NCBI GenBank assembly: GCA_041177245.1
Contig: JBEDBL010000001.1
Coordinates: 1-41,373, forward strand
DNA length: 41,373 nucleotides
Direction of reading: 5' to 3'
Source of the DNA: Verrucomicrobiota bacterium
GTDB taxonomy: Bacteria > Verrucomicrobiota > Verrucomicrobiia > Chthoniobacterales > JACTMZ01
In this document: one piece after another, positions 1-41,373 of the stretch
Layout: the number at the start of each line of letters is the position of its first letter
Numbering within the stretch: position 1 is the stretch's first letter
Made by a program: the position numbers and the translations under genes
Notes under the pieces: generated by a model
Seen by the model: only the letters and a program-made list of their open reading frames with translations
What the model was told of the DNA's origin: nothing
Database searches by the model: none

Positions 1-205
1 GAAGTTTCCTGACTCTGCGCGCCAAGAACGCCCGCGTCGGTGTCCCGATTGCCGCGACGAGAACGCCGGCCAAGGAATAGCCTCCCCATGCAACCAGAGC
101 GGCCAGGCGCCAGTCCAAACCAAGGGCAATCCCCGCCGCCGGTGCGGAAATGAAATACAACGCACCGAGTCCGGTTGTCCCGAGGAGAGCGGAGATCGAC
201 AGCAT
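1..205 (-). CDS. Small integral membrane protein, N-terminal part only (runs off the window start); weak resemblance to small multidrug-export-like proteins
   Basis: Not in the ORF track because it is truncated. Manual reverse-strand translation from the ATG at 205-203 gives MLSISALLGTTGLGALYFISAPAAGIALGLDWRLAALVAWGGYSLAGVLVAAIGTPTRAFLARRVRKL. It has two hydrophobic helices and stays open to the window edge. Confidence 0.4.
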   Translation of the reverse strand, partial: MLSISALLGTTGLGALYFISAPAAGIALGLDWRLAALVAWGGYSLAGVLVAAIGTPTRAFLARRVRKL

Positions 206-329
206 TGCGAGACTTTAGCGAGTTCTTTAGTAGGAAGCGAGGTTTCGAATAATCCGCTTTGCGCAGCAAAAAAGTGCAACTCTGCCAAGGCCACTGCAGA
301 AGATCCTCCGGTTAGCGACAGGTGTCGTG

Positions 330-1244
330 CTATTCCGGAAGGGGCGTCGGGTTGGCCGGTGTCACCGTGACATCGGCGCCGGGCATGGCATCGGCGACCG
401 AGCGGCGGATGCGATCGATCCGCTCGTTGACATCCTTCATGGACATCTGTGGATCGAACCCGAGGAACAACTCCACATAGAGCCGCGAACCCGACCGGCG
501 GGTCCGGATCTTGTGCAGAAGATCGTAGTCATCGAAGCATTCGGCGAGGCAGCGCAGGATCCGTATTTGCATCGTTTCCCCGAGAGCGACATCAAGCAGA
601 TCGCCGACCGATTCGGTGGCGATCGCCCAGGCGCTGTGGAGCATGAAGGCCACCCCGACGAATGAGGCCAGCGGGTCGAGGTGCTGGCTCCACACCTGAT
701 CGCGGAAGACGATTTCGACGATGAGGGTGAGCGCCATGAGCGCATCGAAACTCGCCTTGGCGAACCAAAGCCTGGCTTGCGAGGCAATGATCGGAGAATG
801 CTGCGACTTGAGCAGATGGCGGTTGCGCAACGAGATGGCGAAACCAATCACGGCGTAGACCGAGAAGATAACTATCCCCGGCACGGTTCCGTGCGGCTCC
901 ACCGGATGCTTCAGATGATAAAAAGCCTGCACCGCGATAACCACCGCCGCGCCGGTCATCAGCACCACGATGCTCATGCTTACCAGGTTTTCCAGTTTTC
1001 CGATGCCGTAGGTGAAACGATGGCTCGGTGCACGGCGCACGGCGCGCAGTGTGATGAAGGCGGCCAGAACCGCGGTGGTGTCACCCAACTCTTTGAGAAA
1101 ATCGCTGAGAATGGTCAGCGAGTTGGAGTGGAAAGCAGCGCCGCCCATCAGCAAGACATCGACCAGGCAAAAAGCCAGAGCGATGGCCAGGCTGCGCTCG
1201 CGCTCACACGGCTTGCCCGCCCCTGTTCCGCCGCTCGCCTTCAA
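330..1244 (-). CDS. Cation diffusion facilitator (CDF) family divalent-metal efflux transporter
   Basis: 304-aa ORF with multiple TM helices. CDF-type TM2 region FHSNSLTILSDFLKELGD and the motif FTYGIGKLENL are present. The start codon is TTG (reverse complement of 1242-1244) and overlaps the upstream STAS stop as TTGA. Confidence 0.85.
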   Translation of the reverse strand: MKASGGTGAGKPCERERSLAIALAFCLVDVLLMGGAAFHSNSLTILSDFLKELGDTTAVLAAFITLRAVRRAPSHRFTYGIGKLENLVSMSIVVLMTGAAVVIAVQAFYHLKHPVEPHGTVPGIVIFSVYAVIGFAISLRNRHLLKSQHSPIIASQARLWFAKASFDALMALTLIVEIVFRDQVWSQHLDPLASFVGVAFMLHSAWAIATESVGDLLDVALGETMQIRILRCLAECFDDYDLLHKIRTRRSGSRLYVELFLGFDPQMSMKDVNERIDRIRRSVADAMPGADVTVTPANPTPLPE

Positions 1245-1567
1245 GAGAGAGCCGACTCGAGAGTTTCGTGGACATCGAGAACGCCGATGAATCCTGACAT
1301 TTCGAATAACTCCTGCAGCGGCTTGGTCAACTCGGCGAAGCGGCAGCGGACTCCTCGTGTTTTCGCGCGCTTGGCCGTGGCAAGAAAGACACGCAAGGTC
1401 GCGCTGCTCGCGTAGGAAACTTCAACGCAGTGAAAAACGATGGAACTGGACGCGTCAGCCAGCAAGTTGTTGATGGCTTCCTCGAGCTGGTGCGAGGCAG
1501 GCGCATCCAGCCGCCCCTCGGGGGAAACGACCACAAAATCCCCTTCTTGCCGGTGGGTTATTTGCAT
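1241..1567 (-). CDS. Stand-alone STAS-domain protein (SpoIIAA/RsbV-like anti-sigma-factor antagonist)
   Basis: 108 aa with an ATG at 1567. It shows the STAS pattern VVVSPEGRLDAPASHQLEEAI ... HCVEVSYASSATLRVFL ... ELFEMSGF, with a Ser at the position of the usual phospho-acceptor. Confidence 0.8.
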   Translation of the reverse strand: MQITHRQEGDFVVVSPEGRLDAPASHQLEEAINNLLADASSSIVFHCVEVSYASSATLRVFLATAKRAKTRGVRCRFAELTKPLQELFEMSGFIGVLDVHETLESALS

Positions 1568-1581
1568 AGCGAGATAGGTTG

Positions 1582-1615
1582 TCTGTGGAATCCTCGTTGA
1601 TCAACAGTTCTGTGG
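1582..1615. promoter_or_regulatory. Candidate operator: perfect 10-bp palindrome GTTGATCAAC flanked by direct TCTGTGG repeats
   Basis: GTTGATCAAC lies at 1596-1605. TCTGTGG occurs at 1582-1588 and 1609-1615. The site sits in the 70-nt gap between the ABC ATPase stop (1638) and the STAS start (1567). Confidence 0.2.
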
Positions 1616-1637
1616 TTCCGGACCGGGGTCGGGAAGA

Positions 1638-2450
1638 TCAGACGTAGGTTTTGCGCAACATCTCCGCGACCGGACCATCCAGTTGTTCGCGGCGTCTCAC
1701 GTCCTCGAACCGCTGCAGGAGATCCTCCGGCCGGGCGCGCGCCTTTTCGGGTCCTTGGAGATCGTGGAGGATACTGCCCCGGTTCATCATGATGAGACGG
1801 TCGCCTAGGTGGACGGCTTGTTGCATGGAATGCGTGACCATCAGCGTGGTGAGTTTGTCGCGCTTGATGATCTCGTGGGTCAGGCGGATCACCTGATCGG
1901 CGCTCTTCGGGTCGAGGGCCGCGGTGTGCTCGTCGAGCAACAAGAGATCGGGCTTGAGCCACGACGCCATCAACAAAGTGAGTGCCTGCCGCTGTCCGCC
2001 GGAAAGTGTGCCGATGTCGTTGTCCAGACGGTCCTCTAGACCCATATTCAAGCTCCTAACGCGTTCGCGCAGTTCCGAGCGCAAGACGCGCGGTATGGCC
2101 CAGGCCAATCCTCGACGCAATCCGCGGCGCGCGGCCATGGCGAGATTCTCGGCGATGGTCATGTTTGGTGCGGTGCCGCTGTAGGGATTCTGAAAAACCC
2201 TCCCTATGAGTTTCGCCCGCCGGTGTTCCGGCCATTTGGTGATGTCATGACCGGACAAACTCACGGTTCCGCGGTCGAGGGGAAACGTTCCGGCCACGGC
2301 ATTGAGCAGGGTGGATTTTCCCGAACCGTTCGTGCCGATGATGATGAGGAACGACCCCTCCAAAAGGTTGAAAGAGACATCACACAAGGCGGACACCTCA
2401 TTGGGTGTTCCCGCGTGGAATGTTTTTCCGATACCTGAGACTTCAAGCAT
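1638..2450 (-). CDS. ABC transporter ATP-binding protein (COG1101-like)
   Basis: Walker A GTNGSGKST, ABC signature LSGGQRQ, Walker B LLLLDEHTAALD and H-loop MVTHS are all present. I moved the start to MLEVSGIGKTF (ATG at 2450-2448), 1 nt after the permease stop. The upstream 45 codons of the track ORF overlap the permease gene. Confidence 0.9.
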   Translation of the reverse strand: MLEVSGIGKTFHAGTPNEVSALCDVSFNLLEGSFLIIIGTNGSGKSTLLNAVAGTFPLDRGTVSLSGHDITKWPEHRRAKLIGRVFQNPYSGTAPNMTIAENLAMAARRGLRRGLAWAIPRVLRSELRERVRSLNMGLEDRLDNDIGTLSGGQRQALTLLMASWLKPDLLLLDEHTAALDPKSADQVIRLTHEIIKRDKLTTLMVTHSMQQAVHLGDRLIMMNRGSILHDLQGPEKARARPEDLLQRFEDVRRREQLDGPVAEMLRKTYV

Positions 2451-2451
2451 G

Positions 2452-3381
2452 TCAGCGCGCCCTCCCTGCTCGCGAACGCAGACCAGCCAGCGCGCCAGGA
2501 ACGACAAGCGCCAGGAAGACAAAGACCGCGGTGATGAGTTTGAGATCGTTCGGGTCGAGTCCCCAGCGCAGAGCGATGGCGACAATCAGACGGAAAAGCA
2601 GCGAACCCATGATTGCACCGGTGATGACGATGCCAGTGCTTTTGCTCCCGACCAGAGCCTCGCCGATGATCACGCTGGCCAATCCCCACACGACCATGCC
2701 GATGCCCATCTGCACATCGGCGAAACCCTGATATTGCGCCAGAAGGGAACCGGAGAGCGCGATCAGTCCGTTGGAAACGGCCAAGCCGAAGATCAGGATG
2801 AAGTCCACGCTGCCGCCCAGCGCGCGGATCATCTGCGGGTTGTCGCCAGCGGCACGCATGGCCGTCCCGAATTCCGTGCGGAAAAAGAGGTAAAGGATCA
2901 TCCCCGCGCCGGCCACCATGGCGGCCGCCAGGCAGAGCACCGATGCGTCGCGTTGATCCACATCCCATCCGAAGACATGCACGTCACCCGGACCGAAAAT
3001 CATTCCGAACAAGGATTCGGATTGCGTGACAAGCGTGGTCTCGTTGAGCAACGGCAGATTGCTTTTGCCCATAACGTGCAGGTTGATGGAATAAAGCGCG
3101 GTCATGACGAGAATGCCGCTGAGCAGACCGTTGATGCGGAATTTGGCGTTGAGCAAGCCCGTCACCGTTCCGGCGAGCACGCCGGCGAAAAACCCCGCCA
3201 ATGTGGCGAGGGCCGGAGGCCAGTGCATGACGAGCAGCGAGGCGGTCACCGCAGCGCCGAGAGTGATGGATCCGTCGGCCGTGATGTCGGGAAAATTAAA
3301 AATGCGAAAGCTCAGGTAAACCCCGAGGGCGAGCAGCGCGAGGATCAACCCGACCGTGGAGGCTCCGAGCAGCAGCGTCAT
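2452..3381 (-). CDS. ABC transporter permease (COG4120-like)
   Basis: Polytopic membrane protein beginning MTLLLGASTVGLILALLALGVYLSFRIFNFPDITADGSITLGAA. The ATG at 3381 overlaps the upstream stop (ATGA at 3378-3381). Confidence 0.85.
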   Translation of the reverse strand: MTLLLGASTVGLILALLALGVYLSFRIFNFPDITADGSITLGAAVTASLLVMHWPPALATLAGFFAGVLAGTVTGLLNAKFRINGLLSGILVMTALYSINLHVMGKSNLPLLNETTLVTQSESLFGMIFGPGDVHVFGWDVDQRDASVLCLAAAMVAGAGMILYLFFRTEFGTAMRAAGDNPQMIRALGGSVDFILIFGLAVSNGLIALSGSLLAQYQGFADVQMGIGMVVWGLASVIIGEALVGSKSTGIVITGAIMGSLLFRLIVAIALRWGLDPNDLKLITAVFVFLALVVPGALAGLRSRAGRAR

Positions 3382-4604
3382 AACAGTTCCTCCCCGCCGG
3401 AAAATTCCACCGGCGCCATCCATACCGCACCACGCATCAACTCCGTCTCGCCGACGCCCTCGATCTCGCGATCGTCACGAAGCAGATGCAGGACCGTCTT
3501 TGCCATGCCGCTCGAGGCTAGTCCCTCCGCAGTGGAAACCAGATCGAGTTTTCCGGAAGGCAGTGGACGGTAAGGAAAGACGGCCGCGTGGAAGTGTCCG
3601 GTCAGATCGCCGCGCGGATCAAGCGGCCGCAAAAACGGGGATAGATCCGCATCGGGTTGCCGCGCGGCGAATCCGGCAATGATGACCACAGTGCGTTGTT
3701 CGTCGCGTTCTCCGGTGAAATTAAGCCAATCCCGCACCCCGGGGAAAGAGAACGGAGAAATGCCGGACGCCTCAGCGGGAGAGCGGAGCAAGGTGGCGCC
3801 GATCACACCCGTGCTTTCCGCAACAGCAACAAAGGCTCCGGACACGTAGCCCCCGCGTTCCATCGCGGCCGTGACCAACGCGGAAAAGCCGATCGTTCCG
3901 CGCACACTCTGCGATGCTTCAAAGCGCAGTTGTCGCGAAAACGCACCGCGCGCCGCCAGACCGTAGAGCAGCGAAGCTTCGGGAACCATGCGCGCCTCGG
4001 CCAATTGGAAATCGGGAACACTGCTGCCATCGGTCGGCATGGCGAGAGATGCACCTCCTGCGCAAAGCAACTCCCCGAAACGCGAGCCCGTGCTCCCGGC
4101 GGGACCGAAGGCCCCGAGTCCGATGACCACATCATCCGGACCCAGCCGCGCTTTCGTCCCTTCGCCGTCGCATGCCCCTGCGGCAAATTTTTCAGGATCG
4201 CCATGCATGCGTCCGCGCAACACGGAAACGGCCGAAAGAAGATGTTCCTCGAAAACGGTGCCTTGGGATTCCCAAGTTTCGGCCGCAGGCTCCGGCGCGG
4301 GAACTTGTTCGAGGAGCAAGCCGGCCAAGCCGGAAAGTTCGAGAACGGACATGACGTCGGCGTCCGCCCCGACGATGCGAAGATTGCCGCGGGCGGTGCC
4401 CAGCGTGCGGTGGTATTTGAAGAGAATCCGCACGCCGGCGGAGCTGATGTAGTTCACCCCGGAGAGATCGAGTTCGATCTGCCGGTGGCCGCCCCGCAGC
4501 GCTTCCTCGATCGCCGAACCGACATGAGGCGCCCAATTCCCGTCGAAACGCCCGGCCAACTTGAGGCCGAGAAAATTTTCACCGCGGTTCGAAGTGATCT
4601 CCAT
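3378..4604 (-). CDS. STAS-domain fusion protein (N-terminal STAS plus about 300 aa of unrecognised C-terminal region) embedded in the ABC operon
   Basis: The start was set at MEITSNRGENF (ATG at 4604-4602), 2 nt after the binding-protein stop. STAS motifs present: LKLAGRFDGNWAPHVGSAIEEAL ... ELDLSGVNYISSAGVRILF ... VMSVLELSGL. I do not recognise the remainder (ETWESQGTVF...EFSGGEELL). Confidence 0.7.
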   Translation of the reverse strand: MEITSNRGENFLGLKLAGRFDGNWAPHVGSAIEEALRGGHRQIELDLSGVNYISSAGVRILFKYHRTLGTARGNLRIVGADADVMSVLELSGLAGLLLEQVPAPEPAAETWESQGTVFEEHLLSAVSVLRGRMHGDPEKFAAGACDGEGTKARLGPDDVVIGLGAFGPAGSTGSRFGELLCAGGASLAMPTDGSSVPDFQLAEARMVPEASLLYGLAARGAFSRQLRFEASQSVRGTIGFSALVTAAMERGGYVSGAFVAVAESTGVIGATLLRSPAEASGISPFSFPGVRDWLNFTGERDEQRTVVIIAGFAARQPDADLSPFLRPLDPRGDLTGHFHAAVFPYRPLPSGKLDLVSTAEGLASSGMAKTVLHLLRDDREIEGVGETELMRGAVWMAPVEFSGGEELL

Positions 4605-4606
4605 GG

Positions 4607-6643
4607 CTACGGTTTCTCCTGTTTCGCTGCCCGCGCGACCAGTTCCGGCGGAAATGTAATGCCGAGTTTGCGCGCGGCATCGTCGTTCAACCAAATAACA
4701 TTCTCGGCCACATTGAGCATGGGGATAGAGCCCGGGCTTTCGCCGCACAAAATCCGAGCAGCCATCCCGCCGGCCACCACGCCGGGTTGGCGGAAACCGA
4801 GACCGACGCAAGCCAGCGCGCCGCGCCGCGCCGCCAGCGGATCGTCGGTGAAAAGCGGGAGTTCCGCGTCGCGCGAAACCTGGATCACCGCGTCGAAACC
4901 CTGCATGACCGTGTTGTCGGTCTGTGTGTAGATGGCATCCACGCCCCGCGCGACAAGCGCCTGCGCGGCCGTGCCCACTTCCGACGAGCTCGCCACGGTC
5001 ACTTCCTCGAGCGTGAATCCCGCGGCGCGGAAAATATCGCGGGCCACGCCGATTACCTTGACCGAATTCGCCACGGAGGCATTGTAAATTGTCCCGATTT
5101 TTTTGGCGCGCGGAAGGATTTTCCGGATGGCATCGACCATGTCCTGCACCGGAGGAAAAGATCCGGTTCCGGTGATGCCGGGCAAATGGTTGTCCAACGA
5201 CTTGCCCGCGCCCGCCGCCACCGGATCAGTCACGGCACTGAAAACAACAGGCTTGTTTCTGACCAGGGTGCACGCACCGCCGAGCACGGGCGTGGTCATG
5301 ACGAAAATTAGATCACGGTCGGAAGATTCGAGATTTTTGAGCATGGAGGGCACATTGGCGATCTCGCCCTGCGCGTGGGTGCGCGTCACGTCGAGATTTT
5401 TTCCCTCCTCGAAACCGGCGGCACGCAACCCGTCGATAAAGCCGGCCAGACAATTTTCCTGGTTTTCCTCCGAAGAGAAGTAGGCGGCGCCGATTTTGTA
5501 GGCCGTTCCCGGGCGCGGTTTGGGCACAGCGGCGCCGAAGCCCGGGAGATTTGTCTCGGTGGCCGTGATGTATCCGGCGGCTTTGCTGCGGACAGCATCG
5601 GGTATGGTCCAGCGGTCGCGCAATCCCTCCAGAGCAGTTTCATTGTAAAGGAACGCTTCGGGCACATAGTTCTCCACGGGGATTGTCGCCGGATTTTTGC
5701 CGTCGAGGACATCGGCAGCCAGTTCGCCGACGGCGCGGCCGACCTCCAAGTAATTCGCGCCCAGATCGAACAGCCCGCCCGATTTGATGTTGAGCGGCAG
5801 CGAACTGAACACGGGAATTCCCGCTTTCGTTGCCGCCGCGATGATCGGCTCGGATGCCGTCGAAACGGTGATGTCGCCGCTGATCCAGAGGGCTTCCGCA
5901 CCGCGCGCCAGCACCGAACCTGCCGCCTCGATGGCGCCGGTGGAACTGTCCGCATTGGCTTCGATCAACTCGATGCCGAGATCGGAGCAGACCTTGCGCG
6001 CGATGGTTGTCTGGGCCACCGAGTTCGCCTCGGCCGCGTTCCAGACGAGTCCCACACGCCGGAGCTCGGGTCGCATCACGCGGGCCATGCGGAAGATCGA
6101 TTCGATCGGTTGCAAGCAACCGTAGCCCGTCATGTAGGGCGGATGGTCGAGATGGTTCTCGCGGCTGATGCCGACCCCGGCACCGTAGGGATCGGTCACC
6201 AGGCCGAACACGTGCCTCGTTCTGGCTCCCGTTTTGTTGGCGCCCGCCACGGTCTGCAGCGAGATGGTGCTCATGCTCAGGATGAAATCGTAGCTGCCGC
6301 TGGTCACCTCTCGCGCGATGGTGTTCGCGGTGCCGATGTCGTTCTCGGCGCAAAAGCGGCTCAACTTTATGCGGTCACCATCCGCGTAACCGCGCGCGGC
6401 CAAGGCTTCGACCGCACCGGCGGCGCCGTCCTCGAGCACACGCGTGGCCGCGTGCTCGACCAAAGCCACCCTGATCGGACCCCCGGAAACCTTGGTAGAC
6501 TCGCGCGATCCGCGGTCGGTGTAGAGAAGGATCGCGGACGCCAGGAGGATCAAAATGAATCCGAGGGCTAGTCGCTTGAAAGTCTCGAGCATGGCGGCGG
6601 GTGCAGCCATCCATTTAGGGGGGCAAAAATGTTTTGTCGCCAT
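4607..6643 (-). CDS. ABC transporter substrate-binding protein with two tandem COG2984/ABC_sub_bind-like domains
   Basis: 678 aa with an N-terminal hydrophobic anchor (LALGFILILLASAILLY). The two halves align: HVFGLVTDPYGAGVGISRENHL..TGYG..RRVGLVWNAAEANSV versus VVFSAVTDPVAAGAGKSLDNHL..TGTG..KKIGTIYNASVANSV. Alternative ATG starts exist at 6610 and 6592. Confidence 0.8.
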   Translation of the reverse strand: MATKHFCPPKWMAAPAAMLETFKRLALGFILILLASAILLYTDRGSRESTKVSGGPIRVALVEHAATRVLEDGAAGAVEALAARGYADGDRIKLSRFCAENDIGTANTIAREVTSGSYDFILSMSTISLQTVAGANKTGARTRHVFGLVTDPYGAGVGISRENHLDHPPYMTGYGCLQPIESIFRMARVMRPELRRVGLVWNAAEANSVAQTTIARKVCSDLGIELIEANADSSTGAIEAAGSVLARGAEALWISGDITVSTASEPIIAAATKAGIPVFSSLPLNIKSGGLFDLGANYLEVGRAVGELAADVLDGKNPATIPVENYVPEAFLYNETALEGLRDRWTIPDAVRSKAAGYITATETNLPGFGAAVPKPRPGTAYKIGAAYFSSEENQENCLAGFIDGLRAAGFEEGKNLDVTRTHAQGEIANVPSMLKNLESSDRDLIFVMTTPVLGGACTLVRNKPVVFSAVTDPVAAGAGKSLDNHLPGITGTGSFPPVQDMVDAIRKILPRAKKIGTIYNASVANSVKVIGVARDIFRAAGFTLEEVTVASSSEVGTAAQALVARGVDAIYTQTDNTVMQGFDAVIQVSRDAELPLFTDDPLAARRGALACVGLGFRQPGVVAGGMAARILCGESPGSIPMLNVAENVIWLNDDAARKLGITFPPELVARAAKQEKP

Positions 6644-6723
6644 AATTCAAGGCGGGCTGCGCCCCGGAGCCTATACGGTCTTGGCAGCGATATCCTGAGA
6701 CGTAGAATCCGCGGTATTGTTCC

Positions 6724-7107
6724 ATGGGAAATCTTCTCATTGTCGGCGCAGGCGGATTCCTCGGGGCATGCACCCGTTATCTGCTCGGCGGATGGCTTCT
6801 GCACCATGCAGTGACGTCGAAATTTCCGTGGAGCACGTTCGTCGTGAATGTGCTCGGATGTCTGGTCATCGGCTTTCTTTCGGGCGCGGCGGAAAGGTTC
6901 GATGCCTTCGGTCCGCAAGCACGCCTTTTTCTTTTCACCGGATTGCTCGGCGGATTCACCACGTTCTCGGCCTTCGGCTTGGAGACATTCATCCTCCTGC
7001 GGCGGGGCGAATGGTTGATCGCCGGGTTCTACGCCGCGGCCAGCGTGATGGTTTGCCTTTTTGCCGTGTGGGCGGGGTTCCGTGCCATGCACTTGGTCGG
7101 GCGATGA
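6724..7107 (+). CDS. crcB: Fluoride ion channel CrcB/FluC
   Basis: 127 aa with four TM segments. Typical CrcB motifs are present: GGFLGACTRY, TFVVNVLGCLVIGF and GLLGGFTTFSAF. Confidence 0.9.
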   Translation: MGNLLIVGAGGFLGACTRYLLGGWLLHHAVTSKFPWSTFVVNVLGCLVIGFLSGAAERFDAFGPQARLFLFTGLLGGFTTFSAFGLETFILLRRGEWLIAGFYAAASVMVCLFAVWAGFRAMHLVGR

Positions 7108-8363
7108 GGTCTGTTCTTTGCGGTTTGGCCTGCGCCTTTGCCGCCATCGCATCGGCCGCACCGCCGCAGGGCGCGGACGACACGGGACAGATGGAAAACC
7201 TGCCGTGGCTCGAGTGGGACAACGCAACCGGCGACTGGTGGCGGAGCCGGCCTCTCATCTCCGGCAGAGGCATCGACTTCACTGCGACCTACACCGCGCA
7301 GGTTTGGGGAAACGTGACCGGCGGACTCGAGCAAAACGCCGCGTATTTCGGATTGCTGCAATTCGGTTTGGATATCGATTTGGAAAAAGTCGTCGGATGG
7401 AAAGGCGCTTCATTCAACACGACGTGGATTTGGATGATGGGCGACCAGATAACGACGCCTTTTGTCGGTTCCAATTTCGCAGTCAGCGGTATCGAGGCCC
7501 CGAGGGGATTCCGCGCGCTCGATTTGTGGCTCCAGCAAAAGTTTTTCGGGGACAAACTCACGCTGCGCGCCGGCATTTTCAACGCGGACCGCGATTTTAC
7601 CCTCTCGGAGTATTCGGCTTTTTTTCTCAACAGCGCCTTCGGTTGGCCCGTGGTCTACGACGGACGGTCAGGTGGCGAGCCGTCCTATCCTTACGCAACT
7701 CCGGGACTCTATGCGGCGTGGCAACCGGCCGAGGGCTGGATTTTCCAAACGGCGGTCATGCAGGGAGCGGCCTACTCGCAGAACGCGAATTTTTATTGGA
7801 ACATCAACCGCGCGGACGGCCTGATGTTTCTCGGGGAAAGCATTTACTCCTGGCGCAAAGCGGAGCTTCCCGGAACAGCCAAGCTCGGCGCCGTCTTCCA
7901 GGACGGTGATCTCGATGTGGCGGGAAGCGAAGGCGAGTATGCTTGGGGCGGAGGTTTTTATTATGCGATTCTCGACCAGTCGCTTTACGTCGAGCCGGAG
8001 TCGACCGAGGAAACGCCTCAGGGCTTCGGCGGTTTTCTGCGCGGCGGTTTTTCCGCGCCGCAAAGATCCAGCTCCCTAGGTTTCTTCGCGCAAAGCGGGC
8101 TCGTCTATGACGGACTGATTCCGGGACGCGATGACGATTCAATCGGACTGGCTTTCGGATGGAACCAGGAATCGCACGGCGAAGCATCGACCCTGACGGG
8201 CAGCAACCGGGGGCTGGAGATGGTTTTCGATGTTTCTTACCAGGCGCAGTTGTCCCCGTGGCTCAGCGTGCAACCCGATCTGCAATACATCATCCAACCG
8301 GGCGGAAGCACCGCGATCCCGAACGCTCTCGTCATCGGGGTCAGTGTGGGCCTCGACTTCTGA
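7104..8363 (+). CDS. Carbohydrate-selective porin, OprB family
   Basis: The start was set at MRSVLCGLACAFAAIASAAPP (a signal peptide; ATG at 7104-7106), which overlaps the crcB stop as ATGA. The OprB-like region is GDWWRSRPLISGRGIDFTATYTAQVWGNVTGGL...LDIDLEKVVGWKGASF, and the protein has an aromatic C-terminus (GLDF). Confidence 0.8.
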   Translation: MRSVLCGLACAFAAIASAAPPQGADDTGQMENLPWLEWDNATGDWWRSRPLISGRGIDFTATYTAQVWGNVTGGLEQNAAYFGLLQFGLDIDLEKVVGWKGASFNTTWIWMMGDQITTPFVGSNFAVSGIEAPRGFRALDLWLQQKFFGDKLTLRAGIFNADRDFTLSEYSAFFLNSAFGWPVVYDGRSGGEPSYPYATPGLYAAWQPAEGWIFQTAVMQGAAYSQNANFYWNINRADGLMFLGESIYSWRKAELPGTAKLGAVFQDGDLDVAGSEGEYAWGGGFYYAILDQSLYVEPESTEETPQGFGGFLRGGFSAPQRSSSLGFFAQSGLVYDGLIPGRDDDSIGLAFGWNQESHGEASTLTGSNRGLEMVFDVSYQAQLSPWLSVQPDLQYIIQPGGSTAIPNALVIGVSVGLDF

Positions 8364-8417
8364 ACGGACTTTGCCGTTGTCCGGGGGACCACGGGCGCGC
8401 AAAATGTCTCACTCCCC

Positions 8418-9323
8418 ATGAAGCAGGACCAAATCGTCAAAGCGGCGCGCAAATTCTCGAAACCATTCCGCATCACCAACGGGAAGAAATTCCGGCTCAA
8501 GGAGCATGACCCGGGCGACACGTTGGATTTCACGGAAAAAGACAAACCGCGGGCCAAGAAAGCCTTGGCCGCCGGCGTGCAGGCACTGTCCGAATTGCAG
8601 GACAAGCTCTATGCGAAGGATCGATGGGCGGTGCTGCTCATTTTCCAAGCGATGGATGCGGCGGGCAAAGACGGTGCGATCAAGCACGTCATGTCGGGGA
8701 TCAACCCGCAGGGTTGCGAGGTCCACTCCTTCAAAGCGCCGACCAGCGAGGAACTCGACCACGATTACCTGTGGCGTTGCTCGAAGCGCGTTCCCGAGCG
8801 CGGACGTATCGGCATCTTCAACCGCAGCTATTACGAGGAGGTCCTCGTCGTGCGCGTGCACCCGCAGATCCTGCAAAAACAAAAAATTCCGCGCGAACTT
8901 TTCACCAAGCGCATCTGGGACGAACGCCACGAAGATATCCGTGATTTCGAACGCTACCTCAACCGCAACGGCGTGCTCGTGCGGAAATTTTTCCTCAATG
9001 TTTCGAAGGAGGAGCAGAAAAAGCGCTTTCTCGAACGCATCGACAAGCCGGAGAAGAACTGGAAATTCTCCACCGCCGACTCGCACGAGCGGAAGCATTG
9101 GAACGACTACCATCGCGCCTACGAGGACATGATCCGCGCCACCGCCACGAAAGATGCACCGTGGTATGTCGTGCCCGCGGACCACAAGTGGTTCAGCCGC
9201 CTCGTCGTGGCTGCGGCCGGCATCGACGCCCTCGCCTCGCTCGACCTGGCTTACCCGACGGTCGACGCAGCCCAACTGAAAGAACTAACGGCTGCTAAAA
9301 AAGAGCTGCTCGCCGAAAAGTAG
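8418..9323 (+). CDS. ppk2: Polyphosphate kinase 2 (PPK2) family polyphosphate:nucleotide phosphotransferase
   Basis: 301 aa with the Walker-A-like motif QAMDAAGKDGAIKHV. Other PPK2 motifs present: NPQGCEVHSFKAPTSEELDHDYLWR and IGIFNRSYYEEVLVVRVHP. Confidence 0.9.
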   Translation: MKQDQIVKAARKFSKPFRITNGKKFRLKEHDPGDTLDFTEKDKPRAKKALAAGVQALSELQDKLYAKDRWAVLLIFQAMDAAGKDGAIKHVMSGINPQGCEVHSFKAPTSEELDHDYLWRCSKRVPERGRIGIFNRSYYEEVLVVRVHPQILQKQKIPRELFTKRIWDERHEDIRDFERYLNRNGVLVRKFFLNVSKEEQKKRFLERIDKPEKNWKFSTADSHERKHWNDYHRAYEDMIRATATKDAPWYVVPADHKWFSRLVVAAAGIDALASLDLAYPTVDAAQLKELTAAKKELLAEK

Positions 9324-9326
9324 CGC

Positions 9327-9743
9327 CTAATCCCCTATAATTTTGACGAGCACACGCTTGCTACGAAGGCCGTCGAATTCGCCGTAGAAAATCTGTTCCC
9401 ACGGACCGAAGTCCAACGCGCCGTCAGTCACGGCAACAACAACCTCCCGCCCCATGATGCTGCGCTTGAGGTGCGCATCGGCATTGTCTTCCGCACCATT
9501 GTGACGGTATTGGTTGTACGGTTTTTCCGGCGCGAGACGTTCCAGCCACTTTTCGAAATCAGCATGGAGTCCACTTTCGTCGTCGTTGATAAAAACGCTG
9601 GCTGTGATGTGCATGGCATTGACCAGGCAAAGTCCTTCTTTGATCCCGCTCGCGCGGAGACACTTTTCGACCTGCGGTGTGATATTCATCAGACCGCGCC
9701 GCGCAGGGACGTCGAACCAGAGTTCTTCGCGGAAGGATTTCAT
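9327..9743 (-). CDS. YjbQ/UPF0047 family protein (secondary thiamine-phosphate synthase-like)
   Basis: 138 aa. Family-typical motifs present: [59 protein letters not shown]. Confidence 0.85.
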
Positions 9744-9828
9744 GGGAAAGAATTGAACGGGAAGTAACGAAGGTGGAAACGCCAGAGGAGACCGAATTCG
9801 TTATCTTCGTTTTCTTTTGCTCAGAAGA

Positions 9829-11103
<1,275 letters not shown>

Positions 11104-11197
11104 GCTTAAAAGTCGAGGGTTGAGGGACGGGAGTAGGAGAGAAGCGGAGACAACCCCGGGCAATGGAGAGAAGAACTGAACTCCCTGAAAACGCGCT

Positions 11198-12109
11198 TCA
11201 TGAAAGGCCCAACGAGAGGGCGAGGCGATCGAGGGTATCGGACGTCACTGCGGAAATATTCTCCTCGGGCAATGTGGATCTGCCCCGGAACCAGGTCAAC
11301 TGCCTTTTGGCGTATTGGCGCGTGGCAACTGCTAGTTGCTCGCGGCATTGCTCCATGGTTGTCCGGCCGTCGAGCAGTGAAACAATCTCCCGCCATCCGA
11401 GAATCTGGCGGGCGGTTCCGCTGGCAATGTCGCGAACCGCGCGGACTTCCTCGACGGCTCCGTTTTGCAAACGGTGCTTCACCGCGGCATCGATCCGCAT
11501 GTTGAGTTCTTCGCGAGGTCGCACGATCACGCACCCGCGCAAACCTTCCGGTGGCGCGGGAAGTTCCGATATGACCCGGGAGGCGGGGAGACCGGTTTGC
11601 AGGGAGAGTTCGACTCGCCGGGCCACGCGCCGCGGGTTGTGCATATCAATGACAGCGGCACTTTGCGGGTCGAGTTCGTGCAATTTGGCCTGCATCTCCT
11701 CGAGAGTCATTCCCCTCACCCGCTCGCGCAGCGCCGGATCGATGGCGGGCAACGAGGGCAGCCCACCGATCAGCGTCTGCAAATAAAGCCCGCTGCCGCC
11801 GACCACGAAGGGTGTTTTTCCGCGGGAGACAATGTCGCGCAGAACATCGCACGCCATGCCGGCATAGCGTGCTACATCCATTTCTTCAACGCAGCCAATG
11901 TGACCGTAAAGATGGTGTGGCACCTGGGCCCGCTCGTCCGCGGAAGGTTGCGCGCCGATCACGGGAAATTCGTGGTAGAGTTGGAAGGCGTCCCCACAGA
12001 CGACTTCTCCCTGGTGTTCCTCCGCGAAACGCAGCGCGATTTCCGATTTTCCGACCGAGGTCGGACCGGCGATGAAGATGCAACGCCGTAGGATTTCGTG
12101 CTCGGTCAT
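11198..12109 (-). CDS. miaA: tRNA dimethylallyltransferase MiaA
   Basis: 303 aa. P-loop IAGPTSVGKSEIA, GGSGLYLQTL and YAKRQLTWFR are typical of MiaA. Confidence 0.9.
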   Translation of the reverse strand: MTEHEILRRCIFIAGPTSVGKSEIALRFAEEHQGEVVCGDAFQLYHEFPVIGAQPSADERAQVPHHLYGHIGCVEEMDVARYAGMACDVLRDIVSRGKTPFVVGGSGLYLQTLIGGLPSLPAIDPALRERVRGMTLEEMQAKLHELDPQSAAVIDMHNPRRVARRVELSLQTGLPASRVISELPAPPEGLRGCVIVRPREELNMRIDAAVKHRLQNGAVEEVRAVRDIASGTARQILGWREIVSLLDGRTTMEQCREQLAVATRQYAKRQLTWFRGRSTLPEENISAVTSDTLDRLALSLGLS

Positions 12110-12115
12110 CGGCGG

Positions 12116-12154
12116 AAAACAAAACGTCCGCTTCCCGCGGACGGGAAGCGGACG
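12116..12154 (-). terminator. Rho-independent terminator downstream of the RRM gene
   Basis: A perfect 13-bp stem (12125-12137 CGTCCGCTTCCCG pairing with 12142-12154 CGGGAAGCGGACG) encloses the loop CGGA. On the minus strand it is followed by TTTTGTTTT (12124-12116). Confidence 0.65.
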
Positions 12155-12175
12155 CTGTGAAGATCTGATGGCACC

Positions 12176-12802
12176 TCAGGCCTGCTGCGACTCGGACTCA
12201 ACCGTCTCGGCGCTCTCGGACGTTTCCTCCCGGTCGCGGCCGATGGAGCGGTCGGAGGGAAGTTTGGCCCCGCTGACCACGAGTTTGCGGCCCATGAAGT
12301 CCTTGTCGTGGAGTTCGTCCACGGCACGCTTGGCCTCGGAGATGGCGTTCATCTGCACGAAGCCGAATCCCTTGGAGCGCTGGGTGTGTTTGTTGGCGAC
12401 GATCTCGACGTTGGCCACCGTGCCGACGCCCGAGAAGAGATCGAACAGGTCGCTCTCGCTGGCATCATAGGAGAGGTTGCCCACGTAGAGACGCGGGGTC
12501 GTGACCTCGATGGCCTCGGGCTTGCGGGACTCGCGCGGGGCGCGAGGCTCGCGGGGAGAGCGCGCGGGGCGACCGGACGACTCTTCGCGCGGAGCGCGGG
12601 TCTCGCGGCGTTCGTTGCCGTTGGCTGACGATTTGGGGGCGGGCTGCGGCGCGAGGCCGAAGAACGCTTTGATTTTATCCCACAGGCCTGCCGGCTTGCG
12701 GGGTTCGCGACGCACATGGAATGTGTCGCCGGAACGGGGACTGGACGAGTGACGGCTGCGGCCGCTGCGGCGGCGGCGCTGGCCGGAATGACGTGAATTC
12801 AT
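12176..12802 (-). CDS. RRM (RNP-1) RNA-binding protein with a long Arg/Ser/Pro-rich N-terminal extension
   Basis: The start was set at MNSRHSGQRRRR (ATG at 12802-12800). RNP2 is LYVGNL and RNP1 is KGFGFVQM. The RRM occupies roughly the C-terminal 80 aa. About 125 aa of a basic, low-complexity region precede it. Confidence 0.85.
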   Translation of the reverse strand: MNSRHSGQRRRRSGRSRHSSSPRSGDTFHVRREPRKPAGLWDKIKAFFGLAPQPAPKSSANGNERRETRAPREESSGRPARSPREPRAPRESRKPEAIEVTTPRLYVGNLSYDASESDLFDLFSGVGTVANVEIVANKHTQRSKGFGFVQMNAISEAKRAVDELHDKDFMGRKLVVSGAKLPSDRSIGRDREETSESAETVESESQQA

Positions 12803-13110
12803 GGAAGCTACCTTTTCGATATTGTTGATGGTTGAAAAGCGGGGCGCGCCTACCGCGCACGTTGTTGAGACCGCTTGTTGTTTTTGACGGAACCCGGGCC
12901 GCGAATGGGGCGCGGAGGAAATCCGCCGGGTTTTCGGGGAGGGCCAAGGAGCCGACATTGCGCCGCGCGAATAAAGTCGCGGCGAAGCCGAGCAGGGCGA
13001 GCCAACCGGATTTGGGGCGACCGGAATCGCGAGCTGCCTGCATCCAAGAGGATACCACAAACATGGCCATAACCTCGAAAGGCGAAAGCGTAGGGACGCG
13101 GATGGCTATG

Positions 13111-13146
13111 AGCAAGAAAGAAATCGCCGCCCCGAGGGGCGGCGAT
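13111..13146 (-). terminator. Probable rho-independent terminator downstream of the LTXXQ protein gene
   Basis: Inverted repeat ATCGCCGCCCC (13123-13133) / GGGGCGGCGAT (13136-13146). On the minus strand it is followed by TTCTTTCTTGCT. Confidence 0.55.
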
Positions 13147-13190
13147 CGCAATTTTACTCTGTTAAACGGTTGGTTTTGTCGCGTTTTTGA

Positions 13191-13883
13191 CTACTCCGAA
13201 CCCGGCCCTCCCATAGGCTCATTCATGTCGGGAGGAGGCGGGCTATCCTGCCCTTCCCCATCCGGACCCCGACCGTGGTGCGGGGGGTGTCCCATGAGAC
13301 CGGGTCCGAGCTTATCGAGCAAGGGTCCGAGGGTCGGATCGGCTTTGAGCATGGCAGCTTTCCCAGCCTCGAGCATATCCCGGGCGGCATCGCGCTTGGC
13401 CTCAGGCCCCTGGGCATTCCTCATTTTTTCGCGCGCGGTTTGCACAGCCGGATCGTCCTTGGCTTTCTCCCGCGCAGCTTTGAGTTGCTGCTTCTGCTCC
13501 GGCGTAAGCGACTCGAACTTGCCCTTCATTTCCTTAGCGCGATCGCGGGCCTGCTTGATTTTGTCGAGGGTGGGCGCCAGCGAAGGATCGGCGGCGAGCA
13601 TGGCCGCACGCACCGCATTCTCCAATTGGCCTTCCAAGGCATCTTTCGCCTCCTTGAGGGAACGGACCGTAGGATCTTCCTTGGCTTTGTCTCGAGCAGC
13701 CGAAAGCTTTTGCTGCTCGTCAGGTGTCAGGTTTGCGCCGACCTGCGGGCCTTGCGACTTGCCATACTTTTTGCCGTGAAAGCCGCCACTGGACCCGCCG
13801 GGCTGCGGCTGTGAATCATCCTGCGCTGCGAGCGGCGAAGCAGCCGCCAGCAACCCAATGAGAATAAGGTTAATATTTTTCAT
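13191..13883 (-). CDS. Secreted LTXXQ-motif (CpxP/Spy-like) repeat protein
   Basis: The start was set at MKNINLILIGLLAAASPLAAQ (signal peptide; ATG at 13883-13881). Two LTXXQ motifs (LTPDEQQKL, LTPEQKQQL) lie within an internal duplication. The C-terminal tail is rich in His, Pro and Gly. Confidence 0.7.
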   Translation of the reverse strand: MKNINLILIGLLAAASPLAAQDDSQPQPGGSSGGFHGKKYGKSQGPQVGANLTPDEQQKLSAARDKAKEDPTVRSLKEAKDALEGQLENAVRAAMLAADPSLAPTLDKIKQARDRAKEMKGKFESLTPEQKQQLKAAREKAKDDPAVQTAREKMRNAQGPEAKRDAARDMLEAGKAAMLKADPTLGPLLDKLGPGLMGHPPHHGRGPDGEGQDSPPPPDMNEPMGGPGSE

Positions 13884-13951
13884 AACACCGTGTTCAACCC
13901 CGAACCTTCGTCCGGGTTGCGGCGGTTTGACAGCCACGGGCAAAATAGCGA

Positions 13952-15037
13952 TCAAGACAAGATCGACCGGTAGACCGAGGCGATTTCGCGGGAGACGGCA
14001 CGCGCATCGAAAAGTTCGACCACCCTTTCCCGCGCTGTCTTCGTGCGCTCTTTCGCCGCGGCGGGATCCGCAACAAAAGACCGGACGGCCTCGTGCAGTG
14101 CGGATGTATTGCCGGGGGTAACAAGAACACCAGCATCGCCCAGCGCCGCGGAAACGCCTTCGAGATCGGAGGCTATCACGGGAACGCCGCATGCCATGGC
14201 TTCGAGGAGAGTCATGGGAAGTGCTTCGTGCAGCGAAGGAAGAAGAAAACCATCAAGGGCCGCATAGAATTCCAGGCGATCCACGATACCGCCGAGCAGA
14301 CGAAAGTTGGGCGTTCCCGCCGCCGCACGGCTCAGGATTTCGCGTTCGGGCCCCTCACCGCCGATCACGAAATCGATCGACGGCATTCGACGCGCCAACT
14401 CGACCAGCGAAAGAAAATTCTTTTCCGGTGCCAGCCTGCCGAGCGCACCAAAGACAAAACTTTTCGAGTCGATACCGAGACTCTCTCGTGCACGGTTCCG
14501 CTGCTCTGTTGTCGCGGGGCGGAAAAGACGGACGTCGATACCGTTCGTGACAACGGTGATTTTGCGACGCGGTACAAATTCGCGGACAGCCAAGAATCCG
14601 GCTACTCCCTCCGAAACCGCCACGACATGATGGGAAAAAAAGTGGGCTAATGCATCAGGGGGCATCGACCACCACCGGCGGAAGGCGAGATCCGCACTAC
14701 TGTGGTCGTGCGCCACGCGCTTGGCGCGGGAAAACAATGCGCTCAAAGGCTTCGCGATCCAGTTCGCGCCGGGAAGGTGGAAATGGAGCACGTCATACTC
14801 GCCAGCGCGGAGCAACCGCGCAAAGTTCCGCAGATAAGCCGGCGGCCACTTGGCTCGAGAGAGGGAATGAACCTTGATGCCGCGCTTTTCCAGTTCGTCG
14901 GCGAAAATTCCCCAGCCATGCATGGCAGCCACTTCGCACCGCAGTCCGGCAGCATCGGCGTTGGCCGCCAGATCCAACAGGACGCTTTGAGCCCCGCCCA
15001 GACCGAGATGATCGATGACGTGCAGAACACGGATCAT
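13952..15037 (-). CDS. Glycosyltransferase, GT4-like (GT-B fold)
   Basis: N-terminus MIRVLHVIDHLGLGGAQ. An EX7E region is present in HEALPMTLLEAMACGVPVIASD. The ATG overlaps the upstream stop (ATGA at 15034-15037). Confidence 0.85.
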   Translation of the reverse strand: MIRVLHVIDHLGLGGAQSVLLDLAANADAAGLRCEVAAMHGWGIFADELEKRGIKVHSLSRAKWPPAYLRNFARLLRAGEYDVLHFHLPGANWIAKPLSALFSRAKRVAHDHSSADLAFRRWWSMPPDALAHFFSHHVVAVSEGVAGFLAVREFVPRRKITVVTNGIDVRLFRPATTEQRNRARESLGIDSKSFVFGALGRLAPEKNFLSLVELARRMPSIDFVIGGEGPEREILSRAAAGTPNFRLLGGIVDRLEFYAALDGFLLPSLHEALPMTLLEAMACGVPVIASDLEGVSAALGDAGVLVTPGNTSALHEAVRSFVADPAAAKERTKTARERVVELFDARAVSREIASVYRSILS

Positions 15038-16122
15038 GCCACGGAGGTAACTTCAAGAAATGTCCCGACATTACGTGCGTTGTCATGCCACTCGCGAACG
15101 AAGCGGGTGGCTTCCGCGCCCGACGAATCGAGAACGGAGGCACTCCCGAGCAGGTCGCCGATGCCTGTGCGAAAATCAGCGAAAGACCCTTGCGCCATCA
15201 CTCCTGCGGCAAATTCGCCGAACATGTTGTCCGGATCGATTCCGAGGGAGGCAATCGCCGCGCGACCGAGGCCCGCATGAATAAATGTGTTCGGCACACC
15301 TTCATGCGAGGAAGTGTTCACGAATATCTTGGCGCGATCGAACTCGCCCTGCACTTCGCGGTAGGCAACGCCCTCGACAAACTCGACATTGGGTGCGGTT
15401 GTTGCGCGCGACTTCATCGCAGCGAACAATTTCGCATCGTGCGGCGTGCAGATCATACGACAACGCGCGGCCGGGAACGCGTCCGCGAGATCGAGAAACA
15501 GGCCCGGTTGTTTTACATCCTCGCAGCGGGCGACCCAAAGAAGGTCGACCGGCTTGTCACCGCGCTCACCCCGGTTTTCCTCGCGCAGCAACAATCGTGT
15601 GACCGCGCACTGCATCCCCAAGCGCGCGAAATCGGCCGCCTGCGCTGCTGTTATGGACAATCGGACATCCGCCGCCTGCATGCCACGGTGGAAAAAAAAT
15701 CCTCGAAGCGGATTGCGGCGCCTGAACTCGCCGTCGATCTCCGCGTCGAGCGCGCAAACAAAAACCAGCTTGAACGGGATGCTTTGCCGCCAACGCGCAA
15801 GCAGATAAAGCAGGGCAGTCCAACCGTAGACGACGACATAATCCGGTTTCTCCTCCCGCAACACGGCGCGGAGACGGGGCAGGGCGCGGAGCATGTCGAC
15901 CACTCTGCCTGTCTCGTAGCGACCGCCATTGCGGATCTTGATACCCTCCCACTCTATGCCGTCCGGTTGTCCGGTATCGGCACCGAGCAAGACAGCGCGG
16001 TGACCCCGGCGCACCAATTCAGACGCCATCAGGGCGGCTTGCAACTCGGCCCCGCCCGCCGCGCGCGGAGCGGCCGGATCCCACACAAGATGAGCCCCGC
16101 GGGAGAGGAAAAGATATTTCAC
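15034..16122 (-). CDS. Glycosyltransferase, GT-B fold (GT4-like, variant EX7H)
   Basis: 362 aa with a GGAELQAALMASELVRRGH N-domain and a SSHEGVPNTFIHAGLG C-domain. The GTG start at 16122 overlaps the upstream stop (GTGA). Confidence 0.7.
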   Translation of the reverse strand: MKYLFLSRGAHLVWDPAAPRAAGGAELQAALMASELVRRGHRAVLLGADTGQPDGIEWEGIKIRNGGRYETGRVVDMLRALPRLRAVLREEKPDYVVVYGWTALLYLLARWRQSIPFKLVFVCALDAEIDGEFRRRNPLRGFFFHRGMQAADVRLSITAAQAADFARLGMQCAVTRLLLREENRGERGDKPVDLLWVARCEDVKQPGLFLDLADAFPAARCRMICTPHDAKLFAAMKSRATTAPNVEFVEGVAYREVQGEFDRAKIFVNTSSHEGVPNTFIHAGLGRAAIASLGIDPDNMFGEFAAGVMAQGSFADFRTGIGDLLGSASVLDSSGAEATRFVREWHDNARNVGTFLEVTSVA

Positions 16123-16610
16123 GACGCGTCACCAACCGGACGCGCGGGATTGCCAGCGACGGTGGAACCGGCGGACACATCGTGGACAACAACGCTTCCG
16201 GCGCCGATGGTCGCGTCGTCAGCGACATTGATCGCACCGATAACCACGCTGTTGCTGCCGATGTCGACGCGATCGCCTATGACCGGACAATCGTCCGCGG
16301 CCTTGCGCATTCCGATAGTGGTCGCGTGACGGAGCGTGCAGTCGGCGCCGATGACTGCGTTGTCATGGATAACCAGGGCATAGCCGTGGTAAAGACGAAG
16401 ACGCGGCCCGATTTCGGCTTTGTAGTTCAACTCGATGCCCAGCTCCCAATACATGAGAAGCTGGTAGACAGCCAGATACGGCATCCCGGCCCACCGGATC
16501 CAGCGTGGCCACCGATGCAACTTCTGCGCGAAGCGGAAGGAGGCGAGCATCAATTGACTCCGGACGTTGCCCGCATTGGCGGACCAATCTTGCAGGATGC
16601 CTTGGCTCAT
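16119..16610 (-). CDS. Hexapeptide-repeat O-acetyltransferase (serine acetyltransferase/WcaB-like)
   Basis: 163 aa with left-handed beta-helix repeats: IGPRLRLYHGYALVIHDNAVIGADCTLRHATTIG...IGDRVDIGSNSVVIGAINVADDATIGAGSVVVHDV. Confidence 0.85.
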   Translation of the reverse strand: MSQGILQDWSANAGNVRSQLMLASFRFAQKLHRWPRWIRWAGMPYLAVYQLLMYWELGIELNYKAEIGPRLRLYHGYALVIHDNAVIGADCTLRHATTIGMRKAADDCPVIGDRVDIGSNSVVIGAINVADDATIGAGSVVVHDVSAGSTVAGNPARPVGDAS

Positions 16611-16628
16611 TTAACGTGCGGTTTGCCG

Positions 16629-17603
16629 ATGGGCGTCTATTTCTACCTACCGGAAGCTTACCTGCCGAGCGTGGAAAACCGAGCGCTTTGGCGGCAGGGA
16701 CGATACGTCATGCTCGAAGAGGGCGGAAAATTGGCGGCCGCGCATAGTTGGATCTACCGCACATGGATGGCTCTTGCCGAAACCGGATGTCGCTCGGAAC
16801 TGGTGCACCAGATGCCTCGCGAGGGGTGCGTGCTCGCGCTGTCGGGAACAATACCGGCGTCCCTCCGTGCGCATGCCGGCATGTTTTTGGTCGGCGTCGT
16901 GGCCGACGGATTACCCCATCCGACCGCGCATATGCATATCCTGCAAAATCCAACTCATGCACGGCGGCTTCCGCGCGGATACTTCATGCCGCACTGGCCG
17001 CAACCGGGTTTGATCCCGCGCGAAGCATCGCGCGGCATGACATTGGAACGTATTGCATTTTTTGGGACCAAGGAGAATCTCGCCGCCCAACTTCAAGACC
17101 ATCCTTGGAGGGGCAAGTTGCAGCGGGAAACCGGTGTCACGCTTGAGATTCGCGGTGCAGATCGCTGGCACGACTACAGTGATGTCGATGCCGTCGTTGC
17201 CGTTCGCGATTTCCGCGGCGGACGTCAGTTGCACAAGCCGGCGACGAAACTATACAACGCGTGGCTGGCGGGCGTTCCGTTTATCGGGGGCGTTGACTCG
17301 GCTTACGCAGCCGAAGGACAGTCCGGCATCGACTATTTGTTGGCACGCTCACCCGATGAAGTTATAGCGCACCTAGCACGGTTGAAGCGCGACGAATCGC
17401 TGCGGAGGGAACTCGTCGAGAACGGAAAGAGAAAATCGCTCGGACGTGGACAGGAGGCGATTACCGCACTCTGGCGCAGTCTCGTGCAGGAGACGATCCC
17501 CGCTTTGGCGGCGATCCGAGGCCGTCGACCGGAATCGCTAAACTTTTGCGCCGATGCGGCGGTGCGCGGCACTTTGGCGCTAGACCGGGTGTTCAGAAGT
17601 TGA
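16629..17603 (+). CDS. Uncharacterised protein, possibly a GT-B-like glycosyltransferase C-terminal half
   Basis: The start was set at MGVYFYLPEAYL (ATG at 16629). The 5' 149 codons of the track ORF are antisense to the acetyltransferase gene. The C-terminal region HKPATKLYNAWLAGVPFIGG...DYLLARSPDEV resembles a GT-B nucleotide-sugar domain only loosely. Confidence 0.45.
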   Translation: MGVYFYLPEAYLPSVENRALWRQGRYVMLEEGGKLAAAHSWIYRTWMALAETGCRSELVHQMPREGCVLALSGTIPASLRAHAGMFLVGVVADGLPHPTAHMHILQNPTHARRLPRGYFMPHWPQPGLIPREASRGMTLERIAFFGTKENLAAQLQDHPWRGKLQRETGVTLEIRGADRWHDYSDVDAVVAVRDFRGGRQLHKPATKLYNAWLAGVPFIGGVDSAYAAEGQSGIDYLLARSPDEVIAHLARLKRDESLRRELVENGKRKSLGRGQEAITALWRSLVQETIPALAAIRGRRPESLNFCADAAVRGTLALDRVFRS

Positions 17604-18561
17604 CGAAACGCTGGTACAACCACTTTGAGGTATAACGTGGGGCCGCACGGAAAGCGGCCAAAATCTCGGCGGCATCGACCCGGTCACCTGTTCCGGCCAG
17701 TTTGAGGTGCCACGCAGCGCGAAGCGTTGGCGGAAGCTGCTGACCCTTCTCTTTCTCCAAGGTGGCGATCAGATACCAGAAATCTTTTTTGGACTCGCGG
17801 GGTAGTCCGCTCCGGAATGCGGAAACGAGGCCGACCTCTGCGGGACTCCATCCACGTCCCAGCCAGCGCTCGGCTTCGCGTGCCGACACGCGGCTGGCTT
17901 CGTCGAAAGCAAGTCCTCGTCCTCTTTTCGAAAGTGAACTCTCCGCATGGCGATAGCTGATGAGTCGGTCCGGCAAATTACCCGCCGGATAACGCGCCAC
18001 CAAACGCGCCCAAAGCTCATAATCCTGGGCTATGCGGAAACTTTCGTCATAGCCGCCCTCTTGCTGCACGACATCGCGGCGAAAGACAACGGCAGTGTGC
18101 AGGAAGGGGTTGAGAAAGGGGGTACACCAAGCAATCGCCACGGCATCTGCGGGTACATCAAGCAGGCCGATGTTCGAGCCATGTTCGTCGATGAGCACGC
18201 CCTGTGTGCCGAGCAAAATGGTTTGCGGATGGCGGGCGAGGTAGCGCCTCTGTGCGCTCAGGCGGCGCGGATCGGAGAGATCGTCCGCATCCTGCCGCGC
18301 AACCCAATTACCGCGGCATTCACCCAGACCGCGATTGAGGGATGCTGTTTGTCCGATGTTCGTTGCGTTGCGAACAAGCCTGATGCGGGCGTCACGGCTG
18401 GCCCAGCGCTGAAGAATTTCCGGCGAACCGTCGGTCGAACCGTCATCGACCGCGATCATTTCCCAGTCGGCGAAGTCCTGCGCGACAATGCTCGCCACCG
18501 CAACGTCCAGGTGCCGCTCTGCATTATAGACCGGCATCAAAATGCTGAAGGTGGGTGTCAT
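17593..18561 (-). CDS. Glycosyltransferase family 2
   Basis: FSILMPVYNAERHLDVAVASIVAQDF..MIAVDDGSTDGS is followed by RQDADD (a DxD motif). Confidence 0.9.
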   Translation of the reverse strand: MTPTFSILMPVYNAERHLDVAVASIVAQDFADWEMIAVDDGSTDGSPEILQRWASRDARIRLVRNATNIGQTASLNRGLGECRGNWVARQDADDLSDPRRLSAQRRYLARHPQTILLGTQGVLIDEHGSNIGLLDVPADAVAIAWCTPFLNPFLHTAVVFRRDVVQQEGGYDESFRIAQDYELWARLVARYPAGNLPDRLISYRHAESSLSKRGRGLAFDEASRVSAREAERWLGRGWSPAEVGLVSAFRSGLPRESKKDFWYLIATLEKEKGQQLPPTLRAAWHLKLAGTGDRVDAAEILAAFRAAPRYTSKWLYQRFVNF

Positions 18562-18586
18562 TTAAAGTGAGGCAGAGAATCGCAGG

Positions 18587-20368
18587 TCAACACTGATGGT
18601 CGCACCAGTTTTTGATGACGAGAAACCTCATGAAAATTTTGGTCTTGTCCGGAGGTGCGGCAAAAGCCAACGCAGCGCGGAAGTGGTCCTTGGCCGAAGG
18701 AAACACGGCTCCGAAAGCGGACCGGCCGAGTTGCCGCCCTACTTTAGCAGCAACGGCGATTGAAGAATAGCCAAGGCGCGCATCCGGACCGGCAGCCAGC
18801 AACCTCTCGAGCGCATCGCGGCGAAAAATCTCCCAGACCGGACTTTGCCTGTCCGCCAACTGAGCCAACAGATAAGACCGGAAGGATGACTTCACGTGCA
18901 TGAGTTTCTCCCAATCTTCGAGTCCGCTCTTGGACGCGAGCGGCACGGCGGCGAGCGAGGGAAATATCTGCTTCACTGCCCTCTTCATGAGCTCCTTGTG
19001 TTCTCTCAACTCGTCGGGCACGCACGACATAAACTCAAGAATCTCGTCGCTGAGCAGAGGGTTGCGGTGGTCCAGAAACGCCCTTTTGTACACCGCCGCA
19101 GAGTTGAGGTAATTCTGCAGGCGCTCCGTGAAATAAAGCCTGTCCTTCACCTGATTCGGCTCCGCGTCGCCCAAATTGCGCGTTATTTCTTCCCACACCG
19201 GACGCGAGGCTTCCGACATTTCCCGATAAGCTTCCGGCCGAAGGATAGCTTGCAGTCCTTCGGCCAGATGGAACGGCCGCAATCCCACAAGGAAAGGTGC
19301 AGCCGTTAGGCTGCTGACCGCACGCTTCCACCCGAATGCTTCATCACCGCGCAGAACACGACGGAAGCCGTCACCGCGCAACTGCCTCATGATGGCGGTT
19401 TCTTCAGGATGAAAAGCGGCAACGTCGGATTGCCATTCGGTATAGCGGCAACTTTCCTCAAAGGAAGGACCGTAATCCCTTCCACCCCTACGGAAAAATC
19501 GGTGGCTGGTTCCCGATGCTTGCGACAAATGCAACGCGACCGCTGCATCGGAACCGGCCTCCCCCTCGTCCAGTCCCCAAGTGACGGTCCGCAACTCAGA
19601 AGGGGATCGCACGGCTGCAGATGCACCAAGGATGGCCCGCGAGTCGTAGCCGCCGCTGAGAAAAACCGCCGTATCCTCCGCTTTCGATCCTGCCAGATCA
19701 CGCGGCACCGAAGCGACAATGCGGTCCGCAAGCTCAGAGGCCAAAAGCACGGGTGACGTGCGGGAGGCGCGAGATCCGGGCGCGAAGCGCCAATATTCCA
19801 CTGTTTGAACATTGCCGTCAGCAACACGAAGCGCATGGCCTCCCTTGAGTCTTCTGATGCCGCGATAAAGCGTCTGATCAGAGTAAAGATGACCGGCAAC
19901 GATGAGCGAGGCCATCGCGGCGCAATCCTTTTCCTTCGAAACTCCTTGCAGGCCGCTCAGGGCCTGAACTTCGGGTGCGAAGCAAAGCACGTTGCCGAAT
20001 GTGGTGTAGTAAACCGGCTCGGACGCGCGCTTGTCCGCCACGACCCAGAGGGTTCCTTCCGCATCAACGCAGGCGAGACTGAAAAAACCACCAAGCAACA
20101 CCGGATCGAAACGCGACGAGGCCATTTCGCAGCGGACTTGGCCGTAGGAGACTCCAGTCGAACCGGCAGAAGGGGAAATTCTTCGGCCAACTTCGGGCAG
20201 ACCACTGACGGCAAGCATGGAACCGGCTCCGCAATCGGCAGGCGGGAGATCCTCGTAGAAATCCTCCCGCAAGGACATTTCAAGCATACCGGCCAGCAAT
20301 CTTTTGGCCTCGGTGGCCGGATTCCCGCGCGCTTGGCGAAAAATTGAGACTCCAAAAATACCGGGCAC
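18587..20368 (-). CDS. Asparagine synthetase B-like amidotransferase lacking the N-terminal catalytic Cys
   Basis: 593 aa. The PP-loop VFLSGGYDSRAIL is present. The N-terminus reads (GTG)M-P-G-I-F-G-V where class II amidotransferases have M-C-G-I. Codon 2 is CCC (reverse complement of 20363-20365). Confidence 0.85.
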   Translation of the reverse strand: MPGIFGVSIFRQARGNPATEAKRLLAGMLEMSLREDFYEDLPPADCGAGSMLAVSGLPEVGRRISPSAGSTGVSYGQVRCEMASSRFDPVLLGGFFSLACVDAEGTLWVVADKRASEPVYYTTFGNVLCFAPEVQALSGLQGVSKEKDCAAMASLIVAGHLYSDQTLYRGIRRLKGGHALRVADGNVQTVEYWRFAPGSRASRTSPVLLASELADRIVASVPRDLAGSKAEDTAVFLSGGYDSRAILGASAAVRSPSELRTVTWGLDEGEAGSDAAVALHLSQASGTSHRFFRRGGRDYGPSFEESCRYTEWQSDVAAFHPEETAIMRQLRGDGFRRVLRGDEAFGWKRAVSSLTAAPFLVGLRPFHLAEGLQAILRPEAYREMSEASRPVWEEITRNLGDAEPNQVKDRLYFTERLQNYLNSAAVYKRAFLDHRNPLLSDEILEFMSCVPDELREHKELMKRAVKQIFPSLAAVPLASKSGLEDWEKLMHVKSSFRSYLLAQLADRQSPVWEIFRRDALERLLAAGPDARLGYSSIAVAAKVGRQLGRSAFGAVFPSAKDHFRAALAFAAPPDKTKIFMRFLVIKNWCDHQC

Positions 20369-20483
20369 GGTCTTAGTTGCGTTTGCGTGGAAGCGTGTCG
20401 AGCACGTCGCGGGTGGGTTGCGGAATGTTCAGAGTTCCGATAAGCGTCATCCCGTGGCGGTCCGAGCAAAAGATGTCAAAAAT

Positions 20484-22292
20484 ATGCTGGCGGGGCTCGG
20501 GAACTTTCTCGCCCGCTGGGGTTGGGCGGTGCTCGCGGTTTTTGCGTTCGTTTACTATTCGCAGTATTTCCGCTCGGGATTGAATTTGGGCGGTGAAGGC
20601 GGAACCAACGCGGTGCTCGCGCTGCGCTTGATGGAAGGTCAACGGCCGATCATCGACACTTTCCTCGGTTACAACCTGCTCTGGTTCTACCCGATCGTCG
20701 CACTCTTCAAGTGCACCGGTCCGGACTATACGGCGCTGCGGATATTCTTTTTCCTCATTTGCGCGGTCAATGCACTGCTTGGCTTCGCGGTGGTCCACGC
20801 TGCGACGCGCCGTTCGTGGCTGGCTTTCGCCACGGGCATTCTGCTCGTGCTGGTCCCCGGTATGATCTTCCGCAACTACATGGGACTGATCGGTGTGCTC
20901 TCTATGTCGGTGCTGCTCAAGGCTTACGTGCTTCCTGCACCTTCCGAGCGCGTCAGGTTCCGCTGGATGCTGGCAGCGGGAGCGGCCATGTCTCTCTGCT
21001 TTCTCTTGCGCATCGAACCATCGCTGCTGCTGACCATCGTGTGGCTGGGACTGGCCTCGCTTTACCCGCTGGGTTCACGCGGTAGTTTCTTTCAGAGGTT
21101 GCGTGCCTCGCTGTCAGGGACGTTCGCCGCTATACTGGTATTCGCGGCCATGCACGGGATATTTGCCTGGCATGCGAATGCGCGGGGATTCGGGAAAGAA
21201 TTCGCCGGCCAATACACGGGGATGGTTGGTTATTTCGGATACGAACTTTCGCAGCAACTTAAAGGTCTACGAAGCGGCGGCCAGTCCGGCGACGATGTTT
21301 CCGTGCCGCACACGACACCCGACAGCGGATGCAACGAGCGGCACGGGTCGATACGCAGGTTCGGGCGCACTTGCAGTCAGACGGAACCGAAGCAATCGGA
21401 GTGGGTCCAAGATCGCCTTGGACGACCGCCGGTCGGTGAAATCTGGAAGGCGAAACGCGAGCGCGACCGCTATTTTGCGATCTGTCTTTATTACCCGGTT
21501 TTCTGGTCCACAGTTTTTTCGGTTATTGCGATCGTCATGTTGGTCTCGGCCATATCTCGCGGCGACAGCGCGGATAAAGAACGTGCGCTGATTGTTTTGA
21601 CCACGACAGGCTGCGCTCTCTCGCTCTTCCCGCAGTATTTTTTTTTCCGGCCCGACGCGCCTCATTTCAGCGAGTTCATGGTACCATTTCTGCCGGCGGT
21701 GGCTTGTTCCTCCAGTGCAGTTTGGGACGCGGCCCGCGCGTCCTCGCGAAACATATGGAGATATCTTGCGTGGGTCCTGACTGCAGTATCGACGTTGCTT
21801 GTCCCTCTCTATCTCAAAGCCATCATGCCGCGTGAGTCCGCCGGAACTTGGTTTCACCAGGGAAAAACCGTGGAATTTACGGCGGCCAACGGCGTTCGGG
21901 TCAAAGTCACCGAAAAGGAGGCTCACGCTTTGGAAGGTTTGCGCGATGCGGTATGGGCTCACTCGGGACCGGATGATTATGTTGTTTGTTATCCCTACGC
22001 GCCGACTGTCAACTTCATGACCGCGCGGCGCAGTTACGAGCACAATCTCTACATCGACGACGCCACGGCCGGCGCACATTTCGAACGAGGGGCTATCGAG
22101 CGAGCGCAGCGGCTGAGGCCTGCCGTATTCGTCATCGACAACCGCCCTATCAATGGCAGCGAACCATCGCGATTCGCAAACTGGGCGCATTCTTTCATGG
22201 AATACCTGCGTGGAAACTTTCGGTTGGTCGGAACGTTCCAATACGGGAGCCGGGAACTCTACGTTTATGCCCGGCCGGACAAAATTGACTGA
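20484..22292 (+). CDS. GT-C-type polytopic membrane glycosyltransferase (ArnT/PMT-like, COG1807-like) with a C-terminal soluble domain
   Basis: The start was set at MLAGLGNFLARWGW (ATG at 20484). More than 10 hydrophobic segments. The first loop, GGEGGTNAVLALRLMEGQRPIIDTFLGYNLLWFY, resembles the acidic-loop/RLxxG..PxxD pattern of ArnT-like enzymes. The track ORF start at 20304 would overlap the divergent gene. Confidence 0.6.
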   Translation: MLAGLGNFLARWGWAVLAVFAFVYYSQYFRSGLNLGGEGGTNAVLALRLMEGQRPIIDTFLGYNLLWFYPIVALFKCTGPDYTALRIFFFLICAVNALLGFAVVHAATRRSWLAFATGILLVLVPGMIFRNYMGLIGVLSMSVLLKAYVLPAPSERVRFRWMLAAGAAMSLCFLLRIEPSLLLTIVWLGLASLYPLGSRGSFFQRLRASLSGTFAAILVFAAMHGIFAWHANARGFGKEFAGQYTGMVGYFGYELSQQLKGLRSGGQSGDDVSVPHTTPDSGCNERHGSIRRFGRTCSQTEPKQSEWVQDRLGRPPVGEIWKAKRERDRYFAICLYYPVFWSTVFSVIAIVMLVSAISRGDSADKERALIVLTTTGCALSLFPQYFFFRPDAPHFSEFMVPFLPAVACSSSAVWDAARASSRNIWRYLAWVLTAVSTLLVPLYLKAIMPRESAGTWFHQGKTVEFTAANGVRVKVTEKEAHALEGLRDAVWAHSGPDDYVVCYPYAPTVNFMTARRSYEHNLYIDDATAGAHFERGAIERAQRLRPAVFVIDNRPINGSEPSRFANWAHSFMEYLRGNFRLVGTFQYGSRELYVYARPDKID

Positions 22293-22301
22293 ACGATGTT
22301 G

Positions 22302-23246
22302 TTAGAAGTCCTGCTTGCGGGGAGACACAGAAATTTTTTTCCACGTGTCCGCTTCGGTGAACTCGCGGCCGGCAAAAATCCATACAATCATTTTCGTGCC
22401 CGACAAATATTCGGGCTTCGCTTTAACGCGACGAGCCAGTTGCATCCGCGAACTGGTCGCTCCTGAACCGCGGACACCCAGAACCTCGGGCATGAAACCA
22501 AGTGCGGCCGCCAACTGCTCCGGCAAGCCGGCGCCGGTCCCGTGCAAATCTCCTCCTTGGTGGAACACAAGAACATGGCTGTCACCCAGAAGCAGCAACT
22601 GGGGATCTTGAACAGCGGTGGGAAGGGAAGGAAAACGGAGTTGAACTTTTTCCGGTGATCCGCCCAAGTCACCGGAAATTTCGACGTCCTTGAGCGCCGC
22701 TTCGGGGGCGCTGTTCACCGCGATGCCCGCGGTTGTTGCCATCCTCAGAATAGGCGGCAACGCGGCATCGATTCCGCGGCCCGACCAGTGCGTGTCACGC
22801 AGGCAGAACACTTCTTCGCGGGCAGCGGAGTATTCCGGCAACAGATCAACCACCGGAACACCATGCGCGCCAATTTCCGCCATGATTTTTTCCCAGCCTG
22901 CCGTCATGGCAGCTTGTTCCTCCGGGCCAACACCGAGGGAGGAGCTTTGTACGAGGCTCTTCGGCGGAACGGGAAGGACAGCCAACGAGATTCCGGCATC
23001 CTTGAGTTGTGAAGCGAAGTTTGAGATTGCCGCAACGGCCGGCGAGACGAGCGAAGCTATGTCCGGCGAAGCCAGCTTGTCCACAAACCGCAAATCCGCG
23101 GGAAGGAAACGCCGCCCATCGGCACCCTCAACGAAAAATTCTTGTCTGGACTCGGCCGCAGCGACTTTGTCCGCGAGCGGACCTGCGTGACCGCCTGCAG
23201 TGCAAACGGCGAGACTGAGCAGAATCAGTTTTGCGGTGCGAGCCAT
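22302..23246 (-). CDS. AlgJ/AlgX-type (ALGX domain, SGNH-like) polysaccharide O-acetyltransferase, secreted
   Basis: Signal peptide MARTAKLILLSLAVCTAGGHA. The D-x-H-W motif (RDTHWS) and LLLLGDSHV are present, consistent with the Asp/His/Ser triad of AlgJ/AlgX. Confidence 0.75.
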   Translation of the reverse strand: MARTAKLILLSLAVCTAGGHAGPLADKVAAAESRQEFFVEGADGRRFLPADLRFVDKLASPDIASLVSPAVAAISNFASQLKDAGISLAVLPVPPKSLVQSSSLGVGPEEQAAMTAGWEKIMAEIGAHGVPVVDLLPEYSAAREEVFCLRDTHWSGRGIDAALPPILRMATTAGIAVNSAPEAALKDVEISGDLGGSPEKVQLRFPSLPTAVQDPQLLLLGDSHVLVFHQGGDLHGTGAGLPEQLAAALGFMPEVLGVRGSGATSSRMQLARRVKAKPEYLSGTKMIVWIFAGREFTEADTWKKISVSPRKQDF

Positions 23247-24916
23247 TCGGCGAAGTTCGGTTCCTCCATCATGACGTCCGGATGATCCAGTTCGCCTCGA
23301 TTGAGAGAGTCAAGTTTATCGGCTTTTTCTGCGTAGTTGGAAAGCCGCAACATGATGCGGTCGCCCGCGGCCAAACCGGGCGGGATCATGATGCGCCGGT
23401 CGCGCATCGTGAAAATGTAGGCCAAGGCATCACTACCAATAGCGCGTCCCGTGGAGACATCGCGGATTCCGGTCAAGTGAACGGCCGTAAGATAATCGGC
23501 GTAAGGCGTTGAAACGGTGGAAGGCAGCGGTCCGGCCGCTTTTATATCGGCCTCCACGTCGACAGATTTTCCGGCTGGAAGAACGAGAAAGCCCCGTTGT
23601 TCGGTCTGTTCTCCTGCGGCCAAGTCCACCTCGGACCAATCGCCACGCACAAACTCACGAGCCGCCATAACCCAAATGACCACTCGTTTCCCGTCAAGCC
23701 AACCCGGATTCCGCACATCCTCGGCAGCGAGCATTTCGCGCGCCGACTTTGCACCGGCGTCGTTGCGCGCGAGTTTGTCCACGCGACATCCGAGCGCGTG
23801 CGATAAATGCTCGGCAAAACCCGAGGAGGTTCCCCATCCCAGATCTTCCGAAGAGTAGATGTTCGTGTAGCTGTCGCCGAGAACAAGCACCGGCGAGGAT
23901 CGGTTTGGACGCAACTCTTTGCCATCCACTCCGAAGACCGTCTCTATTTCGACGGTTTGCAGACAAAGTAAGCGGGAAGTGGAGGGAAGATCGTGCATCA
24001 AGGCCGTATCTCCGACGGCGGAAACAGTCCTTTTTCCCAACGTGAGGTCTTCTTTCGGAAGTGCGAGGCCTGTCGCTCGGACCGCTGACGCTACCGCGCG
24101 AGCAACGAGGCCCATCGCTCCCGGGGCCCAATGGCTGTCCGTGCGGAGGAACTGTTCTTCCCCGGTCATGTTCTTGCGCGACCAAAGAATTCCGGAGGGG
24201 TCGACGACCACCGGTGCCGATGCGGAGTCATGGTCGGTGGTGTTGATCCCGGACAATTTTGCGGCCAACTCCGAGACGACGGATGCGGCTGGCGGTTGTG
24301 CAAAAGAAGCATTTGCCGGGGCGAGTTGCTCGGGGTGGATGGACGCTTTGCCCGGAACAGGAACAACAACCAGCCGGATTCCCCGACTACCGAGTTGTGC
24401 CGCGAAGGAGGTAATTCCCTCGGCAGCCACAGCTCCAAAGGCGGATGACATGACCAAAGCATCGACATCTGGCCGGTAAAAAAGCCATCCGTCGCGCCCG
24501 ACGTAAGCTTCTTCGCTTCCGGCTCCGCCGAGGCGGAGCAGACCATCGAGCACGCCCGGACGGACTGTTTTGCCGATAGCTGATGAGTCTTCCAGTGCGG
24601 TTTCGAAATCCTCGATTGCACCGATGGAGGCATTGTTGGCCTGAACGATTGCCGACCAGCGGAATCCCCCGGCGTGGAAACAATGCCAGATGCGCGAGAT
24701 GCCGTTCCGCGCTTTCTGCAAAGGGTCTCTCCAAGATCCGAGCAAGCCATCGGCAAGAGGGACGAGAAGCAGACCCAGGCAGAACAGCACCGACAACCAG
24801 ACCGCCAAAGGGCGCGCCACTTCGGTGCGCTTCCAACCCTCCGCGTACTCTTCGCGTGAGGATCCGCCGGCCGACCCGGGTTTATGGGCGACGCTGCTGC
24901 CTTGACCGGACATCAT
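23225..24916 (-). CDS. AlgJ/AlgX-type O-acetyltransferase, membrane-anchored, with an extra C-terminal domain of about 130 aa
   Basis: N-terminal TM anchor LAVWLSVLFCLGLLLVPLA. Motifs RTDSHWA and VLVLGDSYT are present. I did not recognise the C-terminal region (FLVLPAGKSVDVEADIK...MEEPNFAEWLAPQN). The gene overlaps the next gene by 22 nt. Confidence 0.75.
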   Translation of the reverse strand: MMSGQGSSVAHKPGSAGGSSREEYAEGWKRTEVARPLAVWLSVLFCLGLLLVPLADGLLGSWRDPLQKARNGISRIWHCFHAGGFRWSAIVQANNASIGAIEDFETALEDSSAIGKTVRPGVLDGLLRLGGAGSEEAYVGRDGWLFYRPDVDALVMSSAFGAVAAEGITSFAAQLGSRGIRLVVVPVPGKASIHPEQLAPANASFAQPPAASVVSELAAKLSGINTTDHDSASAPVVVDPSGILWSRKNMTGEEQFLRTDSHWAPGAMGLVARAVASAVRATGLALPKEDLTLGKRTVSAVGDTALMHDLPSTSRLLCLQTVEIETVFGVDGKELRPNRSSPVLVLGDSYTNIYSSEDLGWGTSSGFAEHLSHALGCRVDKLARNDAGAKSAREMLAAEDVRNPGWLDGKRVVIWVMAAREFVRGDWSEVDLAAGEQTEQRGFLVLPAGKSVDVEADIKAAGPLPSTVSTPYADYLTAVHLTGIRDVSTGRAIGSDALAYIFTMRDRRIMIPPGLAAGDRIMLRLSNYAEKADKLDSLNRGELDHPDVMMEEPNFAEWLAPQN

Positions 24917-24940
24917 GAAACCTTAGCCTCGCCAGCTTGC

Positions 24941-27013
24941 ATGACTGACTGGATTACCGAGAAAAAAAACAACGTTCGCGATCGTGACGCTGTATTTTGG
25001 TGGAGACTTTTTTTCGCAGTCGCCGCGGCCGGTTTCAGCCTGCTCATGATTCTCCAACCTCCGCCTTGGAAAGTTATTGCCGAGGCCGCGGGACAGGAAT
25101 TGACCATCGCGCAACTCGTTTACGCGGGAACATGGCTGGGCGCCCTTGGGTCGGTCGCCATTATGGGACTTCTCTTCGCTATCTGCCCCTGGTGGGCGCT
25201 CGCTCCGCGGCCGCAAAAGGGCAAATGGTGCGCGACCGCCGCACCTCGGTGGTTCTGGCCGACGGTTCTGGCCGCGGTCATTGCCGCCGGATCGATCGCG
25301 GCACCGTCATTGGACGACAGTCTTTGGGACGACGAACACGAGTCACTCGTCTGGTATGTGCTAGGTCGCTATGTGCGGCAGGAACCGGATGGGCACGTCA
25401 AGTTGAAGGAGCACAACTGGCGCCGGACCATATTCGGATACTCCACGCCGAACAACCACATCTTCCACAATATACTGGCGCGTTCGTCCAACGCGCTGTG
25501 GCGTGCCGTGGCCAGACCGAAAGGTTTGCAGTTCAACGAGGTGGCGCTGCGCATACCCGCTTTCCTCGCAGGCTTGGCCTGCATCGCAGCGCTCGGAGTG
25601 CTTCTGCGTGACTTCGGGTTCCCCGCGGCCGGCTCCATCGCCGCTTGGTTTCTCGCATTGCAACCGTGGTTCACGGAGCACATGGCGTTGGCGCGCGGAT
25701 ACACCATCACCATGCTTTGCACCGTTTTGATCTTTGTGTTTTGGCGAAGGGCTCTGGTCTCCGGAGCATGGCTGTGGTGGGTGCTTCTTACCGTTTCCGA
25801 ATTTCTCCTGCTCTGGACCTATCCGGCAGCCGTTTTTCTCGTCGCCGTCTTGAATGTCGCCCTATTTGTATTGCTAAAAACAGGTGCCACCCCGGTGGCA
25901 GGGCCCGAACGAACCGCACTGTCCCGATGGTTCTGTTGCACGGCGCTAGCCGCCGCCGGTTTGTTGCCACTCATTGCCCCTCTCGTTCCGCAACTCCGCA
26001 AATACATCGATTCTTTGACCAGCGGATTGATGGGTTGGCCGTGGCTTGTGAACTTTGCCTCGTTTGTCACCGCGGGCGCGGCTTGGGACAACGGTTCGGG
26101 TTCCGACCGCGATTACCTCGATCTGCAGCTGGTCTCGCACGCCTACGGACACTTGGCCGTGCATATGCTGCTTGCGGGGACCGCGCTGCTTTTTGCGGTC
26201 GGATTTATACGCTTTGCCCGGGGCGGAAAATTGGCACTCGCCGCAACGATCAGCGCTTTGCTCGGTCCCCTTATGCACTGGGTTTATGCGGAGAGCAGCG
26301 GGGTGGTTTTATGGGAATGGTATCTTATCTACGTGCTGCCCTTTGTCTGCATGTTCTGGGGTGTAGGCACTTGGACCGCTTCGATCTCGTTCGTCAAAAT
26401 CACTCGAGCCAGGTGGACCGGCGTGCCGGTCGCAGTTGTTTTGGTGTGCCTCTATGCCATTGTGACCGCGCCGGTGCGTGCGTGGCACTTCAACCACACA
26501 CGCGTACCCTACCGCGAGACCGCGGAAGCCTCGCGCGCGTGTGCGGACGGAAAAGATGCTATTGTCTTCAGCATAACGGGTGCGCCGCTCGCCTACGATC
26601 CAGACCTTTTTTTGATCGAGAAACCGGTGGATCTGGCCATTCTCATGTGTCAGGCAGACGCGCAAAAGCGCCGCCTCATCGCCAACATGGGGCAGATGCA
26701 AACCCTGCAGCTGTGCTACCCCGGAATCTTTGCGCTGGTCGATAACAGGTCTCTGTTCCCGCATGTGGAAAAGTTCAAAGGATTTTTCAGCGGCGGTGAC
26801 AGGTTCCTTTGTTTTTACCGGCCGGGTAGTGCGGCCCTCTTCGACTTTGCGGGAATTCTCACGCCCGAGGAACTGGCTTACGCTAGAAGCAAGGCGGACA
26901 TCGCGCCCGAGAAGTATTTTTCCGGGCGTGTGAAGCGCCATGAGGCGCAGGGGACGGGAGGATACGGCCCCGCTCCGGGTGTCGGCAAAGAGCCCCACCA
27001 TTTCAGAAAATAA
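24941..27013 (+). CDS. GT-C-type polytopic membrane glycosyltransferase (PMT/ArnT-like)
   Basis: The start was set at MTDWITEKK (ATG at 24941); an alternative ATG lies at 24884. More than 10 TM segments. The first periplasmic loop carries LDDSLWDDEHESLVWY, resembling the DE motif of GT39/GT83 enzymes. A soluble tail of about 180 aa follows. Confidence 0.65.
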   Translation: MTDWITEKKNNVRDRDAVFWWRLFFAVAAAGFSLLMILQPPPWKVIAEAAGQELTIAQLVYAGTWLGALGSVAIMGLLFAICPWWALAPRPQKGKWCATAAPRWFWPTVLAAVIAAGSIAAPSLDDSLWDDEHESLVWYVLGRYVRQEPDGHVKLKEHNWRRTIFGYSTPNNHIFHNILARSSNALWRAVARPKGLQFNEVALRIPAFLAGLACIAALGVLLRDFGFPAAGSIAAWFLALQPWFTEHMALARGYTITMLCTVLIFVFWRRALVSGAWLWWVLLTVSEFLLLWTYPAAVFLVAVLNVALFVLLKTGATPVAGPERTALSRWFCCTALAAAGLLPLIAPLVPQLRKYIDSLTSGLMGWPWLVNFASFVTAGAAWDNGSGSDRDYLDLQLVSHAYGHLAVHMLLAGTALLFAVGFIRFARGGKLALAATISALLGPLMHWVYAESSGVVLWEWYLIYVLPFVCMFWGVGTWTASISFVKITRARWTGVPVAVVLVCLYAIVTAPVRAWHFNHTRVPYRETAEASRACADGKDAIVFSITGAPLAYDPDLFLIEKPVDLAILMCQADAQKRRLIANMGQMQTLQLCYPGIFALVDNRSLFPHVEKFKGFFSGGDRFLCFYRPGSAALFDFAGILTPEELAYARSKADIAPEKYFSGRVKRHEAQGTGGYGPAPGVGKEPHHFRK

Positions 27014-28436
27014 AGTAGATGAAGGGATTGAATTTCTGGACGCTCAACATGAGCGCGGACATCCAGAAAACGGCGAGAGACCAAACTGCTTTCGGTGCCG
27101 TGAGCCGTTGAGTCCACGACATCGTGGTCGGTCCGAGCCAGACAAGTAGCGAGGCAAGAAGGAAAACGACGACGAAATACGGCTTCCAAACAATACCGGC
27201 GATCAAGGGCGCCAAATTTCCAGTCCCGGCGAAACCGAACAGTCGGGAATAATACTGCATCGCCCCCGGTAAATCGGGTGCACGGAAAAGAACCCACAGC
27301 AACGCGACAATGGTAAAACTGAACGCCACCTGCAAAAATTCCGGGCACCCGGCCCACAAACTGCGTCGCGGCATGGCGCGCTCGGCTCCGAGCAAGAGCC
27401 CGTGAGCGCATCCCCACAGGATAAAATTCCACGAAGCGCCGTGCCACAAACCTCCGAGGAACATGACAATCAAGAGGTTCGCATAGGTGCGCCATAGTCC
27501 GCGACGGTTGCCTCCCAGCGGGATGTAAAGATAGTCGCGCAGCCAGGTCGACAGAGTGATATGCCAGCGTTGCCAGAAATTGGTGATGCTGTGTGCGCGG
27601 TAGGGCGAATCGAAATTGATGGGAAATCGGAACCCCAGCATCAGCCCCAGTCCGATGGCCATGTCCGAGTATCCGCTGAAGTCGAAATAAATCTGGAAGG
27701 CATACGCGAACAAACCGAACCAAGACTCGAGAAAACCGGCGTCGGTCGCACCGAACAAAATATCGGCAACTTTGCCGCAGGGATTCGCAATGAGCACTTT
27801 CTTGCCGAGGCCGAGCGAGAAGCAAGCCACTCCGCGGGCGAACGCATCCCAATTGCGATCGGGACGCCGCAGTTGCCTTGCCACCGTCTGGAATCTCACG
27901 ATGGGTCCCGCCACGAGTTGCGGAAACATCGACACATAAGCGGCAAAGCCGGCGAAATTACGCAACGCCCTGGCTTCGCCGCGATAGACGTCGATGGTAT
28001 AACTCATCGACTGGAACGTGTAGAAACTGATGCCCAATGGCAGCGTAACCTCGAGGAAAAAGTCCGGCTGAGCCCAGCCGAGTTTCTCGCCGAGGGCGCG
28101 GTAGTTCTCCGCGGCGAAGTTGAAATATTTGAAGAAACCGAGCAGTGAAAGATTGCTCGCGATTGATGCCAAAAGCGCGGCTTTTTCCGTGAAAGTGCGG
28201 TGTTCGATTAGATTGCGGATGCGCCGGTTGCCTTCCCGCAGGAGAACCAGACCGCCAATGTAGTCGATCAAAGTCGACAACATCATTAGCAACATAAAAG
28301 CCGGATTGGCCCACCCGTAGAAGAGGTAGCTGAAGGCCGCAAGAACCCCGAGCCAGACGCGGCGCGGAGCCAGCAGGCTCGCGGCCAGCGCGACCGGAAG
28401 AAAATAAAAAAGAAAAAGGTGGGAGCTGAAGACCAT
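27003..28436 (-). CDS. MBOAT-family membrane O-acyltransferase (AlgI/DltB/PatA-like)
   Basis: 477 aa beginning MVFSSHLFLFYFLPVAL. Motifs FWQRWHITLSTWLRDYLYIPLGGNR and GGLWHGASWNF (the conserved His) are present. Confidence 0.9.
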   Translation of the reverse strand: MVFSSHLFLFYFLPVALAASLLAPRRVWLGVLAAFSYLFYGWANPAFMLLMMLSTLIDYIGGLVLLREGNRRIRNLIEHRTFTEKAALLASIASNLSLLGFFKYFNFAAENYRALGEKLGWAQPDFFLEVTLPLGISFYTFQSMSYTIDVYRGEARALRNFAGFAAYVSMFPQLVAGPIVRFQTVARQLRRPDRNWDAFARGVACFSLGLGKKVLIANPCGKVADILFGATDAGFLESWFGLFAYAFQIYFDFSGYSDMAIGLGLMLGFRFPINFDSPYRAHSITNFWQRWHITLSTWLRDYLYIPLGGNRRGLWRTYANLLIVMFLGGLWHGASWNFILWGCAHGLLLGAERAMPRRSLWAGCPEFLQVAFSFTIVALLWVLFRAPDLPGAMQYYSRLFGFAGTGNLAPLIAGIVWKPYFVVVFLLASLLVWLGPTTMSWTQRLTAPKAVWSLAVFWMSALMLSVQKFNPFIYFIF

Positions 28437-28442
28437 GGGTGT

Positions 28443-29573
28443 TCAGTCGGTAGCGAGAACGGAACGAAAAATTTCCGCGTGGTGCCCGATCCAGCGTTGC
28501 GCGCCAAAGGAGCTTTCGGCGCGGCGCCGTGCGGCGGCGGAAAAATTTCCCAGTTGCGGAAGAATTTCCCCCACCGCCAGGGCCAAGGCCGATCCCGGGG
28601 GAGTCGAGGCGGTTTTCCACGAATGCGGAATATCGATGAGCTTGGCGCACGAATCGTCGACCATTTCGGGAATTCCGCCCGACCGCGCGGCCACCACCGG
28701 CAAACCGCAGGCCAGCGCCTCGGCCACCACTGTCGGACAAGGATCCATGTATTTGGGATGAAGCAGGAGATGATGGTCGCGGTAAATGGACGGTGCTTCG
28801 TCCTGGCGGAAAGGAGGCAGGAAGCGAACGCGATCATGCAGGCCGAATGCTTCGACTGCTTTGCGAACATCGCCATCGGCTCCGCGCCAGATCAAAGGAC
28901 CGGCCACGGTCAGCGTGCATTCCGTCCCGGCTCCGCGCAGTTCGCGCAAGCACTCCAATGCGGCGAAGACGCGATCGCGGTAATTTTGCGTTCCCATGGC
29001 CAGCAAGCGCAGGGGCGATAGAGGCAGTGGTATTTCCGGCGGGCGAAACTTTTGCAGATCAACCGGATTGAGCAGAACCGTCGATGAAATTTCGCAAGGG
29101 CCGAGGAACTTGGCGGCCGACTCGCGGCAAAATTCACTCTGGTATACGACAAAATCCGCAAGGGTGCGCAGGCGGCGCATCGGCGCATTGTGCCTCTCCG
29201 CCTCCAATCCGGCCCAAGCCGGATAACCAACCCCATTCTGGTTCCACATGAACTTGATTCCACGCGAACGGCAGATGCGAACGAGTTCTTCGGCGAAAGG
29301 TGGCTGCGCGCTGCTGACGAGGTAGAGGATGTTGCAGTTGAAATCGTCGCAGCGGAATCCATCGCGCAGCGAAAGCAGCTTCACCGCGCCGCCATGAATG
29401 AACTTGTCCGGGTCGAGGACTCCGCCGAACCCCAAGACCGGTTCCGCAGCATCGAAGCGGCGGATCTCCGCGTAGTTTTGCCGCGCAGCGCGGCGATGCG
29501 GCCACTCGACGATGCGGCACAAGGCATCGCGCAGGCGGCACACCGCGCCGAAAACAATGTTGTGGATAGACAT
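28443..29573 (-). CDS. Glycosyltransferase, GT4-like
   Basis: LLLHPKYMDPCPTVVAEALACGLPVVAARSGGIPEMV is present. An ATG at 29573 (MSIHNIVF) is preferred over the TTG at 29633. Confidence 0.8.
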   Translation of the reverse strand: MSIHNIVFGAVCRLRDALCRIVEWPHRRAARQNYAEIRRFDAAEPVLGFGGVLDPDKFIHGGAVKLLSLRDGFRCDDFNCNILYLVSSAQPPFAEELVRICRSRGIKFMWNQNGVGYPAWAGLEAERHNAPMRRLRTLADFVVYQSEFCRESAAKFLGPCEISSTVLLNPVDLQKFRPPEIPLPLSPLRLLAMGTQNYRDRVFAALECLRELRGAGTECTLTVAGPLIWRGADGDVRKAVEAFGLHDRVRFLPPFRQDEAPSIYRDHHLLLHPKYMDPCPTVVAEALACGLPVVAARSGGIPEMVDDSCAKLIDIPHSWKTASTPPGSALALAVGEILPQLGNFSAAARRRAESSFGAQRWIGHHAEIFRSVLATD

Positions 29574-29597
29574 CGTTACGAGAGCTAATCCATGTAG

Positions 29598-30281
29598 ATG
29601 GAAAACCGGAAGCTTGGCGGCGCATGGCCGCAAATCTGCGACTACTCAGGAGACTTGGGTATTCCGCCCAGTCGCTGGCGAGAAAAGTGGTCGACCCATG
29701 AGATGAGCGCCAAACGTCTGCACAACGCCATCCGCATTTTCCGACCGCGCCGGATCCTCGAAACCGGAACATTCGAGGGACTCGGCACATGGGTTATGGC
29801 CAAAGCACTCGCATCCAACGGCGGTGGCGAGATCATCACTATCGACTACGACGGCGACCCGGAGGTCGCCATGCCCGAGACGGATTGGCGGGAACTCGAC
29901 CGCATCCGGGCGGAGAATCTCGATCGTGCCCGGAAAGATTTTCCGCGGGTTTCGATCGAATTCATCAAAGGCGATTCGCGCAAGGTGCTTCCGGATTTGT
30001 TTCCGGCCAAATGGGATCGCTGGGATTTGTTTTTCCAAGACTCCATGCATTTCGCTTCGGGCATCCGCGCCGAATGGGACATCGTCTGTCCTTTCGCTGC
30101 TCCGAATGCCTTGGTTGTTTTCGACGATGTTTGTCTCGATTGGTGGAAACTCGGGTCATATTTGCGGGGCCAGGACGACTTTTGCATCCGCTTCGTCATT
30201 CGCCAGATGCTCGAACGGTGGTGGCGTTGCCGTTCCACCGCTGAAGGCCGCGCGCAGTTTTGGGCGCAACGCCGCGGCTAG
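29598..30281 (+). CDS. Class I SAM-dependent methyltransferase (Methyltransf_24/CmcI-like)
   Basis: Motif I is RILETGTFEGLGTWVMA. Also present: IITIDYD, IEFIKGDSRKVLPDL and FFQDSMH. The start is uncertain: ATG at 29598 or ATG at 29703. Confidence 0.7.
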   Translation: MENRKLGGAWPQICDYSGDLGIPPSRWREKWSTHEMSAKRLHNAIRIFRPRRILETGTFEGLGTWVMAKALASNGGGEIITIDYDGDPEVAMPETDWRELDRIRAENLDRARKDFPRVSIEFIKGDSRKVLPDLFPAKWDRWDLFFQDSMHFASGIRAEWDIVCPFAAPNALVVFDDVCLDWWKLGSYLRGQDDFCIRFVIRQMLERWWRCRSTAEGRAQFWAQRRG

Positions 30282-31138
30282 TCCGATATTTGCCGGACAA
30301 ACTCGCGCGGGGATATCGCGGCTTTCCATCCGGTGGCGTCGCGCAATTTTGCCGACGACACTTCTGCCGTGGAAACATCCCAAGGATAATGCGGAAGATA
30401 TTCGCGTTCGATCTTCCGACCGCATGAGTCTTCCACAAGCGAGACCAAGTCGTTGACCGAAAGCGAGCATCCCGAGGAGACATTGAAAACGCCACACAGA
30501 TCCGGGGAGAGGACGCTCTCCACCGCTCGGTGGAGGTCCGGCGCGGCGAGATAGTCTTTGATCGCGGAACCATCACCCCAGATTTGGACTTTGTCTCCGG
30601 ATCGGACGGACCGCAGAAGAACAGGAATGATTCCTTGCGGACGTGTCAGCGGACAACCGGCTCCGAAAACATTGGTGATGCGGAGAAGACAAGCGTTGTC
30701 GCATGACGAAAAAAGTTCCTCTGCCTGAAGTTTGGCCGCGGCGTAGCGTCCGAGCGGAGCACAGGGTGTTTCCTCGGTGGCCGGTGTGTCACTTGTGTCC
30801 CCGTAAACCGCAGCAGTGGAAAAGAAAACGATGCGCGGCTGAGTCGGGCAATGCGCGGCCGCTGCGACCAAGTCGCGAACAAAAGGCAGATCCTCTTTTT
30901 CCTCCGTGCCCGGTTTTTCCTCCGAGACCAGGGGAACGGTGCTCCAACCCAGATGCAGGATTGCATCGAATGATGCCAGCACGTCCGGTTTCCGAAGCTC
31001 TTCCAAGTCCCGGTATAGCCCGGCTGCTTCCCGCGAGAACAGGACAACATCATGCCCGGCGCCGACCAGATGGGCGGTCAGACCGGGCGCAAGACGGCCT
31101 CGACCCCCGGTCAGGGCAATTCGTTGACGCGTTTGCAT
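30278..31138 (-). CDS. NAD-dependent epimerase/dehydratase family protein (extended SDR)
   Basis: Variant Rossmann motif IALTGGRGRLAPGL. Also present: FFSTAAVYG and the catalytic YAAAK (YxxxK). Confidence 0.8.
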   Translation of the reverse strand: MQTRQRIALTGGRGRLAPGLTAHLVGAGHDVVLFSREAAGLYRDLEELRKPDVLASFDAILHLGWSTVPLVSEEKPGTEEKEDLPFVRDLVAAAAHCPTQPRIVFFSTAAVYGDTSDTPATEETPCAPLGRYAAAKLQAEELFSSCDNACLLRITNVFGAGCPLTRPQGIIPVLLRSVRSGDKVQIWGDGSAIKDYLAAPDLHRAVESVLSPDLCGVFNVSSGCSLSVNDLVSLVEDSCGRKIEREYLPHYPWDVSTAEVSSAKLRDATGWKAAISPREFVRQISD

Positions 31139-31156
31139 TTTTCTTAGCGCGCCCCT

Positions 31157-32362
31157 CTAGGAACGCCGAAGCTCGGTGATTTTGCTGGCAAGCGAGAGAA
31201 GATCTTCGCGCGACCGGCAGTTCCGGCTGTCGAGGCATTGTCCCGAAAGCGCGGGCGCTGAAATGCGAATTCCCGAATTTTTCATATCGACAGTGCGGTT
31301 CGTGGTGACTTGTCCGCTGACCGAGTGAAACAACGATGCAAATGTGTCCACCATGCCGGGCGCACCCTTCGGGAGATCCGCATAAGCACTCTGCAGCGCG
31401 CGGGCCACGGCGGAAGGGTTGTGCGTGACGGCGGTGTTGGCGGCAGCTAACGCACAAACTTTGCGTAACTCATTCGATCGCGCAGCTCTTTTGAGTAATC
31501 CGACCGCGGCATCTACGGAATTGAAGAGGCATTCATCCGGCAAGACATCGCGCGCCGTTCCAACGGGTGAACTGATCACCAAACATCCGGACGCGAGCGC
31601 TTCGAGCACGGAGTATGGTCCACCTTCCCAGCGGGAGCTGATTACACAAGCGTCGAGAGTCTGGTAAAGTTCGTTCAGCCGCGAACGTGAGAGAATATTG
31701 CGCGGATAGTCATCGGCCGCACCCCACTCCTCGCCGGCAAAAACCACGGGAATGCCCTCGGCCCGGAGCGAATTCAGCAGCCAATGCCGTCGCGGGCCGG
31801 CCAGCAGGACGGTAAGGCCGGGAATTTTTCCGCGAAGTGAACGCGCGATCTCGAAGAAAATATCCGGACCCTTCTGCAACTTGGGTTTGCCCAAATCAGC
31901 GCCTTCCGAATCGCGATGAAAGTTTCCGATGACGAAGGCAACATCGTCCAAGCCGAGCGATTGACGAATTTCCGTTCTACTGGCTAATGGGCGAAAAATG
32001 TCTGGATCGACGCAATACGGAACACGAACGACAGGAAGTCCGAGCCAGCCGAATTGCTCCTCCGCTTCTTGCGAACGGGCAATCCAGAGATCGACGTGCT
32101 TGGAAACTTGGTCGAAACCTTCCGTTCCAACATAGAAGGCGGGCGGATTGTCCGCTTGGCAGACGACGAATTTACCGCGCAAGGCATCGGCGGGGATTGC
32201 GCTCACTGCGGCGGGCCAGGCTGCGTGGACAATGCGCGCGAGGGGTAAGGACGTCCACCGGCATCTGTCGTCCAGCGATCGCCGGACCCATGCAATGTCT
32301 TCGTCCAGCGCCCACGCTACTTTCTGTCCGCCGGCTAGGTGAACATGCCAACTCCCGCTCAT
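31157..32362 (-). CDS. Glycosyltransferase, GT4-like
   Basis: The start was set at MSGSWHVHLAGG (ATG at 32362), overlapping the upstream stop (ATGA at 32359-32362). An EX7E region is present in SSRWEGGPYSVLEALASGCLVISS. The 139-codon upstream extension in the track lies inside the preceding gene. Confidence 0.8.
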   Translation of the reverse strand: MSGSWHVHLAGGQKVAWALDEDIAWVRRSLDDRCRWTSLPLARIVHAAWPAAVSAIPADALRGKFVVCQADNPPAFYVGTEGFDQVSKHVDLWIARSQEAEEQFGWLGLPVVRVPYCVDPDIFRPLASRTEIRQSLGLDDVAFVIGNFHRDSEGADLGKPKLQKGPDIFFEIARSLRGKIPGLTVLLAGPRRHWLLNSLRAEGIPVVFAGEEWGAADDYPRNILSRSRLNELYQTLDACVISSRWEGGPYSVLEALASGCLVISSPVGTARDVLPDECLFNSVDAAVGLLKRAARSNELRKVCALAAANTAVTHNPSAVARALQSAYADLPKGAPGMVDTFASLFHSVSGQVTTNRTVDMKNSGIRISAPALSGQCLDSRNCRSREDLLSLASKITELRRS

Positions 32363-33336
32363 GGACGGGTGGCGAGCAAAGTCTGGATCAGTTGGCGGTA
32401 AGCCAGACACATCTTGTCTCCGGCGGGGCCGTCGGCGAGGAGCCGGGCGCGCAATGAGGAATATTGTTCTCGCAGCTTGTCCATTGCCGGCACCGGATCG
32501 CTTTCGAGCAATACCCCGAATTTTTCCCCGAGTTCCAACGTGCCGCCCGTTTCCGCATAGTAAAGCAGAGGCAATCCGCATTGCAGAGCCTCGACCGGAT
32601 GCATCGCGCCCGGCTCGTAGCGGGAGGCGGACACCGCCGCGTGGCACTGGCGCAGCAAGTCGGCCAGCTTCATTCCCGCGCACGGACCGAAAGTCCGGGC
32701 GGATTGCCAGCGAATGTCCGAAGGCCATCGACCGATGATCCACAGTTCGACACCCGGAAGCCGGCCGACAGCGATACATCGGTCGATTTCGGCGTAGACA
32801 TCAAATCCTTTCGAGGGATTGTCCGACCAATGGTGAGTCACGATGCGGAAGGTCTCGCCCGGTTGCCAAGGCTTGTTGCCGAAAGGATGGAACACCGCGG
32901 GATCGGCGCCATTGATGATGACGGAATGCGGACGCGCCGTATCGAACCAGCGTCTTGCGTGGTGGTCGCGGAGCCAGGAGGAGACAAAGACCGTGTGATC
33001 GGCGGCCGCGTTGGCCTCCGCCAAATATGCATCCATCCCACCGGTTCCTTTGCGCGCATCGTTGTCATTGATGCGCTGGACACAACGAAGCCGCGGATTC
33101 CGCTTTTTGGCGGCGATCACTTCTTCATAGGTGAATTCCAAGGGACCGGTGAGCCCGGCATGCGTTCCCATGACGAGATCGACGCTCTCGTCCAAGCGGT
33201 AAACGACCCGGTAGTCGCAGCACCGCAGATACGCTGATAGTTGCGCGGCCCACTGGTTGCCTCCCCCGTAGGGTCCGCGACGAGGACGCAAATTGAACGC
33301 CACGGTTGCCGTTTTTTTGTTTTGAAAAAAGCTCAT
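32359..33336 (-). CDS. Glycosyltransferase, GT-B fold (GT4-like)
   Basis: 325 aa. An EX7E region is present in SRYEPGAMHPVEALQCGLPLL. The ATG overlaps the upstream stop (ATGA at 33333-33336). Confidence 0.7.
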   Translation of the reverse strand: MSFFQNKKTATVAFNLRPRRGPYGGGNQWAAQLSAYLRCCDYRVVYRLDESVDLVMGTHAGLTGPLEFTYEEVIAAKKRNPRLRCVQRINDNDARKGTGGMDAYLAEANAAADHTVFVSSWLRDHHARRWFDTARPHSVIINGADPAVFHPFGNKPWQPGETFRIVTHHWSDNPSKGFDVYAEIDRCIAVGRLPGVELWIIGRWPSDIRWQSARTFGPCAGMKLADLLRQCHAAVSASRYEPGAMHPVEALQCGLPLLYYAETGGTLELGEKFGVLLESDPVPAMDKLREQYSSLRARLLADGPAGDKMCLAYRQLIQTLLATRP

Positions 33337-34298
33337 GAAATAACCTCGGTCACCACACTCTCATTGAGGCTCGCCTTGCGCAGGTTCCCTCGTTCATCGA
33401 GAGGGAGAGCAAATCCGATGGGACGTACGTGGTCCTCGAAGCAGAGAGGCAAACCCCCGTCGTCTGCGGGCAAATCATCCTCGCTCTTGATCTGATAGTA
33501 AAAGTCCCCGCCGCCGGGTGGAGGAGTGTAGATGCCGTATCTTTTCCCGCCGCGCACCTTCGCTTTGCAACCCGTGTCGTCGTTGATGATGTCCGCGGCC
33601 ACCGGACGTGTCAGCATGGCTTGCTGCCACGCAAATCCGGAATCTTGAAATCGTGCGATCATGTCGTCCTCCGCACCGAGCGAGGAATCGAGCAACGGCG
33701 TTCCGCCGCGCGCCGTGCGCCAAGCACCGAGCGAACGCCAATAATCGGTGCGCGTGAGAGAAGGAATACCCGAAGCGACCACGCCGGGACGGCGCCAACC
33801 TGCAGTGTGCAGCGATCCAGGGCCTCGGACCACCCGCGGTCGTCTCAAACGCCGGCGCTTGAGATCGGCTACAAAAGGCACAAGATCCGCCGTCTGCCAT
33901 CCCCCATAAAATCGTCGCACTGTCCGGCGACGGAGAAAATTCAATCCCACGGATCCGATATCCGGATTTTTTTCCAAGGTCGCCACCAGACGCATCAGCC
34001 ATACGCCCTCCACCACGAACTGCATATCGTCCGGCCAAAGCAGCAGATAATCACCAGTGGCCCGATCCACGATCTCGTTCATCGCCTCCGCGTGGGTCTG
34101 TTTTTTGGACCACCGATGCGCAACCCAATCACATCCCGCCAAATAACCGGCCAAGCCCGGTTCTTCGGAAGCATTGTCGCTCACGATCCATTCAAGATTC
34201 TCGTAGCAGATGCAGCGGCGCGCCGATTCCAGCGTCGCACGCAGATAATGGAGACGGTTCCAGCTGAGGATCGCCACGGTGACGCGCGGCGTGTTCAT
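33333..34298 (-). CDS. Glycosyltransferase family 2
   Basis: VTVAILSWNRLHYLRATLES...WIVSDNASEEPG is followed by LLWPDDMQF (a DxD-like motif). The ATG overlaps the upstream stop (ATGA). Confidence 0.8.
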   Translation of the reverse strand: MNTPRVTVAILSWNRLHYLRATLESARRCICYENLEWIVSDNASEEPGLAGYLAGCDWVAHRWSKKQTHAEAMNEIVDRATGDYLLLWPDDMQFVVEGVWLMRLVATLEKNPDIGSVGLNFLRRRTVRRFYGGWQTADLVPFVADLKRRRLRRPRVVRGPGSLHTAGWRRPGVVASGIPSLTRTDYWRSLGAWRTARGGTPLLDSSLGAEDDMIARFQDSGFAWQQAMLTRPVAADIINDDTGCKAKVRGGKRYGIYTPPPGGGDFYYQIKSEDDLPADDGGLPLCFEDHVRPIGFALPLDERGNLRKASLNESVVTEVIS

Positions 34299-35065
34299 GA
34301 CGAAAAAAACGGTTTGGCATCGACCGTGATCGGTTCACCCCTGCGGTAATACTCGCGCTTCCAATGACCGGCGCCCGTCCATTTTCGCAACCATCCGCGC
34401 CAACCGGCACCATAGGTCTCCATAATGTTGGCCCGTGCTTGTGCGTCAGCGTCCCGCGAACTGCGCGGCAAAAAGCAAAGATGCAGGCAGCGCAAAGGGG
34501 AAGCGTACCAAGACATTTCTTCTTGGAGATTGCGCTTCATACCGTCGTCCCATCCCGGCGCGAATGCGATATGACCGCCGTGCAAGCGCTCGACCGTGTT
34601 GCCGTCCCAAGCCCGGATGGCGGCGAAGTTGTAAAGTTTCGTGATGCTGCGGCTGGGAGGTGAGGCATAGCCGCGCGCAGTGGTGCCATCGACTGAAGTC
34701 ACATGGAGCACATTGCCTTTCATTCTCCAGACACGCGTGAAATCGCCGCGATGAAGCATCGTTTTGAGCAAAACGAGACCTGCCGGGTCGTAAATCTCAT
34801 CACCATCGATCCCGAAGATCCATGTGTCGGTTCCGCAGAAAGGTTTGAGCAGTTCGTGGGATTCACGCGGATGATTCAAGCGGTGGACGGAGGCATGAGG
34901 GAAATCCGCAGCAATTTTGTCGAGAATGGCGGGTGTCCCGTCCCGCGAACCGTGGTCGCACAGAAAGAGGCGGTCACAGAATGCCGCCACGTTGCGAACC
35001 GCGCGATCGACATGGAGATCCTCGTCACGGACAAGGACAATTCCGACGATTCGTGAAGGCGCCAT
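34295..35065 (-). CDS. Glycosyltransferase family 2-like (GT-A fold)
   Basis: The start was set at MAPSRIVGIVLVRDEDLHVDRAV (ATG at 35065-35063), sharing 1 nt with the upstream stop. CDHGSRDGTPAIL and FGIDGDEIY (DxD) are present. Confidence 0.65.
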   Translation of the reverse strand: MAPSRIVGIVLVRDEDLHVDRAVRNVAAFCDRLFLCDHGSRDGTPAILDKIAADFPHASVHRLNHPRESHELLKPFCGTDTWIFGIDGDEIYDPAGLVLLKTMLHRGDFTRVWRMKGNVLHVTSVDGTTARGYASPPSRSITKLYNFAAIRAWDGNTVERLHGGHIAFAPGWDDGMKRNLQEEMSWYASPLRCLHLCFLPRSSRDADAQARANIMETYGAGWRGWLRKWTGAGHWKREYYRRGEPITVDAKPFFSS

Positions 35066-35619
35066 CAGTAGCCGATCCTGCGTCGCGCTTCTCCGGGTTC
35101 CACGACCCGGATCACGCGCGCCGGGTTGCCTGCAACAAGGGAGCACGAAGGAATATCGCCCACCACAACGCTGCCGGCGGCAACAATAACGTTGTCGCCC
35201 ACCGAGATGTTTCCGATGACGATACTGCCTGCACCGAGGAAAACATCCGAGCCGATCCGCGGCCGGCCGCTGGCGAAATCGTTGCCAACGGTGACACCAT
35301 GGAAAACGCAGAGATTCGTTCCAATCGCGGTAGCGTTCAGGATGATGCGACCCCAGTGCAGAAGGATAACTCCACCGCCAAGATCCGGGGTGAGAATTTC
35401 GAGTCCAGAGCGGCGCGAACTCCGGAGGTAAAACCGATGGCACAGAGCGCGCAGTGCGGAGGAATAAGCCGCCTCGGACCATCGGTGCCAGGCGAGACTT
35501 CTGTTTTGCGGCTCCGCCCAGAACAGCCTCCAGGCAGCGGCCCCGGTCAGGCCTCTCCGCCGGGCGCGACGCTCCACATCGGCACGCAGCAAATCGAGTT
35601 TAACGGGATCGAAAATCAT
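35065..35619 (-). CDS. Hexapeptide-repeat O-acetyltransferase (serine acetyltransferase/WcaB-like), second copy
   Basis: The start was set at MIFDPVKLDLL (ATG at 35619), overlapping the upstream stop (ATGA). Hexapeptide repeats are present: IGSDVFLGAGSIVIGNISVGDNVIVAAGSVVVGDIPSCSLVAGNPARV. Confidence 0.8.
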   Translation of the reverse strand: MIFDPVKLDLLRADVERRARRRGLTGAAAWRLFWAEPQNRSLAWHRWSEAAYSSALRALCHRFYLRSSRRSGLEILTPDLGGGVILLHWGRIILNATAIGTNLCVFHGVTVGNDFASGRPRIGSDVFLGAGSIVIGNISVGDNVIVAAGSVVVGDIPSCSLVAGNPARVIRVVEPGEARRRIGY

Positions 35620-36497
35620 ACGCGGCGTGATTGCCACCAAAAGGCAGGAGCCCCCTCGACAAAGAGTGCGTCGTTCTTGGCCGGCCCGATGTAGTGACGA
35701 CAGACAGCTTTCGCCCCGCGAAAGGAGTTCCAGCTGATTTCGTATTCGTCGCGCGGCAACAGCCCGCCCCGACCCCAAGCTGAGGCCCAGAGACCGAAAA
35801 TGGTTTGTTCCAAAAATTCATACTGCCTCGCGGTGGAGGCGCAGGTTTCGAGAAAACGATCGGCCAAGGCAAGATCTGCCGCGCGTTTTGGCATGAGATC
35901 AAGGCCGCTGTTCGCACGCTCGAGCATGCGCAGGTTCATGGAGGCTTCGATTTCGCCACGGGGATGGGAATATTTTTCTTTCTCGTCTTCCATGATCCAC
36001 ATTTCCTCGCTTGATCCGTCGATCCAGTCGAGCACGGCCGAAGGACGTCGAAAAAAAACGATGTCGCTGTCGATGATCAAGTAGCGCCCACCCGGAGCGT
36101 AGTGGCGTGTATCGAATACTTTGAGAAACCAGTTGTGGTTCGCCCGATGGCTGCGGCAGGCGGGAAAACCGGCCAAGGCCTCCGTTACATCGCGATCGGC
36201 CTCGGTGCGATTGATGACTACGGCGTCCGGAAAATGCCGCTGCAGGAGCCGATGGTCCTCCGCCGTAAACGATCCATCTTCATGAATGAAAGGATTCCAG
36301 CGCCGTCCGGTATGAAACTCCCAGCTGCGCAGGGCGAGCAAACCCATGGGCAGCATGGCGTGGCCGACGACCATGTGCACGCTGATCCCCGACTTGTCCG
36401 ACGGCCAATCGCCGCGCCGCGCTGCCGCCTGAGGTGCGAAATAATTTCGGCCGGCACTGATGAGTCCCTGACGGACGAAAGACGGAAGCAATTTCAT
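35616..36497 (-). CDS. Uncharacterised GT-A-fold, DxD-containing protein (GT8-like putative glycosyltransferase)
   Basis: The start was set at MKLLPSFVRQG (ATG at 36497), overlapping the upstream stop (ATGA). KVFDTRHYAPGGRYLIIDSDIVFF (DxD) and NSGLDLM resemble GT8 motifs. The family assignment is tentative. Confidence 0.5.
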   Translation of the reverse strand: MKLLPSFVRQGLISAGRNYFAPQAAARRGDWPSDKSGISVHMVVGHAMLPMGLLALRSWEFHTGRRWNPFIHEDGSFTAEDHRLLQRHFPDAVVINRTEADRDVTEALAGFPACRSHRANHNWFLKVFDTRHYAPGGRYLIIDSDIVFFRRPSAVLDWIDGSSEEMWIMEDEKEKYSHPRGEIEASMNLRMLERANSGLDLMPKRAADLALADRFLETCASTARQYEFLEQTIFGLWASAWGRGGLLPRDEYEISWNSFRGAKAVCRHYIGPAKNDALFVEGAPAFWWQSRRV

Positions 36498-37438
36498 TCT
36501 GCCGGGCGCCAGAGGTTCCAGACATTTCGGCAATAGTCGGGACGCAGGGGAAGGTGTCCGAGAAACCGAAGTTGTGCCGTTTTGATTCTGGCACGCAGGC
36601 ACCACGGACTTTTCACGCCAAGCTCGCGGGCCTGGTCGAGCAAGGGCGCGAGCAAGGCCCATTCCCGGGCTCTCCATGCCTGGGTCAACGCGTGGTCGAT
36701 CATTTTGCGCGGCGAGGTGCGAAGAAAGGCAGTGTCGAGTCCTTGATGAGCACACCAATCAAGGAATTTGCGCTGCAACTGCAGGCGATACCAAATCGAT
36801 GACGCTCTCTTTTGCCCAAGCGAATCCCCGTGGAAGGCCTTGTCGAGGATAATGGTATCGGTATGGGCAAAAGAGCGCGTCACCCCGCAACGCAGCCAGT
36901 ATTCGGCGTCCTCGACCTGGCGGAAGTTCTCGTCGAAGCCGCCGACCGCATCATTCAAATCGCGGCTGATCAGCGCACAACCCGCCGTGGCGATCGGGGT
37001 CCAATAGAATGCAGCTTCCGCCGGCAGAGGCGGTTCGCCGACCGCGTAGGGCCGGCTGTTCAAACGTGTTTCCGTTGGATCCTCGCGCCGCTGCACGGCA
37101 AACCCGTAGATCACTCCCGCCCCGGTGGCGACAGCTTGCCCCGAGAGTTTTTCCAAGGCGTCGGGGAAAAGCCGGTCGTCGGCATCAAGGAAAAGAAAAT
37201 GATCTCCGGTGGCCGCGGCAACGCCGGTATTGCGCGCGGCGGATAATCCTCCGTTCGGGCGCCGCACCAAACGCACCTTGTCCCCGAAGTGTCTCAAAGC
37301 CGAGGCCGGGTCGTCCGTGCTGCCATCATCGACCACGATGATCTCGTCGGCCGGTCGAGTCTGGGCCAAGACGCTCTCCACGGCGTCGGAGATCCATTGC
37401 GCCGAATTGTAGCAGGGAATGACGACGCTGATTTTCAT
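36494..37438 (-). CDS. Glycosyltransferase family 2
   Basis: MKISVVIPCYNSAQWISDAVESVLAQT..IIVVDDGSTDD is followed by GGLSAARNTG and FLDADD. Confidence 0.9.
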   Translation of the reverse strand: MKISVVIPCYNSAQWISDAVESVLAQTRPADEIIVVDDGSTDDPASALRHFGDKVRLVRRPNGGLSAARNTGVAAATGDHFLFLDADDRLFPDALEKLSGQAVATGAGVIYGFAVQRREDPTETRLNSRPYAVGEPPLPAEAAFYWTPIATAGCALISRDLNDAVGGFDENFRQVEDAEYWLRCGVTRSFAHTDTIILDKAFHGDSLGQKRASSIWYRLQLQRKFLDWCAHQGLDTAFLRTSPRKMIDHALTQAWRAREWALLAPLLDQARELGVKSPWCLRARIKTAQLRFLGHLPLRPDYCRNVWNLWRPAE

Positions 37439-38640
37439 CGCTTCTTTGCCATCAGTTGTCGCACCAGCGCGAGATAGGGCGCATAGGCTTTTTCCGGTGC
37501 GAAGTTTGCCGCGAAGTCGCGACCGGCTTCGGCTAAGGCCGAAGCCATGGCTGGATTGTCGGCTACGCGACGCAGAGCAGTCGCGAAGTCGTCATCGCTC
37601 GCGCACTGCAGGTAATCACGCCCCGCTTGCAAATCATACCCCCGCACGGCATAGGTTGTGGCAACCAGAGGCTTGCCGTGACTCATGGCCTCGAGAATTT
37701 TGGTCGAGACTCCGGTGCCGGATTCGACGGGAGAAATAAAGGCATCGCATTCCTTATATAGCGACTGCAATTCCGCCTGGCTCACCCGCCCCAAGGAATA
37801 GAAACCGTCCGCAGTTGGTTCGGCGCCCCCGCAGGATCCAGCGGCAACAAGGAGCCACGAATCTTGTGTTCGTTGGGCGATGCGTCGCAAGACGGCGATA
37901 GCGTCCACATTGGGTTGCAAACTACTGCCGACAAAGAACCCCATCTTTCCGCCGGCAGCGCGATGCTTCCTGATCTTTTTGAGGGCAGGAGTGACCAAAT
38001 AAGAGGAAGGCATATCCCGCGAGGACTCAAAAGCATGCGGGACAAATACCGCATCAATGCCGCCTCGTCTCAAGGCAGCTTGATCATCGCGCGATACGCA
38101 GAAAGTGGCATCGGCGGAGCGCCCGGCCGATATTTCCCGGCTCCACACTCTCCGCCGTAAAAAACCCTCGGGTAGCATATCGGAAAGGACATCGTGCAAA
38201 GTGAGCAGAACTGGAGGCCGGTCTTTTGGAGGAAGTTCGGACCAAAAAGCATACTCCAGCAAAATCACGCGCGAGTTTTTGGCCAGCTCCGAGATTTTAC
38301 GCCGCAACGAAGGTTTCAGACCGGCATCGATATAGTGCCACCATTGCCGGCGCTGCCTCGGCGAAGTAGATCGCTTCGTGGCGTGGTAGGTCAGCCCATC
38401 GTAGATCCGCCACAGAAAACCACCGGCGACCCGTTCCCAACGACTCGGAGACCAGCGGACATAATGAATCCCTTTTTCACACACCGAGCCATTTCGGTCA
38501 CCCGGAGAAAGAACGGTGACTCGATATCCTTCGGAAGCGAGCAAGCGGAGCAAAGGAACCAATCGGAGAGCCGATCCGCGATCGGTAGCAGGCAACCCGG
38601 GCCACGGATACAGAACAAGTATACTGTCCTCAGACCTCAT
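37435..38640 (-). CDS. Glycosyltransferase, GT4-like
   Basis: The start was set at MRSEDSILVLYPWPG (ATG at 38640), overlapping the upstream gene by 11 nt. The C-domain contains ISPVESGTGVSTKILEAMSHGKPLVAT. Confidence 0.75.
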   Translation of the reverse strand: MRSEDSILVLYPWPGLPATDRGSALRLVPLLRLLASEGYRVTVLSPGDRNGSVCEKGIHYVRWSPSRWERVAGGFLWRIYDGLTYHATKRSTSPRQRRQWWHYIDAGLKPSLRRKISELAKNSRVILLEYAFWSELPPKDRPPVLLTLHDVLSDMLPEGFLRRRVWSREISAGRSADATFCVSRDDQAALRRGGIDAVFVPHAFESSRDMPSSYLVTPALKKIRKHRAAGGKMGFFVGSSLQPNVDAIAVLRRIAQRTQDSWLLVAAGSCGGAEPTADGFYSLGRVSQAELQSLYKECDAFISPVESGTGVSTKILEAMSHGKPLVATTYAVRGYDLQAGRDYLQCASDDDFATALRRVADNPAMASALAEAGRDFAANFAPEKAYAPYLALVRQLMAKKR

Positions 38641-39892
38641 CTGTTGATGAGAATTCCGTGAGTTTCTCGACAAAGCGCCGCGCACTGAATTCGTGACTGT
38701 GTTTTTCCACTCCGAGCGCAGCTTTTGCCAGGAGCGCTTCGTGGCTCGAGGCAACCTCGGCGATGGCGCGCTTCAAGTTGTCGAGATCATCTTCGGGCAC
38801 GGCCAGATGTGCCGCATCGGATTGCACGGCCGTTTCGTGCATCCACGATTGCTCGGAGATTACGACGACCCTTCCGGAGGCCAGTGCTTCGCAGAAAATA
38901 CCGCTGGTTCGCACACCGTAGGTCTTTAGCCGGTAGGGCAGGAGCAGGACTGTCGTGCAGGCGAAGAGAGCGGCATACTCCTGCGCGCTATCGATGTTGC
39001 GGTCGACTATTTCGACATGCGGGAGTCGGGCTTCGCGTAACCTCTCCACCCAAGGACGCGAACCGTCGTCCGGACCTGCTGTCTGCACAATAAAACGCGG
39101 ACGGTTGTTCCAGTCTGCTGTGGCCAAGATTGCAGCTGCCACCACCGGAAATCCTTTGTCACAGCGCGGGCTTCCCAAGACTCCCAACACCGGAGCGGCA
39201 GCGGGCAAAGGCACCGATAGCTCCCGGATGGTTTTGTCCACGACATGGGGCAATATTCGAACCTTCCGCCCGAGCAACTGCTCGTAAGCTCCAAGCAACC
39301 GGGTGCTGTCCGTCAATGGCCGTAGACGTTTTGCGTTCGGGCTGTTGGTCAATTTTGCCCAAGCACTGCGAAAACCGCGGTGGGCGGCGAAACGCGACGG
39401 ATCGTAGGAAACATGAACAAACAACTCGGGGACTCCGGGACCTCGCTGGCCCGCCATCCAATCCGCCCATGCCGCAAGATGACGGGGGGTCATCATTTGG
39501 CCGAAGATCAGATCGTCGTTTTTCCACTCAACACCGCAGAAGGCCTTTCCGATTTCACGGCGGAATTGCCGCATCGTGACATGGTCGAGCCAGCGCAGAA
39601 TCCATGGTTTACGTTGAGCAAAGGGCGACGGTTGTGCGCGGGAGTCCCGAGGAAAGACCGTAAGGCATCGGTGCGGCGACATAAGGGATCCACCGAAACT
39701 GCGCTGGGCAAGAATGGTGGTCTCGAAACCCAGATCTGAAGCCGCATCGGCCAGCGCGCGGTTGTAAAAGAGATGATGACCAATGGCAGACTCCAAGCAC
39801 TGGTCAACGAGGACAAGCTGTCGGCGGCGAGGATACAAAATGCTGTCGCGGAGATGCGAAGGGTCAGAGGCGGAGAAAACGCCGGACGTCAT
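38630..39892 (-). CDS. Glycosyltransferase-like protein, GT-B fold (divergent)
   Basis: 420 aa. The C-domain contains LLLPYRLKTYGVRTSGIFCEALASGRVVVIS. The ATG at 39892 overlaps the upstream gene by 29 nt. Confidence 0.55.
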   Translation of the reverse strand: MTSGVFSASDPSHLRDSILYPRRRQLVLVDQCLESAIGHHLFYNRALADAASDLGFETTILAQRSFGGSLMSPHRCLTVFPRDSRAQPSPFAQRKPWILRWLDHVTMRQFRREIGKAFCGVEWKNDDLIFGQMMTPRHLAAWADWMAGQRGPGVPELFVHVSYDPSRFAAHRGFRSAWAKLTNSPNAKRLRPLTDSTRLLGAYEQLLGRKVRILPHVVDKTIRELSVPLPAAAPVLGVLGSPRCDKGFPVVAAAILATADWNNRPRFIVQTAGPDDGSRPWVERLREARLPHVEIVDRNIDSAQEYAALFACTTVLLLPYRLKTYGVRTSGIFCEALASGRVVVISEQSWMHETAVQSDAAHLAVPEDDLDNLKRAIAEVASSHEALLAKAALGVEKHSHEFSARRFVEKLTEFSSTDEV

Positions 39893-40982
39893 CCCAGCGT
39901 GCTTCCATCGTATGCGAGCTGGCCGTGATTTTGAGACATCTCTGACTCATTGTCTCCAACCGACCGGGTATTCCGTAAATGTCGACAAGCGCCTTCGCCA
40001 TGGCTCCCGGGGTGAAATCGGCAAGGATTACCCCGTTGTAATTCTGCTGGATAAGCTCCCACGCGCCCTTCAAGTCGAAACAGACCGGCACCGTTCCGCA
40101 AGCCATGGCCTCCTGTGGTGTCATGGGCCCCCCTTCCCCCCAGGGACTTTTGCCGATGTTCAAGGCCATGAACACACCGCAAGTTTGCATTTGTGCGATG
40201 ATTTCGCGCTCCACACCTCGTAGTTGGAAAAACTCGAGTTCCAATCCCGCCGATCGGATGGCATCGCGAATAGCGGCTATGTAGGAATCTGTATGTGTTC
40301 CCTCGTCGAAATATCCGACGCGATTCCGGATCCTGCTTTCCTCTTGGGGACGCCAGTGATTTTCGTCGACCAGCTGACGCAGAAGATGCGTCTGCCTTCC
40401 GAAGACGGCCATGTGCCATGTCTGCACCACGCGGTTGACGCCGGCCGTCTCCACGATTCGCCCCTTTCTCATCGCGCGGGCAAGCACGGGAAAATGACTG
40501 CGCGAAGAAGCGGCCAACTCCTGATCCCAGAAATGAAACTTCGGGCAATGGCGTAGAAATGCGTCTGCTTTCATCCACGAGGTCACGCATCGGGCATCGG
40601 GTGCATCGGCGAGTTTGCGACGGAACTCTTCGATCGACAAAAACGGCGCGTGTTCGGCCAGCCAGTCGGCATGGCCGCCGTCCGTGCTCACCATCCATGC
40701 CTCATATCCGTGCCTTCTTAGGATGAGCACGAGATTATTGAGAAGTTTTTCCCCTCCGCAAAACTTGTGGCTTCCCCGGAGATCATCGCCTGCGGCATAC
40801 GAGACGAAAATGACGGGGAGTTGGTCCGAAGTTGCTGTGCTTGGCCGAGATCCTACAGGGTTAGATCTTATCTTGATCAACCGACCGCAGTCCTCTCTCA
40901 ATCCGTTAAAACAGCGGCTTAAAGCGATCCCAAGATTGGTCAGCGCCACTCGTGTGCTTTTAAGACGGCTATCGGCTTTCAT
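39864..40982 (-). CDS. Glycosyltransferase, GT4-like; first gene of the long minus-strand operon
   Basis: 372 aa. An EX7E region is present in WGEGGPMTPQEAMACGTVPVCF. The ATG is at 40982. Confidence 0.7.
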   Translation of the reverse strand: MKADSRLKSTRVALTNLGIALSRCFNGLREDCGRLIKIRSNPVGSRPSTATSDQLPVIFVSYAAGDDLRGSHKFCGGEKLLNNLVLILRRHGYEAWMVSTDGGHADWLAEHAPFLSIEEFRRKLADAPDARCVTSWMKADAFLRHCPKFHFWDQELAASSRSHFPVLARAMRKGRIVETAGVNRVVQTWHMAVFGRQTHLLRQLVDENHWRPQEESRIRNRVGYFDEGTHTDSYIAAIRDAIRSAGLELEFFQLRGVEREIIAQMQTCGVFMALNIGKSPWGEGGPMTPQEAMACGTVPVCFDLKGAWELIQQNYNGVILADFTPGAMAKALVDIYGIPGRLETMSQRCLKITASSHTMEARWDDVRRFLRL

Positions 40983-41048
40983 CGAAAAATATTTTGCTGC
41001 AGCTAAACTAGGGCCGCGCAGAGCTTGGCCGCGGCGACGCTACTAGGC

Positions 41049-41279
41049 TTACCGGTGGATATCACTCTGTCCGCGCCACAAAAACGTGCCGACATCGCCA
41101 CAAATAGTTTCATGGATCAGCTCGAACGAAGATCCACGCGTTTCTGTAAAGTGCCAGATTTGCGTATATGGCTTGCGCGGGACTTTACGGTGGGCACGCC
41201 AATCCTGCATCACGATGAGTGTAACGTCCTTGATGAAGGATGGAGAAAAGTGATCCAGCCCCCGAAAACTAGACAGTGT
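41049..41279 (-). pseudogene. Possible 3' remnant of a gene truncated by the IS insertion (function unknown)
   Basis: The track ORF 41049..41348 crosses the putative IS end at 41280. The portion outside the IS (about 76 aa, ...GLDHFSPSFIKDVTLIVMQDWRAHRKV...) has no upstream start of its own and lies in a lower-GC stretch. Confidence 0.2.
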
Positions 41280-41373
41280 TGAGTGAGAGTTCTGCGGTGT
41301 AAAACCCGTAGAACCCATGAAGAACCGACACAGTGTAGAACAAATCATTCGTATCCTTGGGGAGATCGAGCGC
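41280..41373 (+). mobile_element. Left end of an IS3-family insertion sequence (continues beyond the window)
   Basis: A TGA-initiated terminus, TGAGTGAGAGTTCTGCGG, begins at 41280. It is followed 37 nt later by an orfA-type start. G+C drops locally. Confidence 0.55.
41317..41373 (+). CDS. IS3-family transposase OrfA, N-terminal 19 codons (partial)
   Basis: Manual translation from the ATG at 41317 gives MKNRHSVEQIIRILGEIER. This matches the common IS3/IS407-group OrfA opening M-K-x-R-(F/H)-(S/T)-x-E-Q-I-I-x-I-L-x-E. Confidence 0.6.
   Translation, partial: MKNRHSVEQIIRILGEIER

Follow-up and report, generated by a model that had tools for sequence, protein, structure and literature searches.

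To our knowledge, few cases of post-translational control of bacterial ABC importers are known, and Verrucomicrobiota, Planctomycetota and Bacteroidota encode partner-switching modules in large numbers, most of which have no known output. In MetN, ModC and MalK, C-terminal regulatory domains that are fused to the ATPase mediate trans-inhibition of the importer. MlaB, a subunit of the E. coli MlaFEDB transporter, is a cytoplasmic STAS protein encoded with an ABC transporter, and its partner ATPase, MlaF, has a distinctive C-terminal extension that sits at the MlaF-MlaB interface; a Thr52Glu substitution in MlaB weakens binding (PMC7367683). In the SiaABCD system of Pseudomonas aeruginosa, a PP2C/kinase couple sets the phosphorylation state of a STAS-like protein whose target is not a sigma factor but a diguanylate cyclase (PMC7647112).

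We analyzed a window of 41,373 nucleotides (positions 1-41,373 of contig JBEDBL010000001.1, assembly GCA_041177245.1, Verrucomicrobiota bacterium) in which a STAS fusion protein, referred to here as STASX, is encoded within the operon of an ABC importer. The features of this operon are as follows, in minus-strand order.

4607..6643, minus strand: tandem substrate-binding protein (SBP) of 678 aa with two ABC_sub_bind (PF04392) domains (Pfam)
3378..4604, minus strand: STASX, a STAS-ALDC-like fusion protein of 408 aa, cytoplasmic (translation; AF2 model)
4320..4604, minus strand: STAS domain of STASX, residues 1-95, RsbV/SpoIIAA type (Pfam PF13466/PF01740; fold)
4440..4442, minus strand: codon of Ser55, the predicted phosphorylation site, in the box Y-I-S-S55-A-G-V-R (motif, fold and PMC7367683)
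3381..4220, minus strand: C-terminal domain of STASX, residues 129-408, ALDC/PTD012 fold with a probable metal/ligand site (VIA, Foldseek, invariant residues)
2452..3381, minus strand: permease, BPD_transp_2 (Pfam), its start overlapping the STASX stop (ATGA)
1638..2450, minus strand: ABC ATPase of 270 aa (Pfam ABC_tran)
1641..1712, minus strand: clade-specific C-terminal tail of the ATPase (RFEDVRRREQLD..VAEML...YV; sequence comparison)
1241..1567, minus strand: small stand-alone STAS protein of 108 aa (Pfam STAS, E 2e-15)

An earlier note on this DNA had proposed the operon order SBP, STASX, permease, ATPase with very short junctions, and our inspection confirmed both the open reading frames and their spacing. 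The SBP stop codon (TAG, 4607-4609) is followed by a 2-nt spacer and the STASX ATG at 4604, with an AGGAG approximately 11 nt 5' of this start codon. The STASX stop (TGA, 3378-3380) and the permease ATG (3379-3381) overlap as ATGA, and a single nucleotide separates the permease stop (2452-2454) from the ATPase ATG at 2450. The C-terminal half of the SBP resembles the structures 3lkv, 6hni and 3lft (E 1e-36 to 1e-44), and the ligands bound in PF04392 structures are L-Trp, L-Tyr and L-Phe (PMC10443332).

STASX has neither a signal peptide nor a transmembrane segment, placing it in the cytoplasm, and its AF2 model has a pLDDT of 85.7. A single-protein query gave 533 hits. At E<1e-30, full-length matches fall into approximately 366 clusters (50% identity), for which the only name that databases give is "anti-anti-sigma factor". 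The earlier note had considered that the gene might be absent from the operons of relatives, as an incidental insertion would be. Our results showed instead that in 79 of 80 related loci the STASX gene is found inside the transporter cassette. These loci represent five or more phyla (Verrucomicrobiota, Planctomycetota, Bacteroidota, a single Acidobacteria MAG, and Methylococcaceae), and STASX still adjoins the permease gene in two loci with variant gene orders (L126 and L133). The permeases of STASX loci from other phyla are 58-78% identical to that of the window, those of operons without STASX only 30-45%, and ATPase identity across phyla in STASX loci is 62-81%. Among 201 sampled Verrucomicrobiota genomes, the 7 with a permease of the high-similarity clade were the same 7 with an adjacent STASX ortholog, and 3 genomes with distant permeases had no STASX. 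In 201 Gammaproteobacteria genomes, STASX was found in 4 of the 13 that were permease-positive, all of them with the closest permeases. These results support the conclusion that STASX genuinely belongs to the transporter operon, is conserved in it and tracks one permease/ATPase clade. The phyla concerned have many STAS, RsbW and PP2C genes, and one locus, L017, has a STASX gene without transporter genes, as might be expected if STASX were an ordinary anti-anti-sigma-type regulator that came to lie in the operon with no functional tie to transport. We regard this explanation as very improbable, given that the position is kept in different phyla and also where the gene order varies, that the gene strictly co-occurs with one permease/ATPase clade, and that the range of STASX identity among loci (30-50%) speaks against a single recent transfer without selection. 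The earlier note knew of no STAS accessory protein for this importer class, and in the literature searched we likewise found neither such a protein for PF04392-type importers nor an account of the cassette.

The canonical N-terminal STAS domain that had been proposed for STASX was recovered by both Pfam profiles and fold comparison. Residues 9-95 match STAS/STAS_2 (E 9e-13), with 48.7 bits against PF13466 (cut-off 29.2) and 43.3 bits against PF01740 (cut-off 22.6); the score against TIGR00377, 50.1 bits, is slightly below the cut-off of 53.45. The fold is SpoIIAA-like, with a VIA Z of 15.5 to RsbV (6m36_B; 98 residues aligned, rmsd 1.7), 14.9 to SpoIIAA (1tid_B) and 11.2 to MlaB. By motif, fold and the published MlaB data (PMC7367683), Ser55 appears equivalent to the phosphorylated Ser/Thr of SpoIIAA/RsbV and to Thr52 of MlaB. 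It is invariant in 48 orthologs and in 8 paralogs of approximately 25% identity, as is the rest of the partner face (R19, D21, Y52, S54, A56, G57 and R59), and its box recurs in the small STAS proteins of related cassettes. The domain is of the RsbV/SpoIIAA type and has a phospho-serine box, with phosphorylation of Ser55 as a prediction.

Like MlaB, STASX is a cytoplasmic STAS protein encoded with an ABC transporter, with a Ser/Thr at the phospho-site position and a partner ATPase that has a distinctive C-terminal extension. The tail (RFEDVRRREQLD..VAEML...YV) was present in 70 of 70 complete ATPases from STASX loci, and also in locus L126, where the gene order is variant, and at three loci of Gammaproteobacteria, while in 12 ATPases from operons without STASX it was absent, or shorter and different. 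A first comparison with 3 such ATPases had suggested that the extension was unique to STASX-linked ATPases. With 12 comparators this was weakened to a clade-specific, longer and conserved tail: some ATPases without STASX carry a C-terminal tail of their own, shorter and of other sequence, and a tail as such is therefore not unique to the STASX clade. By likeness to the MlaF tail, we infer that this element may serve as a docking site for STASX. A search for longer fusions gave no fused STASX-ATPase or STASX-permease forms, which is a weak negative. MlaB is a single domain of 97 aa that belongs to a lipid-trafficking MCE system and has no known kinase, whereas STASX has 408 aa with an additional ALDC-fold domain, belongs to a binding-protein-dependent importer (PF04392 SBP and BPD_transp_2 permease) and shows genomic linkage to kinase and phosphatase genes. 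Its STAS fold is also nearer to RsbV than to MlaB, and it lacks the MlaE/MlaD (MCE) association of the MlaB family. STASX may work like MlaB without belonging to its family.

The earlier note had also stated that the window contains no partner-switching kinase or PP2C phosphatase. This is true of the window, in which we found neither an RsbW-type kinase nor a PP2C, the PF13581 and PF07228 matches of the source genome all being on other contigs; it is misleading as context for the family, which in relatives is linked to partner-switch genes. Among 37 loci with large flanks, 24 had co-oriented partner-switch genes (a kinase in 18, a PP2C in 15 and a small STAS gene in 18), and most of the kinase-bearing loci, which make up about half of the well-flanked set, also had a sensor PP2C and between one and four small STAS genes. 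In locus L070, PP2C, kinase, SBP, STASX, permease and ATPase follow each other on a single strand. In the source genome itself, contig C197 carries an orthologous HisKA-REC-PP2C and kinase beside a STAS-ALDC-like paralog, which follows these two genes and fills the RsbV slot, and in locus L027 the same PP2C architecture is operon-linked. The remaining 13 well-flanked loci, mostly of the Pirellula type but including the closest relative (L001), have no kinase, PP2C or small STAS gene nearby, and adjacent phospho-control is therefore not obligatory.

STASX resembles the RsbV/SpoIIAA-RsbW/SpoIIAB-RsbU/SpoIIE modules in its STAS fold and phospho-serine box and, in relatives, in having a HATPase_c_2 kinase and a PP2C phosphatase encoded next to it. 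Unlike those modules, the STASX cassettes lack a sigma factor, their STAS protein carries a C-terminal domain of 280 aa, and the genes sit among transporter genes or are joined to them. Since STASX belongs to the transporter operon and in relatives has kinase, phosphatase and small STAS genes as neighbors, a switch of the type that normally governs sigma factors may in this case act on a transporter. In SiaABCD the target is a diguanylate cyclase; for STASX the candidate target would be the ABC importer, the fused ALDC-fold domain, or both. The direction could also be the reverse, with the transporter as sensor and STASX as relay, such that the ATPase, depending on its transport state, would hold STASX at the membrane or free it for the RsbW-type kinase, and the switch would act on another target. 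Several sensory inputs are encoded in the cassettes (a hybrid histidine kinase of the Cache type, dCache-HAMP-PP2C, REC-PP2C and additional SBPs, some of them NMT1-type), as are up to four small STAS genes, and the RsbV-like rather than MlaB-like fold score would suit a relay. We nevertheless consider a relay distinctly unlikely, because neither a sigma factor nor any other evident output gene was conserved in the cassettes examined, and because transporter and STASX occur together in the 13 well-flanked loci with no switch genes nearby.

The remaining part of STASX had been left unrecognized in the earlier note. This holds at the level of sequence families, since residues 105-408 gave no Pfam family at E<=10 and the C-terminal domain gave no match in a PDB sequence-profile search at E<=10, but the fold could be recognized. 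The 280-aa domain matched the ALDC fold in Foldseek (E 4e-7), and VIA gave Z scores of 16.7 to 6inb (205 residues aligned, rmsd 3.3), 16.5 to 1xv2, 15.6 to 4bt2 and 14.6 to 1xcr, with 202-205 residues aligned to the ALDC structures 6inb, 1xv2 and 4bt2. In addition to the two-sheet fold, the domain shares with AlsD/BudA (PF03306) and human PTD012/C11orf54 a conserved His cluster, and it has a G.G.F...GE motif whose Glu aligns with ALDC Glu65; it differs in having no Pfam membership, approximately 70 extra residues and the STAS fusion, and in not keeping Thr58. The source genome has no PF03306 match. Sub-threshold ESM Atlas scores (0.79) to PP2C-containing clusters were set aside as noise. According to the model, then, the domain has the ALDC/PTD012 fold and does not belong to PF03306 by sequence, and STASX would define a new, unannotated domain family in which an ALDC-fold domain is fused to STAS.

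The candidate metal/ligand site consists of E178, T191-D192, D198, H337, H339 and H373. E178, D192, D198 and the three histidines are invariant in orthologs and kept even in the paralogs of approximately 25% identity, and the resulting His3/acidic pocket is probably a metal site. The active center of ALDC is formed by Thr58, Glu65, Arg145, His194, His196, His207 and Glu253 (B. brevis numbering; PMC9090609). In a low-probability profile alignment, E178 falls on Glu65, R227 on Arg145 and Ala165 on Thr58, and two such alignments map H337, H339 and H373, the candidate counterparts of the ALDC zinc ligands, differently.

Because STASX has the ALDC/PTD012 fold and a probable metal site, a catalytic role should be considered. 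STASX might be mainly an enzyme, a metal-dependent catalyst of the decarboxylase or hydrolase type that acts on the imported compound, with the STAS domain only switching its activity through phosphorylation and with no structural part in the transporter. The strong conservation of the pocket fits a real enzyme, as does the profile alignment of E178 and R227 to ALDC active-center residues. STASX paralogs exist away from this transporter, and in 2 of 9 Gammaproteobacteria loci a separate STAS gene lies directly upstream of a bona fide PF03306 ALDC gene, a link of the neighbor-versus-fusion kind. Set against these observations, hhalign with 9 ALDC sequences gave a local alignment only (probability 7%, E 0.005; 3-7% overall), ALDC Thr58 aligns to Ala, and the mapping of the histidines is ambiguous. 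Moreover, neither the invariable position between SBP and permease, with its ATGA overlap, nor the co-variation with a specific ATPase tail would be expected of a catabolic enzyme. We consider a mainly enzymatic role unlikely, but the foremost of the alternatives.

We favor, with a probability of about one half, the reading that STASX serves the importer as an accessory subunit under phospho-control, with a logic like that of MlaB and a metal-binding domain that senses or converts a metabolite. From the gene structure, the folds, the conserved residues, operon membership and the linkage to switch genes in relatives, we infer the following sequence of events. The RsbV-type STAS domain would dock on the ATPase, plausibly through the clade-specific C-terminal tail, as MlaB does on MlaF, and docking would be switched by phosphorylation of Ser55, with an RsbW-type serine kinase adding the phosphate, a sensor PP2C phosphatase removing it, and small STAS proteins competing for the kinase. 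In its invariant His3/acidic pocket, the ALDC-fold domain would hold a metal together with a small metabolite of the carboxylate type. This metabolite could be the compound that is imported or one derived from it, and transport would respond to metabolite level through its binding or conversion. A possible analogy is offered by the regulatory domains of MetN, ModC and MalK, as cytoplasmic ligand-binding modules that couple metabolite level to ATPase activity; the folds are unrelated, and STASX would be a separate, phospho-switchable subunit. In the source genome, the kinase and HisKA-REC-PP2C would be supplied from contig C197. More tentatively, the direction of regulation would be from switch to importer, the partner switch gating transport through the STAS subunit on the ATPase tail while a zinc-type ALDC-fold domain reads out or converts the transported metabolite. 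If true, this would be the first partner switch with membrane transport as its output, and STASX would be the first STAS protein known to serve an importer as an accessory subunit. A link between importer and switch through STASX would also provide a target for many orphan kinase/phosphatase/STAS sets and would carry the MlaB principle over from lipid transport to nutrient import.

Finally, the small STAS gene of the window (1241-1567), which the earlier note had not linked to the operon, lies 70 nt downstream of the ATPase gene. Small STAS genes occur with the cassette in 30 of 80 loci. Although its conserved membership in the window's operon is only partly borne out, as the STAS-CDF pair seen here follows the ATPase only in L006 among close relatives, it is probably a further member of the partner-switch set.

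The gene for STASX, a fusion of a STAS domain to a domain resembling alpha-acetolactate decarboxylase (ALDC), lies within an ABC importer operon. The four-gene minus-strand order and tight junctions described in the earlier note were confirmed by ORFs, Pfam matches and direct reading of the junctions:

4607-6643 (-), substrate-binding protein (SBP), 678 aa, two ABC_sub_bind (PF04392) matches (Pfam)
3378-4604 (-), STASX, 408 aa, STAS/STAS_2 on residues 9-95 (Pfam)
2452-3381 (-), permease, BPD_transp_2 (Pfam)
1638-2450 (-), ATPase, ABC_tran (Pfam)

The SBP gene ends in TAG, followed by a 2-nt spacer and the STASX ATG, which has AGGAG upstream; the STASX stop and the permease start overlap in ATGA, and the ATPase start follows the permease stop after 1 nt. 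The 408-aa reading of STASX is right because all homologs start at that Met, and a longer TTG-initiated ORF was ruled out on this ground. A signal peptide and a membrane segment were absent from STASX. The SBP carries its two PF04392 domains in tandem in one chain; in relatives it occurs as a tandem protein, as two separate genes or, in Bacteroidota, with PF04392 and NMT1-type SBP genes added after the ATPase gene. The C-terminal half of the window SBP is similar to solved PF04392 structures that bind L-Trp, L-Tyr or L-Phe, the ligands described for PF04392 proteins of solved structure (PMC10443332). Divergent from the importer operon is a crcB fluoride channel gene overlapping an OprB-family porin gene (6724-8363, +).

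STASX has many full-length homologs, 400-445 aa long; a word-indexed search gave 533 matches, and ~366 50%-identity clusters score E<1e-30. Their annotation in the sources goes no further than 'anti-anti-sigma factor' or 'STAS domain-containing protein'. A one-genome-per-species scan yielded 80 loci, whose gene order was read by tblastn with the four window proteins. They belong to Verrucomicrobiota, Planctomycetota, Bacteroidota, one Acidobacteria MAG, a Methylococcaceae MAG and a few MAGs with other labels; mis-binned contigs may affect the MAG labels. The earlier note had considered that the gene might be an incidental insertion, missing from orthologous operons. This was contradicted by the scan, in which the order SBP, STASX, permease, ATPase was kept in essentially all loci where the contig was long enough, and we regard incidental placement as very improbable. 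The sole exception was L017, from a very fragmented MAG, in which unrelated genes follow the STASX gene. More distant loci had the order SBP, permease, STASX, ATPase (L126) or STASX, permease, SBP (L133). In L078:9184-10930 both the permease match and the ATPase match are broken in two by frameshifts or sequencing errors, and in L072:9193-15275 three opposite-strand genes displace the ATPase gene by ~4 kb.

In samples of 201 Verrucomicrobiota and 201 Gammaproteobacteria genomes, the occurrence of STASX follows one permease clade. The STASX C-domain profile matched 9 of the Verrucomicrobiota genomes, and the 7 with a permease at E<1e-60 were exactly those with an adjoining STASX ortholog; a distant permease (32-41% identity, tblastn) in 3 genomes belonged to a plain SBP-permease-ATPase operon without STASX. 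A permease homolog was found in 13 Gammaproteobacteria genomes, with STASX beside the closest 4 (50-62% identity, tblastn) and not with the other 9 (30-45%). Because its presence follows the closest permeases, STASX marks a distinct transporter clade. Cross-phylum identity within this clade was 58-81% for the permease and ATPase and 30-58% for STASX, and this unusual conservation of the transporter subunits suggests that the whole cassette is transferred together.

We hypothesize that STASX serves the importer as an accessory subunit that can be switched, a reading to which we assign a probability of roughly one half. STASX would dock on the ATPase through the part of its STAS surface that surrounds Ser55; docking would be decided by the phospho-state of STASX, and this state would be set by a kinase and a sensor PP2C phosphatase, with small STAS proteins competing. 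A metal and a small metabolite would be ligands of the ALDC-fold domain, which would thereby couple that metabolite to transport; the subunit might either activate or inhibit transport. In a confident AlphaFold2 model of STASX built from 48 homologs (pLDDT 85.7, pTM 0.71), residues 1-102 superposed on the partner-switching proteins RsbV (Z 15.5) and SpoIIAA (Z 14.9), and less closely on MlaB (Z 11.2), the STAS subunit of the MlaFEDB transporter. Ser55 belongs to the STAS box Y-(I/V)-S-S-A-G-(V/I)-R. This box was invariant in STASX orthologs and paralogs and also occurs in the small STAS proteins of the cassette loci, which is consistent with one kinase serving both.

The earlier note had found neither a partner-switching kinase nor a phosphatase in the window. 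This is correct for the window but misleading as context, since relatives carry co-oriented kinase, PP2C and small STAS genes near the cassette. In profile searches, 30 of the 80 loci had a co-oriented RsbW-type kinase (HATPase_c_2), 22 had a co-oriented PP2C (SpoIIE), and 30 loci had additional small STAS genes. At least one switch gene type was present in 24 of the 37 loci whose flanks extend 5 kb or more on each side (kinase 18, PP2C 15, small STAS 18); since a genome has only a handful of such kinases, adjacency by chance would be expected at a few percent. Representative layouts were:

L027 and L013 (Verrucomicrobiota): HisKA-REC-PP2C, kinase, small STAS, SBP, STASX, permease, ATPase, Cache-type hybrid histidine kinase
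L071 (Bacteroidota): SBP, STASX, permease, ATPase, SBP, NMT1-type SBP, dCache-HAMP-PP2C, kinase, small STAS
L070 (Methylococcaceae MAG), one strand: PP2C, kinase, SBP, STASX, permease, ATPase

Small STAS genes occur up to four in a row in some loci (L019). Two to four of them lie between the kinase and SBP genes in L019:3088-4985, L018:2511-4983 and L035:3837-4959, with a PHO4 phosphate transporter gene interposed in the L018 stretch. A single 311-aa ORF with HATPase_c_2 and STAS (L059:10825-11760) may be a true kinase-STAS fusion, or the ORF call may have joined two genes.

Adjacent switch genes were absent from the window's own clade (L001-L007) and from a Pirellula-type clade. Downstream of the importer genes, the window has:

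1241-1567 (-), small STAS gene, 70 nt after the ATPase gene
330-1244 (-), CDF metal exporter gene, coupled to the small STAS gene

Among relatives, a STAS-CDF pair after the ATPase gene was found only in L006. Since small STAS genes widely accompany the cassette, that of the window may be part of the partner-switch set and not a companion of the CDF exporter. On C197, another contig of the same genome, genes for a HisKA-REC-PP2C, an RsbW-type kinase and a STAS-ALDC-like paralog stand in a row (L113:487-3664), with the paralog in the RsbV position. The phosphatase has the architecture of its operon-linked counterpart in L027, and the kinase is the only strong RsbW-type kinase of this genome (86% complete). 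The small STAS gene and the C197 set connect the window to a switch. Information might also flow in reverse, the transporter acting as the sensor and STASX passing the signal on to the switch, which we consider quite unlikely.

With respect to the accessory-subunit reading, a C-terminal tail, RF(D/E)..R.R.QL...V..(M/L)L...Y(V/I), ends all 70 complete ATPases of STASX loci, 9 of which deviate from the search pattern at one position, and is also present in L126 and three Gammaproteobacteria loci. Twelve comparator ATPases from STASX-less operons end ~20 residues earlier or have a shorter, different tail (...DD.L..LG). To our knowledge, MlaF-MlaB is the only known STAS-ABC pair. A unique C-terminal extension of the ATPase MlaF docks at the MlaF-MlaB interface, and binding is weaker when Thr52 of MlaB is replaced by a phosphomimetic residue (PMC7367683). 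The parallel between this extension and the tail is suggestive, as an analogy, and is not evidence of contact. MlaFB is the closest known system in logic; however, STASX falls outside that family, having another transporter type, a much larger protein and an RsbV-like STAS domain. Where switch genes accompany them, the cassettes have the component set of partner-switching systems, but without a sigma factor, as is likewise the case for SiaABCD (PMC7647112). In agreement with the earlier note, full-text literature searches found no STAS subunit described in the COG2984/COG4120/COG1101 importer class, nor any partner switch with an ABC importer as its target.

The earlier note had not recognised the C-terminal ~300 aa. 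This held for sequence, residues 105-408 giving no Pfam match at E<=10 and no hit in a profile search of PDB sequences, but not for the fold, which was recognised as that of ALDC (Foldseek E 4e-7). Residues 129-407 of the model superposed on ALDC structures 6inb (Z 16.7, 205 residues aligned, rmsd 3.3), 1xv2 (Z 16.5) and 4bt2 (Z 15.6), and on human PTD012, a related zinc protein (1xcr; Z 14.6). The polar residues E178, D198, E263, H337, H339, H373 and D377 were invariant in 33 sequences from several phyla. When eight ~25%-identity paralogs were added, G162, G164, G167, G177-E178, P190-T191-D192-G193, D198, H337, H339 and H373-L374 (STASX numbering) were still invariant. Local profile alignment to nine bona fide ALDC sequences was weak (E 0.005, probability 7%); it set G.GAFG...GE178 opposite the ALDC motif GDFG.GTF..LDGE65 and LYGL..G.F..R227 opposite the block bearing Arg145, with Ala at the position of ALDC Thr58. 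The best local match in the C-terminal half placed LH373LL.D.R..G on the ALDC strand LHFL.eDR..GG; in the first alignment it was instead the H337-x-H339 strand that fell close to the third His of ALDC, so that the two His mappings differ. As modeled, the domain is a distant, unannotated ALDC-fold relative with a strongly constrained putative His3/acidic pocket; it has the ALDC fold but is outside the PF03306 family.

STASX might also be an enzyme that acts on the imported compound and is switched by its STAS domain. A stand-alone STAS gene was found directly upstream, on the same strand, of a bona fide PF03306 ALDC gene in 2 of 9 Gammaproteobacteria ALDC loci, in two genomes:

L118:1501-2546 (-), STAS and ALDC gene neighbours
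L119:1112-2148 (+), STAS and ALDC gene neighbours

Genes that are neighbours in some genomes and fused in others are a classical sign of functional coupling, which is therefore indicated for STAS and ALDC-type domains. These neighbours support the fold assignment and give more weight to the enzymatic reading, which we rate as somewhat unlikely. Elsewhere, a STAS-ALDC-like paralog lies beside a HAMP-PP2C (L109), and in L106:6684-10831 (genome G200) and L107 (genome G149) a paralog is divergent from a fused SBP_bac_1 and BPD_transp_1 gene. The latter two loci constitute a second, independent association of the STAS-ALDC-like module with an importer, of another ABC type. Finally, a 5.6-kb contig (C252 of genome G008) carries two identical, inverted copies of a STAS-ALDC-like paralog (L108:724-2082 and 3563-4921).

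Follow-up and report, generated by a model that had tools for sequence, protein, structure and literature searches.

Gene content of the locus

The window analysed here is a stretch of 41,373 nucleotides that runs to the contig end at 41373. The source organism is a freshwater Chthoniobacterales bacterium. We found a gene for an MBOAT O-acyltransferase and two genes for SGNH proteins of the Pfam ALGX family, here called long ALGX and short ALGX. A fourth gene, on the opposite strand between long ALGX and the MBOAT, encodes a polytopic membrane protein (Table 1). All four open reading frames had been described in an earlier note on this DNA, and they were found at the same coordinates, with the same motifs and in the same order. 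The start of short ALGX overlaps the 3' end of long ALGX by 22 bp, the 3' ends of the polytopic protein gene and the MBOAT gene overlap convergently by 11 bp, and the MBOAT gene begins 6 bp downstream of a GT4 gene on the same strand (28443-29633). Because the module genes abut or overlap, there is no space for an AlgF-like small gene, in agreement with the note's claim that such a protein is missing.

The module lies within a glycan cluster rich in glycosyltransferases (GTs). Within the window, which breaks off inside this cluster, we recognised no flippase, polymerase, synthase or exporter. We scanned 30 ORFs of the window (200 aa or longer), and none matched the families of alginate and cellulose synthesis and export or the PilZ family, which bears out the reported lack of alginate or cellulose synthase genes.

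Table 1 Features of the module and of the surrounding glycan cluster in the window.
Feature	Position	Strand	Remark
Surrounding glycan cluster	13952-40982		~13 GT2/GT4 glycosyltransferases
Asn-synthase-like amidotransferase, in glycan cluster	18587-20368
Second unplaced polytopic membrane protein, in glycan cluster	20304-22292
Short secreted AlgJ-like SGNH protein (short ALGX)	22302-23246	-	314 aa; PF16822
Long membrane-anchored AlgJ-like SGNH protein (long ALGX)	23225-24916	-	563 aa; PF16822
C-terminal beta domain of long ALGX, residues ~449-557	23246-23572	-	~100 aa; predicted structure
Ser349 (GDSY), predicted nucleophile of long ALGX	23870-23872	-	aligns to AlgJ GTSY
Asp260-Ser-His262 (RTDSHW), Asp and His of permuted triad of long ALGX	24131-24139	-	aligns to AlgJ RTDTHW
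Polytopic membrane protein, probable GT-C-fold glycosyltransferase	24941-27013	+	690 aa
MBOAT O-acyltransferase (AlgI/PatA/WssH class)	27003-28436	-	477 aa; PF03062
FxYxxF acyl-shuttle motif, C-terminal hexapeptide F472-I-Y474-F-I-F477 of MBOAT	27006-27023	-	protein end ...FNPFIYFIF
His332 codon, in GGLWHGASWNF of MBOAT	27441-27443	-	aligns to WHG of DltB
Methyltransf_24 gene, in glycan cluster	29598-30281
NAD epimerase/dehydratase, in glycan cluster	30278-31138

The MBOAT and its SGNH partners

The MBOAT protein matched PF03062 at 3.3e-34, and its GGLWHGASWNF motif occupies residues 328-338. By alignment, His332 corresponds to the universally conserved MBOAT catalytic histidine, and a catalytic role has been reported for the corresponding residue of PatA (PMC12148441). 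Tyr474 in the C-terminal hexapeptide is predicted to be the acetyl-Tyr intermediate; the acyl-shuttle function of FxYxxF was shown for PatA (PMC12148441). Of 73 complete MBOATs from such cassettes, 70 have FxYxxF as their exact C-terminus, and in 64 of those it reads FIYFIF.

Among solved structures (compared by sequence) and NCBIfam models, the best match of the MBOAT was DltB, with which it shares a homologous core and the logic of an acyl-Tyr shuttle. This could suggest that the group transferred is not acetyl but D-alanyl, as in Dlt, or a longer acyl chain. However, the match to the DltB structure 6bug (2.5e-26) was confined to residues 134-354, and the DltB equivalog model scored 157 bits against a cutoff of 375. 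The core is followed by ~120 additional C-terminal residues, including two hydrophobic segments, and this extension corresponds to the fused acyl shuttle known from MBOATs of the PatA class (PMC12148441). Neither the fused FxYxxF tail nor the pair of extra helices occurs in DltB. The tail is part of the MBOAT itself rather than a separate microprotein, an arrangement shared with the PatA class, which uses acetyl-CoA. Moreover, the Dlt system, which D-alanylates teichoic acids, requires DltA, DltC and DltX, and no genes like those for DltA, DltC, DltD or DltX were found in the window. A DltB/DltD identity, which the earlier note had named beforehand as a placement to check, was therefore rejected on the equivalog score, which lies below the cutoff, and on the fused tail, and transfer of a non-acetyl group is very improbable.

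Long ALGX, for which we found more than 100 full-length homologues, matched PF16822 at 2e-25 over model positions 3-265 of 268 and has a single hydrophobic helix (residues 37-55). Its RTDSHW motif begins at residue 258 and its GDSY motif at residue 347. D260, H262 and W263 were invariant in the alignment of 53 sequences, in which G347, D348 and S349 also showed no variation. The corresponding triad of AlgJ is D190/H192/S288 (PMC4148444). The AF2 model (pLDDT 86.6) consists of a disordered N-terminus, a TM helix (35-58), a three-helix stalk (63-130), an SGNH-like domain (~133-430) and a C-terminal beta domain (~449-557). In a Foldseek search, the best structural match of the model was AlgJ 4o8v (E 1.8e-14, TMt 0.74), followed by AlgX 7ula and 4knc (~1e-12) and PatB1 5v8e (E 1.6e-6). 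No other solved structure matched at E 0.001, and hence no Gram-negative PatB; that identity of the SGNH partner, also raised in the note, was rejected on this ground.

Short ALGX matched PF16822 at 2.9e-14, over the gathering score. Its N-terminus resembles a signal peptide and it has no TM helix. Its RDTHW motif begins at residue 150 and its GDSH motif at residue 221, giving the triad D151/H153/S223; D151, H153 and G221-D222-S223 were invariant among 12 sequences from several phyla. We deduced the fold from profile comparison, in which short ALGX aligned to the long family over 281 columns (hhalign probability 100, E 3.2e-46). Both proteins keep the AlgJ signature PxK and (R/K)xD(S/T)HW, as defined previously (PMC4148444), and the DxH...GDS triad, and these motifs are invariant across the families. 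Judged by sequence, both SGNH proteins are AlgJ-like. The triad, whose possible absence the earlier note had raised, is invariant once properly aligned.

The extra C-terminal domain that the note had seen in long ALGX is real. Modelled alone it gave a confident beta domain (pLDDT 89.6), for which no family was found: Pfam held no match at E 0.5 and the PDB none either (best E 0.23, TM <0.5), with weak OB-fold-like matches at most. The AlgX carbohydrate-binding module (CBM) was rejected as its identity; the domain is a different, unplaced small beta fold. A phmmer search returned 235 cluster representatives of the domain, and it was found again in other proteins encoded beside an MBOAT. Its role may be docking or glycan binding.

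Distribution and neighbourhood of the cassette

The cassette MBOAT > long ALGX > short ALGX was found to be conserved in at least 10 phyla. A pair or triad was present in 68 of 80 species-representative loci; with M for the MBOAT, J for the long and X for the short protein, 42 loci had the order M>J>X, 13 had X<M>J and 11 had M>J. In some genomes the long and short proteins are fused in one chain of ~900-960 aa, which argues that the two work jointly.

The 690-aa polytopic protein has ~11-12 hydrophobic segments and itself matched no Pfam or NCBIfam model. Matches to PF13231 PMT_2 were found in 8 of 30 members of its family (best 1.5e-7), and the family profile matched STT3A weakly (E 0.037). 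Its first loop carries LWDDE (residues 128-132; 25322-25336), in which W129, D131 and E132 never vary and L128 and D130 are at least 90% conserved. On these three indirect lines it is probably a GT-C-fold glycosyltransferase. The earlier note had described it as interleaved with the module and proposed a survey for conserved MBOAT-GT-C-ALGX blocks. The survey found the MBOAT/ALGX cassette to be conserved but the GT-C insert to be limited to three loci (the window, L007 and L009). The interleaving seen in the window is therefore no general trait of such systems but a derived, lineage-specific insertion in a small subclade, and the ancestral, widespread order is contiguous.

In the window's own clade (at least 47% identity; L001, L003, L007, L008, L009 and L011), the cassette always lies within a GT-rich cluster at loci with enough flank. 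In this Chthoniobacterales clade the variable cluster adjoins miaA-hflX, and L003 and L007 are syntenic with the window, with the cassette adjoining GT4-GT4-RRM-miaA-hflX. The GT complement varies among the relatives while the cassette is constant: the window and L003 have unlike GT sets and MBOATs that are 85% identical. The relay could therefore act on a moiety that is conserved, and not on the variable repeat. Among distant cassettes (~33% identity), 38 of 45 long loci have no GT gene inside 10 kb and are flanked by housekeeping genes, e.g. tgt, secDF, valS and hemD, so the family overall is not tied to GT clusters.

These observations bear on a rival explanation, in which the same relay acts on a conserved envelope polymer and its position in a glycan cluster is incidental; the polymer would be LPS core/lipid A or else peptidoglycan, with the cassette acting on MurNAc as a functional counterpart of PatA/PatB. 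The spread over at least 10 phyla, the solitary cassettes amid housekeeping genes, the much stronger conservation of the cassette than of the surrounding GTs, and a GT9 heptosyltransferase gene immediately upstream of the MBOAT in L001 all favour this rival. [quoted passage not shown] We consider this explanation rather unlikely.

A putative O-acyl relay and its relation to known systems

We think it reasonably probable that the MBOAT gene and the two ALGX genes together specify an MBOAT-SGNH relay working outside the cytoplasm, which O-acylates, most likely O-acetylates, the surface polysaccharide of the surrounding cluster. The analysis shows which domain families are present, that the catalytic residues do not vary, that the MBOAT ends in the FxYxxF tail, which fold the long protein adopts in the model, that the cassette is conserved and in what genomic context it lies. 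Which acyl donor is used, in what order the relay runs, what its substrate is and what the C-terminal domain does are inferred. The earlier note had proposed a relay of the AlgI/AlgJ/AlgX type for a polymer other than alginate or cellulose, and this proposal withstood all tests run. Systems of this kind are known and the mechanism is ordinary; the layout is widespread but so far undescribed. As MBOAT-SGNH pairs beyond alginate and cellulose are an already accepted concept (PMC12148441), its novelty is below what the note had implied.

Like the Pseudomonas AlgI-AlgJ-AlgF-AlgX machinery, the module combines an MBOAT with a pair of periplasmic SGNH-like proteins of the permuted-triad family, one anchored and one soluble, and shares the AlgJ signature motifs. 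It differs in lacking AlgF and the alginate synthase and export genes, in that both SGNH proteins are AlgJ-like, and in the heteropolysaccharide GT cluster around it. The extra C-terminal domain is on the anchored rather than the soluble protein, and the AlgX CBM is in neither. Homologues are auto-annotated as 'alginate O-acetyltransferase AlgJ' or 'AlgX-related', which would fit a genuine module for acetylating alginate or cellulose, with its synthase genes elsewhere in the genome. However, alg8/44/K/E/F, BcsA and PilZ families were also not found among the called genes of the relatives' loci, the surrounding GT2/GT4 genes are typical of heteropolysaccharide assembly, and the CBM is missing; this explanation is hardly credible.

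With the Gram-negative peptidoglycan O-acetyltransferase PatA/PatB, which serves as the mechanistic paradigm (PMC12148441), the module shares an MBOAT with a catalytic His and a C-terminal FxYxxF tail that would pass acetyl to a TM-anchored SGNH partner. PatB is a canonical SGNH protein, whereas the window encodes two partners of the AlgJ/AlgX/PatB1 fold, and peptidoglycan is an improbable substrate. Bacillus PatA1/PatB1 (secondary cell wall polysaccharide) and WssH/WssI or CcsH/CcsI (cellulose) likewise pair an MBOAT with an AlgX-fold SGNH protein on non-alginate glycans, and PatB1 is among the significant fold matches of long ALGX. Unlike the module, these systems, from other phyla, have one SGNH partner each (plus WssF and WssG in Pseudomonas), lie beside the synthesis genes of their own polymer and all lack the C-terminal domain of long ALGX.

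In the proposed relay, the MBOAT would draw on cytoplasmic acetyl-CoA and, with His332 as catalyst, acetylate its own Tyr474 at the periplasmic face. The acetyl-Tyr tail would then pass the group to the active-site Ser of an AlgJ-like partner, with Ser349 of the anchored long protein and Ser223 of the soluble short protein as candidate acceptors. The TM helix and helical stalk would keep the long protein beside the MBOAT. To judge from AlgJ and AlgX, the anchored protein is likely the proximal acceptor and the soluble protein the terminal transferase, although the order could be reversed or the two could act in parallel. The acetyl group would finally reach hydroxyls of a glycan already past the inner membrane, most likely an O-antigen-, capsule- or EPS-like surface polysaccharide made by the cluster. 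The GT-C-like protein would modify this glycan as well, as a second enzyme acting at the periplasmic face.

The two partners may also not form a linear relay at all: one paralogue would be the transferase and the other an O-acetyl esterase or editing enzyme, or mainly a structural adaptor replacing AlgF. AlgJ has acetylesterase activity in vitro and binds polymer poorly (PMC4148444), so a hydrolytic role for one paralogue may apply here. The AlgF-like gene is missing, though AlgF must bridge AlgJ and AlgX in Pseudomonas (bioRxiv 10.1101/2023.07.25.550544), and among 66 short ALGX ORFs at other loci a simple motif pattern finds DxHW missing from 8 and GxS from 3. However, the full triad is present in both window proteins and invariant in aligned orthologues, and the one-chain fusions suggest joint action. 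On balance we regard this reading as unlikely, if worth weighing.

The putative acetylation genes within a glycan cluster

The contig (41.4 kb, ~59% GC) occurs in freshwater metagenomes, and its nearest named relatives are Chthoniobacterales of the phylum Verrucomicrobiota. An earlier note had reported a periplasmic O-acetylation module composed of an MBOAT gene and two ALGX-domain genes, here called long and short ALGX, interleaved with a GT-C gene. We found all four ORFs in place and located every motif quoted for them in the proteins. Long ALGX and short ALGX overlap by 22 bp, the MBOAT gene starts 6 bp past the upstream GT4 gene, and the GT-C candidate and MBOAT genes have convergent 3' ends that overlap by 11 bp. 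A sigma-70 promoter scan of the module returned no site, a result that is uninformative for this phylum.

The module is located in a single large glycan cluster containing ~13 GT2/GT4 genes and other glycan genes, including an Asn-synthase-like amidotransferase, a methyltransferase, an epimerase/dehydratase, and a second unplaced polytopic membrane protein. To the left of the cluster are genes for an RRM protein, miaA, hflX, PPK2, and an OprB porin, and the contig terminates within the cluster. No flippase, polymerase, or exporter was recognised in the window. The gene of the second polytopic protein lies directly downstream of short ALGX, the two being convergent. Neither Pfam nor NCBIfam yielded a match for the protein, and homologues were found in the same clusters of two related loci (L007 and L008), the L008 homologue having a weak DUF6311 match. 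Possible functions are those of a polymerase, a ligase, or a further GT-C-like enzyme.

Features of the window and of homologous loci (L numbers, loci in other genomes; residues in the long ALGX rows are those of its AlphaFold model)
Feature	Position	Strand	Details
Glycan cluster	13952-40982		~13 GT2/GT4 genes and other glycan genes
MBOAT	27003-28436	-	477 aa; PF03062 at 3.3e-34
Long ALGX	23225-24916	-	563 aa; PF16822 at 2e-25, almost full model covered
Short ALGX	22302-23246	-	314 aa; PF16822 at 2.9e-14
GT-C candidate	24941-27013	+	690 aa, polytopic; between long ALGX and MBOAT
Second polytopic membrane protein	20304-22292	+	662-aa ORF
Asn-synthase-like amidotransferase	18587-20368	-	593 aa
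RRM_1-domain RNA-binding protein	12176-13060	-	294-aa ORF; domain at residues 191-260
Conserved chromosomal site	9829-16122		L003:12653-18902 in the relative
Long ALGX, TM helix	residues 35-58
Long ALGX, three-helix stalk	residues 63-130
Long ALGX, SGNH-like domain	residues ~133-430
Long ALGX, separate beta domain	residues ~449-557		~100 aa; window 23246-23572
GT-C-like gene in cassette	L024:13654-14184
Long-short ALGX fusion	L005:3915-6656		protein P0110, 913 aa
MBOAT-adjacent genes in other loci whose proteins bear the beta domain	L075:3782-5887; L008:5347-7431; L020:2925-5444; L043:5944-7275; L064:6599-8305

An MBOAT with a fused acyl-shuttle motif and two SGNH partners

We aligned the MBOAT to the DltB structure 6bug. 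The catalytic histidine, universally conserved in MBOATs, was found to be His332, in a WHG motif aligned to the WHG of DltB. The alignment covers only residues 134-354. The remaining ~120 aa (residues 355-477) extend past it, contain two hydrophobic segments, and end in F472-I-Y474-F-I-F477, which matches FxYxxF. This motif is terminal in 70 of 73 complete MBOATs of related cassettes, 64 of them with FIYFIF. In PatA, the conserved histidine auto-acetylates the tyrosine of a C-terminal FxYxxF 'acyl shuttle' from acetyl-CoA, and the acetyl-Tyr peptide then acts as donor to the SGNH partner (Anderson et al., JBC 2025, PMC12148441). A fused FxYxxF on two extra helices separates acetyl-CoA-using MBOATs from DltB, which depends on the microprotein DltX (PMC12148441). 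By analogy, acetyl-CoA-dependent auto-acetylation of the tyrosine and transfer to a polymer are predicted for the window MBOAT.

Long ALGX has more than 100 full-length homologues with 46-65% identity at 96-100% coverage. In an alignment of 53 sequences, D260, H262, W263, G347, D348, and S349 were invariant, as were the PxK residues P188 and K190. These residues align to the AlgJ triad D190/H192/S288 and to the AlgJ signature motifs, hydrophobic-PxK and (R/K)TDTHW, in the permuted order DxH ... GxS (PMC4148444). The corresponding motifs are VPGK, RTDSHW, and GDSY in long ALGX and VPPK (P94, K96), RDTHW, and GDSH in short ALGX. Both triads, D260/H262/S349 in the long and D151/H153/S223 in the short protein, are invariant; in short ALGX, D151, H153, and G221-D222-S223 are conserved without exception in orthologues of several phyla.

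The AlphaFold model of long ALGX (pLDDT 86.6) comprises a TM helix, a stalk, an SGNH-like domain, and a separate beta domain. A Foldseek search of the PDB matched it to AlgJ (4o8v; E 1.8e-14, TMt 0.74) and AlgX (4knc and 7ula; ~1e-12), with further significant matches to Bacillus PatB1 and the DHHW protein 4nzk and to nothing else. Short ALGX is paralogous to the SGNH-like domain over its full length in an hhalign comparison with the long family (probability 100, E 3.2e-46, 281 columns), and by this profile comparison only would share the AlgJ/AlgX-type fold. Its N-terminus resembles a signal peptide and has a cysteine that is not conserved. It is therefore more likely to be a soluble periplasmic protein than a lipoprotein.

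We compared the window with the known systems. By its sequence features, which are those that define the group, it belongs to the MBOAT-SGNH acyl-relay kind. With the PatA/AlgI/WssH class it shares an MBOAT with a catalytic histidine, a fused FxYxxF tail, and an adjacent SGNH partner bearing the triad; two such partners are present. The earlier note had stated that alginate or cellulose synthase and export genes and AlgF/WssF/WssG are absent, and this was confirmed: no Pfam family of Alg8/44/K/E, BcsA/B/C, or AlgF/WssF/WssG was detected in the 30 window ORFs scanned, nor is any alginate or cellulose operon family listed in the gene calls for the loci of relatives. For D-alanylation by DltB/DltD, the MBOAT scored 157.5 bits against the cutoff of 375 of the DltB equivalog TIGR04091, and no DltA, DltC, DltD, or DltX partner family was found in the window. 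For a PatA/PatB peptidoglycan system, no Gram-negative PatB was matched by long ALGX at E 0.001 (Foldseek). The window system is neither an alginate or cellulose system nor a Dlt or PatAB one, since tests for defining features of each came out negative. The outcomes that would have spoken against the earlier note, membership of PatA/PatB or DltB/DltD or a lost triad, did not occur. The system may still act on peptidoglycan despite lacking a PatB-type fold match.

Organisation and distribution of the cassette

To our knowledge, only four MBOAT-SGNH systems have been studied (alginate, cellulose, secondary cell wall polysaccharide, and peptidoglycan), all in Proteobacteria and Firmicutes. We scanned one genome per GTDB species and found more than 521 loci. 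The order MBOAT > long ALGX > short ALGX, contiguous, was the usual one in homologue neighbourhoods. Among the best 80 loci, 42 had this order, 13 had short ALGX < MBOAT > long ALGX, and 11 had MBOAT > long ALGX, several of the last being cut off by contig ends. The other 14 had different or partial arrangements, one with a GT-C-like gene inside the cassette. The MBOAT was linked to an SGNH partner in 68 of the 80. Hosts included Verrucomicrobiota (among them Akkermansia and Opitutaceae), Planctomycetota, Desulfobulbaceae/Desulfocapsa, Poribacteria, Acidobacteriota, Armatimonadota, Lentisphaerae, Spirochaetales, Bacteroidales, and Myxococcales. The same predicted chemistry is packaged as a conserved three-gene cassette across many phyla that have received little study, Verrucomicrobiota (Akkermansia, for instance) among them.

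Single-chain fusions of long and short ALGX (900-960 aa) were also found, which is good evidence that the two SGNH proteins act together. Besides P0110 they include P0107, P0109, P0111, P0268, P0296, P0307, and P0322. They come mainly from Planctomycetota-like contigs, and the C-terminal domain lies either between the units or at the end. The window cassette is a natural two-SGNH system without AlgF, suited to the question of whether acetyl groups pass from one SGNH protein to another.

MBOAT-SGNH pairs have already been stated to occur 'throughout bacteria' (PMC12148441), and databases already annotate homologues as AlgJ- or AlgX-related. Our literature searches returned no paper on an MBOAT/SGNH system in Verrucomicrobia and no description of the conserved three-gene layout, with its pair of AlgJ-like paralogues but without AlgF, or of its breadth across phyla, the long-short fusions, or the unannotated C-terminal domain. 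The results correct the label 'alginate O-acetyltransferase', routinely given to hundreds of genes in genomes that show no alginate pathway close to the cassette.

The neighbourhood survey upheld the MBOAT-ALGX part of the block that the earlier note suggested surveying for, but the GT-C interleaving is no part of the usual order. As a feature of the system it was not borne out, being common to the window and its closer relatives L007 and L009 only. The relatives L003/L004, syntenic with the window through GT4-GT4-RRM-miaA-hflX, have a contiguous cassette, as does L008; L001 has a methyltransferase between its two ALGX genes. The interleaving is a derived, lineage-specific insertion outside the system's design. 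In L008, two GT-C paralogues lie 4.7 kb off, beside UbiA, PgpA, PMT_2, and Asn-synthase genes. The repeated co-location suggests that the GT-C enzyme and the cassette act on the same periplasmic glycan.

The interleaved gene itself probably encodes a GT-C-fold glycosyltransferase. This label is probable rather than proven because searches of Pfam and NCBIfam matched the window protein to no family, even at E 10, and support comes from four indirect lines. A PMT_2 match is present in 8 of 30 homologues (best 1.5e-7) and not in the window protein; the family profile matches STT3A weakly (E 0.037); the first-loop motif LWDDE is conserved, its W129, D131, and E132 without exception; and the protein has ~11-12 hydrophobic segments plus a soluble C-terminal stretch of ~175 aa. 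Paralogy with the second polytopic protein was not detectable (BLASTP E 2.8). No GtrB/ArnC-like membrane-anchored GT2 to supply a GT-C enzyme was found; the GT2 proteins of the window all lack a TM helix. In an unrelated member of the Verrucomicrobiae (L024), the long and short ALGX genes have between them a GT-C-like gene that is 31% identical to that of the window in residues 13-191, which suggests that GT-C genes recur in association with the cassette.

The C-terminal domain and the candidate substrates

The earlier note had pointed to an extra C-terminal domain in long ALGX at the position held in AlgX by a carbohydrate-binding module (CBM). The domain is real and was modelled alone with confidence as a beta domain (pLDDT 89.6), but it is not the CBM of AlgX. 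Searched alone against the PDB, it gave nothing significant (best E 0.23, TM <0.5), its weak matches being OB-fold proteins, with neither AlgX nor any CBM among them; the full model gave only weak SSB-like matches for this part. Short ALGX has no extra domain. A Pfam search of the domain at E 0.5 matched no model. The structural checks proposed in that note returned an AlgJ/AlgX fold for long ALGX and a domain with no PDB match.

We searched the fetched loci for the domain with an iterated HMM. Beside the MBOAT in other phyla, it was found at the C-terminus of ~700-aa lectin-like PD40-propeller/Laminin_G_3 proteins in 21 loci, mostly immediately upstream of the MBOAT, in ~430-aa GDSL-like SGNH proteins in 12 loci, and, in Poribacteria, in PepSY+GDSL proteins. 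Tandem copies are present in two very large proteins, nine in P0305 (2045 aa) and four in P0347 (1622 aa). A single-sequence search of 1.84 billion representatives gave 235 matches, mostly at the end of 520-600-aa proteins; a homologue search with the domain profile gave short unannotated fragments only. Because it recurs in MBOAT-adjacent proteins, the domain resembles a mobile module for binding or docking that goes with this cassette. It could account for the recruitment of partners or substrates, and may bind either the MBOAT complex or the polymer. Extra GDSL proteins were also observed beside distant cassettes, for which a PDB sequence search was uninformative on PatB- or Ape-likeness.

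The acetylated polymer was considered from the gene content around the cassettes. O-acetylation alters the recognition of surface glycans by phages, predators, enzymes, and immune systems. Within the window's clade (>=47% identity), the cassette was always found in a GT-rich cluster whose content varied between relatives, as is typical of O-antigen or capsule loci. Distant cassettes (~33% identity) had housekeeping neighbours, and 38 of 45 long loci had no GT gene within 10 kb, where positive controls recovered 3-10 GTs. The clade and the distant loci thus pull in opposite directions. We favour, as the somewhat probable reading, that the substrate at the window locus is the glycan of the surrounding cluster. 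A conserved envelope polymer is a serious rival, which the distant loci support and the constant GT-rich setting within the clade opposes; we consider it unlikely. A broader proposal, tentative and rather doubtful, is a distinct, previously undescribed, phylum-spanning envelope-acylation system in PVC bacteria, Desulfobacterota, Acidobacteriota, Poribacteria, Armatimonadota, and others. The new beta domain would be the hallmark of such a system and would bring several different periplasmic proteins, among them SGNH enzymes and PD40/ConA-like lectin proteins, either to the MBOAT or to a conserved envelope polymer common to them, and the primary target would not be made by any neighbouring glycan cluster. 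The periplasmic domains are all acidic (pI 4.9-5.5), which, as a weak argument, lends no support to a polyanionic substrate such as alginate.

The chromosomal site of the glycan cluster, beside GT4-GT4-RRM protein-miaA-hflX, is conserved, but the cluster's content differs strongly among relatives. L003 has a sulfotransferase, L001 has a GT9 heptosyltransferase and an Acyl_transf_3-SGNH gene, and in L008, fetched on the cassette's other side, the differing genes are UbiA, PgpA, and PMT_2. The site looks like a hypervariable surface-glycan locus. The RRM_1 protein, a bacterial one, keeps its place beside miaA in relatives. The amidotransferase, which has a homologue in the L008 cluster, may form an amide on one of the glycan's sugars, either a uronic acid or an amino sugar.
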